Source of the DNA: a virus
Taxonomy: Duplodnaviria > Heunggongvirae > Uroviricota > Caudoviricetes
Reading direction: 5' to 3' (one strand)
IMG/VR virus record: IMGVR_UViG_3300030035_000081
Span: 1 to 64,000 of that record
Length of the DNA: 64,000 bases
This document shows, piece after piece, positions 1 through 64,000 of this stretch. The notes beneath the pieces are model-generated. The model had not been told where the DNA came from and ran no database searches. It saw nothing but the letters and a program-made list of their open reading frames with translations. Within the stretch, counting starts at the first letter, position 1; each line of letters starts with the position of its first letter. The position numbers and the translations under genes were made by a program.

Positions 1-9150: not shown

Positions 9151-10845
9151 GTGACAAAAAAGAACATTTTCCCTGTAGTTGCAACCATTGCTGTGGTAGG
9201 CATTGTTCTCGGAGTTTTTTCGATGACGGTGATGAGGGACTCAAACGTCAGCATTAGTACAATGACGTCCGAGCAGGCATATGCCAACTTGAGCAGCAAG
9301 ATGAAGCGCATCGGCGTGCAGGAGGTCAAGGTCAATCCTCAGCAGCTGGATGTCTCTGAATTCCTTGATGCAAAGGATGAACTGCCCGACATTGAATCCT
9401 CCTACCCATTCGTGGTCGTAGGAAACGGAGATGTGAACATCGAAATCTTTTCCTCTGGCGAGAAAGCAACAGAGTCCGGCTCAGATTCTTTCCTGACAAG
9501 CATGGCAAAAAAGTTCAATGCCCAGCACAACAAGACTTCCGGAGACAAGACTATGAGTGTCTCCCTGCGCTCCGTTCCGTCCGGTACGGCGGCTGAGTAC
9601 ATCTCGACGGGAAAGTATCAGCCCGAGTGCTATACCCCCTCAAATACGCTCTTTGGCGAGCTGGTGAAGAACGAGGGCGTAGAATTGACCGTTGAGGCTG
9701 ACCGTCTGGTCGGCAATGTGGCGGGTATTCTCGTATCAAAGAAGACAGGGGATATGCTTCGCTCTGAATACGGTGAAGCGTCTGTTTCTTCCGTTCTGAA
9801 CGCAACCATCGATGGCAAACTCATGATGGGATACTCGAACCCCTACACAAGTGCTACGGGTCTTAATTTTCTGCTTGAGGCTCTTGCGAGCAGCGGCAGC
9901 GATACGATTGTCGATACGGCTGCTGTTGAGAATTTCCAGAAATTTCAAGCGAACGTCCCTCTCGTATCCTTCACGACCCAGCAGATGGTCCAGTCGGCTG
10001 ACAAGGGTATCGTGGACGGTGTCGTGATGGAGTACCAGTCTTATCAGAATGACCCGACCTTGCAGCGCAACTACGAATTCATCCCGTTCGGTGTACGGCA
10101 CGATAATCCTCTGTATTCCATCGGGAATGTCTCTGCGGAGAAGAAGGAAGTTATTGCTGCCTTCGTTTCCTTCTGCGCTCAGAACCAGGCAGAGGCGACG
10201 AAGGACGGGTTCAATGGCCTCGATGACTATGCTTATACCGGTAAGGTATATGACGGCAACACCATCGCACAGGCTCAAAGTGTCTGGAAAGAAGAGAAGG
10301 ACTCAGGCATTCCTATTGTGGCAGAGTTCGTTGTCGATACTTCCGGCTCGATGCGCGGCGAACCCCTGAATGCCCTGAAAACCGCGATGATAAACACCAT
10401 CCAGTATATCAATGACGACAACTATATCGGCATCATTGGCTTTGATTCAGATGTCAGGGAATACCTGCCCATTAACCAGTTCTCTCTGACCCAGAAAACT
10501 CTGTATAAGGGTGCCGTGAACTCCCTCGATGCGAACGGCAGCACCGCAATGTACAACGGTCTTTGCGTTGCTATGGACCGCATCTACCAGAAATCTCAGG
10601 AACTGGGTGGGAATTGCACGCCCATCATCTTTGTGCTCACGGACGGTGACAACAATACCGGATATGGCTTCTCCGATACGAAGAACATCATTGCCGGTAT
10701 GGATATCCCCATTTACACCATCAGCTACAACTACGCAGCGGATAGTCTTTCGGAGCTCGCTTCCATCAACGAAGCGGCAGCTATCGTCGGCAACAGCGAG
10801 GATATCACCTACAAGCTCCGCAACCTGTTTAACGCAGAGATGTAA
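9151..10845 (+). CDS. von Willebrand factor type A (vWA) domain protein with an N-terminal TM segment and a solute-binding-like domain
   Basis: MIDAS motif DTSGSM ... GST ... TDGDNN in the C-terminal third. GTG start with AAGGAG RBS. Confidence 0.8.
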   Translation: MTKKNIFPVVATIAVVGIVLGVFSMTVMRDSNVSISTMTSEQAYANLSSKMKRIGVQEVKVNPQQLDVSEFLDAKDELPDIESSYPFVVVGNGDVNIEIFSSGEKATESGSDSFLTSMAKKFNAQHNKTSGDKTMSVSLRSVPSGTAAEYISTGKYQPECYTPSNTLFGELVKNEGVELTVEADRLVGNVAGILVSKKTGDMLRSEYGEASVSSVLNATIDGKLMMGYSNPYTSATGLNFLLEALASSGSDTIVDTAAVENFQKFQANVPLVSFTTQQMVQSADKGIVDGVVMEYQSYQNDPTLQRNYEFIPFGVRHDNPLYSIGNVSAEKKEVIAAFVSFCAQNQAEATKDGFNGLDDYAYTGKVYDGNTIAQAQSVWKEEKDSGIPIVAEFVVDTSGSMRGEPLNALKTAMINTIQYINDDNYIGIIGFDSDVREYLPINQFSLTQKTLYKGAVNSLDANGSTAMYNGLCVAMDRIYQKSQELGGNCTPIIFVLTDGDNNTGYGFSDTKNIIAGMDIPIYTISYNYAADSLSELASINEAAAIVGNSEDITYKLRNLFNAEM

Positions 10846-10850
10846 CTCAA

Positions 10851-10945
10851 AAGCGCGGTTTTGTCCGCGCAGCTGCTCCAAAAGACAGCCTCCACGCGGC
10901 GAGCAGCGGGCAACGGGAGACAGTCCCGGCAAATTGTCTTTGAGA
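10851..10945 (+). ncRNA. copy 1 of recurring structured RNA motif (AGCCUCCACGCGG loop closed by GCTGCTC/GAGCAGC, then GGGCAAC and a hairpin)
   Basis: Seen in sequence. Covaries with copies at 57105-57196 and 58911-58990. Confidence 0.45.
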
Positions 10946-10964
10946 CGGAAGGAAGAAGTGCCCT

Positions 10965-11354
10965 ATGCGAGTACAACAGGTTCCGAACTCACCCTATTTC
11001 ATCCATTACGACGATGAGGGCTTTTGCTGTATATCCAAAAGCAGAGAAAGCCAAGAACCTATCCCGGAATCTGAGATGCAAGCGTTCCTTGATGCAGTAG
11101 CCAACGGGTTACTCTACATCGAGAAAGAGCGAAAGAGCAGATACCAGCGCATCGAAGAAGCCGAAAAAGCAGCTTTTGCCAAGGGTGAAGCGGAAGGTCG
11201 AGAAGATAAGCTGCTCGCCACAGTCAAGGAGCTGAAGGAAGAACAAGCGTCAAGAGCAGAGTATGAGCGCAAGCTGCAATATGAAGTATATGCTCATCAT
11301 ACTTCGCACACCACGAAAACCGAGTGGGTTCGCCTTGGTCGTGGAGGATGGTGA
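10965..11354 (+). CDS. hypothetical protein (129 aa)
   Basis: ORF with coiled-coil-like middle region. Confidence 0.5.
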   Translation: MRVQQVPNSPYFIHYDDEGFCCISKSRESQEPIPESEMQAFLDAVANGLLYIEKERKSRYQRIEEAEKAAFAKGEAEGREDKLLATVKELKEEQASRAEYERKLQYEVYAHHTSHTTKTEWVRLGRGGW

Positions 11355-11356
11355 TT

Positions 11357-11620
11357 GACATGATGGGAAGCATTCCGATTCCGAATACAAGATTTTATCT
11401 GACCAGCATCGATGGCAAAAAGTGGTTCGTAACAGAATACTACAGAACCGCACCATTTAACCCCGACAAAGAGACCTATGACTTGTACAAGGCGTTTGCG
11501 GAAGCATTCAGAAAGAACGAAATGGAAGAGCAGGAGTTTCAAGAGGAGCTCAAAAAGGCCGTCAATAAAGCTTACGGAAACGGCTTATACGCCGGACGGC
11601 ATAGTGTTGATTTCGGCTGA
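11357..11620 (+). CDS. hypothetical protein (87 aa)
   Basis: GGAGGA RBS 8 nt upstream of ATG 11357. Confidence 0.5.
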   Translation, partial: DMMGSIPIPNTRFYLTSIDGKKWFVTEYYRTAPFNPDKETYDLYKAFAEAFRKNEMEEQEFQEELKKAVNKAYGNGLYAGRHSVDFG

Positions 11621-11666
11621 ACCGAACAAGAAAAGAAAAACGGCACAGGAAAGCGGCAGAACGAAT

Positions 11667-11912
11667 ATGAGCATAGCAAAAATCGAAACTGCATCAGGCG
11701 TAACGCTGGTTCTCAACGGCAAAACAGTTTTCGCCTCAGATGATACCTCATACTGGATGCAGGGGTCTAAAATCATCGACGAAAACGGTTGGATTTGTGG
11801 TAACGCCGAGACTATCCGAGATGCCCTGTGCATAGTCTTGGCAAAGTACGGCGGGCTAAAGGGAAACAGCGCAAAACAAACAAAACCAGTAAAGGCGGTG
11901 AGAGCATGGTAG
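11667..11912 (+). CDS. small paralog A of a four-member family (about 65-85 aa; conserved ...C.S.DEA...V...YGG... C-terminus)
   Basis: Paralogous to 11906..12097, 12108..12317 and 35061..35261. Start chosen to match family length; the ORF table starts earlier at 11478. Confidence 0.45.
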   Translation: MSIAKIETASGVTLVLNGKTVFASDDTSYWMQGSKIIDENGWICGNAETIRDALCIVLAKYGGLKGNSAKQTKPVKAVRAW

Positions 11913-12097
11913 TATATACGAAATCAGGCGTGACGGTGAATTGCTGCGGTAATCTCTTCATTGCATCGGACGGCAAAACCTACAACCTCTGCGGCAGGAT
12001 GCTGACCTGCAGCGGCAAGGTCATTAGCTACAACTGTCAGTCGAAAGACGAAGCACTGGGTACGGTCGTGGGACTGTACGGCGGTCGAAGGTTCTAG
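11906..12097 (+). CDS. small paralog B
   Basis: Sequence similarity to neighbours (SDGKTYNLCGRMLTCSGKVISYNCQSKDEALGTVVGLYGG). Confidence 0.55.
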   Translation: MVVYTKSGVTVNCCGNLFIASDGKTYNLCGRMLTCSGKVISYNCQSKDEALGTVVGLYGGRRF

Positions 12098-12107
12098 GAG
12101 GTACAAT

Positions 12108-12317
12108 ATGCAAACGGTCATGACAAACAGAGACGTAGAGCTACGTGTGGAAAGCAGCATCATTTACACAACCGATTCGAAGGCGTTCTGGCGCAGCGGC
12201 AACATGCTGGTCGGAAACGGCACGGTCGTCAGCTACCAGTGCCACTCGATGGATGAGGCGGTCGATATGGTCGCCGCCTTGTACAATGGCAGAAAAACAG
12301 AAGCAGCGCAAGCATAA
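12108..12317 (+). CDS. small paralog C
   Basis: AGGAGG RBS. Similar to A and B (VSYQCHSMDEAVDMVAALYNG). Confidence 0.6.
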   Translation: MQTVMTNRDVELRVESSIIYTTDSKAFWRSGNMLVGNGTVVSYQCHSMDEAVDMVAALYNGRKTEAAQA

Positions 12318-12335
12318 CCATCCTGCAAAAATATA

Positions 12336-12372
12336 TGCCGTTCATCTTTTTGGGTGGACGGCTTTTTGTTTT
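12336..12372 (+). terminator. intrinsic terminator
   Basis: Stem GCCGT...ACGGC followed by a T-run. Confidence 0.5.
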
Positions 12373-12437
12373 GTGAATACAGCGATTCAGTGGCGAAGCG
12401 AGCCGATTTTTCCAGCAGTTTGATACTCTGTGGGCAG

Positions 12438-12465
12438 TTGCACAGCCGTGCAAATTGCATACAAT
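12438..12465 (+). promoter_or_regulatory. island promoter family member 3: -35 TTGCAC, spacer AGCCGTGCAAATTGCA, -10 TACAAT
   Basis: Seen in sequence. About 340 nt upstream of 12807 gene. Confidence 0.5.
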
Positions 12466-12806
12466 GGGAATTGGAGAACAAAAAAGCGATGCAAGGATGT
12501 ATTTGCAATAAATATGGCGGCTGTTTTTGGTATTCACGAAACAACACGAAATTAAACGAAACGCGAAGAGGATACAAGAAAAGACGAATGAAATCCAGCT
12601 GAGGCGGATAATACTTGCGCCGAGTGGTTTGAAGTCCGGACAATGGGACAGCTAAAGTGGTAAAATAAAACTAGGAATACCTAAAATCAGATTTAACCGA
12701 AAAAACAAAAACCATGAATGAATAATTGGTTGCTAAAAAGTAACCGCTCGCTTTTATACCCAAACCAACAAATGACCCAAATCTGTTTAGGAAGGATAGG
12801 CACAAA

Positions 12807-14972
12807 ATGGCAAGAAGGAAAACAAACGACTTGGAAAATCAGATGTCGCTCATGGACATGATGGCATCGAAAAGCCCCGAATATACCGAAGAAGGCCCGG
12901 AAGAACTCTTGGACCCCGGCGAGGACATGGAGGACAGTGAAGGGCAGACGGATAAGCCCTTCAAACTCGTGGCGAACAAGACCACGAAGGCAAAGGCGAG
13001 CATCTCCACGCAGGCGTTGAGTGTTGTGAAGGCGGTATATGCTGATACGGTAGAAACGAATTGGGAAGAGTTGTTTGACGGGTTCGACAGACTCTATGCT
13101 ATCACTTTTTCGTCCGGTATCGAGTTCGTGAATAAGGTCATCAACAAGTTCTCGTATGCGGAAGTCGTGTTCGGATGCGAGAAAATCATCGCCAACGACA
13201 TTGCTGCCATCATGTCGGTGCAAATCGACAGCGTGCAGCGGCTCGCTAAGTCTAAGTCGGCAGGGAACCTTGCGAACCGCCTCGATGACGGGTCCTTGCA
13301 GCTGTATGTATCGCGAGACACGAAATCGCACGAGAAAATCTTTATCTTGGAGAGCGCTGACCATAAGCGTGTCCGAGTCATCACCGGCAGTGCGAATATG
13401 TCGGCATCGGCGTTTTGCGGCATTCAGCGAGAGAATATCGTCTGCTTCGATGACGAGGCGGCATTTTCGCATTACAAGGTTCTGTTCGAGACCTTCAAGG
13501 AGACCTGCTCCGACAATGTCTCCTATAAGGCAGTCGTGAACACCATGAACCAGGAAGATTATCTGAAAGAGAACATCAAAGAAGTGCCCGTCTTTCAGTC
13601 TATTGAAAAGCAGAAGCTTGTCTTTCTGGAACAGGCACAGCCTGAGGATGAGGTCGAATACGAGATAGCTGCCGATGTCAAGAAAATGCAGGAACTCGTC
13701 AAGCCAATCATGCCTAAGATGCCGGTACAGGCGAATCGTATTGTAGTGGCAGCGGAACCGATGCGCGTTTTCGGGAAACGATATACCGAGGTGCGGCGTG
13801 TGGCAGCTGAGGCAGTTAAGCAGCTCCCAAAATTACATATCGACTATGATGCCGGGACCATGACCTTCAACGACGAAAATATCGACCTCAATCCGAATCT
13901 CAGCGAGGTGGCAAAGAACATCAAGAGCATCCAGAAGTTCTTCTCAGGCATGGACTACTTTTACGGCGATGTCGAACAGGCCAAGAAGGACTACTTCAAG
14001 TACATGACCTGGTATCTGGCTACTCCGTTCATGGCGTATCTGCGGTATTTCGCATCGAGGAACAACTACGATACGAAGCTGTTCCCGATGTACGGCGTTA
14101 TATACGGCGACTCAAACGGCGGCAAGACGACCTTTATAAAATTTCTTGTCAAACTCATGTGCGGTGAGACCGTTAAGATGAACACGACGGAGGATTTCAC
14201 AGCCACAAGAATCGACGGCCTCAAACGAGTTTGTGAGGGACTGCCGCTGAACATCGACGACCTCGCCAAGACCCAGTTTCAGAACCATTCAGAACGGGTA
14301 ATCAAGAACGATGAATGGGGTATCTCGGACAGGCTCGTGAACTATCCTGCTGTATCTATCACATCGAATAAAATTACCTCGCTGACAAAAGACCTCTCGA
14401 AACGTGCTATCATCTGTCGAATTGGTGCTAAAATCGACAACGAGCGCGGTGCCAAGAACTCGAAGCGTGTGAATGAGAGTATGTCGGAGCTGACAACCGC
14501 GTTCTATGGCGAATATGTCCGCCGAATGCTTGTTTGCATCGATGAGATGACGACGGAAATGCGTGAAAATGCGAATGGCAAGGAATACTTCCCGGATATC
14601 TTCCACGCTTCGTCTAGTGTCATTGCAGATATCTTCGAGGCATGCGGAATCGATTTGCCGGACTATGTGCGTATCCTGTACTATAACGACTATATGGGTG
14701 ATGAGAGCATTGGTCGTGCTGCAATTGAGAAAATCGAACTGGCATGGCAGGCTGACCCGAGCAAGTTCCGGGTCGATAAGAAGCAGAACAGGCTCATTTA
14801 CTCCTATCCGCCGGATGGACCGTGGTACGAACTGAAATACATTGCAGATGAGCTGCCGAACTCCCTCGAAGCAGAGATTTCTGGCGGCAACCAGCTTATC
14901 ATGAACTACGAGCAGGCACAGGAATTGTTCGGCATCAAGTTTCGGCGCTGGCTGGGCATCTTTAACCTCTAA
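12807..14972 (+). CDS. large P-loop NTPase protein (Walker A GDSNGGKT), VirE/D5-like (SF3) candidate, with an N-terminal HKD-like motif (HEK...GSAN)
   Basis: 721 aa. Walker A seen directly. The HKD-like spacing is non-canonical, so the nuclease assignment is tentative. Confidence 0.7.
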   Translation: MARRKTNDLENQMSLMDMMASKSPEYTEEGPEELLDPGEDMEDSEGQTDKPFKLVANKTTKAKASISTQALSVVKAVYADTVETNWEELFDGFDRLYAITFSSGIEFVNKVINKFSYAEVVFGCEKIIANDIAAIMSVQIDSVQRLAKSKSAGNLANRLDDGSLQLYVSRDTKSHEKIFILESADHKRVRVITGSANMSASAFCGIQRENIVCFDDEAAFSHYKVLFETFKETCSDNVSYKAVVNTMNQEDYLKENIKEVPVFQSIEKQKLVFLEQAQPEDEVEYEIAADVKKMQELVKPIMPKMPVQANRIVVAAEPMRVFGKRYTEVRRVAAEAVKQLPKLHIDYDAGTMTFNDENIDLNPNLSEVAKNIKSIQKFFSGMDYFYGDVEQAKKDYFKYMTWYLATPFMAYLRYFASRNNYDTKLFPMYGVIYGDSNGGKTTFIKFLVKLMCGETVKMNTTEDFTATRIDGLKRVCEGLPLNIDDLAKTQFQNHSERVIKNDEWGISDRLVNYPAVSITSNKITSLTKDLSKRAIICRIGAKIDNERGAKNSKRVNESMSELTTAFYGEYVRRMLVCIDEMTTEMRENANGKEYFPDIFHASSSVIADIFEACGIDLPDYVRILYYNDYMGDESIGRAAIEKIELAWQADPSKFRVDKKQNRLIYSYPPDGPWYELKYIADELPNSLEAEISGGNQLIMNYEQAQELFGIKFRRWLGIFNL

Positions 14973-15023
14973 TATGCATGGCAGGTTCTTTTCGGAGCCT
15001 GCCTTCTTATTTCGCAAAAATAG

Positions 15024-15051
15024 TTGCCCATTTGTGCGAATTGCAGACAAT
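15024..15051 (+). promoter_or_regulatory. island promoter family member 4: -35 TTGCCC, spacer ATTTGTGCGAATTGCA, -10 GACAAT
   Basis: Seen in sequence. Confidence 0.6.
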
Positions 15052-15134
15052 CAGAAATAAAGCGTAAAGCAAAGGAGCTGAGTACCATCTCAAAATTTGC
15101 AAGCAAAAAGTTGATTGAGCGAAATTGCAATATC

Positions 15135-15602
15135 ATGAAAGACTACGGCAACGGCTATTCCATTGAGGAGCTTGCCGCAAAATACAGGTTGAGCGTCCGT
15201 ACATGCTATCGAGCGTTAGACGACGCGAAACAGGAGGCCAGAATTCAGTTGGCGCAGGTAGAGGATGCTAGAAAGGCCGAAATTCTTGCGGCATACAAGA
15301 ACAGTGTCCCTCTCAAGGAAATGATTGCGAAATTTAACGTGGCAGAAGGATATTGCAGCATGGTTGCCAACGATGCGGGCCTGACTGAAAACCGTAGAAA
15401 TGAGCGCATCAAAATTCGGCAAAAACCCCGCAATGAGAATATCTTTCGAGAATACGAGAGTGGCGTGCCGGTGCAGAAACTATCCGAAAAATATCAGCTC
15501 TCGGTTCCTGGTATTTACAAGGTTATCCAGCGAGTGAGAAGGCAAAAGGAGGCGATGAGTCTTGCAATGGATTGTGAAGCAAACCAAATCGAAAGGATAT
15601 GA
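15135..15602 (+). CDS. tandem helix-turn-helix repeat protein (3 repeats of G.S..ELA.KY.LS....Y-type HTH)
   Basis: Repeats such as YSIEELAAKYRLSVRTCYRAL and PVQKLSEKYQLSVPGIYKVIQ. Start uncertain. Confidence 0.5.
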   Translation: MKDYGNGYSIEELAAKYRLSVRTCYRALDDAKQEARIQLAQVEDARKAEILAAYKNSVPLKEMIAKFNVAEGYCSMVANDAGLTENRRNERIKIRQKPRNENIFREYESGVPVQKLSEKYQLSVPGIYKVIQRVRRQKEAMSLAMDCEANQIERI

Positions 15603-16200
15603 GTTCACCTTCGATATCGTGAAAGGCAAGGCCGTTATCGGGCAGGCACACTATATCCCGAAATTGCTACGGCAGGGTTATGGCATCCGGCTGAATGATT
15701 CCAAGTTCCTGCTGCAATACATGCCAGCTGCTGACGCAAGGGCGTACATGCGCGGCATCAACACAAAAGATATTCTGAGACACCCTTTTGCTATCCGTGA
15801 GAACAACTGCACGGTAGGCGAGATTTCCGTCATCCATACAAAAACCGGATTCCTCCAAGGATACAATTCTATCGCCATGCAGCTGTATGGCGAGGAATAC
15901 CAGAGCTACAAAATTGGTTTTGGAAAAGAAGGAGTATGCTGCCCTGTATTTCTTGGCGGACAGCAAATCGCCCAAATCAATAAGAGCGCGGTGGTCAAGG
16001 ATAATCTGGATGAATACCTGATTTACGCAGTGAATGAAAAGGCACTGATGCCGTCCGTCATGTTCGCCATTTATATTGATGGAATATACTACGCAAACCG
16101 AGGCATGTATGTGGATGACGCAACGACTATCAACTGCGAATACAGCTTGAACGAGGAAGTCCTGTCCCACTACGACCCGAATTTTGTCAAAGGACTATGA
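15562..16200 (+). CDS. hypothetical protein (212 aa; TTG start with AAGGAGG RBS)
   Basis: Strong RBS 9 nt upstream of TTG 15562. Confidence 0.55.
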   Translation: MQWIVKQTKSKGYEFTFDIVKGKAVIGQAHYIPKLLRQGYGIRLNDSKFLLQYMPAADARAYMRGINTKDILRHPFAIRENNCTVGEISVIHTKTGFLQGYNSIAMQLYGEEYQSYKIGFGKEGVCCPVFLGGQQIAQINKSAVVKDNLDEYLIYAVNEKALMPSVMFAIYIDGIYYANRGMYVDDATTINCEYSLNEEVLSHYDPNFVKGL

Positions 16201-16233
16201 CTCCGATAACTGGTATTCACAGACAATATCATG

Positions 16234-16261
16234 TTGCGAAACTGTGCGAATTGCAGACAAT
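16234..16261 (+). promoter_or_regulatory. island promoter family member 5: -35 TTGCGA, spacer AACTGTGCGAATTGCA, -10 GACAAT
   Basis: Seen in sequence. Confidence 0.6.
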
Positions 16262-16300
16262 TAAAAGTGAATGAATTACAAAAGCTACAGAGGATAAACA

Positions 16301-16900
16301 ATGAGCTATGAACCCATTATCACACCGGGCAGGAATTTCTTTCTTGTCTCGACGGAGTACAAAGAGAGCAGCTCTGCCTGGTGCCGCAAGCAAATTAGAG
16401 CGACACTGAGGACCTGTCAGGGACGAGTCATCATCATTGATGCAACGGGCGAGTACGCGGACTTGGCGCTTGAACATGACAGATTGATTCGAGAGAAAAT
16501 CCCGTCCATCATTTATCGGTATAAGCTGGTGGACGGGAAACCGTATATTGCTCATGTCATTGAAGTTGATACGGAAGCAAATGAAGCACCGCACCTGATT
16601 GTATACGATATCAGCCGGACCATAATCACCAGCTGGAAGGTCGGCGTGGAGGCAATTGATAAAATCCTACAATCCTATGCCGTGATGCAGGACAGTGAAA
16701 TCGCGTGGCTGTATGTTCCGCTGGACTTATATACCAATGTCAAGCCCGAAAGCGAATCCTGGAACATTTTGGAACGAACTATCAAGGGTAATGAAGGCAA
16801 GCTCATGACAGTACTGACGACTCGCAAATTCACCATTGGGATGGTCCAGCGCTGTTTGCATATGGCAAAAATCAAAAATAATTTGGAGGATAACAAATGA
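16301..16900 (+). CDS. hypothetical protein (199 aa)
   Basis: GAGGA RBS. ORF. Confidence 0.6.
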   Translation: MSYEPIITPGRNFFLVSTEYKESSSAWCRKQIRATLRTCQGRVIIIDATGEYADLALEHDRLIREKIPSIIYRYKLVDGKPYIAHVIEVDTEANEAPHLIVYDISRTIITSWKVGVEAIDKILQSYAVMQDSEIAWLYVPLDLYTNVKPESESWNILERTIKGNEGKLMTVLTTRKFTIGMVQRCLHMAKIKNNLEDNK

Positions 16901-17784
16901 CCAATGAACAGCTGAGAATCGCATTGACGGCGAATGCCGTTACCAAACAAACCCGAAACCATTTTGGATTCAGTGACCCGTGTGGAAAAACGCTGGAAGA
17001 ATACAACAAGTCCGCGATGCTGTGCTGCATGACAGCGGCGCAGAGAATGAACACGCCGGGTTTTGAGCGTGTTTTGGCTGCGCAGATTTTTCCCTGCTTT
17101 ACCATTGGCTGCTGGAATCAGACGAAGACGGTCTATGATTTTGACTACGAGTTTCAGAAAATTCTTATGGATACGGATGACATGGCGATTCATCAGGATA
17201 TCCTGCAGCGGCTTCCGATTCGTGATTTCTTTATCCCGGTGTATGACAGCTACGACTACAACGGTATGTTCGTGCATGTGGAATTCGAAGAGAAAGAGAA
17301 GACCACTGCTTTCGGCATCGTTCTTGTCGGCCCGGCCAAAGGCAGCCATGATGATTTCACGTTCCTGACTCTGCCTGCCTGGGCCAAAGAAAACCAGAGT
17401 TTGACGGAAGCAACTCGGAGCACGAAAGAATACCTGGAAAAGGCAGCCGGGCAGCGGCAGGTAAATGGTATCAGCGTACCGGCTGTGATGGAAGCAGTTC
17501 CTTCGGTCTTTGACGGCGGCACACCTTATGTTCGCCTGGCAATCCTGTGTGCCTACTATCTTGCCAGTAAGAACCCTGATGTCCGCTTGGAAACTTCCAA
17601 AAAGCGTGACCGCCCGGTATTCGTGTTTCAGGGAAAGGCACAGCGAATCAACGTCAAGACATATACCGTTGGTGAGAATGCGGCCAAAGAATACAAAAAG
17701 AATGGGGAAGGCAAAACTCCCCGCTGGCAGCATTACTGGTGCGGCAATGGCCGGGAACGCCGGGAATGCAAGTTTATTTACTGA
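16897..17784 (+). CDS. hypothetical protein (295 aa)
   Basis: ORF overlapping the upstream stop by 4 nt. Antisense 408-aa ORF judged spurious. Confidence 0.6.
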   Translation: MTNEQLRIALTANAVTKQTRNHFGFSDPCGKTLEEYNKSAMLCCMTAAQRMNTPGFERVLAAQIFPCFTIGCWNQTKTVYDFDYEFQKILMDTDDMAIHQDILQRLPIRDFFIPVYDSYDYNGMFVHVEFEEKEKTTAFGIVLVGPAKGSHDDFTFLTLPAWAKENQSLTEATRSTKEYLEKAAGQRQVNGISVPAVMEAVPSVFDGGTPYVRLAILCAYYLASKNPDVRLETSKKRDRPVFVFQGKAQRINVKTYTVGENAAKEYKKNGEGKTPRWQHYWCGNGRERRECKFIY

Positions 17785-17802
17785 TGGCGGTGAGGGTGAA
17801 TC

Positions 17803-18510
17803 ATGGCTCCCCATACTTATCAGGACCCGATTGGGTTCTATGAATGGTTCGATGACCTTCCTTATGCTATCCAGGATAGTATTCTGAAACACCTGCCGCA
17901 TATGGAAGGCGAGGAATGGCTCATTGTCATTATCCTTGCAGCTCTTCTTCTGATGATTCTGGTTTCAGCGTATCTGTGCTATGCAAGGCATAATGTCAGA
18001 AAGACGAGTGAACGACTCAACGCTCTGAAAGAACTGAATGCTGCAACAAAGTTTATACCGGTCGAGACGCAGTACCGATACTACCTACGCTCTGATACGA
18101 AACTGGAATACGAGGAGTTTTCACTCCCGAAATTCTTCCGCCGCGAAGTGAGAGAAAACTTTAAGCTGTTCAACACTCTTCTTGGCAATGCTCGGGCAAA
18201 CACGATATTTTATGAAACATATGCCCTCGAAATCCAGGAACTCCCGGATTGGACAGAATCGGATGACGATTGCGGGCGGCATATCCCGTTCTTCCTCTAC
18301 CACAACATCGAGAAAGAGTTGTACGATGAAACTGTCCTGGACTGCCCTGTAACGAACCCTGAGTTTGTCTGTACGAAAAGCTATCTGCCCAAAGATGCCA
18401 AAGAGCCGATTGAGACGGAAGAGACCTATACACTGGAGGAACTGGAAGAGTACATACGCCGCTTGAAGGTTGCAGCCGAGGTTAAGAAAAGCGGCCAGAG
18501 TGCAAGCTGA
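17803..18510 (+). CDS. membrane-anchored hypothetical protein (235 aa)
   Basis: One hydrophobic helix (LIVIILAALLLMILVSAYL). Confidence 0.6.
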   Translation: MAPHTYQDPIGFYEWFDDLPYAIQDSILKHLPHMEGEEWLIVIILAALLLMILVSAYLCYARHNVRKTSERLNALKELNAATKFIPVETQYRYYLRSDTKLEYEEFSLPKFFRREVRENFKLFNTLLGNARANTIFYETYALEIQELPDWTESDDDCGRHIPFFLYHNIEKELYDETVLDCPVTNPEFVCTKSYLPKDAKEPIETEETYTLEELEEYIRRLKVAAEVKKSGQSAS

Positions 18511-18649
18511 AAAAAGTCAGCAGCCATAAGCAAGAGGCAGGGCCCTGTGTTTCATGGTTCCAGAACGTCTTCCCACCTTAATTTTACCAGCACTTTGATA
18601 TTTTGTGGTTATTGACAAACGGCGCAAAAGGTGCTTGGGTTAAAAGCCC

Positions 18650-18676
18650 TTGCAAAAAGTGCGATATCCATATAAT
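18650..18676 (+). promoter_or_regulatory. island promoter family member 6 (variant): -35 TTGCAA, spacer AAAGTGCGATATCCA, -10 TATAAT
   Basis: Seen in sequence. A canonical TTGACA lies 35 nt upstream. Confidence 0.5.
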
Positions 18677-18706
18677 AAATTGAAATTCAAAAGGGAGATA
18701 CACATT

Positions 18707-19315
18707 ATGAGTGAACAGAAAGAAAATGCTCAGCTCGAAGCTTATCGGAAGCTCGTTGAAGATTTCAAGCGCTTTGTCAGCTCTGAGATTCGAACGGAGG
18801 AAAACAGTTACCGAATTGTGGACATGACTTCCGAAGATGCCGAAATCGATGACCCGAGCGTTCCGGTGACTCAACTGGAGGACGAAAAAGCAGAGAAGCT
18901 TGCCGGTATTTGCATGGACCTGTCCAATGCCACGCTGTGGCTCTACTACAACCGTGACAAATTTGCAAACGTCGAGTTCATGCCCCTGACTGATGAAACT
19001 CTGAAAGAATACCAGAAGCAGGCTCAGAATGCTCTGAATGAACCGAAGAGCCCTCTGTATCTGAAATCCTGGTATCAGCTCATTGAAATGTTGAGTCAGG
19101 AATGTATCCCGCAGCGCTACGAGGACGACGGTCAGCGATATACAGACGTCTATGTGAACACCTATATGCTCATGTACCTGACCATGACCCGACTCAAGAA
19201 CGGCGGAACCTTTACACGCCTTGCAAACGGGCAGGGAAGCGATGCTGTGAAAATCACGACCATCGCAATGTACTACTTCTCCAGCCTTTTGACGGTTCTC
19301 TGCACTGAATATTAA
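18707..19315 (+). CDS. hypothetical protein (202 aa)
   Basis: GGGAGA RBS. ORF. Confidence 0.6.
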   Translation: MSEQKENAQLEAYRKLVEDFKRFVSSEIRTEENSYRIVDMTSEDAEIDDPSVPVTQLEDEKAEKLAGICMDLSNATLWLYYNRDKFANVEFMPLTDETLKEYQKQAQNALNEPKSPLYLKSWYQLIEMLSQECIPQRYEDDGQRYTDVYVNTYMLMYLTMTRLKNGGTFTRLANGQGSDAVKITTIAMYYFSSLLTVLCTEY

Positions 19316-19373
19316 GAAATTTTTTCCCGTGTGAGCAGCGACGCTCATGCGGGAATTTTTTTGTGATTTTCTA

Positions 19374-19401
19374 TTGTCAATCTGTGCGAATTACGTACAA
19401 T
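19374..19401 (+). promoter_or_regulatory. island promoter family member 7: -35 TTGTCA, spacer ATCTGTGCGAATTACG, -10 TACAAT
   Basis: Seen in sequence. Confidence 0.6.
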
Positions 19402-19489
19402 GAAAAATATAAACCAAAAATATATCTTATCGTTGTCCCGCATGAGTTGTTTGTGCGGGACTTTTTTGTTTGCGGAAAGGAAATGCACT

Positions 19490-19687
19490 ATGTACGGTTT
19501 ATCAGAAGAAAGCTTAACGATTGTTGGTGTTATTTTGATTGTGGTTGGTGTCGCTATGATTGGTTGGGGATTTGAATGGAATCAGGACATTACCAATGAT
19601 AAACGGGTCGGAACCGTTGTCAGAGACATTGGCGTTATGGTTTTGGCAACCGGCATTATATTTGTGATGCAGCGGGCAATGAACTAA
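19490..19687 (+). CDS. small membrane protein (65 aa, two TM helices)
   Basis: AAAGGAAA RBS. Hydrophobic. Confidence 0.5.
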   Translation: MYGLSEESLTIVGVILIVVGVAMIGWGFEWNQDITNDKRVGTVVRDIGVMVLATGIIFVMQRAMN

Positions 19688-19742
19688 ATTGAGAAAAAGT
19701 AAGGCAGGCTCATTTCGGGCCTGCTTGTTTTTTGGGTGAAAT

Positions 19743-21938
19743 ATGATTACAACAAAGAAGATTGACCCACGGCCATATCAGCAGAAAGCTGCTGCGGCGA
19801 TTCATAGAGAGTGGGATGCCGGGAATAAGAAAACGCTGGTTGTGATGCCGACCGGAACCGGCAAAACTATTGTGTTTGCAAGCATCGTGAACGACCAGGT
19901 GGAAAAGGGCGAACACGTTTTGATTCTTGCGCACCGGGAAGAGCTTTTACAGCAGGCAAGCGACAAGCTCAAGATGGTGACGGGGCTAGAGACCGCATTG
20001 GAGAAAGCTCAGAACTCGGCACTTGATTCCGATAAAATGGTCGTTGTCGCCAGTGTTCAGACTCTCTCTAAGCAGAATCGGTTAATGAAGTATCCGCGTG
20101 ATTATTTCGGGGCTATCATCATTGATGAAGCGCATCACACGGCAGCCAAAACTTACAAGGGAATTCTCGAGCATTTCATTGATGCCAAAGTGTTGGGCGT
20201 GACTGCAACACCCGACCGAAGCGACATGAAATCCCTATCTGATATCTTTGATAGTCTTGCATTTGAATATAAGCTCCCGGATGCAATTCGGGAAGGATAT
20301 CTCTGCAAAATTAACACGAAGACAATTCCGGTCGAGGTAGACATCAGCAAGGTTCATATCAATGCCGGTGATTTCAGTGCTCAGGACCTCGGCAATGTTC
20401 TTGACCTGTATCTGGACACGATTGCGGATGCCATTGTGCGAGAATGCCAGAACCGAAAGACTGTCATCTTTACGCCTCTGGTACGAATCAGCAAAAGACT
20501 GTGCAATATCCTCAATAAGCGAAACTTCAAGACCGCAGAAGTCAATGGCGCGTCTGCGGACCGGGAGGACGTTCTGAAAGGGTTTGACAATGGCGAGTAC
20601 AAGGCGCTGACGAACGCGATGCTCCTGACGGAAGGCTGGGATTGCCCGACCGTTGACTGTATCATCTGCTTGCGTCCTACCAAGAGCCGTAGCCTGTATG
20701 CGCAGATTGTGGGACGCGGAACACGCCTATGTGAAGGGAAAAAGAATCTTCTCGTGCTGGATTTCCTGTGGCTGACAAAGAAACATAGTCTTTGCCATCC
20801 TGCTGATATTTTCTGTGAAGACCCGGAAGTGGCACAAAAGACCACCGATATGCTGGCGGATGCGGCACTCACCGGTTCGAATAGCCAGGAAAATTTCGGG
20901 AGTCCCGAATTGGGGCTGATTGAGGCAATCGAGGAAGCACAGACTGAGCTGGACGAGGAAAAGCGGAAAGCACTGTGTGAACTCGAAAAGCAGGATACGA
21001 TTCAGCGCAAGCTCAAGGCACAGCGTCAAAAGCCGAGAGGATTGGTTGACCCGCTGCAGTACATTTTCAGCATCGAAGCGCCGGAACTCAACGATTATCA
21101 GCCGATGTTTGAGAGTGAGAGGCAGGAGCCTTCCGATGACATCATCGATAGTATTTCGTGCTACGGCGTAAAAGGGGATGCCATCAAATCTCAGGGCCTT
21201 GCCGCTGCAATTCTCAAACGACTCATTGCTCGCAGAGCCAGCGGAATGGCTACCCCGAAACAAATTCGGTGTCTTGAAAGTTTTGGGTTCGTCCATGTTG
21301 GGCGCTGGACATTGCGGTATGCAAGCGGCTTTTTGGACATCATCAGTTCTCATGACTGGAAACTTCCGAATGGGTTCGACGCATCCACGCTGGACCCGGA
21401 AAAGAATACGGCAGAAGACCTCGCCAAGCTGTATCCAGACTACAAGGAAGATGAGACGAAGAAAGCACCGCGTGGGGATGCTTTCATCTGCTGCTACTAC
21501 GATGCAAGCTACAATTTGGCTCGCAAGAAGGTCTGCAACAGTGAAAAAGAAATGTTGAATCTGTATTATTCACTGTTCAATACTTGCGAAGCAAAGTACT
21601 TCTATTATACGAAGGAAGCTGATGCCTGGATGGCAGAAAAGCAGAATCTAATTGCCAGAAAGACTGGAACACCGATTCCTGCCGCACAGCCGACTCAGGC
21701 AACACCCGCAGTACCTCCTCCCTTTGTCCCGACAGCTCCCGCTAAGAGCCACGAATATTATTGCTGCCTTGCCCGATGGGATGGGTCCTACATTGGCTAT
21801 GAAACTTACAAGAGTGAGCAGGCAGCTCAGAATGCCCGAAAGCAGATTGCCCGGCGCGGTGAGACGGCAGTGTATGCCACAGTAGAGGAAGCCGAAGCGT
21901 GGGTCGAACAACAGAAGGCGGCAAGAACCAGGAGGTAA
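19743..21938 (+). CDS. SF2 DEAD/DEAH-box helicase (restriction res-subunit-like ATPase)
   Basis: Motif I VMPTGTGKT, motif II IIIDEAHH, helicase C domain. 731 aa. Confidence 0.85.
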   Translation: MITTKKIDPRPYQQKAAAAIHREWDAGNKKTLVVMPTGTGKTIVFASIVNDQVEKGEHVLILAHREELLQQASDKLKMVTGLETALEKAQNSALDSDKMVVVASVQTLSKQNRLMKYPRDYFGAIIIDEAHHTAAKTYKGILEHFIDAKVLGVTATPDRSDMKSLSDIFDSLAFEYKLPDAIREGYLCKINTKTIPVEVDISKVHINAGDFSAQDLGNVLDLYLDTIADAIVRECQNRKTVIFTPLVRISKRLCNILNKRNFKTAEVNGASADREDVLKGFDNGEYKALTNAMLLTEGWDCPTVDCIICLRPTKSRSLYAQIVGRGTRLCEGKKNLLVLDFLWLTKKHSLCHPADIFCEDPEVAQKTTDMLADAALTGSNSQENFGSPELGLIEAIEEAQTELDEEKRKALCELEKQDTIQRKLKAQRQKPRGLVDPLQYIFSIEAPELNDYQPMFESERQEPSDDIIDSISCYGVKGDAIKSQGLAAAILKRLIARRASGMATPKQIRCLESFGFVHVGRWTLRYASGFLDIISSHDWKLPNGFDASTLDPEKNTAEDLAKLYPDYKEDETKKAPRGDAFICCYYDASYNLARKKVCNSEKEMLNLYYSLFNTCEAKYFYYTKEADAWMAEKQNLIARKTGTPIPAAQPTQATPAVPPPFVPTAPAKSHEYYCCLARWDGSYIGYETYKSEQAAQNARKQIARRGETAVYATVEEAEAWVEQQKAARTRR

Positions 21939-21942
21939 CAAG

Positions 21943-22485
21943 ATGCGTACAAACAAGACGGCAAGCCATATTTACTATGAGCTTGACCACGATGTGCAGG
22001 AATATGCGAAACGGCTTTTAGCCAAAAAAATTCTGCACGCGGCACAGCAGAATAATGCCGCTCCGTTATCTGATAAAACGGCAAAGAAGACTGCTGAGAC
22101 GGCAGTATTTCTGACCGAACGCCTCGCGCTTTTGTATGAGCTGAATTCTGGATTCCGAGGCATCCGATTCAGCACTTTCGGAGAACAACCTGCTGTTTAC
22201 ACTACCATGGTCCAGCACAATGCTCCGCTGTACGATGAGCTGATGCTTGGACGGGCCTATAACCTTGCCAACTACCTTACTGCTGATAATGAGGATATCA
22301 AAGAATCTGCTTTGATGAAGCACAAGGTTTTGGCAGCAATTTATAGTGCCGCTGCATACATGAAAGGGCAGACTCCGGAGCAGGGAAAAATCTCGATTCA
22401 GAACCAGCTGTTTGTGTCTACGGCTGTTGAGCTGTTTGATGGTCTTTTGAGTGCAGCGGAAGAGAAAAAAGAACGGCAGCGATAA
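21943..22485 (+). CDS. hypothetical protein (180 aa)
   Basis: ORF. Confidence 0.55.
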   Translation: MRTNKTASHIYYELDHDVQEYAKRLLAKKILHAAQQNNAAPLSDKTAKKTAETAVFLTERLALLYELNSGFRGIRFSTFGEQPAVYTTMVQHNAPLYDELMLGRAYNLANYLTADNEDIKESALMKHKVLAAIYSAAAYMKGQTPEQGKISIQNQLFVSTAVELFDGLLSAAEEKKERQR

Positions 22486-22520
22486 AAGTGCCGCCTGAGT
22501 TAGAAATTAGGAGAATTTGC

Positions 22521-22973
22521 ATGATTCGAGTTAAGAAAGAGAACCACCGTAGTTGGTTCATGAGCAACTATTATCCTTGCGAATTTGTGATGAATGGGAT
22601 TCGCTACAAGAACGCTGAAGCAGCGTTTCAGAGTCACAAGGTCCCACTGGAAGAGCGCAGACAGTTTGCGGACATGCCACCGGCTTCTGCCAAGCGCTTT
22701 GGCCGCAATGTAGCTATCCCCGCAAACTGGGGTGAGGCTCGGGACGACGTGATGCGCCGCGTGGTGATGGCCAAGTTCGAGCAGAATGAGGACCTCAAAC
22801 AGCGCCTCCTCGAAACGGGTACGCAGCCTATTGAGGAAGACACGACCAGCTGGCATGACAATTACTGGGGCAACTGCCACTGCCCGAAATGCCAGAACAT
22901 CCCAGGTCAAAACCGGCTTGGGATTATTCTGATGGAAACGAGGAACAAGCTAAAAAAACAAACGAGTAAATAA
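22521..22973 (+). CDS. NADAR (YbiA/DUF1768) domain protein, putative ADP-ribosyl hydrolase / N-glycosidase
   Basis: SNYYPCEF, AEAAFQSHK, AKF.QN..L...LL.TG and NRLGIILM motifs typical of NADAR. AGGAGA RBS. Confidence 0.7.
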   Translation: MIRVKKENHRSWFMSNYYPCEFVMNGIRYKNAEAAFQSHKVPLEERRQFADMPPASAKRFGRNVAIPANWGEARDDVMRRVVMAKFEQNEDLKQRLLETGTQPIEEDTTSWHDNYWGNCHCPKCQNIPGQNRLGIILMETRNKLKKQTSK

Positions 22974-22989
22974 TATTTGCGAGTCATTT

Positions 22990-23046
22990 CCTTTTTTAAG
23001 ACAAAAGGCTGCCGCCCATCACGGGTAGCAGCCTTCTTTTTTTGTT
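22990..23046. terminator. bidirectional intrinsic terminator
   Basis: Stem AAGGCTGC...GCAGCCTT with a T-run (plus strand) and an A-run (minus strand). Confidence 0.6.
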
Positions 23047-23498
23047 TAGTGGGTGTCGTGGCACACATGCTCGAAATCGACGAGCAGCTCATTTGCTGCC
23101 TTTTGCACACATGCTATGGCCGGTTCATCCTTGACTTTTTCAGGTAAAAGGATAAGGCACGGACGGTTAATATCAGTTGAGCTGCTATAGTGGCAGGAGA
23201 GCAACTCTTCTCCAAATTCGTGATTAAGGGCGGAGGCAAGACATTTACCGAGCAAAGCACAATCCTCATCTTTCGCCAAAAGCCTATCCGCCTCATCGTA
23301 GTTAATGCGGCCGTTATCGAGACATATACGGTCAAGAAATGCACGAACAGAAGCAGATGCGCTCACGGCATCTATAGTCTGACGATGATTCTCAAGAAAA
23401 ATGCAAAATATCGGCTTTTCGATTTCATCCAAGTAAAAGCCAAGGCCGGTAATACGGGTATTGGTATCGGTTTGTGTCATAGGAAACACCTCATCCAT
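23046..23498 (-). CDS. hypothetical protein (150 aa)
   Basis: ORF on the minus strand between plus-strand blocks. Confidence 0.55.
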   Translation of the reverse strand: MDEVFPMTQTDTNTRITGLGFYLDEIEKPIFCIFLENHRQTIDAVSASASVRAFLDRICLDNGRINYDEADRLLAKDEDCALLGKCLASALNHEFGEELLSCHYSSSTDINRPCLILLPEKVKDEPAIACVQKAANELLVDFEHVCHDTH

Positions 23499-23534
23499 TA
23501 TGGCAGCGAATCACCTTGCCGCATTCAGAACAAC

Positions 23535-25421
23535 TCACTGAACAACTTCGCCAAGGTCATTTGCGTATTTCGGGTCACACATCATGAAATAGTTGACGGG
23601 GCCGTACTCCAGACCGAGCTCCTGCGCGTATGCCTTGATAGCTTCCAGAACGTCCTCTTTCTTGAGGCCAAACTTGGAATGCAGACGGGCAAACTCTTTG
23701 TCAGAGACAGAAACGCAAGAGCAATTTTCTGCATCGGTTTCTTTGCTGCCCAGCATCCCGTCAAAGATGTCCTGTCCTGCACAGAGAACCGTCTCATTGT
23801 TCATCGCATAGGCGATAACGGAAGCCTTACAGTCAAAGTCGCTGTCTTCCACAAGGAAATCCTCAGGGCGGCCGTGACGTTCAACAACGTTTTCATAGAT
23901 GTCCCGGAGTTCGATAGGAGCAGAAGGAGCAGTCAGCGCTGCTTTATGAAGGCGCATGAATTCCACAAACTTTTCATCCGAGAGGGTATCAGTATAAAAG
24001 CCGATGCCGGAAACGCGAACCTTCACTTCGCTGGCAAAGTAATCGTCAATTTTGGAGACGATTTTCTGCTGGACCCGCTTGTATGCTTCCTGAACATTGG
24101 AAGCCGTGTAAAATACCGGGAACTTCATGATGTCGATTCCCTCCGGCAGACTCGCGTCATAGGCCGCATCAATGCCGCCTCGCAGCGCCGGAACCGCGTC
24201 ATGCAGCTCTTTCACAGAAGAAATGTATCCGGTAATGTACAGCTCATCGTTTTTGCTGTAATGCCCGATAAGTCCTACATAGAGAGTCTGCATCAGCATC
24301 CGCTTGAAGCTGAACCAACAAAGACGAATGGGTAGAATGACATTAGCAGCCGTACCTTCCGTACGATAGGTGCCGGGGGCAGAGACCTTTTCCAGCAGAA
24401 TCTGGTCGTTCTTGTCACCGTATTTTTCCTTGAAAAGAGCTTGAAGAATTTCAGTGGACGAAAGAGGAGTGGACATTGGAATCGTTTCATTCAGAAAAGA
24501 GAGGAATGCATCCACGTTGTCTTTCTGCCATGCGTCATCAGACATGCTTGCACGCTGCATAGAGAGCTTGTCTTTCCCGTCGTCAGGCAAGGGCTCATAC
24601 CCACAGGCGATACGAAGCTCGTTCTCCGTGACAGCATCTGTTGCGCTTGCAATTTTCTTGATGGTATTCTCGGTCGGCTGAGCTTTCGCGTTGCCGTTCG
24701 CAAGGTTACTGATATATCCACGAGTCAGCCCCGCTTGAAACGCAAACTTACCCTGTGTGCGGGTTCCGATGGCTTTTTTGACCAGCGATGCCAGCCTTTG
24801 AAAGTCGGGCTCTTTGGGAAAGGTGGCCTCCGTATCCTTATTGCTGTTCTTTTCAAGTACCGACTTGTCCCAACCGGTGACAAGAGAATACCCAATATCC
24901 TTCAAGGATTGATAGGCAACCCCGTTCTGGTCAAGAGCCGGGGAGTATGTACCGCTGTTATCTTCCAGCTGCTCTACTGCCTCACGCACCATCCTTGCTT
25001 CGTTCATCAGGATGACGTCCGGGGCTTCAAGCCGGGCAAGACTCTTGTACCGACTATTGAGGCGCTCGACTCGTGCGGCCAATGCAGTGATGTTGGCAAC
25101 TTGGTCTTCCGTTGCATGGGCAGAGATATCTGCACCAAGTTCAAAATGGTTCAGTGCAGGAATATCCACGCCTTTGCTCTTGGCGAATTCCACCATGGCC
25201 TCCGCACCGTAAAAGCGCTTCTCATGGGTTGCGACAACTTTCGTTATCGTGTCGGCCGAGTTGTCCAGCTCAAGCACTTCACCTTTTCCGGCATCCTCGA
25301 CATAACACCTGGCGTTGGTGAGAAAGCCTTTCAAAAAATCAGCATCCACATCCAGCTTCTTAGCGATGCCGGGCAGCTGCTTATAGAAAATCACGGGCAT
25401 GGCGAGGTTAACATAAATCAT
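23535..25421 (-). CDS. large hypothetical protein (628 aa) with an internal XRE-type HTH
   Basis: HTH segment QAGLTRGYISNLANG...TENTIKKIA. Confidence 0.6.
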   Translation of the reverse strand: MIYVNLAMPVIFYKQLPGIAKKLDVDADFLKGFLTNARCYVEDAGKGEVLELDNSADTITKVVATHEKRFYGAEAMVEFAKSKGVDIPALNHFELGADISAHATEDQVANITALAARVERLNSRYKSLARLEAPDVILMNEARMVREAVEQLEDNSGTYSPALDQNGVAYQSLKDIGYSLVTGWDKSVLEKNSNKDTEATFPKEPDFQRLASLVKKAIGTRTQGKFAFQAGLTRGYISNLANGNAKAQPTENTIKKIASATDAVTENELRIACGYEPLPDDGKDKLSMQRASMSDDAWQKDNVDAFLSFLNETIPMSTPLSSTEILQALFKEKYGDKNDQILLEKVSAPGTYRTEGTAANVILPIRLCWFSFKRMLMQTLYVGLIGHYSKNDELYITGYISSVKELHDAVPALRGGIDAAYDASLPEGIDIMKFPVFYTASNVQEAYKRVQQKIVSKIDDYFASEVKVRVSGIGFYTDTLSDEKFVEFMRLHKAALTAPSAPIELRDIYENVVERHGRPEDFLVEDSDFDCKASVIAYAMNNETVLCAGQDIFDGMLGSKETDAENCSCVSVSDKEFARLHSKFGLKKEDVLEAIKAYAQELGLEYGPVNYFMMCDPKYANDLGEVVQ

Positions 25422-25657
25422 GGTGTACTCCTTTCAAATATGTCGTTAGCTGTACAATGCTGTCATCTTATGTAATTATAATAGCACATCCCGCACCAAA
25501 AAGCAAGCGCGAATTTACAATAAATGACAAGAAAATACACGAGATGACATATTTGAGCAAAGCAGTTGTTTTTTGGCATTTCCTGTTCAGCAACGGAACA
25601 AGTCCCATGTACCTTGTCTTTGCCACTGTTTTGCTACGGTTTTGCCACAATTTTGCC

Positions 25658-25685
25658 TTGTGCATCCGTGCGAATTGGATATGAT
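25658..25685 (+). promoter_or_regulatory. island promoter family member 8: -35 TTGTGC, spacer ATCCGTGCGAATTGGA, -10 TATGAT
   Basis: Seen in sequence. Followed within 25 nt by an intrinsic terminator. Confidence 0.55.
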
Positions 25686-25691
25686 AGGAAA

Positions 25692-25750
25692 TATAAGATA
25701 AATAAGTGTAGCCGCAGAGGATAGGTTTCTGCGGCTTCTTTTTGTGTTTT
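25692..25750 (+). ncRNA. candidate small RNA: promoter-proximal transcript ending at hairpin GCCGCAGAGGATAGGTTTCTGCGGC plus U-tract
   Basis: Promoter and terminator bound a transcript of about 55 nt. Inference only. Confidence 0.3.
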
Positions 25751-25877
25751 CTAAATTTCATCCGGAACTGCGCGACAACTGGAACCGTAAGCTCAACACC
25801 CGCATCGACCCGATGCAGGTAACAGCTTCCGGCACAAATGCTGTTTACTGGGTCTGCACCAAGTGCGGGCGCAAATG
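25749..25877 (+). pseudogene. remnant of a zinc-ribbon (DUF4379-like) domain gene
   Basis: Translation HPELRDNWNRKLNTRIDPMQVTASGTNAVYWVCTKCGRK matches the repeated HPE..EWDYE...W.C.KCGH units of the 26177 protein. No start codon. Confidence 0.5.
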
Positions 25878-25976
25878 AAAAGCATCCATCAACGACAGGG
25901 TACAGGGGAAAGCAGAAAGCCCTACTCTGAAGTGCCACTATATATTCTCTCATTTCATTAAATAAAAGCTATCATA

Positions 25977-26017
25977 AACGCACGCATCATTCAAAAAATG
26001 TGTGCGTGCGTTTTTTG
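25977..26017 (+). terminator. intrinsic terminator
   Basis: Stem AACGCACGCA...TGCGTGCGTT plus T-run. Confidence 0.5.
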
Positions 26018-26176
26018 TGCGTTTCCGCACATTTAACGCTCATTTTTTTGTGGGGACCAGCCCGTGACATAATAGATTCAGACGGAAGAAATAAACAGCC
26101 TTATTCAAATAAGTAAAAAGGCATCCTATGCAGAGAGATTCTGCATAGGATTTTTTATTAAAGAGGGAAATTCAAT

Positions 26177-28045
26177 ATGGCGGCGAAAATAAATAGAACA
26201 GGCAAAACATACGGAGATTTAACAGTTTTCGAAACTATCCCCGGCTCTAATTCAAAAGCAGATACCTATTTGGTGAAATGTAACTGCTGCGGAAACACAA
26301 TGATAATTGGTATCGACGCGCTCTTGAAAGGGTTAAAGTGTAAAGACTGCCGAGGTAAAGACCGTAAACGTACATACCAGGATTTGGTTGGCGAAGAACA
26401 CAACGGTATCAAAGTTATTTCTTTGGCAGAAGATGCGATTGGAAGCACGGGGCATAGAAACATTCGTTATAACTGTATGTGTAGCTGCGGAAAAGAGTTT
26501 GTTGCTTATCGCTCTTCTTTGCTGCGGGGAAAAGTGAAGTCTTGCGGTTGTTGCAAACACATTACCGAAGCTTCGAAAATGCTTGTAGATAATGCAGAAG
26601 CTATGCAAGACTATGACTTTGCAAAAAATAAGGACGTAGATGTCAGTATGCTGACACAAGGAAGCAATATTGTTGTATGGTGGAAATGCTCTGCTTGTGG
26701 CACGGAATGGCAGGCAAGCGTATATCATTACATCCAGCGTATCAAGAGTTGCCCGATATGCAGCACTATCGATAAAGGACAGACCTCGTTCCAAGAACAA
26801 GCAGTAGCGTATTATGCAAAAAAGTATTTTTCAGAGGCTGTTATTGGAAACAAGAAAGTTATTGGAAAAGAGCTGGACATTTACATCCCCTCCATTCGCA
26901 CTGCAGTAGAATACGATGGTGTTCGATACCATTCTGATGAGAAAAGAGTGAAAAATGACGAAGAAAAGTCCGAAAAATGCAAGCAGAATGGAATTCGGAT
27001 AATTCGTATTCGCGAGCATGGGCTTCAGGAAATTCGTAATAGCGAGAATATCATCAGAGAAAACAATAGAGGGCACGCAACGCTCGACGCAGCAATTCGC
27101 CAATGCTTAGAGATGCTTGGCGTTTCTGAACCTAACATTGATACACAAAAGGATTCAAAAGACATCTATCGTCAATACAAAGATTACAAAGCTGAACGAA
27201 GTATGGGCGGACGGCATCCGGAACTCCTGAAAGAATGGGACTACGAACTGAATGTAGGCATTGACCCGATGATGGTGTCATCATCTAGCTCAGAAATGGT
27301 TCATTGGATTTGCTCTAAGTGCGGGCATAAATGGGAAGCACCCATCAATGGCAGAGCAAAAGAAAACGCAACATGTCCTGTTTGTACAACAGGCAAAAGA
27401 AGACGGAACGAAAAGAACAACCTTGCTACAGAACATCCTGAAATTGTTGCTGAATGGGATTACGAAAAAAACAAGAATTTGAAGCCCGAATATTTCTCAT
27501 CCGGGTCTGCAGAAAAATGCTGGTGGAAATGCAAAAACGGTCATTCCTACAAGATGATAATAGCCGATAGAGTATACGGGCATAACTGCCCTGAATGCTA
27601 TAAACAAAAACACTTCAAGAGTGTGATTTGCGTTGAAACAAAAGAGAGATTTTCTACAGCAAAAGAGGCTTCTCTTAAATACGGGATTAGCGGCGGTTCG
27701 CCTATCTTGAACTGCTGCAACAAGCTACGTACAGTTGCCGGAGGATATCATTGGTTATTTGCCAATGAATACGAAAGCATGACAGAAGAGGAAGCAGATG
27801 CCTTTTTGAAAGCAAATCCATCACGCGATAAGTTCGTCAAAAAAGGAAGAACTTACGATTTAGCTAATATGCACTTTGGTAAGCTAAAGGTCATTGAGAG
27901 AGCAGGAAGCCAAAACGGTCATGCTCGATGGAAATGTCAATGTGATTGCGGAAACGAATGCTTTGCGATAACCCAAAGTCTTGTAGAAAACAAGAAAACA
28001 TCATGCGGTCATTGTAATACGGAAAATACATCCAGTGCTGAGTAA
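26177..28045 (+). CDS. multi zinc-ribbon (DUF4379-like repeats) protein with a Vsr/DUF559-like PD-(D/E)xK endonuclease domain
   Basis: Repeated HPE...W.C.KCGH.W units. Central ELDIYIPSIRTAVEYDGVRYHS resembles the Vsr-like fold. 622 aa. Confidence 0.65.
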   Translation: MAAKINRTGKTYGDLTVFETIPGSNSKADTYLVKCNCCGNTMIIGIDALLKGLKCKDCRGKDRKRTYQDLVGEEHNGIKVISLAEDAIGSTGHRNIRYNCMCSCGKEFVAYRSSLLRGKVKSCGCCKHITEASKMLVDNAEAMQDYDFAKNKDVDVSMLTQGSNIVVWWKCSACGTEWQASVYHYIQRIKSCPICSTIDKGQTSFQEQAVAYYAKKYFSEAVIGNKKVIGKELDIYIPSIRTAVEYDGVRYHSDEKRVKNDEEKSEKCKQNGIRIIRIREHGLQEIRNSENIIRENNRGHATLDAAIRQCLEMLGVSEPNIDTQKDSKDIYRQYKDYKAERSMGGRHPELLKEWDYELNVGIDPMMVSSSSSEMVHWICSKCGHKWEAPINGRAKENATCPVCTTGKRRRNEKNNLATEHPEIVAEWDYEKNKNLKPEYFSSGSAEKCWWKCKNGHSYKMIIADRVYGHNCPECYKQKHFKSVICVETKERFSTAKEASLKYGISGGSPILNCCNKLRTVAGGYHWLFANEYESMTEEEADAFLKANPSRDKFVKKGRTYDLANMHFGKLKVIERAGSQNGHARWKCQCDCGNECFAITQSLVENKKTSCGHCNTENTSSAE

Positions 28046-28079
28046 TTCGGTGCTGGATTTTTTATTGGGAGATATAGAC

Positions 28080-29144
28080 ATGGCAAAGAACGATAACCTT
28101 CATAAGGCGAAGGACGCGAAGAATGATGAGTTCTACACCAGAATCGAGGATGTCGCAGAGGAATTGCGGCACTACAAGAAGCATTTCGCAGGCAAGGTTG
28201 TATTCTGCAACTGTGACGACCCGACATGGTCCGCTTTCTGGCGGTATTTTCACCTGAACTTTGCAGAACTTGGCTTAAAGAAGCTGATTTCTACGCACTA
28301 TGACCACACCGAACCAACCTACAAGATGGAGTACGAGGGCGGGGATGATAATGATGTGGAAGTCGGTGTAAAAACCCTGCTGGAAGGCAACGGCGATTTC
28401 CGGAGCAAGGAATGCCTTGACTTGCTGGATGAAAGTGATATCGTGGTGACCAATCCGCCATTCAGCTTATTCCGTGAGTATGTTGGCACACTGATGCAGC
28501 ACGGCAAAAAGTTCCTGATTATCGGGAATAAGAACGCCATTACATACAAAGAGTTTTTTCCACTTCTGAAAGAAAACAAAGTGTGGATTGGTTATAGCTC
28601 ACCATCCGAGTTTGATACCCCCAATGGAATAACAAAGAAAATCAACGGTCTAACAAGATGGTTTACTAACCTCGACATCCAGAAGCGCCACGAGAAACTG
28701 ATTCTCTGGCAGCGGTACTATGACGATGACGGAAACCCTCTGCCGGACGTGGAAGAGCGCTACCCCCGCTATGATAACTACATGGCCATCAATGTGGATA
28801 GGGTTGCGAATATTCCGGTGGACTATGAAGGCGTTATGGGCGTGCCTATCACTTTTTTGGATAAGTATAATCCGGAGCAGTTTGAGATTGTTGGTGGTTC
28901 CATGTTCGATGATACGCCTTGCAGAGCCGATAAAGATTATACAAGCCTTGGCTTTAAGTTCTTCAAGGCGGATGGCGTAACAATCTCCGGCTCTGGTGCA
29001 TTAAGAGATAAGATGTCACCAAAAGTTGTTAAAAGAGGAAGGAGCGACTTTTCGGTAAGCCCTGATGGCGTGCAGCTTTCCGCAGTTTATCAGAGAATTT
29101 TTATCAGAAAAAGGAGGAAGCAAGGCGATGAAGGTACAAAATGA
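28080..29144 (+). CDS. putative DNA N6-adenine methyltransferase (NPPF motif)
   Basis: DIVVTNPPFS catalytic motif IV. Standalone, no cognate endonuclease recognised. Confidence 0.55.
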   Translation: MAKNDNLHKAKDAKNDEFYTRIEDVAEELRHYKKHFAGKVVFCNCDDPTWSAFWRYFHLNFAELGLKKLISTHYDHTEPTYKMEYEGGDDNDVEVGVKTLLEGNGDFRSKECLDLLDESDIVVTNPPFSLFREYVGTLMQHGKKFLIIGNKNAITYKEFFPLLKENKVWIGYSSPSEFDTPNGITKKINGLTRWFTNLDIQKRHEKLILWQRYYDDDGNPLPDVEERYPRYDNYMAINVDRVANIPVDYEGVMGVPITFLDKYNPEQFEIVGGSMFDDTPCRADKDYTSLGFKFFKADGVTISGSGALRDKMSPKVVKRGRSDFSVSPDGVQLSAVYQRIFIRKRRKQGDEGTK

Positions 29145-30011
29145 AAATCAACATTATTTGCCAAAATACCGACTGAAAAAATTCGCTGGAAAAGACGGAA
29201 ATTTTTTTGTATATAACAAGGAAACTGGAAAAATTATACATGTAGGGGCAAATGTAAAAGGTATTGCAGCGGAAAACAATTTATATGAATATCCAGAGCT
29301 CAAAAAATGGAACGAATGCTATCGTGGGAAGATTGAAAAAGGACTCCTGAGCAATGATATTGAGAATTCTGATGCGAAAAAGTTGAACGAAATTCTTAAT
29401 GAAATTGATAAAACAACTTATTTGAATTCGGAAAATAGAATATCCGAAGAATCTGCGCATTGGCTTGGAGAGTATGCCTTGCGTATGCTGTTCAGGCTAC
29501 CATCGTATATAGACGAATAAAAAAACTGTTCGATACAGAAGAAGCATTTTGCAATTTCATGAAATTTATACAGACGGGGAACCATCCAAAGTTATCTGAT
29601 AATGAGTGGAACTACTATAAAGTAAAAATTGGATATTACAGTTCAGGAACCGTTATCTATAAAGCAAACAATAGCGCCATTTTACTTCCGGATATAGGGC
29701 TTGTGCTGGGTACAGGCTGTTTGAATAACACAGGCACAGAATATAGTTTATCAAATCATATGGTTATCACAATATTGTCGCCAAAAATTTACTGCGTTAC
29801 ATCATGCGGCAGCAACTCTTCGTTGCAAAAGGAGAATAGATTGATTCGCAATGCGAAAGAAAAGGATGTGATGCGTCTGAATGCCGCTTCTTATGCATCT
29901 GCCAAAAAGCATGTAATTTCTAAATATGAGTTGACGCAGAATATAATAAAAGCAATTATAAAAAGTGCTGACGATATTAACATTGTGGGCAGAGAAAGGA
30001 AATTGTTATGA
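29128..30011 (+). pseudogene. DUF4238-like gene apparently split by a frameshift (ORFs 29128..29520 and 29460..30011)
   Basis: N-terminal QHYLPKYRLKKFA matches the DUF4238 opening. Two overlapping frames sum to about 300 aa, the family size. Confidence 0.35.
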
Positions 30012-31144
30012 AAATCACAGAAACCAAAATCAAGGTATCCGACCTTGTAGAGAACTATTCGGATGACGGAGACAGTGGCGTATATGGGTACAACAATCGC
30101 CTCACGATTAGGCCAAGCTACCAAAGAAATTTTTGCTTCTCCGATAAACAGCGTGCAGCCGTCATTGATTCGGTAATGAACGGATTCCCGTTGAACCTCA
30201 TGTACTGGTCCAAGACCGGTCCAGATACCTACGAGGTTCTCGATGGACAACAGCGGACAATTTCCATTGCACAGTATGTCAACAAGGATTTCCCCGTCAA
30301 AATCAACGGCAACGACAAGTTCTTCCAGAACTTGACAGATGAGGAAAAACAGAAAATTCTGGACTACGAGTTGACCGTGAATATCTGTGAAGGCTCCGAA
30401 GCCGAGAAACTGGAATGGTTCAAGCGCATCAACATCGCCGGTGAGGTGTTGACTCCGCAGGAGCTGCTGAACGCTACTTATACAGGACCGTGGCTGGCCG
30501 ATGCCAAGAACTACTTCTCGAAACGCAACTGTGTTGCTGCGAAGATGGCTGACGGATACCTGAAAGGTAACCCGATTCGGCAGGAGTTGCTGGAAAAGGC
30601 ACTGGCGTGGATTGCTGACCGTGATGGTCTGGAATCCGGGCAGATGTACATGGCGATTCACCAGCATGACGAGGACGCCAATGACCTCTGGCTTTACTTC
30701 CAGTCTGTAATCAACTGGGCTAAAATGTTGTTCCCGACCAAGCGGAAGGGAATTACGGATACACAGGCATGGGGACTACTCTACAACAAGTACCATGCAA
30801 AGCAGTATAATAGCAACGCTCTGGACGCTGATATCAAGAAACTCGTGCTGGATGATGACGTGACCAAGAAGGCAGGCATTGTCCCGTTCATCCTCTCTGA
30901 CCGCACTTGGCGCGACGAAAAGCATCTGTCCCTTCGTGCATTTACTGAGTCGCAGAAACTCCGCGCCTATGAGCGGCAGGGTCACAAGTGCCCCTTGTGC
31001 GTTGCAAATGGCATCAACACCGAGTACGCCTTTGAGGATATGGAAGGCGACCACATCATTCCTTGGAGCAAGGGCGGACATACCACTGATGACAATCTGC
31101 AGATGCTGTGCAAGAAGTGTAATGCGGCGAAGTCGGATATGTAA
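30008..31144 (+). CDS. GmrSD-like type IV restriction endonuclease (DUF262 ParB-like NTPase domain plus HNH nuclease)
   Basis: DGQQR motif (EVLDGQQRTIS) at the N-terminus. C-terminal HNH (HKCPLC...GDHIIPWSKGG...NLQMLCKKCN). Confidence 0.85.
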   Translation: MKITETKIKVSDLVENYSDDGDSGVYGYNNRLTIRPSYQRNFCFSDKQRAAVIDSVMNGFPLNLMYWSKTGPDTYEVLDGQQRTISIAQYVNKDFPVKINGNDKFFQNLTDEEKQKILDYELTVNICEGSEAEKLEWFKRINIAGEVLTPQELLNATYTGPWLADAKNYFSKRNCVAAKMADGYLKGNPIRQELLEKALAWIADRDGLESGQMYMAIHQHDEDANDLWLYFQSVINWAKMLFPTKRKGITDTQAWGLLYNKYHAKQYNSNALDADIKKLVLDDDVTKKAGIVPFILSDRTWRDEKHLSLRAFTESQKLRAYERQGHKCPLCVANGINTEYAFEDMEGDHIIPWSKGGHTTDDNLQMLCKKCNAAKSDM

Positions 31145-31230
31145 TGGTGGGAGCATATCATGAAAAAATATCGCTATTTCATGTTCGGTATGTTCACCGG
31201 CACAGATGGGAATACAAATGTCGTATTTTT

Positions 31231-31635
31231 TCAAAAATCCAATTTATAATCCCCTGTAAGAATCCCATCAACCTCCATTGTTGCGTTCGGGTCTGCTCGA
31301 AACCCAGCTTTATGACAAAAGACTTCCATTTCACGAGTTAGTACAGATTGCATAACGATACGATGCACACCATAGTCTTCGCAAATTTCTTTCAACGCAT
31401 CGAGCAACAGAGACATTGTACCATGACGCTTTATAGAAAACCTAACACGTGAAATAACCAAAGCAAAATTACAAAGAAATGAAACCCTAAGTTCATTTTC
31501 ACCGTCATCAGAAGTAATCCAGACTGTGCGCATACTATTAGATACGTTGCAAATACAACCTTGCTTATCCTCGATGATATTCACAAGCCGTTGCGTTTGT
31601 TCCTTCGTAAGCTCAAGCATACCGGGCAATGCCAT
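31231..31635 (-). CDS. small GNAT-like acetyltransferase (tentative)
   Basis: 134 aa. C-terminal HRIVMQSV...KAGF resembles the GNAT fold. Confidence 0.4.
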   Translation of the reverse strand: MALPGMLELTKEQTQRLVNIIEDKQGCICNVSNSMRTVWITSDDGENELRVSFLCNFALVISRVRFSIKRHGTMSLLLDALKEICEDYGVHRIVMQSVLTREMEVFCHKAGFRADPNATMEVDGILTGDYKLDF

Positions 31636-31649
31636 AAAGATTCCTCCGA

Positions 31650-32190
31650 CAGTTATGTAGTATCATTTCATACATATATTATACATGCATTCTATACCGT
31701 TGGCCAAGCTGCTAGGTCGTTATTTTACAAAAAAATTCAAAAACAGGAGCCGTTCATACCACAGGAAAGCCTGCGGGTTTTCTAGCTCCCAATTATAACA
31801 TTGGTGCCCGGTATTTCATCCGCGAGGTAACAAAACCCATGTCAAAGAAGGCATGGTCTCAGTGTAAGGCTAAAGTTCCTGACATTGAGCGTAGAACCCA
31901 ATGCACATTGTACTCCCTTAAACAGTTGCATTCACTGTTGAGCCCCCCGTGGCGACTCAACAGCCCGGGCCCATCTGTTGGGATTACACTGTGTTGCGAG
32001 AACTTTGCGGGAGACTAACCCCTATGTGGCGACCAATGCCGTCAGGCATTGTTAGCTAAGTTCGGGTCGTATCTCTACCTTCGGGTTACGCAGAGACTTA
32101 CCGTGGGGTTACAACCCACGGAGAAGCCCCAACTATAGCCGAAAGGTTTAGGTGGGGAGGTCCACGATGAAGCATACAAAATCAGCGAGG
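31650..32190 (+). ncRNA. candidate large structured non-coding RNA (ORF-free 540 nt with many hairpins); strand unresolved
   Basis: No ORF of 60 aa or more on either strand. Hairpins such as CCGTGGGGTTACAACCCACGG, ATGCCGTCAGGCAT and GTTGAG...CTCAAC. Confidence 0.3.
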
Positions 32191-32199
32191 TAGAAGTTA

Positions 32200-32589
32200 A
32201 TGTTTAATACTAAGAAAACCGTCCGCCAGGACATTCACGAAAACGAAGCCGCTTACTCCGGAACCGTGACTACCGTCACCCACAAGACCATCGTGGTCTT
32301 CATCCCGGCGCTCGATGTCGAGGTGGATGTCCAGCGTAACCCCGATGCATCCGTTCAGAACGGTTCTGTCCCCAAAGTAGGGGATATCGCAACCGTGCAG
32401 ATTGTGCTCGAAGACGGCGACTATACCGCTACCGCTGCCACGTTCGTGCCACAGCAGGACATCAGGGAAGACATTCCCGTCACTGATGACGACTTCTTTG
32501 ATGACGATTTGGATGATGAAAAAGCAGAGGAGTATGACTGGTACAACGAGCCTCCTGCAGATGATTTTGGTAACTTAGATATTGACTGA
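32200..32589 (+). CDS. acidic hypothetical protein (129 aa)
   Basis: GAGGTAGAAG RBS. D/E-rich C-terminus. Confidence 0.55.
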   Translation: MFNTKKTVRQDIHENEAAYSGTVTTVTHKTIVVFIPALDVEVDVQRNPDASVQNGSVPKVGDIATVQIVLEDGDYTATAATFVPQQDIREDIPVTDDDFFDDDLDDEKAEEYDWYNEPPADDFGNLDID

Positions 32590-32595
32590 GTTATT

Positions 32596-32722
32596 GAAAT
32601 TTGCCTTGAGTTTTTCGCAAGGCGTGATATAATAGAACCATCACAAAAGGTTTTGAGCCTCCCATCGTAATCAGTAGTATGCTGACTGCGGTGGGAGGCT
32701 GTTTATTTTAAGGAGGATTCTG
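32596..32722 (+). promoter_or_regulatory. promoter-leader module A: extended -10 TGATATAAT followed by leader hairpin AGCCTCCCA...TGGGAGGCT plus U-tract, then RBS
   Basis: Seen in sequence. Near-duplicate at 33960..34100. Confidence 0.45.
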
Positions 32723-32723
32723 T

Positions 32724-33173
32724 ATGAAAAGCGAAAATGACGACAAGAAAATTGTGGCACAGCACATTTATACTTATTACCATAATAAGCGAAAAAAAGC
32801 TGTTATGAGAAATGAAAAAGTGACAGTGACTACTAAGGACGCTGAAGAATGGCTTTCCAAGATTGATGGCAAGGAATCTATTACAATATTGAAAAAGGCA
32901 CTAGAACTCGCAAATGGTCAAGATAGTGTTCCTATAGTGATTGATAACAACTCTGAATTGCGAATGCTTTTTATGACGGGAAATGGATACAAAGACCGAG
33001 AAAACAACGCAAACCAAAAAGAAGCGACAAGAAAAGCGCGCCTACGTTTCGAAGACTTGAAAAATCGTGGCTATTTTAATGGTAGTTGTAACAATTTTTG
33101 GGTAACACTATACGGCAAAGAATACGTCCTTTCCGCAACAAACAAGAGCACAGGGAACCTAGAAAATGGTTGA
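32724..33173 (+). CDS. hypothetical protein (149 aa)
   Basis: AAGGAGG RBS. Confidence 0.6.
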   Translation: MKSENDDKKIVAQHIYTYYHNKRKKAVMRNEKVTVTTKDAEEWLSKIDGKESITILKKALELANGQDSVPIVIDNNSELRMLFMTGNGYKDRENNANQKEATRKARLRFEDLKNRGYFNGSCNNFWVTLYGKEYVLSATNKSTGNLENG

Positions 33174-33350
33174 TATTGGAGACCAATAGTGAACCGGGCT
33201 TTGTTTGCGTACTAACACTTTAAATGGAATTGCTAAAATCATCACAGCATGGTATAATATACTCAATATAAAGACTATAACATCATTCCACACACCATCA
33301 AGCAGAATACCAATAACCAAAACCAATCACATAACGAAAGGAACCATACC

Positions 33351-33815
33351 ATGTCCACCCTCAAAAACGGCGAGTTCGGCATCGACTTGGACAAGGAGAA
33401 AATTCTCTGGACCGACCGAAAACGCCACACCATTTTTTCTCTGCCGCTATCCTTTACGAAGTACACCCTGACCGAGACCAAACTCATCATCCAGCGTGGC
33501 TGCTTCAATTTGCGCGAGGACGAGATTCAGCTGTACCGCGTCCGGGACATCGCATTCAAGCAGAACTTCTATGAGCGTCTGTGCCGTGTTGGCAGCATCC
33601 ATCTCTGCTCCACGGATGCTATGACACCGGAAATCGATATCCGTCGTATCAAGAACCCGCGCGATGTCAAGGAAGTGCTTTCTAAAACCATTGAGGCTTG
33701 CCGGAAAGCGAACGGTATCCGTACTTCGGAAATCATCGGGGACCATGGTCACTTCCAAGAGCCTGACCCGCATGGTATGCCGCCTGAACCATGCCACGAA
33801 CATCCTCATGACTAA
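33351..33815 (+). CDS. bacterial PH-like (bPH_2/DUF304, YdbT-like) domain protein with a His-rich tail
   Basis: Composition and length typical of bPH_2. C-terminal HGHFQEPDPHGMPPEPCHEHPHD. Confidence 0.5.
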   Translation: MSTLKNGEFGIDLDKEKILWTDRKRHTIFSLPLSFTKYTLTETKLIIQRGCFNLREDEIQLYRVRDIAFKQNFYERLCRVGSIHLCSTDAMTPEIDIRRIKNPRDVKEVLSKTIEACRKANGIRTSEIIGDHGHFQEPDPHGMPPEPCHEHPHD

Positions 33816-33959
33816 TACGAGCCCGTACAGATTCAGTTCTGTGCGGACTATTTTTTGTTTACAAAGAAATTTAAAGTCCGGTCTGGTCGGATTCATGAGG
33901 TATGACGGTTAACCGATTATGCGAACCTCATACAAGTCAACTACCCCACCTGAAGGAGG

Positions 33960-34100
33960 GGTGTACTAAGATTGGCCTTGAGTAATTCGAGTAATTCACG
34001 AAGCGTGGTATAATAAGACTATCACAAAAGGTTTAATCCTCCATCGTAATCAGTATCACACTGACTGCGGTGGGAAGCTTTTTGTTTCGCAGAAAGAGGG
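33960..34100 (+). promoter_or_regulatory. promoter-leader module B (duplicate of module A, more degenerate hairpin)
   Basis: Shared blocks GCCTTGAGT, GCGTGGTATAATA, ATCACAAAAGGTTT, CCATCGTAATCAGTA, CTGACTGCGGTGGGA. Confidence 0.45.
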
Positions 34101-34108
34101 CGATGGTT

Positions 34109-34918
34109 ATGATTGAATCAGAAAAACAGTTAATTCGTAAATTTCAAACAGAGCCAACAAAAGAAATTTGCTTATTATGTAATACAAAAGAAGAAGCGGA
34201 ACTGCGTTCCATCATTCAAAGCAAAAACTTCTGGAATGAATGGATAGATACCTCTGCACATAATGCACCACCACCGGATTTTTACTCGGATAAATATGGC
34301 CTTATGATGGATGTTATGAAGATAGAGGATAATACGAGGAAAGGGAAAAAAGGCAAATTATATAATCCAAAAGCAGAAAAAGAAAGTCAAGTGTATAGAA
34401 AATTCAAAAATGCTGGCGTCATTACAAGCGAAACACAAGATGTCGTAATAAACGCTGTTACGGACTTGCCTACAATGGAGGACCATCAATTCAAGTGGTA
34501 TTTTGATTCCTTTGAGCGAGTTGTTTCGAGTCACAATAACAAAATTCCACTTTACCAACAAAACCATGAAAACTTCAAAACTATATTTTTTGTTTATGAC
34601 GAATCCACTGCATATACGCAACTTTTCGCCGGTCAAACTTATATTATCCCTGAAAAAGGTCAAATCAATTATGTCTCTCCGTCACAGCTCCACTTCTATG
34701 CACATGATATAAAATTTCAAAGCATCATAAAAAATAGTGATGCAGATTACATGATTTGGTACGCACCATATAAATATTACGACAAATTGTCCGATGGCTT
34801 TAGAAGGTTGAAACAGCCTATTTATAGAGCTGCTATTATTGATGTAAAAGCGTTAAAAAGTGGGAAAAGCCATTCAAAAAACTACATTCATGGGCTGATG
34901 ATTAGTGCGGAAGAATAA
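34109..34918 (+). CDS. hypothetical protein (269 aa)
   Basis: AGAAAGAGGG RBS 8 nt before ATG 34109. Confidence 0.55.
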   Translation: MIESEKQLIRKFQTEPTKEICLLCNTKEEAELRSIIQSKNFWNEWIDTSAHNAPPPDFYSDKYGLMMDVMKIEDNTRKGKKGKLYNPKAEKESQVYRKFKNAGVITSETQDVVINAVTDLPTMEDHQFKWYFDSFERVVSSHNNKIPLYQQNHENFKTIFFVYDESTAYTQLFAGQTYIIPEKGQINYVSPSQLHFYAHDIKFQSIIKNSDADYMIWYAPYKYYDKLSDGFRRLKQPIYRAAIIDVKALKSGKSHSKNYIHGLMISAEE

Positions 34919-35060
34919 ATGCCACGTGGTTATTATGTAGCCAACAACCTCAAAAGGGAACGCTGCCTAATGGATGCTTATTCCAGAATGTCTGAAATTG
35001 ACTCATTATGCGATTTGCCTAGAATGATAAGAAACAAAAACAGAAAGCGAGACGTATATA

Positions 35061-35261
35061 ATGTTTGCCATGTGTCGAGATGGCTCAACCGTTCATGTCT
35101 TTGGAAACACCATAAGTGTCAGCGGCCGGGGCATGAGCGAAACCTATATTTTGTGCGGGAACATGCTCATGGGCCCACGCGGATTCAGGTCGATGAACTG
35201 CAGGAGCATTGATGAGGCGTTTTGCCTGGTGTGCGGTGTACACGGCGGCAAGAATTGGTGA
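35061..35261 (+). CDS. small paralog D of the 11667-12317 family
   Basis: GNMLMGPRGFRSMNCRSIDEAFCLVCGVHGG aligns with the family C-terminus. Confidence 0.45.
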   Translation: MFAMCRDGSTVHVFGNTISVSGRGMSETYILCGNMLMGPRGFRSMNCRSIDEAFCLVCGVHGGKNW

Positions 35262-35270
35262 AGCAAAATC

Positions 35271-35349
35271 CTTGATTTGTGTTGTTTTTGGGGTGTGTTA
35301 AGGTCTTGATTTGTGTAGGATTTCACCCTTTCATAGGTCTTGATTTGTG
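35271..35349 (+). repeat. three direct repeats TCTTGATTTGTG(T/C) with 33-bp periodicity (iteron-like)
   Basis: Copies at 35271, 35304 and 35337, read directly from sequence. Confidence 0.6.
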
Positions 35350-35403
35350 CAGAATCCCAAGGCAAATACAAGAAATCGCGAACCCAATATAAGAAATTTT
35401 GTA

Positions 35404-35431
35404 TTGCTACAGCGTGCGAATTGCGTACAAT
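35404..35431 (+). promoter_or_regulatory. island promoter family member 9: -35 TTGCTA, spacer CAGCGTGCGAATTGCG, -10 TACAAT
   Basis: Seen in sequence. Confidence 0.6.
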
Positions 35432-35479
35432 TAAAAATGTTGAAAGACAAACCACAACACACAAAAAGGAGATTTTACC

Positions 35480-35800
35480 ATGAGCACTAGCATTCTGAAA
35501 CTTGAAGCCACTGTAATCCGTCCCAAAGATTTTGACGAACTCGACGGCCTCGCCGCTTCCATCAGCTTCCCTGTCGAATACGATGATGAAGCAATTGGTG
35601 AGGCCCTGGGCGACCAGGACCTGATGGCCTATGTCGTCGGAGAGCTGCACGACCTCGTTGTCCGTATGCGTCCCGAATGGCTGGATAACGAGGATACCAG
35701 CCTGACCATCAAGGCATTCCTGGACGACGCCGAGTGCCAGACGTTTAAGGGCCTTGTTGCAATGAAAGAAGACAGCTACACCTTCGACCTTGAAGGCTAA
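35480..35800 (+). CDS. acidic hypothetical protein (106 aa)
   Basis: AAAGGAGA RBS. Confidence 0.6.
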   Translation: MSTSILKLEATVIRPKDFDELDGLAASISFPVEYDDEAIGEALGDQDLMAYVVGELHDLVVRMRPEWLDNEDTSLTIKAFLDDAECQTFKGLVAMKEDSYTFDLEG

Positions 35801-35821
35801 ACACAACAGTGCAAAAGCAAA

Positions 35822-35858
35822 CCCTGCTCGCAGCAAAATGCGGGCAGGGCTTTTTTGT
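35822..35858 (+). terminator. intrinsic terminator
   Basis: CCCTGCTCGC...GCGGGCAGGG plus T-run. Confidence 0.65.
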
Positions 35859-35924
35859 TTGCGTAGCTGCATCCTTTTGTCCACAGAAACCGTAGGTGCC
35901 AGGATGCGTAGCTGCCGACACGGC

Positions 35925-35952
35925 TTGACCTGATGTGCGAGGCTCGTACAAT
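35925..35952 (+). promoter_or_regulatory. island promoter family member 10: -35 TTGACC, spacer TGATGTGCGAGGCTCG, -10 TACAAT
   Basis: Seen in sequence. Tandem with member 11. Confidence 0.5.
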
Positions 35953-36031
35953 CAGATTTGTACGACAGATATCAAACACAAAATAGGGTTTATATTGAGC
36001 TGCTCAGTGGCCTTATGGCTGTTGGGCTGCT

Positions 36032-36059
36032 TTTTCTTTTGTGCGAGTTGCGTACAATA
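36032..36059 (+). promoter_or_regulatory. island promoter family member 11: weak -35 TTTTTC, spacer TTTGTGCGAGTTGCG, -10 TACAAT
   Basis: Seen in sequence. Confidence 0.45.
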
Positions 36060-36082
36060 AAAATCAAGCGGAGGAAACGACC

Positions 36083-36490
36083 ATGAAAAAATTTATTGGG
36101 ACTGCTTTGGTGCTGTGCTGCCTGGCTCTACCTTTGGCTGGCTGTGAGGACGCAATCAGCACTGTGACGAGTACCACAATGTCTGAACTCGAAGATATCC
36201 CGAACCAGATATTGGCCACACCGGAAAGCGCTGAAACGGAACCGGAATACAATTACATCCATTTTCGTTACGACAACATCTGGACTGTATCTGCCCTCGT
36301 AAACTACGAAATCGTGGACAACGGCCAAAACATAAAATTTGAAATCAACGATAGTCGTTATCGAGACAAGGTTTTTTATACCAGCATGTCGAATGTAGAG
36401 CTCGTATACCGAGACAATAACGTTGATTATGGCACGGACTACACCATCTATCCAGGGAATGCTTCGAATTTTGGAAAGGGTGGTAAGTAA
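36083..36490 (+). CDS. lipoprotein (signal peptide with LAGC lipobox)
   Basis: GGAGGAAA RBS. MKKFIGTALVLCCLALPLAGCED. Confidence 0.65.
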   Translation: MKKFIGTALVLCCLALPLAGCEDAISTVTSTTMSELEDIPNQILATPESAETEPEYNYIHFRYDNIWTVSALVNYEIVDNGQNIKFEINDSRYRDKVFYTSMSNVELVYRDNNVDYGTDYTIYPGNASNFGKGGK

Positions 36491-36491
36491 G

Positions 36492-36968
36492 ATGGGCATT
36501 AAATTTATCGACGGCAATATTTTTTCACGACTTTCTGCGAGTAAGCCAACTTACATTTGCCAGCAAGTAAATTGCAAAGGCGTGATGGGAGCCGGACTCG
36601 CGATGCAAATTCGCAGCCAATGGCCGGTGGTATATCAGCGCTATCTGGAGTTTTGCTATGGAAACGACGGCAACAAGCTCGGTACTTACCAGGAGGTTCT
36701 GGTAGAGCCGAAGCTGTACATCGTGAACCTGTTCGGCCAAAATGGCTATGGCCGGGGCGAAAGACAAACAAATTACGCTGCACTAGCGACTGCACTGTTC
36801 TCATTTTTCCGAGACTGTGCTCAAAAGAATCAGAGCGCAATCGTCCGGCTGCCATATGGTTTAGGCTGCGGCCTTGCCGGAGGCGACTGGGACACGGTTC
36901 TGGACATCATCAGCGATGCAGCAAAAGCCTGGAATCTGAATGTTGAGATTTGGGAACTCCAGAAATAA
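36492..36968 (+). CDS. macro-domain protein (ADP-ribose binding/hydrolase fold)
   Basis: ICQQVNCKGVMGAGLAMQI matches the macro-domain glycine-rich ADP-ribose pocket. 158 aa. Confidence 0.7.
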   Translation: MGIKFIDGNIFSRLSASKPTYICQQVNCKGVMGAGLAMQIRSQWPVVYQRYLEFCYGNDGNKLGTYQEVLVEPKLYIVNLFGQNGYGRGERQTNYAALATALFSFFRDCAQKNQSAIVRLPYGLGCGLAGGDWDTVLDIISDAAKAWNLNVEIWELQK

Positions 36969-36975
36969 TAGCAAT

Positions 36976-37016
36976 AAGACCTTTACCGAAATTCGGTAAG
37001 GGTCTTTCTTTTTTTG
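36976..37016 (+). terminator. strong intrinsic terminator
   Basis: AAGACCTTTACCG...CGGTAAGGGTCTT plus T8. Confidence 0.75.
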
Positions 37017-37138
37017 TAGGGATGCAAATATGTACAGATTGCAAACAAATGGCACCTGCCGTTGCAGAAAAAGCACGATAGTGGGATAATATTAGTAAAG
37101 AAACAACAACATCATCAGTAAAGTGAGTAAAAAAGCCT

Positions 37139-38146
37139 ATGACAAACGCAGAACTAAAAGCAATCGTCCAGCGTGAGGAATACGATTTCCTGCGCACCAA
37201 CAAACACTTGGGGAGCAACATTTTATTCCTAACGCTTAGCGGCAGTCATGCCTACGGAACCAACGTCGAAGGCTCCGATATCGATATACGTGGCGTGGCA
37301 GGCTCACCCGAAATCTTAGGGTTTAACCGCTTCGAGCAGGCCATTGACAACCGGACAGACACAGTCATCTACGCTGTGAACAAGTTTGTCGGCTTGCTTG
37401 CGCAGGGTAATCCCAACATTATCGAACTTCTTGGCAATGACCCGGAGCTATATGTGAACATGACGCCGGAAGGCCAAATGCTGCTTGACAATAGGGAACT
37501 GTTCTTGACTCGGCGCATTGCCTACAGCTATGGCGGCTTTGCAAACGACCAGCTCAGACGTTTGCAGATGGGACTCCTTCGTAATGGGGCCTCGCCGGAA
37601 GCATTCAAGAACAAATTCGAGAAGAGAAGCCTGGAACGGTCGATTACCGGATGGGGCAAGGATGACATTTTTGAAATCTCCATCAGTGAAGATGCGGATG
37701 AAGAAGGCAAACATCCGCTCCTGATTTCTGGCAGCTTGAACGATTATCCGGTCACCTCTCTAAAGTCGCTGCTAAAGAGTCTGACTACGACCATCGACCA
37801 GTATGAGCAGCCGCAGCATCCGAAAGCACAAAAAGATGCTGCCCACATCAACAAACACGCGATGCACATTGTGCGGTTGTACTACACAGCGTTCGATATT
37901 CTGGAAAAAGGCGAGATTATCACTCACCGAGACAAGGAACGCGAGGAACTGTTGGCGATTCGCAACGGCAAGTACCTGCGTGAAGACGGGTCGTACGCAC
38001 CCGAATTCTTTGAGTTTGTTGATGCGCTTGAAAAGAGATTTCAGGATGACGTGAGGAAAACCTCTCTTCCTGCTAAGCCTGACTTTGGAAAAATTGAGGA
38101 GCTTCTGGTGGAAATCAACAAGTCATATTTGCGGCGTATCGTGTGA
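37139..38146 (+). CDS. Pol-beta-superfamily nucleotidyltransferase (RlaP/PF10127-like)
   Basis: GS...SDIDI signature (LSGSHAYGTNVEGSDIDIRGV). 335 aa. Confidence 0.65.
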   Translation: MTNAELKAIVQREEYDFLRTNKHLGSNILFLTLSGSHAYGTNVEGSDIDIRGVAGSPEILGFNRFEQAIDNRTDTVIYAVNKFVGLLAQGNPNIIELLGNDPELYVNMTPEGQMLLDNRELFLTRRIAYSYGGFANDQLRRLQMGLLRNGASPEAFKNKFEKRSLERSITGWGKDDIFEISISEDADEEGKHPLLISGSLNDYPVTSLKSLLKSLTTTIDQYEQPQHPKAQKDAAHINKHAMHIVRLYYTAFDILEKGEIITHRDKEREELLAIRNGKYLREDGSYAPEFFEFVDALEKRFQDDVRKTSLPAKPDFGKIEELLVEINKSYLRRIV

Positions 38147-38262
38147 AGCGGAACACCAACGACAACAACCATTAAGGCTGTACAAGATTATGCGCTCATT
38201 CGCAAGTTGCGGGTTGGCGTTCTTTTTTGCCCAAAAAACAAAAATAAAACATAGCAAAAGCC

Positions 38263-38290
38263 TTGCACATCTGTGCGAATCAGATATAAT
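38263..38290 (+). promoter_or_regulatory. island promoter family member 12: -35 TTGCAC, spacer ATCTGTGCGAATCAGA, -10 TATAAT
   Basis: Seen in sequence. Confidence 0.6.
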
Positions 38291-38375
38291 AACCCTAATA
38301 AGATAAGAATTGTGCCCTGGCGGCTTCTGAATTGGATGCTGCCGGGGCATTTTGTTTGTTAAGGAGAATTTGGCT

Positions 38376-40106
38376 ATGACACTGAACGACTTGTCAAGCG
38401 AACAGCAGGAATTCGTACATTTGGCATTGTCGGGCAAAAACGTATTGTGTGACGCCTGCATCGGCAGCGGAAAAACATCGACTATCAACGTACTCTGCGA
38501 TGCATATCCACCAGAACGGCGTATTTTGTACTTGACCTACAACCGATTACTCAAACTTGATGCCAAAGACAAAATCAAAAATCATAATGTCTTGGTCCAG
38601 AACTATCACGGATTTGCAAGCCTGCTGCTGAACAAAAAGGGAATCCGAAATTGCGGGCAGGGTGAACAGCTCGCTATGGTATTGGAAAAGAAAATTCCGA
38701 TTCCGCCGATTGATACTCTTATCATTGACGAGTATCAGGATATCAATGACGAGATTGCAGAACTGCTCAAATATATCCGCTCTAAGAATCCGGGCCTTCA
38801 AATCGTCGCAGTGGGCGATATGAAGCAGAAAATCTACGATGATACAGCGCTGGATGTCTGGGAGTTCATGCAGGATTTTCTCGGCCGCCATGAACAGGTG
38901 GTTTTCACGAAGTGTTTCCGTATTTCCCATGACTTGGCAGAACGGCTTGGCAATATCTGGGGTAAGACCATCAACGGCGTAAATAGCTCCTGTATCGTGG
39001 AACAGATGTCGGTCGATGAAGTGACAGAGTTCCTGAATAAGCAGAACCCAAAAAATGTCCTTTGCCTGGGTGCTCGAATTGGAGCCATGACGAAGGTGCT
39101 CAATGACTTAGAGAATCGACCGGGGAACCTCTATGACAAGCATCATGTCTATGCAAGTATCGCAGACAATGATGGGAATAAGGCAGTAGCACCCTCCTCG
39201 GATGTTGGTATCTTCACAACTTTTGACGGCAGTAAAGGTATGGAGCGACCTATCTGTGTCGTGTTCGATTTCACTGAAGAATACTGGTCGTCCCGCACAA
39301 GCAAGCCGATGTCACGATATGAGATTCTTCGGAATCTGTTTTGTGTCGCAGCAAGCCGAGGAAAGCAGCGGATTATCTTCGTGAACTATGACCATCCGTT
39401 GAGCGATAAATCCCTGATGACTCCGACTGGAATGAATTGCGTGTTCCGGCATCCGTTTTCGTTCTCCGAGATGTTCGACCACAAATTCATCGAAGATGTG
39501 GATGCTTGCTATAAGCTGCTGGAAGTTACACCGATTGAACGCGATGACAATACGACCATTGATGTACAGACAGCAGACGCAATGATTGATTTATCTCCCT
39601 GTATCAGTATCTACATGCAGGCAGGCTTCTTTAATTCCTATGATATCGATGACGCACTCGCTTATTACATGGACCTACACAAGGACATGCAGTATTTGAA
39701 AATCAAGAAAGGCGCAACGGTCGAGGATAAGGTTCTGCTGCTCACGGCGCTTGAAACGAATCAGTGCCGGTATGTAAAACAGGTCAAGCCTCCTTTTGTG
39801 AGCGCAAAAGCCAAAATGTCGCTCAGTATGCGGCTTGGCACCGTGTTCACTCCCGATGAGTATGTTCAGGCACGCGGAGATATCGACATCCATACTAATG
39901 ACCATAAAGTGATTTATACTTCGGGCCTTGCGGATGTCGTAAAGAACAACACCGTCTACTGCATCAAGTTCATCAGCAGTCTGGCACACAAGCATTTTCT
40001 GCAGTGTGCGTGTTCTATGATTGCGCTGGGTCTTCCATATGGCGTTGTCTGGAACGTGAAAAGTAACCTGATGTACAGCGTAAAAATCAAGGATAGGGCG
40101 CTCTGA
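38376..40106 (+). CDS. UvrD/PcrA-like SF1 helicase (compact, 576 aa)
   Basis: Motif I GSGKTS, motif II IIDEYQD. Confidence 0.8.
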   Translation: MTLNDLSSEQQEFVHLALSGKNVLCDACIGSGKTSTINVLCDAYPPERRILYLTYNRLLKLDAKDKIKNHNVLVQNYHGFASLLLNKKGIRNCGQGEQLAMVLEKKIPIPPIDTLIIDEYQDINDEIAELLKYIRSKNPGLQIVAVGDMKQKIYDDTALDVWEFMQDFLGRHEQVVFTKCFRISHDLAERLGNIWGKTINGVNSSCIVEQMSVDEVTEFLNKQNPKNVLCLGARIGAMTKVLNDLENRPGNLYDKHHVYASIADNDGNKAVAPSSDVGIFTTFDGSKGMERPICVVFDFTEEYWSSRTSKPMSRYEILRNLFCVAASRGKQRIIFVNYDHPLSDKSLMTPTGMNCVFRHPFSFSEMFDHKFIEDVDACYKLLEVTPIERDDNTTIDVQTADAMIDLSPCISIYMQAGFFNSYDIDDALAYYMDLHKDMQYLKIKKGATVEDKVLLLTALETNQCRYVKQVKPPFVSAKAKMSLSMRLGTVFTPDEYVQARGDIDIHTNDHKVIYTSGLADVVKNNTVYCIKFISSLAHKHFLQCACSMIALGLPYGVVWNVKSNLMYSVKIKDRAL

Positions 40107-40297
40107 TTGACGCAATCCTCAAGTGCATCACGAAACGAGCTTACAACGGCGCGGATTATTACACCTGCCGAAAAGGCTTTGTACAGGATACGGCATCGAT
40201 TATCGACCGCTGGACTGACGACGGATATGCGGAAGAACCCACCGCCATCACTTCTGGCGACGGTATCGCCATCATCAAGCAGGGAACTCGCTATTTT

Positions 40298-41095
40298 GTG
40301 ATGGACGGGGCACGCCGAAACACTCTGAACGATAATTTTGGGCTTGGTTTTGCCGATGTGAAAGACGCTTGTCTTGCTTATGCGAAGAGTTGTGAACTCC
40401 AGAAAATCGTGGACCATGATTCTCCTTATTCCGAAGTTGAATTCTGGCTCGACCAGAACAAGGCATTTGAGGAATACATGACGCAGGTAAGCCATGAAAT
40501 CGAACAGCACAAGGAAGGACCGTATGCAAAGTATAAGTCTTTCGCTGCTCCTGCTGTCCGAAAGATGCTGGCTGAAAAGGGACTGACCATCATGTTCCCG
40601 GAAAAGGTCCTCATCAAGGTCTGGAAGATGCGCCGTGTCGAAGATGCCATGTATCAGAAAATTGAAGAAGCAAAGAAGCAGAACAGCTCCAATGTACCGC
40701 TTGATGAGGCGTTCTTTGACTCTGAACTGGTGGATTCCGTTGAGGGAAGCATCGAAAGCGCCAAGGCAAAATCCAAGTCCAAAAAGGAATCCGTATTACC
40801 ATTTTCCAAGTACGGCACAGATGAGAAGAAGAGCTATCGTGTCGTGAAAAGCGATGAACTCTCAAAGCCCAATCAGCCCCGTTATGTTGTGGTCGAGGCC
40901 GCAACTGATAAGGTCCTGGACAATGCTAACGGATATGGCTACCTTTCCTATCAGGCTGCCTGGAAAGGGTATTCGTACAAGAGCAAGCATCATCTGGACG
41001 GCACGAAGAAACCGATGAGTAAGAGTACAAAAGAGCAGGCAAAGAAAAAGGCGGCTTTCTTTTCAACTGACTCGGAGCAGCTCAGTTTCGGCTGA
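40298..41095 (+). CDS. hypothetical protein; the reading frame is open a further 67 codons upstream (from 40097) with no canonical start
   Basis: ORF table start 40298. In-frame stop-free extension abuts the helicase stop codon. Confidence 0.5.
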   Translation: MMDGARRNTLNDNFGLGFADVKDACLAYAKSCELQKIVDHDSPYSEVEFWLDQNKAFEEYMTQVSHEIEQHKEGPYAKYKSFAAPAVRKMLAEKGLTIMFPEKVLIKVWKMRRVEDAMYQKIEEAKKQNSSNVPLDEAFFDSELVDSVEGSIESAKAKSKSKKESVLPFSKYGTDEKKSYRVVKSDELSKPNQPRYVVVEAATDKVLDNANGYGYLSYQAAWKGYSYKSKHHLDGTKKPMSKSTKEQAKKKAAFFSTDSEQLSFG

Positions 41096-41313
41096 TTCAG
41101 ACGACAGAGCTAGGACTCATAATCTCAGCGGCAGGGATGCCTTATCGCCGCTGGTGAGAGGAGGTGTTATGCACGGGCTCAGAACGTTACGCATTGTTTC
41201 GATGCAGCCACGCCAACTCGACCAACACGAATATAATCACAAATCAGGGAATTTTTCTGAATATCAATAACAAATATCAAACACACGCCTACTTGGGCAG
41301 AAAGGAATCACAA

Positions 41314-42180
41314 ATGGGACGCTATAATTTCAATCAGAGAACGCGGGATGGCTACGAAATCTCGCCCGAACAGGCAGCAAAATGGCTTGAGAGGAACGAT
41401 AACAATCGGAACGTGAACGTCGCCAAAGTCAAAAAGATGGCGAAGGACATGAGAGAAGGACATTGGGATACTACGCATCAGGGTATTGCCATCGCCTCCG
41501 ATGGCACGCTGGTTGACGGACAACATCGGCTGCTCGCTATCGTCGAGTCCGGTGTGACCGTGCGTATGAACGTGACCTTTAATGCCGCTAAGTCTCAGCA
41601 CATCGATTCCGGAAACATCCGCTCCATGGCGAACCGTGTGCAGATGTCCGAGTACGATATGAGCTGGACGAACAATACGATTCTCTCCGCAGCAAACCTC
41701 ATCGGCCGCGTGTTCGCAGGCTCGAACCTCAGTCACGAGGAAGCTTTGAGCGAATGGCTGATGAAATACCGCACGCAAATCGAATCCGCCACCAAGTGCA
41801 TCAAGAAGGCTACGCTGCCGGGACTCAATTCCGCAGGTACAACAGCGGCCATCATTGTGGCTGCCATGAACGATGTTCCCGCTATTTATATCGAGAAGTT
41901 CATGGACGTGTTCTATTCGGGGTTCACCAACAATGAAGCCGAACATTATGCTATCACGCTGCGGGACGAACTGCTGCGCGAAAACCGTGTCAAGCGCGGC
42001 ACACAGTATGCAAGGTTTGCCTTTTTCCGTACTGCAAACCGACTGAACCAGTATTATAAGACTGCCACCGGGCAGCGCGTTGCTAAGCGCGTCAATAACG
42101 GTGACTTCCCATACAATGTCTACGATGCCAACGGCGGTATCGTAAAGCCCGAAACCAAGAAGACGAAGAAGGCGGTATAA
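41314..42180 (+). CDS. ParB N-terminal-domain (ParB/Srx-like nuclease) protein
   Basis: DGTLVDGQHRLLAI motif. 288 aa. Antisense 306-aa ORF judged spurious. Confidence 0.7.
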   Translation: MGRYNFNQRTRDGYEISPEQAAKWLERNDNNRNVNVAKVKKMAKDMREGHWDTTHQGIAIASDGTLVDGQHRLLAIVESGVTVRMNVTFNAAKSQHIDSGNIRSMANRVQMSEYDMSWTNNTILSAANLIGRVFAGSNLSHEEALSEWLMKYRTQIESATKCIKKATLPGLNSAGTTAAIIVAAMNDVPAIYIEKFMDVFYSGFTNNEAEHYAITLRDELLRENRVKRGTQYARFAFFRTANRLNQYYKTATGQRVAKRVNNGDFPYNVYDANGGIVKPETKKTKKAV

Positions 42181-42294
42181 ACCTAAATTAAATCGGCTTG
42201 ACTTTTTGCGGCTGCACGAATGTTGCAAAGCTCAGATATAATCCCGAAATTCTGATAATACGCATGGAAAATTGTTGCAAGGAGGACGAAAACT

Positions 42295-42570
42295 ATGAAT
42301 GAATTCAAAGCAAGGAGCACGCTGGGAAGCGAGGCTGTCCCGGTTTTCGACGATGACGGTGAGCTCACGGAATGGCTGCACCGGGACAACTATACTGTCG
42401 AGGAATTGGAACTGATGAACTTTGTCGGCGATGAAAAGCCCGTCATCAAAAAGGACGGCGTGAAAATCATCCGGGATGGCACGGTCATTCGGAGGACCAA
42501 CACTGAAACAAGAAAAACTGAATTTCTATTCATCCCGCGCATTGTCACCAGCGAACAGAAAACGGTGTGA
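42295..42570 (+). CDS. hypothetical protein (91 aa)
   Basis: AAGGAGGA RBS. Confidence 0.5.
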   Translation: MNEFKARSTLGSEAVPVFDDDGELTEWLHRDNYTVEELELMNFVGDEKPVIKKDGVKIIRDGTVIRRTNTETRKTEFLFIPRIVTSEQKTV

Positions 42571-42860
42571 GGTGCAACGTGGTCAAAATTTATGGGTCCA
42601 GTGACGACCTTGTCTGCCTGGATAATTCCAACTATGGGGTCGATGAAATTGGTTGCTTCGATGTCAAGGGAGTTCGGCTATTCCTGGACGACGATACCAT
42701 TATTGTCGTGCGCTATACGAACGGTATCTGGCGCATTGAAATTGAACGCAAGGGCACGGCACCATATCAGCATGAGGTCTGTGCGGGCAATGATGAGGCC
42801 GATTACAGCGATATCTTTTGTACGGAATCCGACGTTATTGCGCACGAAATCATTCGATGA
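42567..42860 (+). CDS. hypothetical protein (97 aa)
   Basis: Overlaps upstream stop (GTGA). Confidence 0.5.
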   Translation: MRCNVVKIYGSSDDLVCLDNSNYGVDEIGCFDVKGVRLFLDDDTIIVVRYTNGIWRIEIERKGTAPYQHEVCAGNDEADYSDIFCTESDVIAHEIIR

Positions 42861-42874
42861 GGATTGGAGCAGCC

Positions 42875-43540
42875 ATGGCAAAAACTCTTCTGACTCAAAA
42901 AATAGAATCAGCGCTAAAGGTTTGGCATCCTGCCAACTATGGTGGATACCGGGTTGATTCGTTTCGTCAAGGCTTCGACGCTCTGGAAGTACCTGTCGAG
43001 TGCGGTTCGATAAAATCCGGCCTTGTTGACTTCGTTCGGGTTCAAGAGTGCTTCACATCAGAAACAAAATGTGGGACCTGCAAACTCTCAATGTACAGGG
43101 ATGAGGACAGAGACTTAGTTATGCCGTCCATCCGGCAGTGGATGCAGGAGGTATCATGCCCCAAAGATATCTCTGACTGGAATTTTCGAAACAAACCTTG
43201 TACGGAACGGTTCTGCAGGCTGTACAAAACGAAACATACATACACCATCGACACCGTCGTCACCTGCGTAGAAATTAAGGTTTCCGTGAGTGACTTTCAC
43301 TCTGACCATGGCCACAACTTTGTGGGGCACTGTAACTACTATGCGATGCCGTTAGCACTATACAAGAAAGTCAAAGATGAGATTCCTGATGGTATAGGAG
43401 TTCTGCTATATTACAACGGCGAAAATACCTGCGGGATTCGCAAGAAAATCGAATGCAAGCCCCGCCAACTCTCAGAGAAAACCCAGAAATGGCTCATCAT
43501 ATCAGTTGCTAAGCGACTGACAAAAATGAGCAAAGCATAA
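42875..43540 (+). CDS. PD-(D/E)xK-like nuclease-fold protein (tentative; D...EIK motif)
   Basis: IDTVVTCVEIKVS. Cys-rich N-terminus. Confidence 0.45.
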   Translation: MAKTLLTQKIESALKVWHPANYGGYRVDSFRQGFDALEVPVECGSIKSGLVDFVRVQECFTSETKCGTCKLSMYRDEDRDLVMPSIRQWMQEVSCPKDISDWNFRNKPCTERFCRLYKTKHTYTIDTVVTCVEIKVSVSDFHSDHGHNFVGHCNYYAMPLALYKKVKDEIPDGIGVLLYYNGENTCGIRKKIECKPRQLSEKTQKWLIISVAKRLTKMSKA

Positions 43541-43669
43541 ACAATTATTCTGCGAATATCACGATGCCATAAAGATATTCGCAGCGATAAAAATTTTCTA
43601 AAAAAGGAGAGAGATATAGTGAGCTCTTAGACAAAAGCTAAATTATAAAGCGACAGCAAAGGAGAAAAA

Positions 43670-43786
43670 ATGAAGAAGTTTTTGAAAATCATCATTTTCG
43701 CTATCCTGGTCGGATTTGGCGTTATCTGGTATTCAGAAAGCCAAAAGCGCCGGACCATGATTCCGCTCGAATTTCGAGGCGAGTGA
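43670..43786 (+). CDS. small membrane peptide (38 aa)
   Basis: AAAGGAGAAAAAA RBS then ATG. Single TM helix. Below the ORF-table cutoff. Confidence 0.35.
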   Translation: MKKFLKIIIFAILVGFGVIWYSESQKRRTMIPLEFRGE

Positions 43787-43787
43787 G

Positions 43788-44000
43788 ATGCGAAAAAATA
43801 TCAAAATTGTGCTGGAAAGCATCTGGTATCTAATTCTGCCGGTGTTTATTTTTGTACTTAACATTAGATATTGGCATGGGTATCTAGCGAATCCTGGCTG
43901 GTCCTTGACCCATCCGTCATATGTTGTTCTTGGATTTGTCTTGAGCGCTGCGTTGTGCTTTGAGATTGTATATATCGACATCAAGTTTGGGGAAAAATAG
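43788..44000 (+). CDS. small membrane protein (70 aa)
   Basis: Start overlaps the upstream stop (TGAGATG). Two TM helices. Confidence 0.5.
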   Translation: MRKNIKIVLESIWYLILPVFIFVLNIRYWHGYLANPGWSLTHPSYVVLGFVLSAALCFEIVYIDIKFGEK

Positions 44001-44002
44001 CG

Positions 44003-44030
44003 CTTGCCAAAATATACGAACGCCGTACAA
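44003..44030 (+). promoter_or_regulatory. degenerate island promoter family member: -35 TTGCCA, spacer AAATATACGAACGCCG, -10 TACAAT
   Basis: Seen in sequence. Confidence 0.4.
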
Positions 44031-44142
44031 TGTAAAGTGTGAACAGATACTAAGCAATCAGTAGGATTCACAATCTGTATTTTAAGCGGACTTATCCCAT
44101 AGCGGGGTAGGTCCGCTTTTTTTGTTGAAAGGAGAAGAATTC

Positions 44143-45303
44143 ATGAAAATTAAAAACAAGCTTTTACGGAGTACAGCGGCAATCATCGCTGCGCTCTTTG
44201 CACTCAGCTTCACCGGCTGCGGTCAGAGTCCGATAACCTCGGAAAGTCCATCCAGCACCGGGGCCGTCTCAGAAAGCGCTGCAAGCAGCGAGCAGACGGC
44301 TGGCGATTCGGTGGACGGCAGCTTTACTATTCACTTTATAGACGTAGGGCAGGCGGATTCCGCCCTTATCACCTGTGACGGCCACTCAATGCTTATTGAT
44401 GGCGGTAATGTAGATGATTCTAACCTCTTATATTCTGTTATGCAGCGTGAAACCGATGGACACCTGGATTATGTCGTTGGGACTCACGCGCACGAAGACC
44501 ACATCGGCGGCTTGTCCGGTGCTTTTGAGGCCGTCACTGCGGACATGACTCTATGCCCTGTGACGGAATACGACAGCAAAGCCTTTCGGGACTTTGCAAG
44601 CTACGCGGAGCAAAAAGGCGGAGGCATCACGATACCGGATGTGGGTGAAACTTACACTCTGGGGGAAGCGAAATTCACGATAGTTGGTGTTAATTCTGTT
44701 CCCGATGACACAAACAACACATCGATTGTTCTGCGTATTGTCTACGGGGATACTTCGTTTCTCTTTACCGGTGATGCTGAACAGGAAGCAGAAAATGTGA
44801 TACTTGCATCAGGACAAGACATTCAGTCAACAGTTCTGAAAGTAGGTCATCACGGCTCAAGCACATCTACCTCAGAGGCTTTTCTGGATGCGGTAAATCC
44901 AACATATGCTGTGATTTCTTGTGGCACAGGGAACAGTTACGGTCATCCACATCAGGAAACACTCGACAAGCTGCAAAACAAAGGTGTCGAGGTTTATCGC
45001 ACAGACCTGCTGGGTGATATTTACTGCTCATCTGATGGCAAAGAAGTGAGTTTCACATCCGACGAATATCATGATGAGAATCGGGTTGAAGCCGGTAGTG
45101 CTGCAGACTCCAAGGATAAACATAACAGCAGCCCTCTTGTGATAGACGAGACATACGTTCTGAACACGAGCACCATGAAGTTCCACATGCCCGATTGCTC
45201 TGCAGTCGAATCGATGAGCCAGAAGAATCGAATCGACTATATGGGTTCGCGTGACGAACTCATCCAGGAAGGGTATTCGGCTTGCGGAATTTGCAAACCT
45301 TAA
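44143..45303 (+). CDS. MBL-fold metallo-hydrolase lipoprotein (ComEC/Rec2-type beta-lactamase domain) with a C-terminal Cys4 region
   Basis: Lipobox LSFTGC. HFIDVGQADS, GTHAHEDHIGG and KVGHHGS motifs. Confidence 0.8.
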   Translation: MKIKNKLLRSTAAIIAALFALSFTGCGQSPITSESPSSTGAVSESAASSEQTAGDSVDGSFTIHFIDVGQADSALITCDGHSMLIDGGNVDDSNLLYSVMQRETDGHLDYVVGTHAHEDHIGGLSGAFEAVTADMTLCPVTEYDSKAFRDFASYAEQKGGGITIPDVGETYTLGEAKFTIVGVNSVPDDTNNTSIVLRIVYGDTSFLFTGDAEQEAENVILASGQDIQSTVLKVGHHGSSTSTSEAFLDAVNPTYAVISCGTGNSYGHPHQETLDKLQNKGVEVYRTDLLGDIYCSSDGKEVSFTSDEYHDENRVEAGSAADSKDKHNSSPLVIDETYVLNTSTMKFHMPDCSAVESMSQKNRIDYMGSRDELIQEGYSACGICKP

Positions 45304-45441
45304 AGGGGTATTTACGAAATTTGGTGGTTTGAATAAAATCATTTAATTTTGTATAGCGCCGTTCACCTTCTGGTGGACGGCTTTTTTCATGCAGCAGCGC
45401 AAAACAATAGGGCAGCGACCGCAATGGCCGTTGCCCTGTTT

Positions 45442-46269
45442 TCATTTTTGTATGAGATAGCTATAATGATGCATCTGCCGACGAATAAGCGCTTCACAAC
45501 GATTGCAGATGTCATTGCCATACTCAGAACGGAATACATCGATTATGTCCTTTACATCATGCGAACCAAAAGAAAACCTTAATTGGATGCCATATAATCC
45601 CTCTGCAGCATCAAGCTGGTCATCAAAATGCCGCGAAAACGGCTTTGCTTCTATTGCTTGCAGACAATCTTCTAATGGTCGTTCCAAAGGAAAATCCAAA
45701 CTGGTGTCGGATAAGAGTGACAAGCCATTGTCGAACAACGGACAGAGCGAATAGGTCTCATCGGTATCGTCATACAAAACAGCGATGTTGTTCGTGTGGC
45801 GGTCCTCGTTCAAGAAGAAAGCATCGACTTCGAGCATTGCTGTCAGATATGGTCCAAAGTCTCTGATTCCGGTATGCTTCTCAACGAAATCAACCAAGAA
45901 CTTGATTCTTTCTTGGACATCACCCTGCTTTGCAGTATCAATGGCAAGGCTGCCACCGGTATAGCTGCGATAGAGCTTTTCGAGAGGTATTAGCGTGGCT
46001 CTGCTGTTCTTGAGAATAAAATTCTCACTTCTGCATCCATTGTATGTCCGACCGTGATATAAAATCTTGGAATATTCGTACTTCACGAAAGGGTACTTGA
46101 TGCTGGACCTTACAAGCAATGCAGACACGATGCTTTCGGCTAAGCCTTCGTATCCCATGTGGTCAGCCTTATACCAGTAACCGTCGTACTTCCATTTCAG
46201 CTGATTGCCTTTAGATGTGTGATTTAGAGTTTCTTGCGGCTCTAAGTTGTTGAAGTCAACAAGCTGCAT
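45442..46269 (-). CDS. HipA-like Ser/Thr kinase toxin (HipA C-terminal domain only)
   Basis: FFLNEDRHTNNIAVL (D.H..N catalytic loop) and CPLFDNG. Confidence 0.6.
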   Translation of the reverse strand: MQLVDFNNLEPQETLNHTSKGNQLKWKYDGYWYKADHMGYEGLAESIVSALLVRSSIKYPFVKYEYSKILYHGRTYNGCRSENFILKNSRATLIPLEKLYRSYTGGSLAIDTAKQGDVQERIKFLVDFVEKHTGIRDFGPYLTAMLEVDAFFLNEDRHTNNIAVLYDDTDETYSLCPLFDNGLSLLSDTSLDFPLERPLEDCLQAIEAKPFSRHFDDQLDAAEGLYGIQLRFSFGSHDVKDIIDVFRSEYGNDICNRCEALIRRQMHHYSYLIQK

Positions 46270-46281
46270 ATTGGCCTCCTG

Positions 46282-46884
46282 TTACGCGGCAGGTCTCTTA
46301 ATAAGCTGCATCCACTGATGGTCACCTGCTATGCGGCCTTCCGTCTTCTCGATGATAAGGAGCGGGTCATAAAAAGGAACGCCCATATCACGCAGAATTT
46401 CCTTGATACCGGCCCGGCTCGCAGGAAGGCAACGGTCTTGCAGGAAAATCTCGAAATCTTTCCACGAAGGTTCTTCCACCACACCGAATGCGCGAAGAGG
46501 GATTTTATCTGTATAGTTTTTGATTTTGATTTTTTCGTGGCGGAAATCAACATCAATCGTAGTACAGAGCTGCTGCCTGTTCATGTAGTTGATACGCAGA
46601 GTATAATTCGGGTCGTCACTGAAATGCTGAGCTTTGTCGAGATACTTGTATATCGTCTGGCGGGAAACTTCGTATTTATCCGCGATAGCAGCTGCACTAA
46701 AACCGGAATTATGCAGCTCCACAATATCGACTATCTGGTCTTCAGATAAACAAGATTTCCTTCCCGCATTGCGTGGATTTTTTTGAGTGCATGGCACACT
46801 TTTGAGCTGTGCAGCATACTGGCGCAGCTGATTAAGGTCGGTGGTGCCAAAGATGTCTCTGATTTGCTCTTGATAAATATCCAT
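46282..46884 (-). CDS. HTH DNA-binding protein, putative HipB/HipS-like antitoxin partner
   Basis: Resolvase-type HTH SAAAIADKYEVSRQTIYKYL. 12-nt gap to the kinase gene. Confidence 0.5.
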   Translation of the reverse strand: MDIYQEQIRDIFGTTDLNQLRQYAAQLKSVPCTQKNPRNAGRKSCLSEDQIVDIVELHNSGFSAAAIADKYEVSRQTIYKYLDKAQHFSDDPNYTLRINYMNRQQLCTTIDVDFRHEKIKIKNYTDKIPLRAFGVVEEPSWKDFEIFLQDRCLPASRAGIKEILRDMGVPFYDPLLIIEKTEGRIAGDHQWMQLIKRPAA

Positions 46885-47013
46885 TGCAATACAGCCCTCC
46901 TTTCACTCTAACTATACCAACACAGCACCAAATTGTCAATAAATTAAATTGCAGACAAAGTCGCAAGCTCTGTCTGACCATTTTGTTTTTGCGGTTCAAA
47001 TCCCAAATCATAG

Positions 47014-47041
47014 TTGCGTGCTTGTGCGAACCGACTACAAT
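47014..47041 (+). promoter_or_regulatory. island promoter family member 13: -35 TTGCGT, spacer GCTTGTGCGAACCGAC, -10 TACAAT
   Basis: Seen in sequence. Confidence 0.6.
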
Positions 47042-47178
47042 AAAAATTGTACGATAGATAACATTCCATATCGAAAGGGTTTTATGCCTTTCGTACATTC
47101 ACAATTTCGCTTAAAGGGCGGACTTCCTGTTTTTAGGGAGCCCGCCCTTTTTGTATGAACAAGAAGGAGCGTAATGCA

Positions 47179-47919
47179 ATGTTCAAAATTCACAATGACA
47201 AAGTCTATTTCGTCGCCGAAACCCCTGACATCAACAAAGTTATCGAAATCTTCCTACCTAAGGATGACCGTGGCACCATTATGGATTCACACGAAATCCG
47301 TGTGGACCTGTGCCGTGCCGTCATTCACATGGAGAAGAAGGGTGTCCGTGTCTTAAAGGTCCGCAACATTGAGGATGCCAACAAGGAAAGCATCGACATC
47401 TGGCACATGCCGGAGTATCAGGAGGCTGCAGAGTCTCCCGTAAGCGATGTGGTCAATGCCTGCATCGAGTCCTACTTTGATTCCGGTGCCATGTTCAATC
47501 TGCCATGCAAAGCAAACCGCAAAACCCATGAAGTTTTTGCTGTCGAATGCTGCGCAAGCCCCGATGATGATGACTCGTTCAGCCATGCAGATGTTGAAAT
47601 TGACGGGCAGTCCTACCCGCTCAATTTTGTCTCTGACATCATGGATGAGAACGATGCCGACAACGCATTGGATGAGTTCTACCGAATCCAGCAGACCGGC
47701 GAATATTGGGAAGCGCACGGCGGCAAATCGCTCACGGACGCTATCCATGAATGCCGTTGGGCTATCCTGAAGGATGCCATCCAGAAGCGCGGACATGAGG
47801 CTGTTGCTGATTTTGTCGGGACCGACATTTCCAGCGATACTTACGACCGCGTGATGGATGAAACCGAAGCCCAGATGCCGGACGAAGAGTTCGAGCGCTT
47901 CTGGGAAAAGTACATCTAA
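47179..47919 (+). CDS. acidic hypothetical protein (246 aa)
   Basis: AAGGAG RBS 9 nt upstream. Confidence 0.6.
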   Translation: MFKIHNDKVYFVAETPDINKVIEIFLPKDDRGTIMDSHEIRVDLCRAVIHMEKKGVRVLKVRNIEDANKESIDIWHMPEYQEAAESPVSDVVNACIESYFDSGAMFNLPCKANRKTHEVFAVECCASPDDDDSFSHADVEIDGQSYPLNFVSDIMDENDADNALDEFYRIQQTGEYWEAHGGKSLTDAIHECRWAILKDAIQKRGHEAVADFVGTDISSDTYDRVMDETEAQMPDEEFERFWEKYI

Positions 47920-47954
47920 GAAACATCTCACACACAGAAAGGGAGCATATTACT

Positions 47955-48281
47955 ATGGCTATTTTCAATACCAACGAATTTCTCCGCAAAACCTTCAGCA
48001 AGACCATCTTTGGTACTGCTGCACTTCGTCCGGAAGCAGTTTGTGCAGACGGCTTCACCCTGTCGATTCAGGCAAGTGGCATGCACTACTGCATACCGAA
48101 CGAAGACCTGTCGGACGGCAATTACTCTAAGGTCGAACTCAGCTACTTGTCTGAGGAGGTCGAAGAGTTTCTGCCGTTTGCTGAAGACGACGAGGCACCG
48201 CTGGCTACGGTCTACGGGTATGTGCCCGTAGAAACCGTAGACGCGGTTCTGGCCAAGCACGGCGGTATCGTCAACGCGTGA
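47955..48281 (+). CDS. hypothetical protein (108 aa)
   Basis: AAGGGAG RBS. Confidence 0.55.
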   Translation: MAIFNTNEFLRKTFSKTIFGTAALRPEAVCADGFTLSIQASGMHYCIPNEDLSDGNYSKVELSYLSEEVEEFLPFAEDDEAPLATVYGYVPVETVDAVLAKHGGIVNA

Positions 48282-48297
48282 GGGGAGGGAACTTACG

Positions 48298-48624
48298 GTG
48301 GAAGTATTCACTATCGTCGCCAATGAGGTCATTGGCTTATCCGCAACGGAATGCACACTGATTCAGTTTAGCTACAATCCGGAGCAAATCCGTGACCCCG
48401 AAACGGTCCTGCGCAGTGCTGTCAAGGACTATCTCAAGACGGATGAAGGCAAACGACAGCTGGAAATCAACTGTGGTTGCTGGAACTGGGGCGATGTCGA
48501 TGACATTCCCGGCTCGTTCTTCTTGAACTATGGTCTGACTAAAATCGCTCCGCCGGATGTGAATGTTGTCGTCGACCGCAACGAGAACTTCATGGACGAC
48601 TACGAGGATTGCGAGGAAGAATAA
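48298..48624 (+). CDS. acidic hypothetical protein (108 aa; GTG start)
   Basis: GAGGGA RBS. Confidence 0.5.
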   Translation: MEVFTIVANEVIGLSATECTLIQFSYNPEQIRDPETVLRSAVKDYLKTDEGKRQLEINCGCWNWGDVDDIPGSFFLNYGLTKIAPPDVNVVVDRNENFMDDYEDCEEE

Positions 48625-48642
48625 CAGAAAGGGCATGAAAAA

Positions 48643-49383
48643 ATGCGTATTTATAGCGCAAACAACGTATTCATAGAAGTTACGCGCCGATGCAATATGT
48701 GCTGTGCGCACTGCCTGCGCGGAGATGCCGAAAGCATCGATATTCAGGAGAAGTACATCGATGCTTTTCTCGACAACTTTGAGAAGGGAGCTTATATCAG
48801 CTCTCTTACCTTTACCGGTGGGGAAATCTCTCTGAATATACCGGCAATTCGATACACCTTGAAAGCTGTCAAAGAGCGCGGTATCGCCGTTGGAAGCTTT
48901 TACATGGTCGCTAACGGAAAAGCTGTCGATAAGATGGCTGACCTTGCTATGGCGAGTCTGGAGTGGTGGGCCTACTGCGATGAAAAAGATGACTATATGT
49001 GCGGTCTTTGCATCAGCAGTGATAACTTCCACGAAGCAATCCCATATGAAAGTGAAAGTATCCTTAGTGGCTTGAAATATAACCGTAACGATAAGGTAAC
49101 GGACTTCCATCTGGCTTATTTACTGAACGAAGGGCGTGCTAAGAATCTCGATTCGAATATCTATAAGAAGCGTGAACCTCATGTAGACAAGCTCGAATAC
49201 GAATTCAACAAAACCGGCGATATCGACTTTTACAGCGGCGAGCTGTACTTGAACGCCATCGGTGATGTCGTTTCCGGCTGCGATTGGTCCTACAAGTCGC
49301 AGAAGAAATATCGTTTTGGTAATGTAATGAACAAAAACTGGCTGGAAAACATTTCCAACAGCGAGTTGTACATTGCAAGCTAA
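48643..49383 (+). CDS. radical SAM domain protein (CxxxCxxC)
   Basis: CNMCCAHC cluster motif near the N-terminus and a GGE motif. 246 aa. Confidence 0.7.
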   Translation: MRIYSANNVFIEVTRRCNMCCAHCLRGDAESIDIQEKYIDAFLDNFEKGAYISSLTFTGGEISLNIPAIRYTLKAVKERGIAVGSFYMVANGKAVDKMADLAMASLEWWAYCDEKDDYMCGLCISSDNFHEAIPYESESILSGLKYNRNDKVTDFHLAYLLNEGRAKNLDSNIYKKREPHVDKLEYEFNKTGDIDFYSGELYLNAIGDVVSGCDWSYKSQKKYRFGNVMNKNWLENISNSELYIAS

Positions 49384-49453
49384 ACCATATCACTTATACA
49401 TTGCCACTGTTTTCCTACAGAAACGGTGGCTTTTTTAGAAAAGGAGACCACAA

Positions 49454-50887
49454 ATGACTGAAACAAAAGACATGTTTGAACAAATCAGCGCCATCTTAAC
49501 CGATAAGAAAGATAAGCCGTTTTCTTATGAGGAGCTTGCAGCAATGCTCAAAACTGACCCTGATGCCCTCAAAACCTTTGATGAGGTCTATAAGACACAG
49601 GTTCTTGAAAGCGGAGAGCTGCATGAAAATATGCTCCAGTGGGATACAGCTACAGTCAAAGCAATTCTCGACAAAAAGGTCTACTTCCCACCGGAACTCA
49701 ATTCGCTCATTGACCGCATCGTCACAGAACTGGTGCTTGAAACGCGTCTGTACATCTACAACGCGGAACGCGGTGGCTATTATGTGACATACTCTGCCAA
49801 CCGCGACTTTATGACAGAGGTTACAAACGAGGAGTTGAAACGCTACCCCGAAGAACTCCGTCCGCAGCTCACCGGAAAGTTGATGAAGATTGACATTTCT
49901 GAGCCGTCGTACAAGGAATTGCTTCAAAACTACGCAGGCTACAAGAATGCAAAGAACGACAGCACAAAAATGTTCTACTACAACATGTTCCGTCAAGGTC
50001 TTGACATCCTCGACCTTGATGACTTCACTTATCAGATGCTTGAGATGAACCCCAACTCTATGGGCTTCTGGTTTCCTCCTCTGGTAGAGGGATTGTACGG
50101 CAGCGCATTTTTCAAGGTTCCGGACACAAAAATTCTTCGCGTACCTATCACCATGCTGCAGCTTACCCGCCTTGGTTTCGAGACGTTGAATCCCGTTACA
50201 AAGGAAATCGTGAACCGTTATTGCCAGAAAGTCTTCCATCTTGATGGATACGAAGACTATTTTATCAAAACGGGCACGTATTCTTCCAAATACGAATTCC
50301 GCAACGCTCATATCCATAACCCGAAGGAAATCAATGAGATGGGCGAGTATTTCTTGTTTTTGAATCATCTGACATGCTCGATGGCATCCCCTCTGAACAA
50401 TCGCTGCTTCTACGGCGCGAACACCACGAACGAGTGGGTCGTCAGAGAATACATCAAGGACAAAGAAAATAACCCCACCATCTACAACGGTTTGCCGCTG
50501 CACACTGAATATCGCGTGTTTGTGGATTTTGATACAAAGGAAATCCTTGGCGCAAGTCCTTATTGGCGCAGCGATGTTATGAAGAACGAATTCAAAAAAG
50601 TCAGCAGCCCACAGGAACGCCATGATTATGTTGTCTACAAGATGCATGAAGACATTCTGAACCAGCGTTACCACGAAAGCGTTCAAACTGTTCTGGCTGA
50701 GCTGAAGAAGGTTATTCCTCGCATTGAGTTGACAGGGCAGTGGAGCGTCGATGTAATGCGCAACGGCAATGATTACTACATCATTGATATGGCTCTTGCT
50801 GAGAATTCCGCTCTGAATGACTGCGTACCGAAAAATCTGCTTCGCGCTTATCCTCAGCAGTGGCTGCCGGGTGAATCGAACAGCTGA
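49454..50887 (+). CDS. ATP-grasp-like domain protein (tentative)
   Basis: EYRVFVDF and YYIIDMALAENS resemble ATP-grasp nucleotide-binding strands. 477 aa. Confidence 0.45.
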   Translation: MTETKDMFEQISAILTDKKDKPFSYEELAAMLKTDPDALKTFDEVYKTQVLESGELHENMLQWDTATVKAILDKKVYFPPELNSLIDRIVTELVLETRLYIYNAERGGYYVTYSANRDFMTEVTNEELKRYPEELRPQLTGKLMKIDISEPSYKELLQNYAGYKNAKNDSTKMFYYNMFRQGLDILDLDDFTYQMLEMNPNSMGFWFPPLVEGLYGSAFFKVPDTKILRVPITMLQLTRLGFETLNPVTKEIVNRYCQKVFHLDGYEDYFIKTGTYSSKYEFRNAHIHNPKEINEMGEYFLFLNHLTCSMASPLNNRCFYGANTTNEWVVREYIKDKENNPTIYNGLPLHTEYRVFVDFDTKEILGASPYWRSDVMKNEFKKVSSPQERHDYVVYKMHEDILNQRYHESVQTVLAELKKVIPRIELTGQWSVDVMRNGNDYYIIDMALAENSALNDCVPKNLLRAYPQQWLPGESNS

Positions 50888-51008
50888 TACTCCTAGAACG
50901 AAACTTTGATTCGGGTTCTTTCAGCAAAAAGCGTAGGAACCAAAATCATACGAAATGATTGTGTTAACACATAAAAACAAGTATAATATATGCAAGGAAG
51001 TGATAATA

Positions 51009-51461
51009 ATGGTTCTGTATCATGGCAGCGATGTAATAGTCCGCAACCCTGAGGTCAGAAAAACAAGGTACGCCAAAGATTTTTCATGGGGATTCTATTG
51101 CACTAGCAACTACGAACAAGCCGCTCGCTGGTCAAAAAAAGGCAGGTCTCGTGGTATTGTCAACGTGTTTGAATATACAGAATCTCCTATGCTAAATATT
51201 AAGAAATTCCCCGAAATGAGTGATGAGTGGCTTGATTTTATTGCTATATGTCGTTCGGGCAAACATCATGACTATGATATTGTGGAAGGACCCATGGCGG
51301 ATGACACCATTTGGAACTACGTCAACGACTTTCTAAGCGGTGATATTAGCCGTGAAGCTTTTTGGGCGTTGGCAAAATTCAAGCATCCCACGCATCAAAT
51401 CAGCTTTCACACGGAAGTCGCTTTGAAATGTCTCTCTTTTAAGGAGGCGATTGAAGTATGA
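51009..51461 (+). CDS. DUF3990-like protein
   Basis: MVLYHGS opening typical of DUF3990. Paired with a downstream DUF3791-like gene. Confidence 0.5.
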   Translation: MVLYHGSDVIVRNPEVRKTRYAKDFSWGFYCTSNYEQAARWSKKGRSRGIVNVFEYTESPMLNIKKFPEMSDEWLDFIAICRSGKHHDYDIVEGPMADDTIWNYVNDFLSGDISREAFWALAKFKHPTHQISFHTEVALKCLSFKEAIEV

Positions 51462-51907
51462 CTGAAACTGCAACCTACAGCAAAAACGATGTCTTTTATA
51501 CCTGCAGCCTGATTGAATATATCGGCCGCGTTACGAGGAATCATCGCAAGGATGTGGTTTCTGCTCTTGGCACAAACGGAGTCAAGGCAATTCTCGACTC
51601 AGCGGATGTGTTTCACTGCCAGAGCTTTGAGCAATCTGCCGATGAAATTTGTGAGCTTTTTCCTGTGCCGGAAGGAACGTATGATACGGTGTCTAACTGC
51701 CATTACAAGGTTCCATCTTATACAGATATCGGAAAAGTGTACCAGCGCATCATCTTTGACTGTACTAGCACTCCTAGTGTCCAGGATGTAATTGATGTAT
51801 TTTCCTCGTTCATTAGCGATGACATCTCAGATTTTAATACTGCAACTTACTATTGTAATCCGAGCTATTTGTACCACTCATACAAGGCCGGAAAACTACT
51901 GGATTGA
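51458..51907 (+). CDS. DUF3791-like protein
   Basis: Overlapping start and stop with the DUF3990 gene. Family assignment from memory of architecture. Confidence 0.45.
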   Translation: MTETATYSKNDVFYTCSLIEYIGRVTRNHRKDVVSALGTNGVKAILDSADVFHCQSFEQSADEICELFPVPEGTYDTVSNCHYKVPSYTDIGKVYQRIIFDCTSTPSVQDVIDVFSSFISDDISDFNTATYYCNPSYLYHSYKAGKLLD

Positions 51908-51928
51908 TTTTCAAAAGCAATAGCAATC

Positions 51929-51968
51929 AAGACCACTGCCCCAAAAAGGGTGGTGGTCTTATTTTTTT
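51929..51968 (+). terminator. intrinsic terminator
   Basis: AAGACCAC...GTGGTCTT plus T-run. Confidence 0.65.
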
Positions 51969-52005
51969 GCACAACACTTACCATAAATTACCAGAAAGAA
52001 AAACA

Positions 52006-52033
52006 TTGTGCATCTGTGCGAATTGCATATAAT
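52006..52033 (+). promoter_or_regulatory. island promoter family member 14: -35 TTGTGC, spacer ATCTGTGCGAATTGCA, -10 TATAAT
   Basis: Seen in sequence. Confidence 0.6.
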
Positions 52034-52145
52034 ACAAAATATAGAACGAAAGGCATCAAAAAACATCGTTGGTCGGGCAAAATCCGACCGAAAGGCTAGG
52101 GCGGGCTCAGTTTTGAACCTGCTCTTTCTTTTTATCGGAGGCTTT

Positions 52146-52673
52146 ATGTCAAACAAAGAAGAACGCATGAACCGCAATAAAAGCATCATCGAAGATTACA
52201 AAAATGGAAAGCCGATTTTAGAAATCGCGAGGGACTATAATCTTTCAGAAACGATGTGCTACAAGATTCTAAAAGGTACGCAGGAGCCGCCTCGTTATTT
52301 TGAAAAAAAGAGGAAGAGACTTACCACTCGAAATGAGCAAATTGTTAAACAGTATAAAGGCGGTATGACGGCCAGAGAATTGGGCAAGATGTACGGCATT
52401 TCCATGCAGCGTATTTATGCAATCTTGCATTCGAGCGGAGAGTACGAAAGCCAAAAATACAATCATATTGAAACAGCTCTCAAAAAAGAGAAAAAGATGC
52501 GGAACCAAACTTTTCTTGATGCTTACAAGAAAAATCCTCGAAAATCGATTATCGAGTTGAGCAGGGAGGTAAATATCAGCCCTTCACTAGGTTATCTTAT
52601 CCTTCATCAAAATGGGATTTACCAGTATAACGTAAAAGCCAGAGCTAAGGAGAATAGCGAAAATGCCGATTAA
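52146..52673 (+). CDS. tandem HTH-repeat protein (3 repeats)
   Basis: Repeats PILEIARDYNLSETMCYKILKG, TARELGKMYGISMQRIYAILHS and SIIELSREVNISPSLGYLILHQ. Confidence 0.6.
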   Translation: MSNKEERMNRNKSIIEDYKNGKPILEIARDYNLSETMCYKILKGTQEPPRYFEKKRKRLTTRNEQIVKQYKGGMTARELGKMYGISMQRIYAILHSSGEYESQKYNHIETALKKEKKMRNQTFLDAYKKNPRKSIIELSREVNISPSLGYLILHQNGIYQYNVKARAKENSENAD

Positions 52674-53181
52674 CAAGATTACCCACGTGTGTCTAACTCA
52701 TGACAAAGTCAGGGCGCGAAATGAAAAGATGCTGGAGGATGCCAAGAACGGTATGTCCCAGGAACAGCTGGCCGAAAAGTATCAAATTTGTGTTTCTACT
52801 GTCCGATATAGTCTGAAGGACTTTTACGAAGAACAGGCCCGGCAGAGAAAAGCAAAGAAGAAAGCCTGGCAAACCCAGATGATTCATGAATATGAGATGG
52901 GCGCAAAATCTCCGGAGCTTCAGGAAAAATACGGCATCAGTGGAACGCTCTTTTATCGGATTCTTCATGCACACGGAAAGAATGGCCGACAAATCCACAG
53001 CCAAAACCGTATCGAGACTGGCAAGAAAAGAAACGCCGAGATGGTCAGGAAATACAAAAACGGCGTTTCTGTCAAAGAGCTTGCGGAAGAATACGGGCTC
53101 AAAAAGGGAAGCGTATATCGCGCCATGAAGCGGTATAGTCCAGGCCCAGGGAAAAGTAAAAGTTGTCAAAGTGAGGAATAA
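52663..53181 (+). CDS. tandem HTH-repeat protein (3 repeats)
   Basis: SQEQLAEKYQICVSTVRYSL, SPELQEKYGISGTLFYRIL and SVKELAEEYGLKKGSVYRAM. Confidence 0.6.
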   Translation: MPINKITHVCLTHDKVRARNEKMLEDAKNGMSQEQLAEKYQICVSTVRYSLKDFYEEQARQRKAKKKAWQTQMIHEYEMGAKSPELQEKYGISGTLFYRILHAHGKNGRQIHSQNRIETGKKRNAEMVRKYKNGVSVKELAEEYGLKKGSVYRAMKRYSPGPGKSKSCQSEE

Positions 53182-53185
53182 TTGC

Positions 53186-54139
53186 ATGGCTGCATCAAAG
53201 AAAGATGTTGCGAAGCAGCAGGTCAAAGAAGACCGAGAAAAAGTCCGGGAAATGTATCTTTCTGGCAAAACTGTCAAGGAAATCGCCAAGGAAACGTATT
53301 TTTCAAGCTCTTATTGCTATGCCATGGTGAGAGACCTAGCAAAAGAAAAGAATCTTGCAAAGAAAGCAAAAAGAGCACCTCTCGACGAAGCTATGATTCA
53401 AGATGCGAAAGCCGGGATGACGGTTGCTGAAATCGCAAAGAAGCATGGCGTGACCTATCAGCAGTGCTACTATACTGTTTCTGAATACGCTCAAGCTACG
53501 ATTAAGAAGAACAAGAAAAAGCAGTCTGCTGCCACGAAAGTTCGCAATGCGGCTATGTTGGAAGATGCGAAAGCCGGAATGACTGATAAGGAAATCGCCA
53601 AAAAATACTTTTTGTCTCGAAGCAGTGTCCGTACCGTCCTTGCAGGGCATTTACATACAAATTCCAAAAAGTTGGATGAAAGGCGCAAGGCGATTCTTGC
53701 GGATTATGAGGCAGGAACGTCCTCAAAAGACATCTGTGAGAAATACGGTATTTCAAAATCCACTCTTTACAAGGACATGCGCCAAATTGGAAAAACCTGT
53801 CAGGAATACTATCACAAGGCGCTGAAAGACAAGACCAATCGAAGGAATTCCGATATTCGAAGCAAAATCGAAAGAGGGGTCTCGGTCAGCACTATTGCCA
53901 AGGAATACGGAATCTCTAAAACGGCGATTTATGAAACGTTTCATCAGGAAAATGTCAGAGCTGGAATTTTACAGAAACGCGGCCGTCCGCGAAAAAACAC
54001 GGAACGTAATGCACTGATTGCTAAACGCCACAGGGAAGGCGAGAAGGTGCAGGCGCTTGCCACTGAATATAATCTCTCTGTTTCGACGGTAAACACTATT
54101 TGCAGTAGAAACAAAAATCAGAATATAACCTCATATTAA
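53186..54139 (+). CDS. tandem HTH-repeat protein (6 repeats)
   Basis: Six units of pattern G.(T/S)..EIAK.YG.S..T.Y. Confidence 0.6.
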   Translation: MAASKKDVAKQQVKEDREKVREMYLSGKTVKEIAKETYFSSSYCYAMVRDLAKEKNLAKKAKRAPLDEAMIQDAKAGMTVAEIAKKHGVTYQQCYYTVSEYAQATIKKNKKKQSAATKVRNAAMLEDAKAGMTDKEIAKKYFLSRSSVRTVLAGHLHTNSKKLDERRKAILADYEAGTSSKDICEKYGISKSTLYKDMRQIGKTCQEYYHKALKDKTNRRNSDIRSKIERGVSVSTIAKEYGISKTAIYETFHQENVRAGILQKRGRPRKNTERNALIAKRHREGEKVQALATEYNLSVSTVNTICSRNKNQNITSY

Positions 54140-54184
54140 CAGGCTGCCATTTGGCGGCCTATTTCTTTTTTAGGAGGAAATGAA

Positions 54185-55099
54185 ATGACAGACGACGTAC
54201 GTAATTTAATTCGATTTGTGGTGGATGGCGATATTCGAAACGCGCAGACTCAGTGCCGAATCATGCTTGAAAAGAATGTACCCGAAAAGGACGCCAGGTT
54301 CAAAGAAAACGAACTCAGAAAGTTGAATCTTCTGAAACCGGAACTGATTCAGCTGCCCGCCAACCTGGAAAACCTCTTGATTGCGGAGGATGCCACGAAT
54401 TTCCCTGAGAGCCGGTTCCTGCTCCGCGAGGAGGAAGAAACAGTCATCAACAAGCTCTTGGCCACCAGAAAAGCAGCTTTAGCCATCAAGGAGCTTGGCA
54501 TCCACTATACTTGCTCTTTGCTTTTGACGGGCCTTCCTGGTGTTGGTAAGACTGAATTGGCCCGCTACATTGCACACAAGGCGAATTTACCGTTTGTTTT
54601 CCTGAAATTCTCTGGCCTTGTCAATTCTGCTCTTGGTCGTACACAGCAGAATATCGGCAGAGTATTCGACTACGCAAAACGCACGCCCTGCGTTCTCTGC
54701 GTTGACGAAATTGATGCCATCGGAATGTGCCGTGGCGGCCGTGATGACGTCGCTGAAATGAGCCGTGTCACCATTGCTTTGATGCAGGAACTTGACCGGC
54801 TCCCGAATGACGTCATTCTCATTGGCACTACAAACCGCGTCGATAACCTTGACGAAGCCCTCATTCGCCGATTCACTTTCAAACACCGCGTCAAGCCTTT
54901 AGGCGACGATGACATGAAAGAACTGTGCAAGAAGTTCCTTGCTTCGGCAGACTATCCCTTCACGGAATCCGAACTCGACGAACTCTGCCATTCGCTGCGT
55001 GAACAGCGGACTGCCAGCGCCGTTGTCAATGCCTGTACAGAACGTATCGTTGCACATATCGTATCGCAGTTGCCTGAAAATTCGGCAGATGCCGTGTAA
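54185..55099 (+). CDS. AAA+ family ATPase (classic AAA core)
   Basis: Walker A GLPGVGKT, Walker B VLCVDEID, sensor/arginine region LIGTTNRVDNLDEALIRRF. Confidence 0.8.
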   Translation: MTDDVRNLIRFVVDGDIRNAQTQCRIMLEKNVPEKDARFKENELRKLNLLKPELIQLPANLENLLIAEDATNFPESRFLLREEEETVINKLLATRKAALAIKELGIHYTCSLLLTGLPGVGKTELARYIAHKANLPFVFLKFSGLVNSALGRTQQNIGRVFDYAKRTPCVLCVDEIDAIGMCRGGRDDVAEMSRVTIALMQELDRLPNDVILIGTTNRVDNLDEALIRRFTFKHRVKPLGDDDMKELCKKFLASADYPFTESELDELCHSLREQRTASAVVNACTERIVAHIVSQLPENSADAV

Positions 55100-55802
55100 A
55101 AGTATGATAGCCTGGGAAGAAAGCCCTCGTCAGTTTAAGATGTCCAAGCAACTCGATGAGGGAAAATTCGGAGAAGACTTGGCTCGCAAATTCCTTAACG
55201 ACCCGATTATCAAAGTGAATCATGGCATTAGCCATTACGATGACGTGACTCAGGATAAATCATATCAAGACAAAGATACCGATTTCATCGTCTGGAAGAA
55301 AAATGGAAAGACCTTTGGTCTGGAAGCGAAAGTGGACAGTCACAATACCGGAAATTTCTACCTGGAAACCTCGGTGGACTACTTCTCCATGGTGCCTGAC
55401 GCTCTGAACGAACAACGGGTGGCGCGGCGGTATCGGGATGGCATCGACCCTTTATGGCACACCCCGGGCTGGGTATACAGGAGTGGTGCGGACCAGATTC
55501 TCTATTATTTCAGAACCACGCAGCTGCTTTACATTTTCTCCCGCGTTGATGTCTGGTTCTATGCTGAAAAGCTGATGCGCGGTGGAATCCATCTCGACCC
55601 CGGAATCAGAAAGCCAAAAATGTATTCTGCCGAAAATATCAGTGAACGCAATGGTTCCACTCTCTTCTTTGCCAACGGCTTATGCGTGAATGCTGAGCAG
55701 ACATACAAGGCTTTAGGGGCACAAAAAAGAGTCATCAAATACCAGGTTGAAAGCCCTGATTCAGACGTTCCAACGTTCAGCTTTTGCCCTTTCAAATTAT
55801 GA
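55089..55802 (+). CDS. PD-(D/E)xK-like nuclease-fold protein (tentative), translationally coupled to the AAA ATPase
   Basis: ATG overlaps the AAA stop (ATGCCGTGTAA). DTDFIVWKKNGKTFGLEAKVD gives a D...EAK motif. Confidence 0.5.
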   Translation: MPCKSMIAWEESPRQFKMSKQLDEGKFGEDLARKFLNDPIIKVNHGISHYDDVTQDKSYQDKDTDFIVWKKNGKTFGLEAKVDSHNTGNFYLETSVDYFSMVPDALNEQRVARRYRDGIDPLWHTPGWVYRSGADQILYYFRTTQLLYIFSRVDVWFYAEKLMRGGIHLDPGIRKPKMYSAENISERNGSTLFFANGLCVNAEQTYKALGAQKRVIKYQVESPDSDVPTFSFCPFKL

Positions 55803-55883
55803 ATTTTTCGCTAACAATCGTCAAGAAATCACATTTCAGTTTATCGGAAGAGTATAATTGTAGTAGAAAGAGAGAAAAAAAGC

Positions 55884-56093
55884 ATGAACCAAATCAACGT
55901 TGTCACGATTGGGAAACTCATTGAAGCGCATCGTGAAGGTGACGAGCAGAAGTTCAAAACTTACGTCGATTTTATTGTAAAAGCCTACGAAGAGCAGGAG
56001 AACGACCGTGCCGCACGAATCATCCGAAGCAGCTATACGGGTGACTACGGTGAGCAGGGGAAAGTTGTTCTGGATGAAGCAAACGGACTCTGA
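55884..56093 (+). CDS. hypothetical small protein (69 aa)
   Basis: GAGAGA RBS. Overlaps the alternative ORF 56070..56229. Confidence 0.4.
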   Translation: MNQINVVTIGKLIEAHREGDEQKFKTYVDFIVKAYEEQENDRAARIIRSSYTGDYGEQGKVVLDEANGL

Positions 56094-56231
56094 GGAAGAG
56101 GCCCTGCAACAGCTGCAAAAGCACGCAGCAAACTATGCACAACGTATCACGATATATAAGATAGACGGTAGAACCGTGAAACGGGAAGTTGCCGAATACG
56201 ACCAGTGGGAAAAGAAGTGGATGAGTTAATC

Positions 56232-56708
56232 ATGAAGCACAAAATCTCGGAAACCGGCGCTCGGATGCTTAAATATCAAGAGCAGCTTGCCGACGAATAC
56301 AAGTACAAGCCCATCCCACGTACCTTTTTCAAGGATGTGCGGGCAGAATTTGAAGAAACTTTGCCGGAATGGTGCAATATGTCCGGCGATACGACCAAAC
56401 TCGAAACCAGAAGCGGCACGGTCATTGCCAGCGGGTATAACCGAATCGTGATTGGCGACTACGGCGCATTCGTTGAGTTTCCGCGTGCCCAAGCAAATGC
56501 ACGTCATTTGAAAATCAAAGAGGGGCAAAGCTATCGTATCGAAGACCCGCGCTATGCCGAACATGTGAAATATCTTTGGCTCACAGCGGACGATAACTCT
56601 GACGTGAAAGTATACGACCAAAAGCGCTTGGTTGAGTACGCTGACTACAAGCCGGGGATGCTGTATGTCAGCGTGTACGAGGTGTTTCCGGCAGAAGAAG
56701 GTCACTGA
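56232..56708 (+). CDS. hypothetical protein (158 aa)
   Basis: ORF. Last plus-strand gene of the island. Confidence 0.55.
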   Translation: MKHKISETGARMLKYQEQLADEYKYKPIPRTFFKDVRAEFEETLPEWCNMSGDTTKLETRSGTVIASGYNRIVIGDYGAFVEFPRAQANARHLKIKEGQSYRIEDPRYAEHVKYLWLTADDNSDVKVYDQKRLVEYADYKPGMLYVSVYEVFPAEEGH

Positions 56709-56935
56709 AAAGAAAGCCGAACCACGGGACGAATGGGGACAGGGTGATTCCATTGCTGACCTATACGCAAAGAGCGGTGCAGTGGTTTCACAGGTCAGCT
56801 CGGCCAAAGATTTACTGAATTTCCTGCAAACTGCCGGAAACGCAAGGCATTTGTGATGCACTTGCCTCAACCACAAGATATAGTGGTATCTTAATGTTTG
56901 TTTACAATTTAGACACTATATATTGTGTCTTTTCA

Positions 56936-56964
56936 TTGACCGGATACCACATATATGGTATAAT
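56936..56964 (+). promoter_or_regulatory. strong housekeeping-type promoter TTGACC, 17-nt spacer, TGgTATAAT (extended -10), upstream of the tRNA region
   Basis: Seen in sequence. Confidence 0.6.
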
Positions 56965-57104
56965 ACAATTGTTCTCAGGAAGAGGAACGGCTCCTGAGAC
57001 ATCAAGGTTTTCCTTTCCCCAATCTTGGTCGCATGGCTTCATTTGAGCTGACACAGGTGAAGCGTGAAAATCATCCGTTTCATAGTAATATCCTTCCTTT
57101 CTTT

Positions 57105-57196
57105 GGCGCGGGTAACTCCGCGCCAGCCGTCCAAGCAAACAGCCTCCACGCGGTGGACGGTGGACAACAGATGTTTCCGTGTTCCGGGCATCTGGC
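57105..57196 (+). ncRNA. copy 2 of recurring structured RNA motif (CCGTCCA/TGGACGG stem around AGCAAACAGCCUCCACGCGG; then TGGACAAC and hairpin)
   Basis: Seen in sequence. Confidence 0.45.
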
Positions 57197-57210
57197 TAAT
57201 GTTTGTATTT

Positions 57211-57286
57211 GCTGGTTTAGCTCAGCTGGTAGTGCAACTGATTTGTAATCAGTCGGTCATCGGTTCAAGTCCGATTTCCAGCTCCA
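57211..57286 (+). tRNA. tRNA-Thr(UGU)-like with two U-U mismatches at the base of the acceptor stem
   Basis: Manual cloverleaf. Anticodon loop TTTGTAA, T-arm ATCGG/CCGAT, encoded CCA. Confidence 0.5.
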
Positions 57287-57759
57287 GACGCTATCCGTTG
57301 GATGTATCGAAATCACATGATACGATGCTATACACAACATCTGGCGGACAGCATGCCACCCATTAAGGCGGCCTCCTCGTGGCGGGTGGCGGACAGCGGC
57401 TCTTGCGGCTGCTGACGAATGTCTTAGAAGCATGCAAACGTACGAGCATCCCCGTCAAGTCGGGGCGCATCCAGACGCGACACAGCCGTAAAGGCGAGAT
57501 TGCTGCACGGCAACTGGTAAGTTTCGCCGCAGTCTCACACACAGCCCAACAACAACCGTTAACCCGATTTGACAGGGAATCAACGACAGGGCTCAAAATT
57601 TGAAGTTGACCAACACCCAAGCGCTTTCTTGGATTCTCGCGTATCGTCAACGATGAGGTTCGCAAGATTGTCAGGTGGTGTGAAGATGACATCCGGGGAT
57701 GACGACCTACTAAACGGATGTCATGGCGGGGCTAAGTGAGGGTTCACCCGCAATCTTAT

Positions 57760-57834
57760 GCAGGTATCGTATAACGGCTAATACTCCGCCCCTCCAAGGC
57801 GGAGACGCGGGTTCGACCCCCGCTACTTGCTCCA
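57760..57834 (+). tRNA. tRNA-Gly(UCC)
   Basis: Manual cloverleaf. Anticodon loop CCTCCAA, T-loop TTCGACC, CCA encoded. Confidence 0.8.
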
Positions 57835-58105
57835 CACGTCGCAGTCACCGTACCCACGACGTTAAACTTGGTGAGCATGGTCCACTTGTGGTCCGCTGTC
57901 CGAATGTCGATGAGACAGCCTCAAAAATAATAGACAAACAGGTGCTGTGCCTGATAGTATCCAATAGTCCCGGTATTAGTCGCGAATAAGACCGGAAAAC
58001 AGCGGAAAGGGTATAAAGCAGAATCCATCGATGCAGCTATCGAATGGTGCTGGATGCGAGTTGGCTTCTCGCTCAAGGGGTGACCAGCATAAAACACCCT
58101 ATCGT

Positions 58106-58181
58106 GCTCGATTAGCTCAGTTGGTAGAGCAGCGCATTCGTAACGCGCAGGTCGGCAGTTCGAACCTGCCATCAAGCCCCA
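58106..58181 (+). tRNA. tRNA-Thr(CGU)
   Basis: Anticodon loop TTCGTAA. One mismatch each in the acceptor and anticodon stems. Confidence 0.7.

Positions 58182-64000: not shown

Follow-up and report, generated by a model that had tools for sequence, protein, structure and literature searches.

So far, the DUF262 domain has been known from enzymes that sense modification (GmrSD, BrxU and SspE). In these proteins DUF262 is joined to DUF1524, and the enzymes are of Type IV or phosphorothioate-sensing. A single DUF4238 protein, Rst_DUF4238, encoded in a P2 prophage hotspot of E. coli, protects against T7 (Rousset et al., 2022; PMC9122126). In bacteria, embedded defence genes have been described in Hma, BREX, DISARM and Type I restriction-modification (R-M) systems, with PrrC nested in EcoprrI hsd as an example (Payne et al., 2024; bioRxiv 10.1101/2024.01.29.577857).

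We analysed a 64,000-nt stretch of viral DNA (hereafter the window) in which an EcoRI-family methylase (M) and a DUF262-HNH nuclease (R) enclose a DUF4238 gene. R resembles GmrSD, BrxU and SspE in having an N-terminal ParB/Srx-fold NTPase domain with a DGQQR motif followed by a His-Me finger nuclease (PMC4619093). It differs from them in being shorter (378 aa), in carrying a PF01844 zinc-HNH in place of DUF1524, and in being paired with a methylase; modification would therefore presumably block it, not activate it. The DUF4238 gene, like Rst_DUF4238, stands alone as the DUF4238 gene of a variable phage hotspot; it is very distant in sequence from Rst_DUF4238 and, unlike it, lies inside an R-M operon and is frameshifted. 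As in the systems of Payne et al., accessory defence genes with many alternative occupants are nested between restriction genes. Here, in contrast, a Type II-like operon of two genes, carried by a jumbo phage, serves as the scaffold, and the cassette is swapped together with part of the methylase C-terminus. As annotation this is an ordinary finding: the EcoRI-family methylase, the REBASE-type nuclease family, DUF4238 and the zinc-ribbon nuclease are already known. The arrangement is new, and through it the ideas of embedded defence and of phage hotspots now also cover a viral Type II-like system of two genes.

The region and its host element

These genes sit on a GATC-free jumbo phage that is common and widespread and probably infects gut Clostridia. 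Exact copies of window proteins are found on 295-502 contigs, the longest of 301,930 bp, and IMG/VR viral contigs reach 389 kb. Because no capsid or terminase gene lies within the window, the identification as a phage rests on the tRNA array (18 tRNAs), on PHROG hits, on membership in IMG/VR and on the genes that related large contigs carry. With such a host element, "defence" refers here to functions that the phage itself encodes. The features of the region are as follows.

25619..25656, + strand: tandem 11-nt repeats TTTGCCACnnT, three to four copies, abutting the -35 element
25658..25685, + strand: sigma-70-like phage promoter (-35 TTGTGC, 16-nt spacer with conserved GTGCGAATTG, -10 TATGAT)
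25710..25746, + strand: leader hairpin (25710-25736) and T-run, terminator- or attenuator-like
25737..28054, + strand: inserted 2.3-kb module (DUF4379 relic, two terminator-like hairpins, 622-aa gene)
25747..25953, + strand: DUF4379 pseudogene relic
25976..26013, + strand: terminator-like hairpin with U-run
26116..26159, + strand: 44-nt hairpin repeat, copy 1 (ATCC...GGATTTTTTATT)
26177..28045, + strand: gene for a 622-aa multi-zinc-ribbon protein
28023..28066, + strand: 44-nt hairpin repeat, copy 2
28080..29144, + strand: EcoRI-family N6-adenine DNA methyltransferase, 354 aa, intact (M)
29128..30011, + strand: DUF4238 gene, embedded between M and R, inactivated
30008..31144, + strand: DUF262 (ParB-like NTPase, DGQQR motif) plus zinc-HNH endonuclease, 378 aa, intact (R)

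We consider it likely that these features belong to a hypervariable accessory region and make up the part of it next to the promoter, with a two-gene R-M operon at the core and the zinc-ribbon module inserted separately. An earlier, sequence-only reading had listed five defence-type loci here, and all five are where it placed them, with correct domain calls. Their grouping into a single defence cluster needs revision: the zinc-ribbon gene and the relic lie outside the R-M unit, and the DUF4238 gene is a cassette in a slot between M and R.

The promoter heads the whole region and is conserved upstream of the variable region in the relatives L008, L009, L094 and L126. Its motif occurs in nine same-strand copies in the window against 2.05 expected, a count reached by none of 100 shuffles. 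A generic promoter scan scored this site below threshold and left it unlisted because its -35 element matches at only 3 of 6 positions. The 11-nt repeats, found by repeat search (family D4) and by reading of the sequence, are possibly an operator; they are not conserved in L008 and L009, the two relatives compared. About 25 nt 3' of the promoter-like site, the terminator scan placed the leader hairpin (fold energy -19.8 kcal/mol, z -4.0), whose stem sequence is conserved and whose loops vary in L008, L009 and L126. This hairpin and its T-run, near a conserved promoter, correspond to the short, promoter-proximal terminated transcript proposed earlier at 25692-25750, and attenuation may occur here. 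A point against the overall picture is that several terminator-like hairpins stand between the promoter and M, which transcription of M and R would have to pass.

The inserted zinc-ribbon module

The 2.3-kb module splits the promoter and leader from the methylase. Relative L126 has the empty site: a match to window positions 25400-25736 (88.8%) is followed by 44 nt, a match to 28055-28099 (91%) and the methylase ATG. The module is also missing from L008, L009 and most IMG/VR relatives, and the 622-aa gene is thus present or absent at a defined site between conserved flanks. In L092-L094 the gene is present without the M-R pair, its mosaic relatives likewise occupy other contexts that lack the pair, and the module too occurs elsewhere.

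Some homing endonucleases of phages are free-standing and have a Vsr-like/PD-(D/E)xK core, I-Bth0305I of the EDxHD family being one. Like these enzymes, the 622-aa protein combines zinc-ribbon and helix-turn-helix-like DNA-binding modules with a Vsr-like segment, and its gene is polymorphic at an intergenic site; unlike them, it has no intron or intein context, and its nuclease domain falls below curated thresholds. The protein contains three DUF4379 units (Pfam 4.7e-47), CxCxCG ribbons and the Vsr/PD-(D/E)xK-like segment at residues 232-287, which matches weakly, below the Pfam cut-offs, to MTES_1575 (20.3 bits, cut-off 38.2) and DUF2726 (18.3 bits, cut-off 24.7). PHROG families 559, 374, 681 and 3339, annotated as HNH or homing endonucleases, match it at 4e-39 to 1.6e-10 (best 4.3e-39), PADLOC HEase matches at 5e-5, and one source labels it a very-short-patch-repair endonuclease. 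We read the gene as a free-standing, homing-endonuclease-like mobile gene for a putative nuclease.

The protein could instead be a nuclease for defence or exclusion that works together with the R-M operon, rather than the product of a selfish, homing-type gene. Its gene runs in the same direction as M and R and shares their promoter, and multi-DUF4379 proteins are abundant in mobile elements of Clostridia. We nevertheless regard such a tie as unlikely, given that most relatives retaining M and R lack the gene, that L092-L094 carry it without them, and that the empty site in L126 is clean. The mosaic domain architecture of the protein also points to the homing-type gene, as do its PHROG and PADLOC matches, which fall on families annotated as homing or HNH endonucleases.

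The relic at the upstream end has an in-frame TGA at 25876-78 and has lost its second CxxC motif. Segment 25744-25878 matches Pfam DUF4379 at 4.5e-6, and the relic aligns with residues 347-402 of the 622-aa protein at 46% identity (E 2e-12). Its similarity to a 78-aa ORF in L094 and L092 is 55% over 69 aa, with 73.5% nucleotide identity over 332 nt. The relic is the orthologue of this old DUF4379 ORF of relatives and not a recent duplicate. The pseudogene proposed at 25749-25877 as a copy of the zinc-ribbon unit is real, but it extends through the TGA to about 25953.

Hairpins punctuate the module. The U-run hairpin at 25976..26013 (-19.7 kcal/mol, z -4.4) has related sequence between cassette genes of L008. 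The 44-nt hairpin repeat (family D1 of the repeat search) occurs twice, the copies being 73% identical with stem-preserving differences. Copy 1, also found by the terminator scan (-21.4 kcal/mol, z -6.4), directly precedes the ribosome-binding site of the 622-aa gene; copy 2 (-16.8 kcal/mol) overlaps the stop codon of that gene and precedes the ribosome-binding site of the methylase.

Methylase and nuclease as a probable restriction-modification pair

The methylase, whose true start is the ATG at 28080, matches PF13651 at 3.9e-109 (365.6 bits, cut-off 26.4) and the Type II methyltransferase profile MTase_II of PADLOC (PDLC03297) at 1.1e-105. It is 51% identical to genuine M.EcoRI (plasmid pU90-3), and alignment with that enzyme shows that the invariant motifs DEFYT, CNCDDP, GDGDFRS and TNPPFS are all retained. 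The gene had been read as an NPPF adenine methyltransferase, which holds, and motif I, for which degeneracy had been considered, is not degenerate. Counts of GAATTC, CAATTG and AATT within the window were uninformative about its methylation target. Like the EcoRI system, the window pair is a two-gene M/R operon whose methylase keeps the invariant residues of M.EcoRI; unlike it, the nuclease is a DUF262-HNH protein and not the PD-(D/E)XK R.EcoRI, and the order is M then R.

R matches GmrSD_N (PF03235) at 7.8e-20 and HNH (PF01844) at 2.4e-13, and over its full length it matches the REase_II profile of PADLOC (PDLC03418) at 2.2e-129, residues 1-377 aligning with positions 1-371 of 372. Its invariant residues are DGQQR (D79-R83), CxxC, DH, N and CxxCN, and its AF2 model (pLDDT 79.7) matches ParB-CDP, BrxU, Noc and HNH folds. 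A search of R for DUF1524 (PF07510) gave no match; its C-terminus is a PF01844 HNH with CxxC...CxxC zinc ligands. The dN/dS values of R (0.065) and M (0.09) indicate strong purifying selection.

In the window, R lies on the same strand as M, 864 nt downstream, with one embedded gene between them, a proximity that the PADLOC/DefenseFinder definition of a Type II R-M system asks for. The linkage is general. An EcoRI-family methylase stands just upstream on the same strand in 76 of the 80 genome loci with a DUF262-HNH homologue, which represent many phyla, and three of the four exceptions have no upstream flank. The pair is present in all related phage contigs and on many plasmids, where the two genes overlap by 1-4 nt. 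We infer that M and R form a conserved, often overlapping Type II-like R-M pair in which methylation would block cleavage. M would mark the phage's own DNA by N6-adenine methylation, and R, through its ParB-like NTPase and zinc-HNH, would cut unmarked DNA, whether host chromosome, competing phage or plasmid.

The invariant DGQQR NTPase motif in R casts doubt on the NTP independence expected of Type II enzymes. A rival reading, which the motif favours, is that R does not recognise a sequence by itself and has to be complexed with M in order to act. It would resemble Res and Mod of Type III systems, with a ParB-like NTPase instead of a helicase motor, and the pair would then be a distinct NTP-dependent R-M class and not a true Type II system. 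R is unusually conserved: homologues from different phyla share 48-53% identity and those of the phage family 90-98%, against 68 to 94% for the core of M. The C-terminal module of M, by comparison, is hypervariable, and in some bacteria non-triplet simple-sequence repeats in it lead into alternative tails that are out of frame; a variable tail would be lethal if it set the specificity of M while R had an independent, fixed one. Against this, the tail shrinks to about 14 aa in L012 and is short in genuine M.EcoRI too, so it is probably not a target-recognition domain, and PADLOC groups R with Type II enzymes. On balance we think an M-dependent R improbable.

We think it very unlikely that M is an orphan protective phage enzyme and R a separate Type IV enzyme of GmrSD-like kind, cleaving modified DNA. 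The DUF262 domain with DGQQR does match GmrSD_N, the fold of R resembles BrxU and SspE, and R also matches the PADLOC models NsnA and PD-T4-2_A. However, the nuclease is a canonical zinc-HNH, the REase_II match (2e-129) is far above any Type IV-like match of R, and R adjoins, often with translational coupling, an EcoRI-family methylase in those 76 genomes and on small plasmids, a partner superfluous for a stand-alone Type IV enzyme. For R itself, the missing DUF1524, the cognate methylase upstream and the full-length REase_II match all speak against a GmrSD-type Type IV identity. Two labels that automated reading would spread are thereby corrected. "Orphan methylase" does not survive the linkage in the genome loci; in "Type IV GmrSD-like enzyme", the DUF262 and HNH domains assigned by the sequence-only reading stand and the GmrSD/Type IV assignment falls.

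The slot between the two genes

Across 29 IMG/VR loci, the position between M and R holds at least nine unrelated cassettes, including TIR (PF13676 1.6e-21; PDC-S66 1.3e-40), CAP12-type TIR (PF10137 1.6e-22), DUF4238 and a weak HEPN match. This is the pattern of an embedded-defence hotspot: the genes on either side are conserved, and the position between them is taken by alternatives that are unrelated to each other, some of which carry known defence domains. Between the window and L001, homology stops at about residue 270 of the methylase and returns at the start of R. Bacterial homologues of the pair carry toxin-antitoxin or Fic cargo at the same position. M and R would flank a recombination-exchangeable slot filled by one of many single-gene cassettes of abortive-infection or exclusion type. 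A very common gut jumbo phage would carry, inside its R-M operon, a recombination-swappable slot for single-gene defence effectors, a cheap route to new ones.

Several slot occupants have no known domain.

A bolder proposal is that the EcoRI-type methylase and DUF262-HNH nuclease constitute a distinct NTPase-coupled R-M class whose M-R junction is a dedicated, hypervariable "guard" effector slot. Its cassettes would be coupled to R-M as PrrC is to EcoprrI and deployed against rival phages, and an A3-T-A7 tract in the DUF4238 gene would be a slippage-prone on/off switch. We hold this to be improbable. If it were true, the guard slot would hold DUF4238, TIR, CAP12-type TIR, HEPN-like and membrane proteins and toxin-antitoxin pairs.

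The DUF4238 cassette of the window has lost one A at 29515-29517 (GACGAAATAAAAAAAC to GACGAATAAAAAAAC), a 1-nt deletion that leaves a 130-aa product and accounts for the split frame noticed earlier near 29460-29520. This is the sole indel in 19,018 bases aligned with relative L007. A relative of 99.74% identity has an intact 294-aa gene, and repairing the frame yields a 294-aa sequence with 100% identity to P0121. The repaired protein matches Pfam DUF4238 at 1.1e-17 (residues 7-266 on profile positions 1-278 of 281; 64.8 bits, cut-off 27), and no PADLOC model matched the DUF4238 protein at E up to 1.

The truncated allele is present on eight contigs drawn from JGI, Logan and ENA, one of them (L096) assembled independently with SPAdes, and a second frameshift, A7 to A6, lies 8 nt away in at least nine samples, so we take the lesion to be a real polymorphism and not an assembly error. 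That the split is a sequencing or assembly error in a gene intact in the real phage is highly improbable: the A-rich A3-T-A7 tract and the intact copy with identical protein sequence would suit it, but the lesion is alone in those 19 kb, falls in the 3-base run and not the 7-base run, and recurs as an identical product on contigs of three sources beside a different recurring frameshift. Loss of a single nucleotide has inactivated this copy, in an A-rich tract where frameshifts recur across the phage population. Resequencing that restored the gene had been named as part of a refutation of the earlier reading; in the allele survey, intact and frameshifted alleles both circulate, and dN/dS among the intact alleles is 0.20-0.26.

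A cognate methylase and DUF262-HNH nuclease

Every locus named in the sequence-only reading of 25658-31144, which described five defence-type loci, was recovered in the six-frame ORF list and by Pfam; those observations hold, and their interpretation is supported only in part. The component gene families are already known, and their arrangement is a new variant of the embedded-defence/phage-hotspot theme. No near-identical DNA to 25400-31700 was found by megablast against GenBank phages and PLSDB plasmids. Two of the genes are considered first:

28080-29144, plus strand: EcoRI-family N6-adenine methyltransferase (M), 354 amino acids
30008-31144, plus strand: DUF262 plus zinc-HNH endonuclease (R), 378 amino acids; Pfam GmrSD_N 7.8e-20, HNH 2.4e-13

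The most plausible start of M is the ATG at 28080, with a GGGAGA ribosome-binding site, rather than the GTG at 28035. M matches PF13651 (Pfam, 3.9e-109; NPPF present) and PADLOC MTase_II (1.1e-105). Its core (residues 2-271) is 47.7% identical by tblastn, and 51% identical in a MAFFT alignment, to genuine M.EcoRI, which on plasmid pU90-3 adjoins a gene annotated as 'type-2 restriction enzyme EcoRI'. In this alignment M keeps all family-invariant residues (DEFYT, CNCDDP, GDGDFRS, TNPPFS), so the degenerate motif I that had been raised as a possible objection is not found.

R matches PADLOC REase_II PDLC03418 over its full length (2.2e-129; residues 1-377 aligned to positions 1-371 of the 372-position profile), far above its matches to NsnA or PD-T4-2. 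DGQQR, both CxxC pairs and DH...N...N are retained. In the AlphaFold model (pLDDT 79.7) the N-terminal part resembles ParB-CDP, Noc, BrxU and SspE, and the C-terminal part resembles small HNH nucleases. R still has a ribosome-binding site of its own (AAAGGA), and both genes are under strong purifying selection (dN/dS 0.065 for R, 0.09 for M).

In three independent large contigs, homologues of R with 70-95% identity come directly after an EcoRI-family methylase. The same pair is found on plasmids from Aeromonas, Mammaliicoccus, Ligilactobacillus, an uncultured bacterium and numerous other sources, where NCBI annotates it as an 'adenine-specific methyltransferase EcoRI family protein' overlapping a 'DUF262 domain-containing protein' by 1-4 nt. 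Scanning the R profile against one genome per species gave more than 400 relatives, from which 80 loci at 48-74% identity were retained, with sources that range from Neisseria through Saccharibacteria to an archaeon. When searched by tblastn with M, 76 of these 80 loci showed a methylase upstream on the same strand; in three of the four others the upstream sequence is shorter than 250 nt. M and R form a cognate pair, and the description of the methylase as an orphan does not survive.

The label GmrSD-like, also proposed for R, is likewise set aside: GmrSD has a DUF1524 domain whereas R has none, and a methylase partner is always there. R probably works like a GmrSD-type NTPase-nuclease with the opposite sign, that is, blocked by methylation. 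Searches of PDB sequences with R and M returned no match, and our literature search found no characterised enzyme named as the source of PDLC03418.

The C-terminal tail of M is doubtful as a target-recognition domain because it can be as small as about 14 amino acids, and genuine M.EcoRI has a short one too. Among genome and IMG/VR loci, simple-sequence repeats occur in the variable C-terminal region of several M homologues (L038 332-1867, L069 534-1780, L013 3752-4858, L030 3618-4809 and L129). Their units are not multiples of three, with (CAGA)n encoding TDRQ, a 5-nt unit encoding EEKRR and (GA)n encoding ER, and they are followed by extra, out-of-frame copies of the C-terminal module. The pattern resembles phase variation by slipped strands, or a switching of tails.

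The variable slot and its DUF4238 allele

The region between M and R differs even among close relatives. Locus L001 (95% identical) aligns to the window up to about residue 270 of M, and the alignment resumes about 20 nt ahead of the R start; in between lies an unrelated 275-aa gene in place of DUF4238. IMG/VR yielded 36 loci with R proteins 90-98% identical, on viral contigs of up to 389 kb. Both M and R are present in 29 of these, with slot occupants from at least nine unrelated gene families, and the variable C-terminal tail of M tends to go along with the slot cassette.

Occupants of the slot between M and R
TIR protein, 5 loci: PF13676 1.6e-21; PADLOC PDC-S66 1.3e-40
CAP12/Pycsar-type TIR protein: PF10137 1.6e-22; PDC-S35
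493-aa protein: weak HEPN match
Membrane proteins: two kinds
Several proteins: no domain match
DUF4238 protein

Defence genes are also nested inside Hma, BREX, DISARM and Type I R-M systems, the classic case being PrrC in EcoprrI (bioRxiv 10.1101/2024.01.29.577857). Bacterial homologues of the pair sometimes carry cargo at the same place as well (L046 4401-4974, L053 4021-4950, L062 3085-4999, L052 4095-4993), for example a Phd/YefM-like and RelE/ParE-like pair, a Fic protein (HPFIDGNGR), a coiled-coil protein of 429 aa accompanied by one of 221 aa, and two small proteins of no assigned family.

In the window the slot gene is split into two ORFs:

29065-29520: first DUF4238 piece
29460-30011: second DUF4238 piece

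The split reading frame noted from the sequence alone was confirmed as one missing A at 29515-17. Across 19128-38144 the related contig L007 is 99.74% identical to the window, with 48 substitutions and exactly one indel, which lies at this position (window GACGAATAAAAAAAC, L007 GACGAAATAAAAAAAC). Restoring the A gives a 294-aa protein that is 100% identical to the cluster representative P0121 and is a full-length family member (Pfam, 1.1e-17). No PADLOC model matched the repaired protein, which is too distant, and its AlphaFold model is unusable (pLDDT 35.5; only 8 close homologues). Elsewhere, one DUF4238 protein encoded in a P2 hotspot gives protection against T7 on its own (PMC9122126).

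Programmed -1 frameshifting is excluded because the slippery heptamer A_AAA_AAC comes after the frame-1 stop; the ORF of a relative is also plainly intact. The same 130-aa truncated product, letter for letter, occurs on 8 contigs (JGI, Logan, ENA), including an independent SPAdes assembly, and 11 contigs, which represent at least 9 samples, have a second frameshift 8 nt downstream (A7 to A6, 144-aa product). The lesion is thus a genuine loss-of-function allele that circulates, and its site is a recurrent one. Intact alleles are the majority (dN/dS 0.20-0.26).

A zinc-ribbon insertion behind a conserved leader

The upstream part of the cluster comprises:

25658-25685, plus strand: promoter-like site, TTGTGC-N16-TATGAT, with GTGCGAATTG inside the spacer
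25710-25736: leader hairpin with T-run from the terminator scan (-19.8 kcal/mol, z -4.0)
26177-28045, plus strand: 622-aa ORF with three DUF4379 treble-clef units (Pfam, 4.7e-47)

In the related locus L126, promoter and leader hairpin are 88.8% identical to window 25400-25736. The leader is followed after 44 nt by the ribosome-binding site and ATG of the methylase, 91% identical to window 28055-28099; the 44-nt stretch is itself a second hairpin, ending in GGGGATTTTTTATT. This junction shows that the window carries a 2.3-kb insertion at 25737-28054, and the 622-aa gene and the relic upstream of it are an insertion separate from the M-R pair. A 44-nt hairpin-forming direct repeat lies on both sides of the gene (26116-26159 and 28023-28066). 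L008, L009 and most IMG/VR relatives lack the gene, and L092-L094 have it but not M-R; close relatives of the gene are mosaics of domains.

The 622-aa protein matches PHROG families whose annotation is HNH or homing endonuclease (best 4.3e-39) and PADLOC HEase (5e-5). Residues 232-287 form a weak Vsr-like nuclease segment (MTES_1575 20.3 bits, DUF2726 18.3 bits, both below curated cut-offs), and residues ~480-520 have by eye a NUMOD1-type helix-turn-helix appearance that Pfam does not report.

The relic (25747-25953) was correctly recognised as a remnant, and its fragment 25744-25878 matches DUF4379 (4.5e-6). It is not a fresh duplicate of the zinc-ribbon gene: its orthologue is a DUF4379 ORF of 78 aa that precedes the big gene in L092 and L094 (55% amino-acid, 73.5% nucleotide identity). 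A minus-strand ORF at 25468-25953 (161 aa), predicted in relatives by gene callers, was rejected as spurious; it overlaps promoter, hairpin and relic and has no family match. In L008 (2401-5532) and L009 (2545-5531), which have no zinc-ribbon module, a methylase-rich accessory block takes its position upstream of the EcoRI-type methylase: one N6/N4 methylase gene, two for C5 cytosine methylases and a 437-aa gene of no assigned function.

The proposed short terminated transcript near the promoter stands as a promoter-proximal hairpin in a conserved 5' leader, the block being kept in L008, L009, L094 and L126; the hairpin is a putative terminator, attenuator or transcript stabiliser. The promoter belongs to a set of nine same-strand copies within the window (2.05 expected by chance), at 6093, 8273, 12447, 15033, 16243, 25667, 35413, 38272 and 52015, all on the plus strand and each upstream of a plus-strand gene. 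The consensus is a -35 TTGCnn, a 16-nt spacer with (C/T)GTGCGAATTG and a -10 TACAAT or TATAAT. The conserved, near-palindromic spacer, which contains GAATTG, suggests a regulator binding site; any connection with the EcoRI-type methylase would be purely speculative.

At 25619-25656 an 11-nt unit (TTTGCCACnnT) is repeated in tandem three to four times, abutting the -35 of the operon promoter; L008 and L009 lack these repeats. A divergent gene (23535-25421, minus strand) encodes a 628-aa protein with HTH_3 and is conserved at the variable-region edge in all relatives; its residues ~110-175 resemble RNA polymerase beta-prime (TIGR02386 2.9e-7, far below cut-off).

GATC absence and the surrounding phage genome

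The window has no GATC site against about 250 expected (z -22), and GCCGGC, CCGCGG, ATTAAT and GTGCAC are likewise absent. Lack of GATC is common to all close relatives (L001, L007-L009, L012, L092-L094, L106-L141); in distant M-R carriers (L004, plasmids) GATC is not absent. The absence belongs to the phage lineage rather than to the M-R pair. Inferring the target from palindrome avoidance was abandoned, the counts being uninformative for AATT-type sites.

Proteins identical to those of the window are found on 295-502 contigs, of which the longest has 301,930 bp. Several window proteins match PHROG families. Other products include helicases, a PLD nuclease, NADAR, RlaP and an MBL-fold protein, together with:

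4446-5555, minus strand: TnpB/IS605 OrfB gene
6182-6442, plus strand: HEARO RNA (91.2 bits), beside the TnpB gene
10872-10941, plus strand: HDV-like ribozyme, F. prausnitzii type (60.4 bits)
57211-63564, plus strand: 18 tRNA genes in an array; the one at 58634-58709 was assigned an odd anticodon of two bases

L007 parts from the window after 38144, where it carries Cas5d and Csd1 of a type I-C CRISPR-Cas system (L007 19545-20885); the window counterpart is a UvrD-like helicase gene (38352-40106). This region is another variable spot in the phage.

Follow-up and report, generated by a model that had tools for sequence, protein, structure and literature searches.

A hairpin-rich, gene-free stretch in a phage genome is most likely a relic of the right end of an IS200/IS605-family element with its omega RNA scaffold

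The stretch of phage DNA analysed here, which comprises 64,000 nucleotides and is referred to as the window, contains at positions 31650-32190 a region rich in predicted hairpins and poor in genes, and the question is what kind of element this region represents. The initial annotation regarded it as a candidate large structured non-coding RNA without ORFs of at least 60 amino acids, located between convergent genes. No credible protein gene could be found in 31650-32199, but the mechanical ORF list contains a 74-aa ORF (31561-31785) that enters the region, as well as a 59-aa ORF (31839-32018), which is the out-of-context tail of a tnpB pseudogene described below. The flanking genes are divergent and not convergent: the left neighbour (31231-31635, minus strand, 134 aa) has a weak match to the GNAT family (PF13673, E=0.009), and the right neighbour (32200-32589, plus strand, 129 aa) has no family match.

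On the plus strand, the whole region folds with a minimum free energy of -178.8 kcal/mol (z = -4.28), a stability that was reached by none of 100 dinucleotide shuffles, and on the minus strand z = -2.78 was obtained. The reported hairpin density holds insofar as the fold is stronger than that of all 100 shuffles and GC-rich hairpins with UUCG and GAAA tetraloops occur, but the structure excess is confined to 31894-32165, which alone gives z = -3.81. In the left third (31650-31792), folding does not exceed that of shuffled controls; for 31690-31800 on the minus strand, z = -0.05 was obtained and 96 of 200 shuffles fold equally well. Due to the uneven structure excess, the listed ORFs and the divergent flanking genes, the initial observation is considered real but imprecise.

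The whole window was searched against Rfam at gathering thresholds and 31400-32700 additionally at E<=10. The first scan found nothing within the region, and the second resulted in only five chance-level matches (E 1.1-8.1, 13-18 bits) to snoRNA, miRNA and cow-rumen-1 models, which are far below the gathering scores and lie almost entirely outside the region. Elsewhere in the window, a HEARO RNA (6182-6442), an HDV-like ribozyme (10872-10941) and 17 tRNAs (57.2-63.6 kb) were detected; the suggested proximity to tRNAs applies only loosely, as this array lies about 25 kb away. ROOL, GOLLD, HEARO, group I and II introns and riboswitches were rejected, since neither threshold gave a relevant match, and an IStron was rejected because the left ends of the intact copies described below do not have the length to hold a group I intron, and no intron model matched. 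The length, the G + C content and the hairpin density of a segment located in a phage would fit an ornate RNA of the ROOL, GOLLD or HEARO type or a group I/II intron, and a true HEARO RNA is indeed present elsewhere in the window. However, none of the five chance-level matches belongs to these families, the segment does not interrupt a gene as an intron would, and tnpB 3′ ends and IS right ends are its base-for-base homologues, so that the probability of such an RNA is close to nil. In GenBank phages, no match was found by BLAST either for the region (distant mode) or for the surrounding 24 kb (near mode).

Relatives of the 129-aa gene could be identified in 22 IMG/VR phage loci. The whole region is present in seven of these (L003-L009), and in others an upstream DUF262-HNH gene or another gene runs straight into the 129-aa gene. 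A 21-mer from the region was also found in an unrelated context, locus L027, where window 31793-32165 aligns at 96% identity with the 3′ terminus of an ORF of 524 aa plus the next 109 nt. Based on homology to full-length tnpB copies and a common end at 32165, this segment of 373 nt (31793-32165, plus strand) was annotated as the right-end segment of an IS200/IS605-family element. It is 96-97% identical to the copies L027, L031, L032 and L054 and 81-83% identical to about 20 further full-length copies.

A tblastn search with the L027 TnpB revealed a tnpB pseudogene fragment on the plus strand (31794-32056), which corresponds to codons 437-524 of the 524-aa protein. In frame 3 (31794-31973) the identity is 87%, and in frame 2 (31937-32056) it is 90%, the frame being shifted by a 1-nt deletion after 31942. 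In the intact copies, the same DNA forms the end of a tnpB ORF of 493-524 aa. About half of the supposedly ORF-free region is thus a frameshifted tnpB pseudogene fragment. Neither a left end nor tnpA nor tnpB 5′ sequence of the 524-aa clade could be found in the 64-kb window, which holds only the last 373 nt of the element. The copy is consequently not an intact mobile IS200/IS605 element but has lost its left end, tnpA and 83% of tnpB. We assign a probability of roughly 85% to the reading that the hairpin-rich stretch represents an IS200/IS605-family right end truncated on its 5′ side, in all likelihood an inert fossil.

The parent 524-aa protein matches the NCBIfam model NF040570 (guided_TnpB) with E=7e-19 over residues 24-442, the score of 68 bits being below the curated cut-off of 100 bits, and the TnpB structure 9nzp_A in the PDB with E=5e-7. 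The match to the Pfam TNB domain is weak (E=5e-4). The motifs AVDLG, FEHL and NADLNA correspond to the D-E-D triad of RuvC, and the parent is a member of the RNA-guided TnpB family. The zinc-finger cysteines are absent from the segment aligned to the PDB TnpB. Relatives were found in 31 further loci. The proteins of this clade comprise 493-524 aa and have a variable C-terminal tail overlapping the RNA described below; in the 524-aa parent, the tail is about 80 aa long. In L027, tnpB adjoins an IS200-type Y1 transposase gene (2559-2963; PF01797 E=1.5e-37, NF033573 E=1e-37), which is the arrangement of an autonomous copy; most copies are tnpB-only. The relic derives from an element of the tnpA/tnpB "IS605-group" type with TTGAT as its target-adjacent motif (TAM). 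TnpB proteins with 82% and 46% identity occur in a Lachnospiraceae MAG and in Dysosmobacter segnis, respectively, which points to Clostridia as hosts and agrees with the earlier proposal of a phage-like element of Firmicutes. The window also encodes a canonical TnpB of 369 aa (4446-5555). It has no detectable similarity to the 524-aa clade, and use of the relic RNA by this protein is unlikely.

The right boundary of the element is sharp. In every one of the more than 20 copies with homologous 3′ sequence, similarity to the window ends at GGAGGTYCAC, the last base of which is window 32165, and from the first base beyond this motif the flanks are unrelated between copies. At the other end, the intact copies start with GAATAATGAAGAGCGCAC directly after TTGAT; among L031-L049 the motif preceding the left end is TTGAT, except for TTGAC in L045 and L049 and ATGAC in L046. 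Two pairs of empty and filled sites demonstrate insertion 3′ of this short TAM without target-site duplication. At the relic locus, the uninterrupted allele of a related phage consists of TTGAT followed by GATGAAGCATACAAG, i.e., the expected target motif and then the flank. In L019 and L020 this allele reads TATATTGAT before and GATGAAGCATACAAGATTAG after the insertion point, and in the window GGTCCAC at the end of the relic is followed by GATGAAGCATACAAAATCAG. The second pair concerns another site of the window, where an empty TTGAT is located at 18595-18599 (18590-18608 read GCACTTTGAT before and ATTTTGTGG after the junction). In L033, which is 95% identical to the window over 16267-20983, a tnpB-only copy of 1.86 kb is inserted exactly between 18599 and 18600.

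The uninterrupted alleles also reveal which gene was hit at the relic locus. In L015-L017 and L019-L020, TTGAT lies within the 3′ end of a gene of about 150 aa. These loci match the window up to 31214 and continue past this point as an intact gene ending at the TTGAT site, and the 5′ remnant of this ancestral gene, about 18 codons, could therefore be annotated at 31161-31214 (plus strand). Its last 14 codons are retained in the window at 32166-32207. The first part of this remnant, the approximately 20 nt past the right end (32166 to about 32185, plus strand), is at the same time the guide-equivalent flank of the relic and would supply the guide if an omega RNA were read out across the right end.

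In TnpB elements, a guide RNA (omega RNA or reRNA) is encoded from the tnpB 3′ end to the transposon's right end and takes its guide from the flank (PMC10055086, PMC13565253). An omega RNA scaffold of about 272 nt could be delimited at 31894-32165 on the plus strand, the segment to which the structure excess is confined. A long-range helix between GAACC (31894-31898) and GGUUC (32160-32164) closes the fold next to the guide and covaries, changing to GAAUCC/GGAUUC in the L043-type copies. In the intact copies, the invariance of third codon positions increases over the RNA: it is about 0.35 in the tnpB body, 0.70 at 31866-31925 and 0.85-0.90 from 31986, with a variable hairpin between the last two segments. 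The limits of the scaffold follow from this rise and the covariation of the closing helix. At its end, a subterminal hairpin with a GAAA loop (32123-32163, plus strand) is similar to the left-end hairpin found in this IS family, which in L033 and L045 matches window 32126-32157 at 84%. The same right-end hairpin also resembles the hairpin that opens the HEARO RNA of the window (6188-6230).

Conservation of the RNA structure was supported by two alignments. RNAalifold was applied to 13 distinct copies (81-97% identical) using the MAFFT alignment A2, which is independent of covariance-model fitting, and predicted a multi-helix fold with 79 pairs, five of them with compensatory changes. A covariance model (R1) of the 3′ 170 nt of the RNA detected another RNA type, dissimilar in sequence, where it was expected in the L043-type copies and in Dysosmobacter (23-31 bits; L043-type copies 23-25 bits); nhmmer with the omega RNA alignment found no sequence similarity in the L043-type copies. 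The model also matches the left ends of intact copies via their subterminal hairpin. In the combined alignment, which was fitted to the model and thus favours structure, 97.7% of the cells are paired, and compensatory changes occur in 20 of 52 pairs; with slid partners, they occur in 2-6 pairs, and none of 500 shuffles reached the observed values. The comparative covariation that had been named as a check on the structured RNA was hence found. What had been described as a large structured non-coding RNA is indeed a structured RNA in a Firmicutes phage, but its class is that of a TnpB omega RNA scaffold and it is a 5′-truncated remnant and not an intact RNA locus. The omega RNA family of the 493-524-aa TnpB clade with the TAM TTGAT is absent from Rfam. 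In the intact copies, the RNA is predicted to be bound by TnpB, with the flanking 16-20 nt or so as the guide.

The left ~140 nt of the region are unrelated to the IS and contain a putative promoter and a terminator-like hairpin of the neighbouring gene. A consensus scan revealed a sigma-70-like promoter at 31678-31707 on the minus strand (TTGGCC-18-TATAAT, 10 of 12 matches), a pattern match that putatively serves the GNAT-like gene. A terminator-like hairpin with a U-run is predicted from the fold at 31729-31791, also on the minus strand, with the stem GGGAGCUA...GGCUCC followed by UGUUUUUGAAUUUUUUU. This segment is missing from all intact IS copies and is part of a cassette that replaced the interior of the IS. 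Paralogues of the GNAT-like gene (about 70% identity) were considered as a guide to the origin of 31215-31792 and proved uninformative, since they occur in unrelated contexts.

On the right side, the structured segment lies directly upstream of the 129-aa gene in the same orientation, with GAGGT at 32187-32191 (plus strand), about 20 nt beyond the IS right end, as the ribosome-binding site of this gene. The 129-aa gene could have recruited the segment as its 5′ leader or for its regulation, for example that of mRNA stability or translation, and the insertion did cut the gene off from the upstream plus-strand transcription unit. On the other hand, L001, L002, L011 and L021 express the same gene without the segment, as unrelated upstream sequence runs straight into it. 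In addition, helix-breaking changes accumulate in the relic and no cis-regulatory model of Rfam matched. Such a regulatory function is considered very unlikely, and the reading as a truncated IS right end is preferred here as well.

Besides the frameshift in the tnpB fragment, decay is apparent at several positions of the RNA. In the relic lineage, three substitutions occurred at positions that are invariant in 12 distinct intact copies, namely 32087 A>T, 32147 C>T and 32162 T>C; the change at 32162 results in an A·C mismatch in the covarying helix adjacent to the guide. Sister relics carry private helix-breaking changes (L004 at 32084, L008 at 32009, L009 at 32064), and in L004 a 26-nt deletion (31885-31910) removes the 5′ strand of the closing helix. 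The relic folds with -104.4 kcal/mol (z = -3.8), which is 12 kcal/mol weaker than the intact copy L031 (-116.4 kcal/mol, z = -5.5).

The 64-kb window contains no cognate tnpB or tnpA, and as it covers only a portion of a genome possibly larger than 200 kb, a cognate tnpB could be located elsewhere. On the seven relic-bearing contigs (33-188 kb), no intact tnpB of the 524-aa clade was found; L033, a close relative of the window, does carry one, and both this and the incomplete genome count against an inert fossil. A search with the right-end motif matched relic-bearing contigs, and most of these matches (L082, L143, L151) are a solo hairpin of 58 nt composed of left-end and right-end sequence, located after TTGAT beside a ligase-like gene, where the same fossil occurs in about 55 contigs. 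L102 represents a separate partial right-end relic of 112 nt. Further decay products retain the left end together with the last 150 nt (L135) or with 660 nt (L060/L087). L146 is an independent right-end-only relic of 394 nt, whose truncation point is 21 nt away from that of the window relic. The retention of the whole scaffold together with this near-coincidence might be a sign that a complete RNA unit was selected for; the near-coincidence was not treated as evidence of selection because other derivatives are truncated at clearly different positions (L033 coordinates 3523, 4032 and 4123). The simplest reading is that the relic is one of many fossils of the same IS in this phage group.

The distribution of sequence identity around the relic has to be considered as well. 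Eight genomes (the seven related loci and the window) share, at a pairwise identity of 98.7-99.5%, a block of about 1.1 kb (~31130-32248) that comprises the host-gene remnant, the GNAT-like gene, the relic and the beginning (~50 nt) of the 129-aa gene. For L004, the identity is 96-97%, the lower value being explained by its 26-nt deletion. In the same genomes, the upstream HNH gene is 86-92% identical (L009 has a different upstream gene), and the 129-aa gene is 81-98% identical with the exception of L003/L005 (99.4%). On either side of the cassette, the identity of ~99% stops within ~90 bp. Judged by this block in diverged flanks, the cassette has spread recently through a diverse phage population. 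An inert fossil by itself does not account for the spread, a point that counts against the preferred reading.

The spread would be accounted for if the relic encoded a functional, transcribed orphan omega RNA that associates in trans with a TnpB of its own clade, provided from elsewhere in the phage genome, by another element, by a co-infecting phage or by the host. Uninterrupted alleles with TTGAT and the target would then be cleaved by this complex in rival phages, and repair with the relic-bearing genome as donor would copy the relic together with the GNAT-like gene. The ~99% island at ~31130-32248 in flanks of 81-92% identity ends like a co-conversion tract, and nuclease-driven homing typically leaves such blocks of near-identity, the "HEG islands" (PMC13565253). 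Moreover, a natural target allele with the TAM is present in the related phages L019/L020, intact tnpB copies circulate in the same phage group, including L033 with 95% identity to the window, and PATEs, protein-less omega RNA elements that need TnpB in trans, have been described (PMC10055086). These observations are set against the decay of the RNA, as substitutions at invariant positions break the helix adjacent to the guide and the sister relics show additional helix-breaking changes as well as the 26-nt deletion, which argues against homing driven by the relic. Furthermore, neither the window nor the seven relic-bearing contigs yielded a cognate tnpB, the consensus scan revealed no plus-strand promoter, and positions 15 and 18 of the L019 target do not match the guide of the relic. 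Ordinary recombination, or selection for the GNAT-like gene, would explain the identity island just as well, and recombination combined with such selection is sufficient to account for it. Homing by a TnpB acting in trans is therefore regarded as improbable, and it retains a small share of probability because of the HEG-island-like pattern and the known omega RNAs used in trans.

Returning to the truncated right end as the preferred reading, the following order of events is inferred. The IS would have inserted 3′ of TTGAT, inside the 3′ end of the phage gene of about 150 aa. A later deletion or replacement would then have eliminated the left end along with any tnpA, as well as 83% of tnpB and the greater part of the host gene, and this loss would have brought in, or come with, the segment 31215-31792 with the GNAT-like gene, its own promoter and its terminator. 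In intact copies, TnpB would bind the RNA, the guide would direct cleavage of empty sites with TTGAT and the target, and recombinational repair after the cleavage would re-install the transposon. Lacking the left end, TnpA and TnpB, the relic presumably neither moves nor cuts, and it may at most be transcribed passively in the leader of the 129-aa gene.

For genome annotation, this means that a conspicuous structured and gene-free stretch represents, on the preferred reading, a transposon fossil and not a new ornate RNA. An omega RNA family outside Rfam, which is common in large gut phages of Clostridia, is documented here, and the decay series of full, tnpB-only, mini and right-end-only copies down to the 58-nt hairpin can be useful for tracing IS turnover in phages. 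If, however, the relic RNA did drive the spread of the cassette, this would be a new mode of homing between phages, in which cargo without a nuclease gene is moved by an RNA-guided mechanism, and such guide-only homing would account for a ~99% cassette in flanks of 81-92%.

By every sequence-level criterion tested, from the continuity with the tnpB 3′ end to the right boundary, the TAM and the covarying RNA, the relic belongs to the IS200/IS605 TnpB/omega RNA systems. Of the described systems, ISDra2 of Deinococcus radiodurans resembles it in an RNA that comprises the tnpB 3′ end and the right end and takes its guide from the flank, and in insertion 3′ of the same TAM, TTGAT (PMC13565253). Similar subterminal hairpins at the left and the right end are likewise a feature of IS200/IS605 TnpB systems, and the pairing of the 5′ segment of the relic family with guide-adjacent sequence resembles the pseudoknot reported for prokaryotic OMEGA RNAs (PMC13565253). 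In contrast to ISDra2-type elements, the RNA belongs to a sequence family that is not in Rfam and has a longer scaffold (~272 nt), the parent TnpB of 524 aa has a C-terminal tail of ~80 aa and is without the zinc-finger cysteines of the PDB TnpB alignment, and the window copy is without tnpB, tnpA and left end.

PATEs are protein-less IS605 derivatives that may encode an omega RNA and need TnpB in trans (PMC10055086), and as a protein-less derivative with a possible omega RNA the relic is similar to them. However, PATEs have both ends and can therefore still be mobilised by TnpA, whereas the relic, with a right end only, cannot be excised. Related contigs do contain true minis of the same IS with left and right end, namely L135, L060/L087 and the 58-nt solo hairpin.

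HEARO RNA sits 5′ of iscB and has its guide at the HEARO 5′ end. This IscB omega RNA (RF02033) is also a guide-RNA scaffold of the same transposon superfamily, and the 5′ hairpin of the copy at 6182-6442 resembles the IS end hairpins, but the fold is different and the HEARO model did not match the region. Finally, the short near-identical block with diverged flanks in many related phages resembles the islands of homing endonucleases known from intronless homing, from which it differs in that the block contains no nuclease gene but only the RNA-guide relic and the GNAT-like gene.

The cassette comprising the GNAT-like gene (31231-31635, minus strand) and the IS relic (31793-32165, plus strand), about 1.1 kb in total (~31130-32248), was compared among eight genomes, namely the window and the related phage loci L003-L009. 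It shows a pairwise identity of 98.7-99.5%, except for L004, which falls below this range owing to a 26-nt deletion, whereas the flanking genes in the same eight genomes are only 81-92% identical, save in the closely related pair L003/L005. This difference points to a recent horizontal spread of the cassette.

An empty TTGAT target site is located at 18595-18600 of the window. In the 95% identical relative L033 (IMGVR_UViG_3300045988_182459), this site is filled by a 1.86-kb tnpB-only IS of the relic's family, the insertion point being precisely 18599|18600. The TnpB clade of the relic, represented by the phage locus L027 (915-2489, minus strand) and its relatives L031-L059, consists of unusually long proteins of 493-524 aa. 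Their C-terminal tail overlaps the omega RNA and is variable in length, resulting in proteins of 493, 497 and 524 aa. In the segment aligned to the zinc finger of the PDB TnpB 9nzp_A, the cysteine pairs are absent from this clade.

Further fossils of this IS family were found in related contigs. Among L076-L164, a 58-nt solo hairpin (e.g., L143 6257-6314 and L151 3037-3094) is composed of the 5′ half of the left end joined to the 3′ half of the right end. It is located after TTGAT, with a conserved gene on one side and a ligase-like gene on the other, is present at the same locus in around 55 IMG/VR contigs and is the minimal fossil of the family. A right-end-only relic independent of that in the window was identified in another contig (L146, 2583-2976) as an L045-type copy at its own locus. 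Its truncation point lies just 21 nt upstream of that in the window relic, and a host ORF located upstream extends into the L146 relic.

Upstream of the window relic, a run of restriction- and defence-like genes (26177-31144) consists of genes for a DUF4379 treble-clef protein (622 aa), an EcoRI-type adenine methyltransferase (PF13651, E=4e-109), a DUF4238 protein and a GmrSD_N + HNH protein (378 aa). An HDV-like ribozyme (RF02682, HDV-F-prausnitzii, 60 bits; 10872-10941, plus strand) is located directly 3′ of a 564-aa ORF (9151-10845). The 17 tRNA genes, all on the plus strand in loose clusters (57211-63561), and related contigs of up to 389 kb suggest a large, jumbo-type phage genome.

The window also encodes a canonical TnpB (369 aa) that is intact (4446-5555, minus strand; NF038281 IS200_TnpB, E=5e-151) and belongs to a different clade than the relic's parent TnpB; the omega RNA of this 369-aa TnpB would be expected on the same strand, immediately below position 4446. 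At 6182-6442 (plus strand), a full-length match to HEARO, the IscB omega RNA, was detected (91 bits). No IscB gene lies 3′ of it, the first downstream gene being a flotillin-like ORF instead (6500-8143, plus strand; NF058507, E=8e-80). Besides the relic, this HEARO appears to be another guide-RNA scaffold within the window that is orphaned, and its 5′ hairpin (6188-6230) is similar to the end hairpins of the relic's TnpB IS family.

Follow-up and report, generated by a model that had tools for sequence, protein, structure and literature searches.

Tandem helix-turn-helix proteins encoded by four genes of a human-gut phage: candidate sequence-specific DNA-binding regulators

Results

Two loci with four related genes

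The window analysed here is the whole stretch of 64,000 nucleotides that opens IMG/VR record IMGVR_UViG_3300030035_000081 (Caudoviricetes), and it is an accessory region within a very common gut element. It contains four genes, here called A, B, C and D, for proteins with several helix-turn-helix (HTH) modules each. They belong to a human-gut phage of roughly 260 kb, probably a jumbo phage: its contigs measure about 253-272 kb, with 18 tRNA genes. An ORF check found all four open reading frames on the + strand at the coordinates of the earlier note, and when the window was scanned in all six frames with a profile of the module, exactly these four came up as multi-module reading frames. On the - strand, the same scan picked up another two HTH proteins, both weak, with one or two modules. 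Elsewhere in the window, 11-bp TTTGCCAC repeats lie at 25619-25657.

The coordinates are collected in Table 1, with lengths as given by metagenome gene callers. Two starts deserve a comment. For gene C the best start is ATG 53186, with a GAGGA Shine-Dalgarno sequence, rather than GTG 53171. Gene D probably starts at TTG 15111, upstream of the called ATG, because ATG 15135 would cut off the first helix of its first module ("LIERNCNI"), which distant relatives retain.

Table 1. Features of the A-B-C operon and of the gene D locus (positions in the window)
Feature	Position	Strand	Details
Intrinsic terminator closing the upstream PDC-M10-like operon	51929..51960	+	13-bp stem, T run
A-B-C promoter	52006..52033	+	-35 TTGTGC 52006-52011; -10 TATAAT 52028-52033; 16-nt spacer
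Conserved TGTGCGAATTGC in the A-B-C promoter spacer	52015-52026	+	
Gene A	52146..52673	+	175 aa; net charge +14
A modules 1-3	52164-52298, 52320-52454, 52491-52625	+	
Gene B	52663..53181	+	172 aa; net charge +15; 11-nt overlap with A
B modules 1-3	52708-52842, 52858-52992, 53020-53154	+	
Gene C	53186..54139	+	317 aa; net charge +31
C modules 1-6	53222-53356, 53372-53506, 53534-53668, 53672-53806, 53834-53968, 53996-54130	+	
Terminator-like hairpin directly 3' of the C stop, closing the A-B-C operon	54141..54160	+	8-bp stem, 6 G-C pairs, T-rich tail
Gene D promoter	15024..15051	+	-35 TTGCCC 15024-15029; -10 GACAAT 15046-15051; 16-nt spacer
TGTGCGAATTGC in the D promoter spacer	15033-15044	+	
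Gene D	15111..15602	+	called 155 aa from ATG 15135; alternative start TTG 15111
D modules 1-3	15111-15245, 15261-15395, 15420-15554	+	followed by a conserved C-terminal tail of ~16 aa

Genes A, B and C make up an operon of their own, which is served by a separate promoter and has a terminator on either side. The operon upstream of it is a PDC-M10-like pair, one of several neighbours in the accessory region that are related to defence or counter-defence: the others are an AcrVA2-like gene, an Apyc1-like MBL gene and an IetA-like ATPase gene, and sister contigs of the phage also have a Lar gene.

The IetA-like AAA ATPase (54185-55099; padloc E=1.9e-55, also matched by Pfam AAA) starts 46 bp past gene C and has a partner of 232 aa. 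This proximity raises the possibility that the arrays are adaptors that recruit the ATPase and its partner to DNA, an idea to which two other observations lend some weight: P0103, an unrelated protein with five modules, has a double-AAA protein directly downstream, and rare in-frame fusions join C to the AAA protein. However, C and the ATPase gene are set apart by a terminator-like hairpin, no ATPase gene adjoins D, each fusion has only 1-3 members and is a deletion variant lacking modules 3-6 and the N-terminus of the ATPase, and two co-occurrences are no statistics. We regard the adaptor role as very improbable.

Modules and fold

The earlier note described the four proteins as built solely of tandem HTH repeats. 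The counts of 3, 3, 6 and 3 modules were confirmed; the word "solely" is slightly overstated, since the conserved tail of D is not an HTH. The 15 modules (A1-3, B1-3, C1-6 and D1-3) have a core of 45 aa and a period of about 50-54 aa, with the consensus xxxRNxxIxxxYKxGxxxxELAxKYxxSxxxxY and a mean pairwise identity of 23%. Each is a three-helix HTH of the type found at the C-terminus of Mor and in serine recombinases, and the linkers between them are rich in Lys and Arg. Independent Pfam models match every one of the proteins more than once. In protein C, Pfam detects five stretches of HTH_23 (E=1e-27), five of HTH_28 and four of HTH_7; proteins A, B and D match HTH_28, HTH_23 or Mor at 1e-9 to 1e-14.

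Structure prediction, a check that the earlier note had proposed, was run with AlphaFold2 on A and C and gave confident modules, floppy linkers and no further domain. The six three-helix modules of C have block pLDDT values of about 75-86, the linkers fall below 50, and the pTM is 0.27; the three modules of A have pLDDT values of 82-91, with a pTM of 0.35. All four proteins are very basic (net charge +6 to +31), and C has, upstream of its module 6, a GRPRK arm that resembles the minor-groove arm of Hin.

A full-length search of the PDB with Foldseek gave no significant match, as is expected of flexible beads on a string. The best local matches span two consecutive modules and are of the AraC/XylS type (3mkl, with probability 0.99; Rns; AdpA). 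In an AraC/XylS domain, however, seven helices form one rigid unit in which the linker helix is fixed, and a sensor or dimerisation domain is attached, unlike in A-D; no membership of Pfam HTH_18 was seen for the four, and only C has a weak HTH_AraC match. The top profile match, PDB 8vd6 ("CAP repeat"), proved to be a repeat protein designed de novo (PMC12339374) and was set aside as irrelevant. The earlier note had warned that the repeats might belong to a helical repeat family that does not bind DNA: no such family (TPR, HEAT, Sel1, ankyrin and the like) is among the Pfam, PHROG and NCBIfam matches. A-D very likely bind DNA.

Comparison with known families

The Mor/C activator family PF08765 scores 38.8 bits on A, 30.1 on B, 40.5 on C and 47.7 on D, all above the gathering threshold of 24.9, but no match in A-D is full-length: each covers only model positions ~54-101 of 107, two or three times per protein. 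Mor/C of phage Mu (PF08765; PDB 1RR7, 9L0X) is phage-encoded, like A-D, but has one HTH per chain and acts as dimers on a dyad, whereas A-D have 3-6 HTHs in cis and no N-terminal dimerisation domain. Members of the family activate middle or late promoters of phages from a position beside or over the -35 element. The label "Mor family transcriptional regulator", which JGI gives to these proteins themselves, is misleading, since the dimerisation half of Mor is missing. A relative on a phage contig, P0101, links the two architectures: its N-terminus is Mor-like and complete, additional modules follow it, and its neighbours are Mor and a protein with sigma region 4, shortly before a holin gene.

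All four proteins also match HTH_7, the single HTH of serine recombinases (Hin, Sin/Bin3, Tn3 resolvase). Instead of carrying it once, A-D multiply the HTH; there is no match to the catalytic resolvase domain in A-D, and the arrays leave no room for one. The CD3324 family (NF040785; 82 aa, cut-off 65 bits) scores 83.8 on C only when summed over four stretches, and 51.7-57.6 on A, B and D, with matches confined to model positions ~36-82.

Among sigma-factor models, Sigma70_r4 scores 22.0 bits on A and 17.6 on B, below its threshold of 24.1, and reaches 36.6 on C only as a sum, no single stretch qualifying; TIGR02937 scores at most 39.8 on A-D, against 42.9. These weak Sigma70_r4 and ECF sigma matches, together with one relative that JGI names "specialized sigma subunit", could be taken to mean that the arrays bind proteins rather than DNA, as decoys that imitate sigma region 4 or another HTH and so titrate anti-sigma factors, defence sensors or the RNA polymerase of the host. 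We give this almost no credence: the sigma matches lie under the family thresholds and are weaker than those to Mor, resolvase and Cbp, Pfam and NCBIfam find no sigma region 2 in A-D, and the strong positive charge suits DNA rather than a DNA mimic or decoy.

Arrays of three-helix HTHs of about 50 aa in one chain are an architectural feature that A-D share with Myb R1R2R3, the Pax paired domain and Pipsqueak, in which the units contact adjacent DNA subsites; the last has four Psq repeats of 50 aa, and B has a weak HTH_psq match. These proteins are eukaryotic, with 2-4 repeats usually within larger multidomain proteins.

The closest characterised architecture is that of Cbp1 and Cbp2 (PDB 2LVS), archaeal CRISPR DNA repeat-binding proteins that are small, basic and composed solely of tandem imperfect HTH repeats, three and two respectively, with basic linkers (PMC3597662, PMC3315313, PMC10883916); Cbp2 has been structurally aligned with Pax6 and c-Myb (PMC3597662). 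In experiments, the modules of Cbp1 are aligned 5' to 3' along one CRISPR repeat of ~25 bp (PMC3597662, PMC10883916), and both proteins also bind transposon-associated sites (PMC10883916). A-D have the same make-up: tandem HTH repeats, basic linkers and no other domain. There are differences: Cbp1 and Cbp2 are encoded by crenarchaeal chromosomes, and A-D by a phage; the Cbp proteins have 2-3 modules, against up to 6 here, with four paralogues in one genome; and Cren7, the partner of Cbp1, is irrelevant in bacteria.

The resemblance suggests that A-D could serve counter-defence or competition, by binding repeated DNA outside the phage promoters, such as host CRISPR repeats (as Cbp1 does), transposon or IS ends, or the DNA of rival mobile elements, and blocking its expression or use. 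Besides the targets of Cbp1 and Cbp2, the position of both loci amid defence and counter-defence genes points this way, as does a relative with seven modules that adjoins a transposase in a Rhodothermales chromosome. On the other hand, scores remain far from the threshold of the HTH_Cbp1 equivalog NF040595 (50.3 bits for C, 24.8 for A and 21.4 for B, against a cut-off of 140; no match for D), and the window contains no CRISPR-like array. On balance, this role appears quite improbable.

Distribution

The earlier note called the architecture unusual and perhaps a new class of regulator. This does not hold: the single-module profile finds 1,487 protein clusters (E<=1e-10), with arrays of 2-22 modules, and Cbp1/Cbp2, Myb and Pax are characterised analogues. 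The tandem-HTH design is widespread in metagenomes yet unstudied in bacteria and phages, and A-D represent a phage/bacterial version of a known design that is as yet uncharacterised. Only 1 of the 20 top clusters that were looked up is named in any source, and a literature search for tandem or multiple-HTH proteins gave nothing on such proteins of bacteria or phages.

In IMG/VR, the genes are found at 63 loci, all of one phage species, with close homologues at 87-100% identity. Some loci listed at "73% identity" turned out to be a five-module variant of C, otherwise near-identical. More diverged orthologues are P0141 (D-like, 61% identity), P0138, P0178 and P0199. Cultured phages and plasmids show no similarity to the DNA (query 45000-60000) or to protein C, and GTDB species genomes contain no relative of C. 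The 12-module protein P0104 has no match among cultured phages, and no relatives of it or of P0109 were found in IMG/VR. As A, B and C total 12 modules, they were compared with P0104 as its possible split form: a module-by-module matrix revealed no colinearity, and the idea was rejected.

Variation and conservation of the modules

The two levels at which modules can be compared give opposite pictures. Among orthologues, no segment is more conserved than helix 3: in a test on only 9-12 closely related sequences, 73% of its columns are invariant, against 48% in the linkers (Fisher p=4e-4), and in A all 33 helix-3 positions are invariant down to 74% identity. Among the modules of one protein, in 94 arrays, the helix-3 positions 29, 30, 33 and 34 vary most, with an identity between modules of 13-27%, against 60-93% at scaffold positions; in 83 of the 94, the conservation of helix 3a falls below that of helix 1 (p=7e-14). 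This pattern is suggestive and no proof of specificity, as variation at exposed positions of helices is common to many families of proteins.

That the arrays recognise repeated DNA sites, as the earlier note had proposed, is made less likely by the positions of helix 3 that contact bases: they differ among the modules of one protein and are conserved across orthologues, a combination that predicts long composite sites made of non-identical subsites. Natural variants of C with five modules persist, however, an observation easier to reconcile with tolerant, multivalent binding than with a single composite site of rigid design.

The tolerance of variants with five modules instead of six is also what one would expect if A-D were architectural or silencing proteins, which coat or bridge DNA with low specificity and without defined operators: they could compact or silence the host nucleoid, shield phage DNA from nucleases, or chromatinise DNA as Cbp1 does with Cren7. 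Consistent with this are the very high positive charge, the flexible basic linkers, the lack of an oligomerisation or effector domain, the arrays of 12-22 modules found elsewhere, hard to square with a single operator, and a sub-threshold match of P0104 to the nucleoid-structuring MvaT/MvaU (39.8 bits, cut-off 75). But recognition helices that are the most conserved across orthologues and distinct between modules are the pattern of specific readers, and four different paralogues are kept, rather than one abundant coating protein. We consider an architectural role unlikely.

A promoter family as candidate target

Both loci lie behind members of one promoter family. The full family comprises 16 promoters, without exception on the + strand, whose spacer is conserved to an unusual degree; two of the copies are directly upstream of D and A, and both loci are the first genes behind them. 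The 12-bp TGTGCGAATTGC of the spacer occurs in 8 copies with at most one mismatch, against 0.63 expected. The earlier note had named the spacer element as an obvious candidate target of the arrays: the element is real, but each promoter has a single copy of it, whose length could accommodate one or two modules at most, not 3-6. The conserved promoter block is longer, with a core of 28 bp, or ~47 bp with flanks, and this whole conserved promoter would, by analogy with Cbp1 (PMC3597662, PMC10883916), match the footprint of three modules. The promoter family is a possible target, and a tentative one: another reader of the conserved spacer is equally conceivable, such as a phage sigma factor, an appropriator or RNA polymerase itself.

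Discussion

The analysis establishes the architecture of A-D, their fold class, the structure of the operon, the pattern of conservation and the wide distribution; binding to DNA, the size of the footprint, the regulatory role and the target are inferred. We conjecture, with a probability of roughly 0.55, that A-D are sequence-specific multi-HTH DNA-binding regulators. In favour of this are the basic charge, the pattern of variation in helix 3, the setting of P0101, the position of both loci behind family promoters and the precedent of Cbp1/Cbp2. The four proteins are paralogues without a dimerisation, sensor or enzymatic domain; their modules would derive from the C-terminal module of Mor/C and from HTHs of the serine-recombinase type, and they would most likely act as monomeric, multivalent binders. 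The third helix of each module would enter the major groove, where it would read a short subsite particular to that module; the linkers, rich in Lys and Arg, may track the backbone or the minor groove. If Cbp1 is a guide, a protein of three modules would cover roughly 25-35 bp, and one of six about double. Their role would probably be transcriptional control inside the defence/counter-defence accessory region, with the phage's own sigma-A-type promoter family, which drives both loci, as leading candidate target; binding there might result in Cro-like feedback or shut-off, or in Mor-like activation.

A more general conjecture, unlikely as it stands, is that poly-HTH arrays are a widespread and natural system by which phages and bacteria read DNA module by module, the HTH counterpart of zinc-finger and TALE arrays. 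A scaffold of ~50 aa would be conserved, positions 29, 30, 33 and 34 would set each subsite, and 2-22 modules would address from tens to more than 100 bp, with a recognition code that could possibly be deciphered; phages would thereby address their own sets of promoters, or host or rival DNA. If A-D do read long composite sites module by module, they would give a large phage simple monomeric control of a whole promoter family, or a way of marking foreign DNA, and the ~1,500 clusters would amount to an extensive, so far unexploited family of DNA readers that could potentially be engineered. With the 16 promoters and the natural variants of five and six modules, the four genes form a compact system in which such reading is directly testable.

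Architecture of the proteins

Metagenome annotators call exactly the products of A, B, C and D. Fifteen HTH modules are delimited in them, three each in A, B and D and six in C, with a core of 45 aa, a period of about 50-54 aa, the consensus xxxRNxxIxxxYKxGxxxxELAxKYxxSxxxxY and a mean pairwise identity of 23%. Pfam models, built independently of this locus, match C in five HTH_23 stretches (E=1e-27), five HTH_28 and four HTH_7, and match A, B and D with HTH_28, HTH_23, HTH_7 and the C-terminal half of Mor. The proposal that the proteins hold 3, 3, 6 and 3 tandem HTH repeats is thus borne out by the ORFs, the repeated Pfam matches and the module profile. The AlphaFold2 check agrees: the models have three three-helix modules in A (pLDDT 82-91; pTM 0.35) and six in C (pLDDT about 75-86, linkers below 50; pTM 0.27), and confirm both, as predicted structures, to be beads on a string without other domain. 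Net charge is strongly positive (A +14, B +15, C +31, D +6).

A six-frame scan of the window with the module profile finds no multi-module ORF beyond A-D. Two HTH_7-type proteins score weakly in it; in sister contigs, the 123-aa HTH gene is divergent from a CI/XRE-like gene of 73 aa.

If ATG 15135 is the start of D, helix 1 of its first module is lost. The in-frame segment LIERNCNI upstream of this ATG is kept in the distant relatives P0220 and P0222, so that, judging from sequence, D more likely starts at TTG 15111. A strong Shine-Dalgarno motif, AAAGGAG, lies nearby, and only a non-canonical ATC (15087) follows it.

Features of the window, in order of position
Feature	Position	Strand	Remarks
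TnpB/IS605 gene	4446-5555	-
Promoter family (span)	5916-52051	+	motif starts 5925, 6092, 8272, 12446, 15032, 16242, 19382, 25666, 35006, 35412, 35933, 36039, 38271, 44012, 47022, 52014
HEARO RNA	6182-6442	+	RF02033, 91 bits (gathering score 83)
HDV-like ribozyme	10872-10941	+	Rfam RF02682 'HDV-F-prausnitzii', 60.4 bits (gathering score 44)
D promoter copy	15024-15051	+	D is the first gene behind
Shine-Dalgarno motif near D	15071-15077
Gene D	15135-15602	+	155 aa as called
11-bp tandem units	25619-25657
DUF4379 segment	26177-29144		low GC (41%)
Duplicated block	32608-32708; 33989-34087		about 100 nt, 80-85% identity
Four further HDV-like copies	about 35804, 57124, 57353, 58931	+	about 45-70 nt
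HTH_7-type protein	46282-46884	-	one module, 200 aa
DUF3990 and 149-aa proteins	50955-51907		before A
Strong terminator	51929-51960		before A-B-C promoter
A-B-C promoter	52006-52033	+	TTGTGC 52006-52011, 16-nt spacer, TATAAT 52028-52033
Gene A	52146-52673	+	175 aa
Gene B	52663-53181	+	172 aa; 11-nt overlap with A
Gene C	53186-54139	+	317 aa from ATG; GAGGA Shine-Dalgarno; alternative start GTG 53171
Modules C2 and C3	53390-53604
Terminator-like hairpin	54141-54160		after C
IetA-like ATPase, 232-aa protein	54185-55802		after C
tRNA cluster	57211-63564	+	18 genes
Unassignable tRNA	58634-58709
HTH_7-type protein	63552-63923	-	two modules, 123 aa

Relation to known HTH proteins

The structural neighbours of single modules are DNA-bound HTH domains, those of Tc3 transposase and sigma region 4. 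A rival reading takes A-D for sigma-region-4-like protein decoys. The module profile matches both repeats of the archaeal CRISPR-repeat-binding protein Cbp2 (2lvs, E=2.8e-9) and the Bin3 HTH (E=4.8e-5). In NCBIfam, the C-terminal half of the 'CD3324 family' is matched, and HTH_Cbp1 below threshold over two modules: A-D fail the Cbp1 equivalog threshold. The likeness to Myb, Pax and Pipsqueak arrays is more remote. C also has a GRPRK arm preceding module 6, which resembles the minor-groove arm of Hin. A-D are neither recombinases nor sigma factors.

The PHROGs matches of A-D are to 'late transcriptional activator' families, which are Mor-type, and to a number of 'DNA binding protein' families, the latter aligned across at least two modules. 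A-D share the HTH module of the phage Mu activators Mor/C but lack the dimerisation half of Mor, so that the label 'Mor family' is only half true. One relative, P0101, combines a complete Mor-like N-terminus with three extra modules; its gene stands immediately ahead of a holin gene and has a canonical Mor gene and the gene of a sigma-region-4 protein beside it. P0101 thus links the architecture with phage transcription regulators of Mor type.

Promoters and predicted footprint

A-B-C is a self-contained operon, its genes tightly packed between promoter and 3' hairpin. The promoter-spacer 12-mer proposed in the earlier note as the target of A-D is real: the window holds 8 copies with at most one mismatch where 0.63 would be expected, and every copy is on the + strand. 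The 12-mer belongs to a larger promoter family, TTGC-N5-TGTGCGAATTGC-N-TACAAT, whose 16 copies in the window each stand ahead of a gene block; the + strand carries all of them, the - strand none. The spacer GTGCGAA is unusually conserved, the downstream flank is A-rich, and the conserved block measures 28 bp in its core and about 47 bp with this flank.

The three HTH modules of Cbp1 are ordered 5' to 3' on a repeat of about 25 bp, and Cbp1 that lacks an end module still binds, with lower affinity (PMC10883916); the two modules of Cbp2 are tethered on about 25 bp by a basic linker (PMC3597662). Assuming that A-D work alike, A, B and D would each span about 25-35 bp, and the footprint of C would be about double. 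The 12-bp element alone, in a single copy per promoter, is too short; the conserved block is, by this analogy, the right size. In a rival reading A-D would, like Cbp1, bind repeated DNA of the host or of rival elements.

Two other arrangements were seen. About 3.5 tandem copies of the 11-bp unit TTTGCCACnnT, one helical turn each, abut the promoter at 25657 and overlap its -35 element; these phased TTGC-like boxes, the only array of its kind seen, could be a multi-site protein-binding array. The duplicated block contains a leader and a promoter of another kind, the extended -10 type (GTGATATAAT), before two small + strand genes.

Conservation and specificity

The segment conserved best among orthologues of A and C (74-98% identity) is helix 3, with 73% invariant columns versus 48% in linkers (p=4e-4); in A, 33/33 helix-3 positions are invariant. 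Within 94 arrays of at least five modules each, helix-3 positions 29, 30, 33 and 34 vary most among modules of one protein (13-27% identity), the scaffold R4, I8, Y12, G15, I21, V32 and L36 being 60-93% identical, and in 83 of the 94 conservation is lower in helix 3a than in helix 1 (p=7e-14). Variation among paralogous modules with conservation among orthologues is the usual signature of specificity-determining residues. Because helix 3 follows this pattern, sequence-specific reading of composite sites with different subsites is favoured over reiterated identical sites. This weakens the proposed recognition of repeated DNA sites. A rival would have A-D as low-specificity architectural or silencing proteins.

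Natural variants of C

Modules C2 and C3 have 79% DNA identity over 53 nt. Five-module forms of C (263-264 aa), found in many samples, are in-register C2/C3 hybrids, and arise through in-register recombination between these modules. Other forms have a C4/C5 junction or are frameshifted (212 aa, 133 members), and in still others an in-frame deletion has joined modules 1-2(3) to the AAA ATPase (length variants P0046, P0063, P0062, P0073, P0090 and P0092).

The phage element

The window is part of an element that is very common in the human gut: identical copies of B, C and D turn up in about 900-2,100 assembly blocks, and the contigs are repeatedly 253-272 kb long. Relatives are classed viral by IMG/VR; searches of cultured phages, plasmids and GTDB genomes gave no match. 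Shine-Dalgarno sites and -35/-10 promoters suggest a Firmicutes-type host.

The neighbours are of defence or counter-defence kind (among them AcrVA2-like, Apyc1-like MBL, GmrSD/HNH, EcoRI-type methylase, PLD nuclease). The pair before A matches the candidate defence system PDC-M10A/B. The ATPase after C is IetA-like (padloc E=1.9e-55), and the 232-aa protein stands where the IetS protease would follow IetA; this pair before A and the ATPase are phage-carried defence-type genes. In another rival reading A-D would be adaptors for the ATPase, and an HTH array with an AAA neighbour does co-occur twice; however, a terminator stands between C and the ATPase, and D has no such neighbour.

The DUF4379 segment encodes a 622-aa zinc-finger protein with a weak REase-like match and, next to it, an EcoRI-type adenine methyltransferase (Pfam E=4e-109): the phage thus carries a cassette of restriction-modification-like make-up. 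HEARO RNA usually accompanies IscB-type IS elements as their RNA partner; here it has no IscB ORF, and lies between the TnpB/IS605 gene and an SPFH/flotillin gene. Several HDV-like copies flank tRNA genes. One tRNA has a two-base anticodon ('ca') unassignable in ARAGORN and is not recovered by Rfam.

Distribution and function

A one-module profile searched against 1.84 billion cluster representatives matches 12,620 proteins at E<=1e-3; of these, 1,487 reach E<=1e-10 and 62 reach E<=1e-30, and the best ones have 2-22 matched stretches. At least three modules are present in 135 of the 147 top representatives and at least six in 64; the array fills at least 80% of the protein in 81, and the median period is 52 aa. 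P0104 (12 modules) and P0106 (9) consist of such modules only, and a 7-module relative lies beside a transposase in a Rhodothermales chromosome. Nearly none of the top clusters looked up has a name. Since relatives are so many and almost all unnamed, the design is widespread and uncharacterised, not peculiar to the phage element.

On the best-supported reading, A-D would be regulators that bind DNA as monomers, multivalently and sequence-specifically; they would be of Mor/resolvase-HTH ancestry and be expressed from the conserved promoter family of the phage. The same family is the foremost candidate for their target, on which they may act by feedback repression or activation. The suggestion of a new regulator class does not hold, tandem-HTH DNA readers being an established concept and the design widespread; new is the phage/bacterial variant, which reaches 6 modules in this phage and 22 elsewhere. 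The analysis confirms the architecture, which belongs to a large and unstudied family.

What the first reader, a model, noticed from the sequence alone, without database searches (positions are those of the whole stretch)
54185..55802. Translationally coupled AAA+ ATPase and PD-(D/E)xK-like nuclease pair
The start codon of the second gene overlaps the ATPase stop (ATGCCGTGTAA). ATPase plus restriction-fold nuclease pairs are a recurrent architecture of anti-phage systems. I cannot match this pair to a named system.
Basis: inference. Interest (0 to 1): 0.55.

Follow-up and report, generated by a model that had tools for sequence, protein, structure and literature searches.

The report
Phage AAA ATPase beside stand-alone nuclease
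Two real genes of a very large phage, an IetA-like AAA ATPase and a restriction-fold nuclease, sit side by side in this lineage, but related phages show they are not a conserved two-gene defence system.

Summary

The pairing is not supported. The window is a large phage genome. About 97 phage or prophage loci carry this short ATPase clade (about 300 aa). The nuclease lies nearby only in one large-phage family, at 4 nt, about 0.5 kb, about 0.7 kb or about 1.9 kb, with other genes between. Two relatives share 99% identical ATPases but 45% identical nucleases. Ten nuclease homologues elsewhere have no AAA neighbour. No locus has an IetS peptidase.

The ATG that overlaps the stop is present, but ATG 55104 (4 nt after the stop) is the likelier start, and tight junctions are common in this genome.

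Best reading: two co-transcribed but separately acting accessory genes. An IetAS-like module with the effector swapped for a nuclease remains possible (about 0.15).

The parts
54141..54170 (+). Terminator-like hairpin (8-bp stem, 6 G-C pairs) plus T-run, just upstream of the ATPase gene. It marks a likely transcription-unit boundary after the HTH-repeat genes.
   Evidence: sequence
54172..54177 (+). AGGAGG Shine-Dalgarno sequence, 7 nt before the ATPase ATG.
   Evidence: read
54185..55099 (+). Classic-clade AAA ATPase, 304 aa. It belongs to a short (about 300 aa), partnerless phage branch of the IetA lineage (phrog_3757).
   Evidence: Pfam PF00004 6.1e-29; PADLOC IetA 1.9e-55; phrog_3757 2.2e-59; NCBIfam IteA 168.7 bits, cut-off 510; PDB best matches VCP/Cdc48; dN/dS 0.03-0.05
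54530..54553 (+). Walker A motif GLPGVGKT (residues 116-123).
   Evidence: G119, G121, K122, T123 invariant
54626..54637 (+). Pore-loop-1 position S148-A149-L150-G151. The aromatic or large hydrophobic residue of canonical IetA (S[L/Y/F]LG) is replaced by Ala.
54692..54715 (+). Walker B motif VLCVDEID (residues 170-177; D174 and E175 invariant).
54833..54871 (+). Second region of homology: sensor-1 N217 through the arginine fingers R228-R229.
   Evidence: T216, N217, R228, R229 invariant
55089..55099 (+). ATGCCGTGTAA: an upstream in-frame ATG that overlaps the ATPase stop codon. It is a possible start but probably not the one used.
55104..55802 (+). Stand-alone PD-(D/E)xK-fold nuclease-like protein, 232 aa (alternative starts 55089 and 55140). 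It belongs to an unnamed family dispersed among phages and other mobile elements.
55173..55175 (+). E24 in helix 1, nearly invariant. It is the candidate first acidic residue of the active site.
55281..55283 (+). D60, invariant, at the N-terminal edge of strand 61-65. It is the 'D' of PD-(D/E)xK.
55323..55331 (+). E74-A-K76 within strand 70-78 (K76 invariant, E74 nearly invariant). It is the '(D/E)xK' of the motif.
55884..56708 (+). Co-oriented downstream ORFs (55884-56093, 56008-56229, 56205-56708). No terminator-like site separates them from the pair on this strand, so they probably belong to the same transcription unit.
   Evidence: homologues are syntenic in relatives
56911..56964 (+). Terminator-like hairpin (56911-56930) followed by the best promoter-like site of the region (56936-56964, 11/12 matches, extended -10). 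This is the likely end of the unit, ahead of the tRNA array.

Best explanation
The two ORFs are real, separately acting accessory genes of a large phage. They are probably co-transcribed in a unit running from the hairpin at 54141 to the terminator at 56911. Their direct adjacency is a feature of this lineage, not a conserved two-component system.

Gene 1 is a classic-clade AAA ATPase of the IetA lineage. It belongs to a short phage branch (about 300 aa) that lacks both the C-terminal extension of canonical IetA and the IetS protease partner. Walker A/B, sensor-1 and the arginine fingers are intact, so ATP hydrolysis in a ring oligomer is expected (inferred). Its target is most likely a protein, not DNA (inferred from the clade). 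The pore-loop aromatic residue is replaced by Ala.

Gene 2 is a small Mg2+-dependent endonuclease of the restriction-endonuclease fold. E24, D60, E74 and K76 form the metal site (fold and motif supported by model and alignment; activity inferred). It acts without the ATPase, probably as an oligomer as its nearest structural matches do (from general knowledge of those enzymes, not tested here).

I think the nuclease most likely cuts non-self DNA (host or competing phage) rather than serving core replication. Its catalytic core has been replaced between nearly identical phages. It is missing near the ATPase in sister lineages. It sits in a stretch that also holds a complete PDC-M10 candidate-defence pair.
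For: Phage setting: 18 tRNAs, helicases and an HNH endonuclease, and 66 IMG/VR contigs up to 222 kb carrying the same nuclease. ATPase relatives lie on contigs up to 346 kb.

Among 80 viral loci with ATPase relatives, an hmmsearch with the nuclease profile finds the nuclease only in one large-phage family:
- directly after the ATPase in the 97-100% identity group;
- after a DUF4379 zinc-ribbon gene in L089, L095-L097, L075 and L099;
- after an HTH-repeat gene plus DUF4379, 1.9 kb away, in 12 of the 13 loci L100-L112 (L104 ends about 1 kb after the ATPase);
- absent within 4 kb in L090-L094 and L098 (62% identity), in all of the about 52% identity group of 55-60 kb phages, and in L143-L157.

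L075 and L089 have ATPases 99% identical but nucleases 45% identical. Their DNA identity is 92.6% up to about codon 17 of the nuclease, absent for about 530 bp, then 82%.

Ten nuclease homologues outside this family have no PF00004 neighbour.

In bacterial genomes, 52 of 68 loci with canonical-length relatives (median about 385 aa) have an IetS-like peptidase directly downstream. None of 97 short-clade loci does, and none of the 80 bacterial loci has the nuclease.

Tight gene junctions are common in the window. In L099 and L075 the ATPase overlaps the DUF4379 gene by 8 nt instead.

The PDC-M10A/B pair lies 2.3 kb upstream.
Against: - The nuclease has no Shine-Dalgarno sequence of its own and starts within about 10 nt of the ATPase stop, which fits coupled translation.
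- The two genes stay within 2 kb and in the same order in several diverged lineages (ATPase 58-64% identity).
- IetA is reported to be the antitoxin of a toxic effector (PMC13069673). One nuclease homologue follows a SocA_Panacea antitoxin-domain gene, so a toxin role needing a neutraliser is conceivable.
- Independence is inferred from gene distribution, not from any interaction test.
Confidence: 0.55

Rival explanations
1. An IetAS-like module with a swapped effector. The IetA-like ATPase restrains or activates the adjacent nuclease, which takes the place of the S8 protease toxin. The pair would act as a phage-borne toxin-antitoxin, abortive or superinfection-exclusion system.
For: - The ATPase is homologous to IetA, and IetA is reported as the antitoxin of IetAS (PMC13069673).
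- IetAS acts by abortive infection (bioRxiv 10.1101/2022.08.27.505566).
- The junction is tight, the nuclease has no Shine-Dalgarno sequence of its own, and no terminator lies between the genes.
- Gene order is kept within 2 kb in several lineages.
- One nuclease homologue lies next to a Panacea antitoxin-domain gene.
- A defence-candidate pair is a near neighbour.
Against: - Other genes lie between the two in relatives, where the ATPase overlaps DUF4379 instead.
- ATPases 99% identical are paired with nucleases 45% identical.
- More than 60 phage loci carry the ATPase without the nuclease.
- Ten nuclease contexts lack any AAA gene.
- No bacterial IetA-like locus carries this nuclease.
- The nuclease has no PADLOC hit.
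Confidence: 0.15
2. The short, IetS-less phage ATPase is a counter-defence 'orphan antitoxin' that neutralises the host's IetS toxin during infection. The nuclease would be unrelated to this role.
For: - None of 97 short-clade phage or prophage loci has an IetS-like peptidase within about 4 kb. 52 of 68 canonical bacterial loci do.
- IetA is reported as the antitoxin.
- Antitoxin mimics encoded by phages are known in other systems (my own knowledge, not checked here).
Against: - Identity to canonical IetA is only about 30%, and the C-terminal extension is missing.
- The pore-loop residue differs.
- It is not known how an AAA ATPase neutralises IetS.
- Nothing shows that the hosts of these phages carry IetAS.
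Confidence: 0.1
3. The nuclease is a free-standing homing endonuclease, a selfish gene that has inserted between conserved phage genes.
For: - Its position relative to the ATPase varies, and it is absent in some sister lineages.
- The gene core was replaced between near-identical phages.
Against: - All 13 loci chosen by ATPase identity of 97% or more carry it at the same place.
- Purifying selection is strong (dN/dS about 0.05).
- RecU, Hjc and BisI-family enzymes match equally well, so the fold does not point to homing.
Confidence: 0.08
4. A McrBC-like machine: an AAA+ motor ring recruits and activates a PD-(D/E)xK endonuclease that cuts modified DNA.
For: The overall architecture is the same (AAA+ gene followed closely by a PD-(D/E)xK gene). 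There is a weak AAA_5 hit (2.5e-7).
Against: - The best matches are the classic clade (PF00004, Cdc48/FtsH/PAN), not McrB.
- No recognisable DNA-binding domain was found in the N-terminal 100 aa.
- The nuclease has no McrC or other family hit.
- The distribution arguments above also apply.
Confidence: 0.03

Closest known systems
IetAS (IteAS): AAA ATPase IetA plus S8 serine protease IetS, described as a plasmid-stabilising toxin-antitoxin pair and an abortive-infection defence
   Same: The ATPase is homologous to IetA over most of its length (PADLOC E 1.9e-55; NCBIfam IteA is the best hit). A Paenibacillus phage relative (30% identity) still has the peptidase downstream.
   Different: There is no S8 peptidase in the 64-kb window or in 97 short-clade loci. 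The ATPase is about 80 aa shorter (median 302 vs 385 aa) and scores 168.7 against the 510-bit cut-off. The neighbouring gene is a nuclease that is not a conserved partner.
McrBC (AAA+ GTPase McrB plus PD-(D/E)xK nuclease McrC)
   Same: An AAA+ gene is followed at once by a PD-(D/E)xK-fold gene.
   Different: The AAA clade is different (classic PF00004). No similarity to McrC was found. The pairing is not conserved.
Small PD-(D/E)xK nucleases: RecU and Hjc Holliday-junction resolvases, BisI-family modification-dependent enzymes (NhoI, Eco15I), homing endonuclease I-Ssp6803I
   Different: Sequence identity is only 9-15%. Neither the single protein nor a family profile matches any PDB sequence, and Foldseek finds no PDB match. 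About 110 further residues carry their own conserved motifs (N84, E88, G122, A129, Y134, G192). Substrate is unknown.
phrog_3757 (phage protein family of unknown function)
   Same: The ATPase matches over its full length (E 2.2e-59, residues 3-300).
   Different: The family has no assigned function, so the match only places the gene among phage proteins.
Uncharacterised phage proteins such as Phormidium phage Pf-WMP3 gp05, Pectobacterium phage Wc4 A0A5P8D4D6, and 'NO VEIN C-terminal domain' phage proteins
   Same: These are the best structural matches to the nuclease model among predicted viral structures (E 4e-7 to 2e-4).
   Different: They are shorter (about 140-216 aa), share 13-17% identity, and none is characterised.

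Membership tests
IetAS defence / toxin-antitoxin system | ATPase homologous to IetA | tested here: met
   PADLOC IetA models E 1.9e-55, 2.5e-46, 5.6e-40. IteA is the best NCBIfam hit.
IetAS defence / toxin-antitoxin system | ATPase reaches the curated equivalog score and has the canonical length (about 370-390 aa with a C-terminal extension) | tested here: not met
   168.7 bits against a cut-off of 510. The protein is 304 aa, against a median of 385 aa for loci with a peptidase.
IetAS defence / toxin-antitoxin system | S8 (subtilisin-like) peptidase IetS encoded next to the ATPase | tested here: not met
   The partner has no Pfam hit. phmmer with an IetS-like peptidase finds nothing in the six-frame window or in 80 viral loci. 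The same search finds it in 52 of 68 canonical bacterial loci.
IetAS defence / toxin-antitoxin system | Toxic effector neutralised by the ATPase; abortive-infection phenotype | not testable with these tools
   This needs expression and phage-challenge experiments.
Classic-clade AAA ATPase (Pfam PF00004) | Walker A, Walker B, sensor-1 and the second region of homology with arginine fingers | tested here: met
   PF00004 E 6.1e-29 over residues 112-235. GLPGVGKT, VLCVDEID, N217 and R228-R229 are conserved across relatives.
Classic-clade AAA ATPase (Pfam PF00004) | Aromatic or large hydrophobic pore-loop-1 residue before Gly, as used for substrate threading | tested here: not met
   The window has S-A-L-G. 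The phage clade is mostly SHLG or SALG, and canonical IetA is S[L/Y/F]LG.
PD-(D/E)xK nuclease superfamily | Restriction-endonuclease-like alpha-beta-beta-beta-alpha-beta core | tested here: met
PD-(D/E)xK nuclease superfamily | Catalytic D...(D/E)xK residues on strands 2 and 3, plus an acidic residue in helix 1 | tested here: met
   D60 and K76 are invariant, and E24 and E74 are at least 90% conserved, in 49 sequences. Their positions fit helix 13-32 and strands 61-65 and 70-78 of the model.
PD-(D/E)xK nuclease superfamily | Metal-dependent nucleic-acid cleavage | not testable with these tools
   This needs a biochemical assay.
McrBC | McrB-type AAA+ GTPase with an N-terminal DNA-binding domain | tested here: not met
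   The best matches are PF00004, Cdc48, FtsH and PAN. AAA_5 scores only 2.5e-7.
McrBC | McrC-family nuclease partner | tested here: not met
   The partner has no Pfam, NCBIfam or PADLOC hit.
Free-standing homing endonuclease | Presence/absence polymorphism between closely related genomes | tested here: not met
   All 13 loci chosen by 97-100% ATPase identity carry the nuclease at the same place. dN/dS is about 0.05.

The most novel reading that the evidence does not exclude
The pair is an IetAS-type conflict module carried by a large phage, in which the S8 protease toxin has been replaced by a PD-(D/E)xK nuclease and the IetA-like ATPase gates it. A related reading, also not excluded, is that the whole short IetS-less phage clade of IetA-like ATPases acts as orphan antitoxins against host IetAS.
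Probability: 0.15. Interest if true: 0.6.

Novelty: new member of a known kind. Interest (0 to 1): 0.33.

Why it matters
The result withdraws one candidate 'new defence system': the ATPase-nuclease adjacency is specific to one lineage.

It also leaves three modest, testable leads:
1. There is a distinct phage-borne branch of the IetA ATPase family: short, without a protease partner, and seen at 97 loci here. Its role is unknown, and it could bear on how IetAS, whose mechanism is unknown, is regulated or countered.
2. The nuclease belongs to a dispersed family of small PD-(D/E)xK nucleases in phages and other mobile elements. None of the four profile libraries searched (Pfam, PHROGs, PADLOC, NCBIfam) detects it.
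3. The catalytic core of that nuclease was exchanged between otherwise near-identical large phages. That pattern suggests a gene involved in conflict.

Tried and rejected
- Direct profile searches of the nuclease (Pfam, PADLOC, PHROGs, NCBIfam) gave nothing.
- tblastn and megablast against GenBank phages gave nothing for the nuclease or for the 4-kb region.
- phmmer and a family-profile search against PDB sequences gave nothing.
- A single-sequence AlphaFold run was useless (pLDDT 32). Only the alignment of remote homologues gave a usable model.
- Foldseek against the PDB gave no significant hit. The afdb50 library was unavailable.
- The word-indexed homologue search returned almost only near-identical proteins and assembly fragments. 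The exhaustive representative search was needed to reach 23-37% identity homologues.
- The search for related loci with the diverse nuclease alignment failed because it had no conserved block.
- The nuclease was not found in the species-representative bacterial genomes, so no host or prophage state could be assigned.
- Conservation of the three candidate start codons did not discriminate between them.
- Rejected: McrBC-like (wrong AAA clade, no McrC similarity).
- Rejected: canonical IetAS (no peptidase).
- Rejected: homing endonuclease as the leading reading (no presence/absence polymorphism, strong purifying selection).
- Rejected: core recombination resolvase as the leading reading (core replaced between near-identical phages, and absent near the ATPase in sister lineages).

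Full report
**What is at the coordinates**

ORF 54185-55099 (304 aa) and an in-frame ORF ending at 55802 are present as described. The string ATGCCGTGTAA lies at 55089-55099, so an ATG does overlap the ATPase stop.

Two further in-frame ATGs follow, at 55104 and 55140. All three, and the stop, are conserved in 62 of 62 close relatives, so conservation does not choose between them. The large protein clusters are called from 55104 (232 aa). The N-termini of distant homologues align with that start. I therefore take 55104, 4 nt after the stop, as the likely start.

The ATPase has AGGAGG 7 nt upstream. The nuclease has no comparable site before any of its starts. Re-initiation after the ATPase stop is plausible but unproven.

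Tight spacing is not informative in this genome. By a crude ORF call, about 20 of 46 same-strand neighbouring pairs are 10 nt apart or less. Both genes are under strong purifying selection among 88-92% identical DNA variants (dN/dS 0.03-0.06), so both are real genes.

**The setting is a large phage**

The window has 18 tRNA genes in its last 7 kb. It also has helicases and an HNH endonuclease and a run of HTH-repeat proteins. The nuclease occurs at 92-100% identity in 66 IMG/VR viral contigs of up to 222 kb. ATPase relatives at 58-64% identity lie on viral contigs of up to 346 kb. The nuclease was not found in 185,579 species-representative bacterial genomes.

**The ATPase**

- It is a classic-clade AAA protein: Pfam PF00004 at E 6e-29, with best solved relatives VCP/Cdc48, Rix7 and Afg2.
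- Walker A, Walker B, sensor-1 and two arginine fingers are intact.
- Its nearest named family is IetA: PADLOC E 1.9e-55, and NCBIfam IteA is the best hit. The score of 168.7 bits is far below the 510-bit equivalog cut-off.
- It also matches phage family phrog_3757, of unknown function, over its full length.
- IetAS is described as a toxin-antitoxin pair with a serine-protease toxin and an ATPase antitoxin. Its anti-phage mechanism is unknown (PMC13069673). It behaves as an abortive-infection system (10.1101/2022.08.27.505566).

A scan of bacterial genomes shows a clean split. Of the relatives of canonical length (median about 385 aa), 52 of 68 have an IetS-like peptidase directly downstream. 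The 12 closest relatives (35-53% identity, about 300 aa, on contigs from Oscillospiraceae and other Clostridia MAGs and one Treponema MAG) have none. Neither do the 80 viral loci or the window itself.

The window's ATPase therefore belongs to a short, partnerless, phage-associated branch of the IetA lineage. Its pore-loop residue is Ala (SALG), where canonical IetA has Leu, Tyr or Phe.

**The nuclease**

No profile library recognises it. Neither GenBank phages nor PDB sequences match it.

The exhaustive search of 1.84 billion representatives found 84 hits, including full-length homologues at 23-37% identity. Their alignment shows invariant D60, K76, E88, G122 and Y134. E24, D58, E74, N84, A129 and G192 are nearly invariant. 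This gives the pattern helix-E ... D ... E-x-K.

With that alignment AlphaFold gave a confident model (pLDDT 90.8, pTM 0.86). E24 sits in helix 13-32, D60 at the edge of strand 61-65, and E74/K76 in strand 70-78.

- the BisI-family enzymes NhoI (8.3) and Eco15I (7.6);
- the homing endonuclease I-Ssp6803I (8.2);
- Hjc resolvases (7.3-6.9);
- then a long list made up almost entirely of type II restriction enzymes and other nucleases.

**Is it a pair?**

I took 80 viral loci found by ATPase similarity and searched all their ORFs with profiles of both proteins. The nuclease lies near the ATPase only in one family of large phages, and the spacing varies:

| Lineage | ATPase identity to window | Position of nuclease |
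|---|---|---|
| Window's close group | 97-100% | 4 nt after the ATPase |
| L075, L089, L095-L097 | 64% | after a DUF4379 zinc-ribbon gene |
| L099 | 61% | after a DUF4379 zinc-ribbon gene |
| L100-L112 | 57-59% | about 1.9 kb away, after an HTH-repeat gene plus DUF4379 (12 of 13 loci; L104 ends about 1 kb after the ATPase) |
| L090-L094, L098 | 61-64% | absent within 4 kb |
| All 55-60 kb phages | about 52% | absent within 4 kb |
| More distant groups | below 50% | absent within 4 kb |

In L099 and L075 it is the DUF4379 gene that overlaps the ATPase stop, by 8 nt.

L075 and L089 have ATPases 99% identical but nucleases only 45% identical. Their DNA is 92.6% identical up to about codon 17 of the nuclease, unalignable for about 530 bp across the catalytic core, then 82% identical. 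The nuclease core was therefore exchanged while the ATPase was left untouched.

In the other direction, ten nuclease homologues outside this phage family sit in varied mobile-element contexts with no PF00004 neighbour. Their neighbours include phage Dam (three times), DUF1064, terminase, HNH plus a Barstar-domain gene, a SocA_Panacea gene and TraG.

The two families are therefore distributed independently. Adjacency in the window reflects shared gene order within one phage family, together with the absence of the intervening genes.

**Transcription**

A terminator-like hairpin lies just upstream of the ATPase (54141-54160). No such site follows on the + strand until 56911-56930, which is followed by the best promoter-like site of the region, ahead of the tRNA array. 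The two genes are thus probably co-transcribed with the ORFs at 55884-56708. This is a unit of about five ORFs rather than a two-gene operon.

**Most likely function**

I commit to two separately acting accessory genes.

The ATPase is an ATP-hydrolysing ring that acts on a protein target. The motifs are shown; the ring and the target are inferred from the clade.

The nuclease is a metal-dependent endonuclease that acts on DNA without the ATPase. I favour non-self DNA (host or competing phage) over a core recombination role, for three reasons:
- its core is exchanged between near-identical phages;
- it is missing near the ATPase in sister lineages;
- the same stretch carries a complete PDC-M10A/B candidate-defence pair (E 9.5e-78 and 3e-55) and a small radical-SAM protein with weak viperin similarity.

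Confidence that the two genes act independently is about 0.55.

**Rivals**

An effector-swapped IetAS-like module (about 0.15) is kept alive by four points: the IetA homology, the lack of a Shine-Dalgarno sequence, the retained gene order, and one nuclease homologue that follows a Panacea antitoxin-domain gene. An orphan-antitoxin role for the ATPase against host IetAS (about 0.10) fits the 97 loci without a peptidase but has no direct support. Homing endonuclease (about 0.08) and McrBC-like (about 0.03) readings fail specific tests; see the membership table.

**Novelty and score**

The ATPase belongs to a known lineage, in a branch I did not find described in the few papers consulted. The nuclease is a new, unnamed family within a very well known superfamily. 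The pairing that made the finding interesting is not conserved. I rate the finding 'new member of a known kind', with interest 0.33.

Noticed in passing
window 50955-51907: Two overlapping genes (4-nt overlap): DUF3990 (Pfam 1.3e-51, weak ART-PolyVal hit) and a 149-aa partner. They match PADLOC candidate-defence models PDC-M10A (9.5e-78) and PDC-M10B (3e-55). This is a complete candidate-defence pair inside a phage genome, 2.3 kb upstream of the ATPase.
   Followed up: partly
window 48643-49383: A small (246 aa) radical-SAM protein with a CxxxCxxC motif and weak similarity to prokaryotic viperins (PADLOC pVip 1.3e-6; Pfam Radical_SAM 29.4 bits, just under the 29.5-bit cut-off).
   Followed up: no
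window 52008-54139: Three tandem, overlapping genes encode proteins built from two to six Mor/HTH_23-like helix-turn-helix repeats. Similar repeat proteins flank the ATPase in related large phages, and one lies between the ATPase and the nuclease in the L101 lineage.
   Followed up: partly
window 55884-56229: ORFs 55884-56093 (69 aa) and 56008-56229 (73 aa, other frame) together correspond to a single 147-aa gene in L099 (6404-6847), and to the tail of the fused protein P0008. In the window the middle part is missing and the frame shifts, so the gene is split, deleted or frameshifted.
   Followed up: partly
window 57211-63564: An array of 18 tRNA genes on the + strand. One (58634-58709) has an irregular anticodon loop that ARAGORN could not assign. 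Protein ORFs are interspersed in the array.
   Followed up: no
window 60584-61333: An HD_4-type metal-dependent phosphohydrolase (Pfam 2.1e-9; phrog_990 1.2e-46) is embedded in the tRNA array. HD_4 is the domain type of (p)ppGpp hydrolases (my own knowledge).
   Followed up: no
L075 5052-5579 versus L089 5440-5989: Two phage contigs are 92.6% identical in DNA through the ATPase and DUF4379 genes. They lose all similarity for about 530 bp inside the nuclease gene (its catalytic core) and regain 82% identity afterwards. This is an allele replacement confined to the nuclease.
   Followed up: yes
L162 3311-4582 and L163 929-2200: A 193-aa homologue of the nuclease lies 60 nt downstream of a SocA_Panacea (antitoxin-domain) gene on two contigs. 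This hints that some members of this nuclease family are toxins of Panacea-type toxin-antitoxin pairs.
   Followed up: no
L158 4001-8633, L159: On a phage-like contig, a nuclease homologue is flanked by Dam, DUF1064 and an AAA_33 kinase-like gene, and is followed by type I-C cas genes (Cas7, Cas5d, Csd1). Phage-type Dam also lies within two genes of the homologues in L071 and L248.
   Followed up: no
L099 4905-5645, L101 6063-6800, L075 4517-5044, L074 966-1703: A DUF4379 multi-zinc-ribbon protein immediately precedes the nuclease homologue in all related large-phage lineages examined except the window's. It is a closer neighbour of the nuclease than the ATPase is.
   Followed up: partly
L166-L245 (bacterial genome loci): Canonical IetA-like ATPases (median 385 aa) have an IetS-like peptidase directly downstream in 52 of 68 loci from many phyla. 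A separate clade of about 300 aa, in Clostridia-type MAG contigs and in phages, never does.
   Followed up: yes
window 44122-45303: A 393-aa protein with a metallo-beta-lactamase fold domain (Pfam 1.6e-18). It also matches phage families phrog_14556 and a 'tail protein' PHROG.
   Followed up: no
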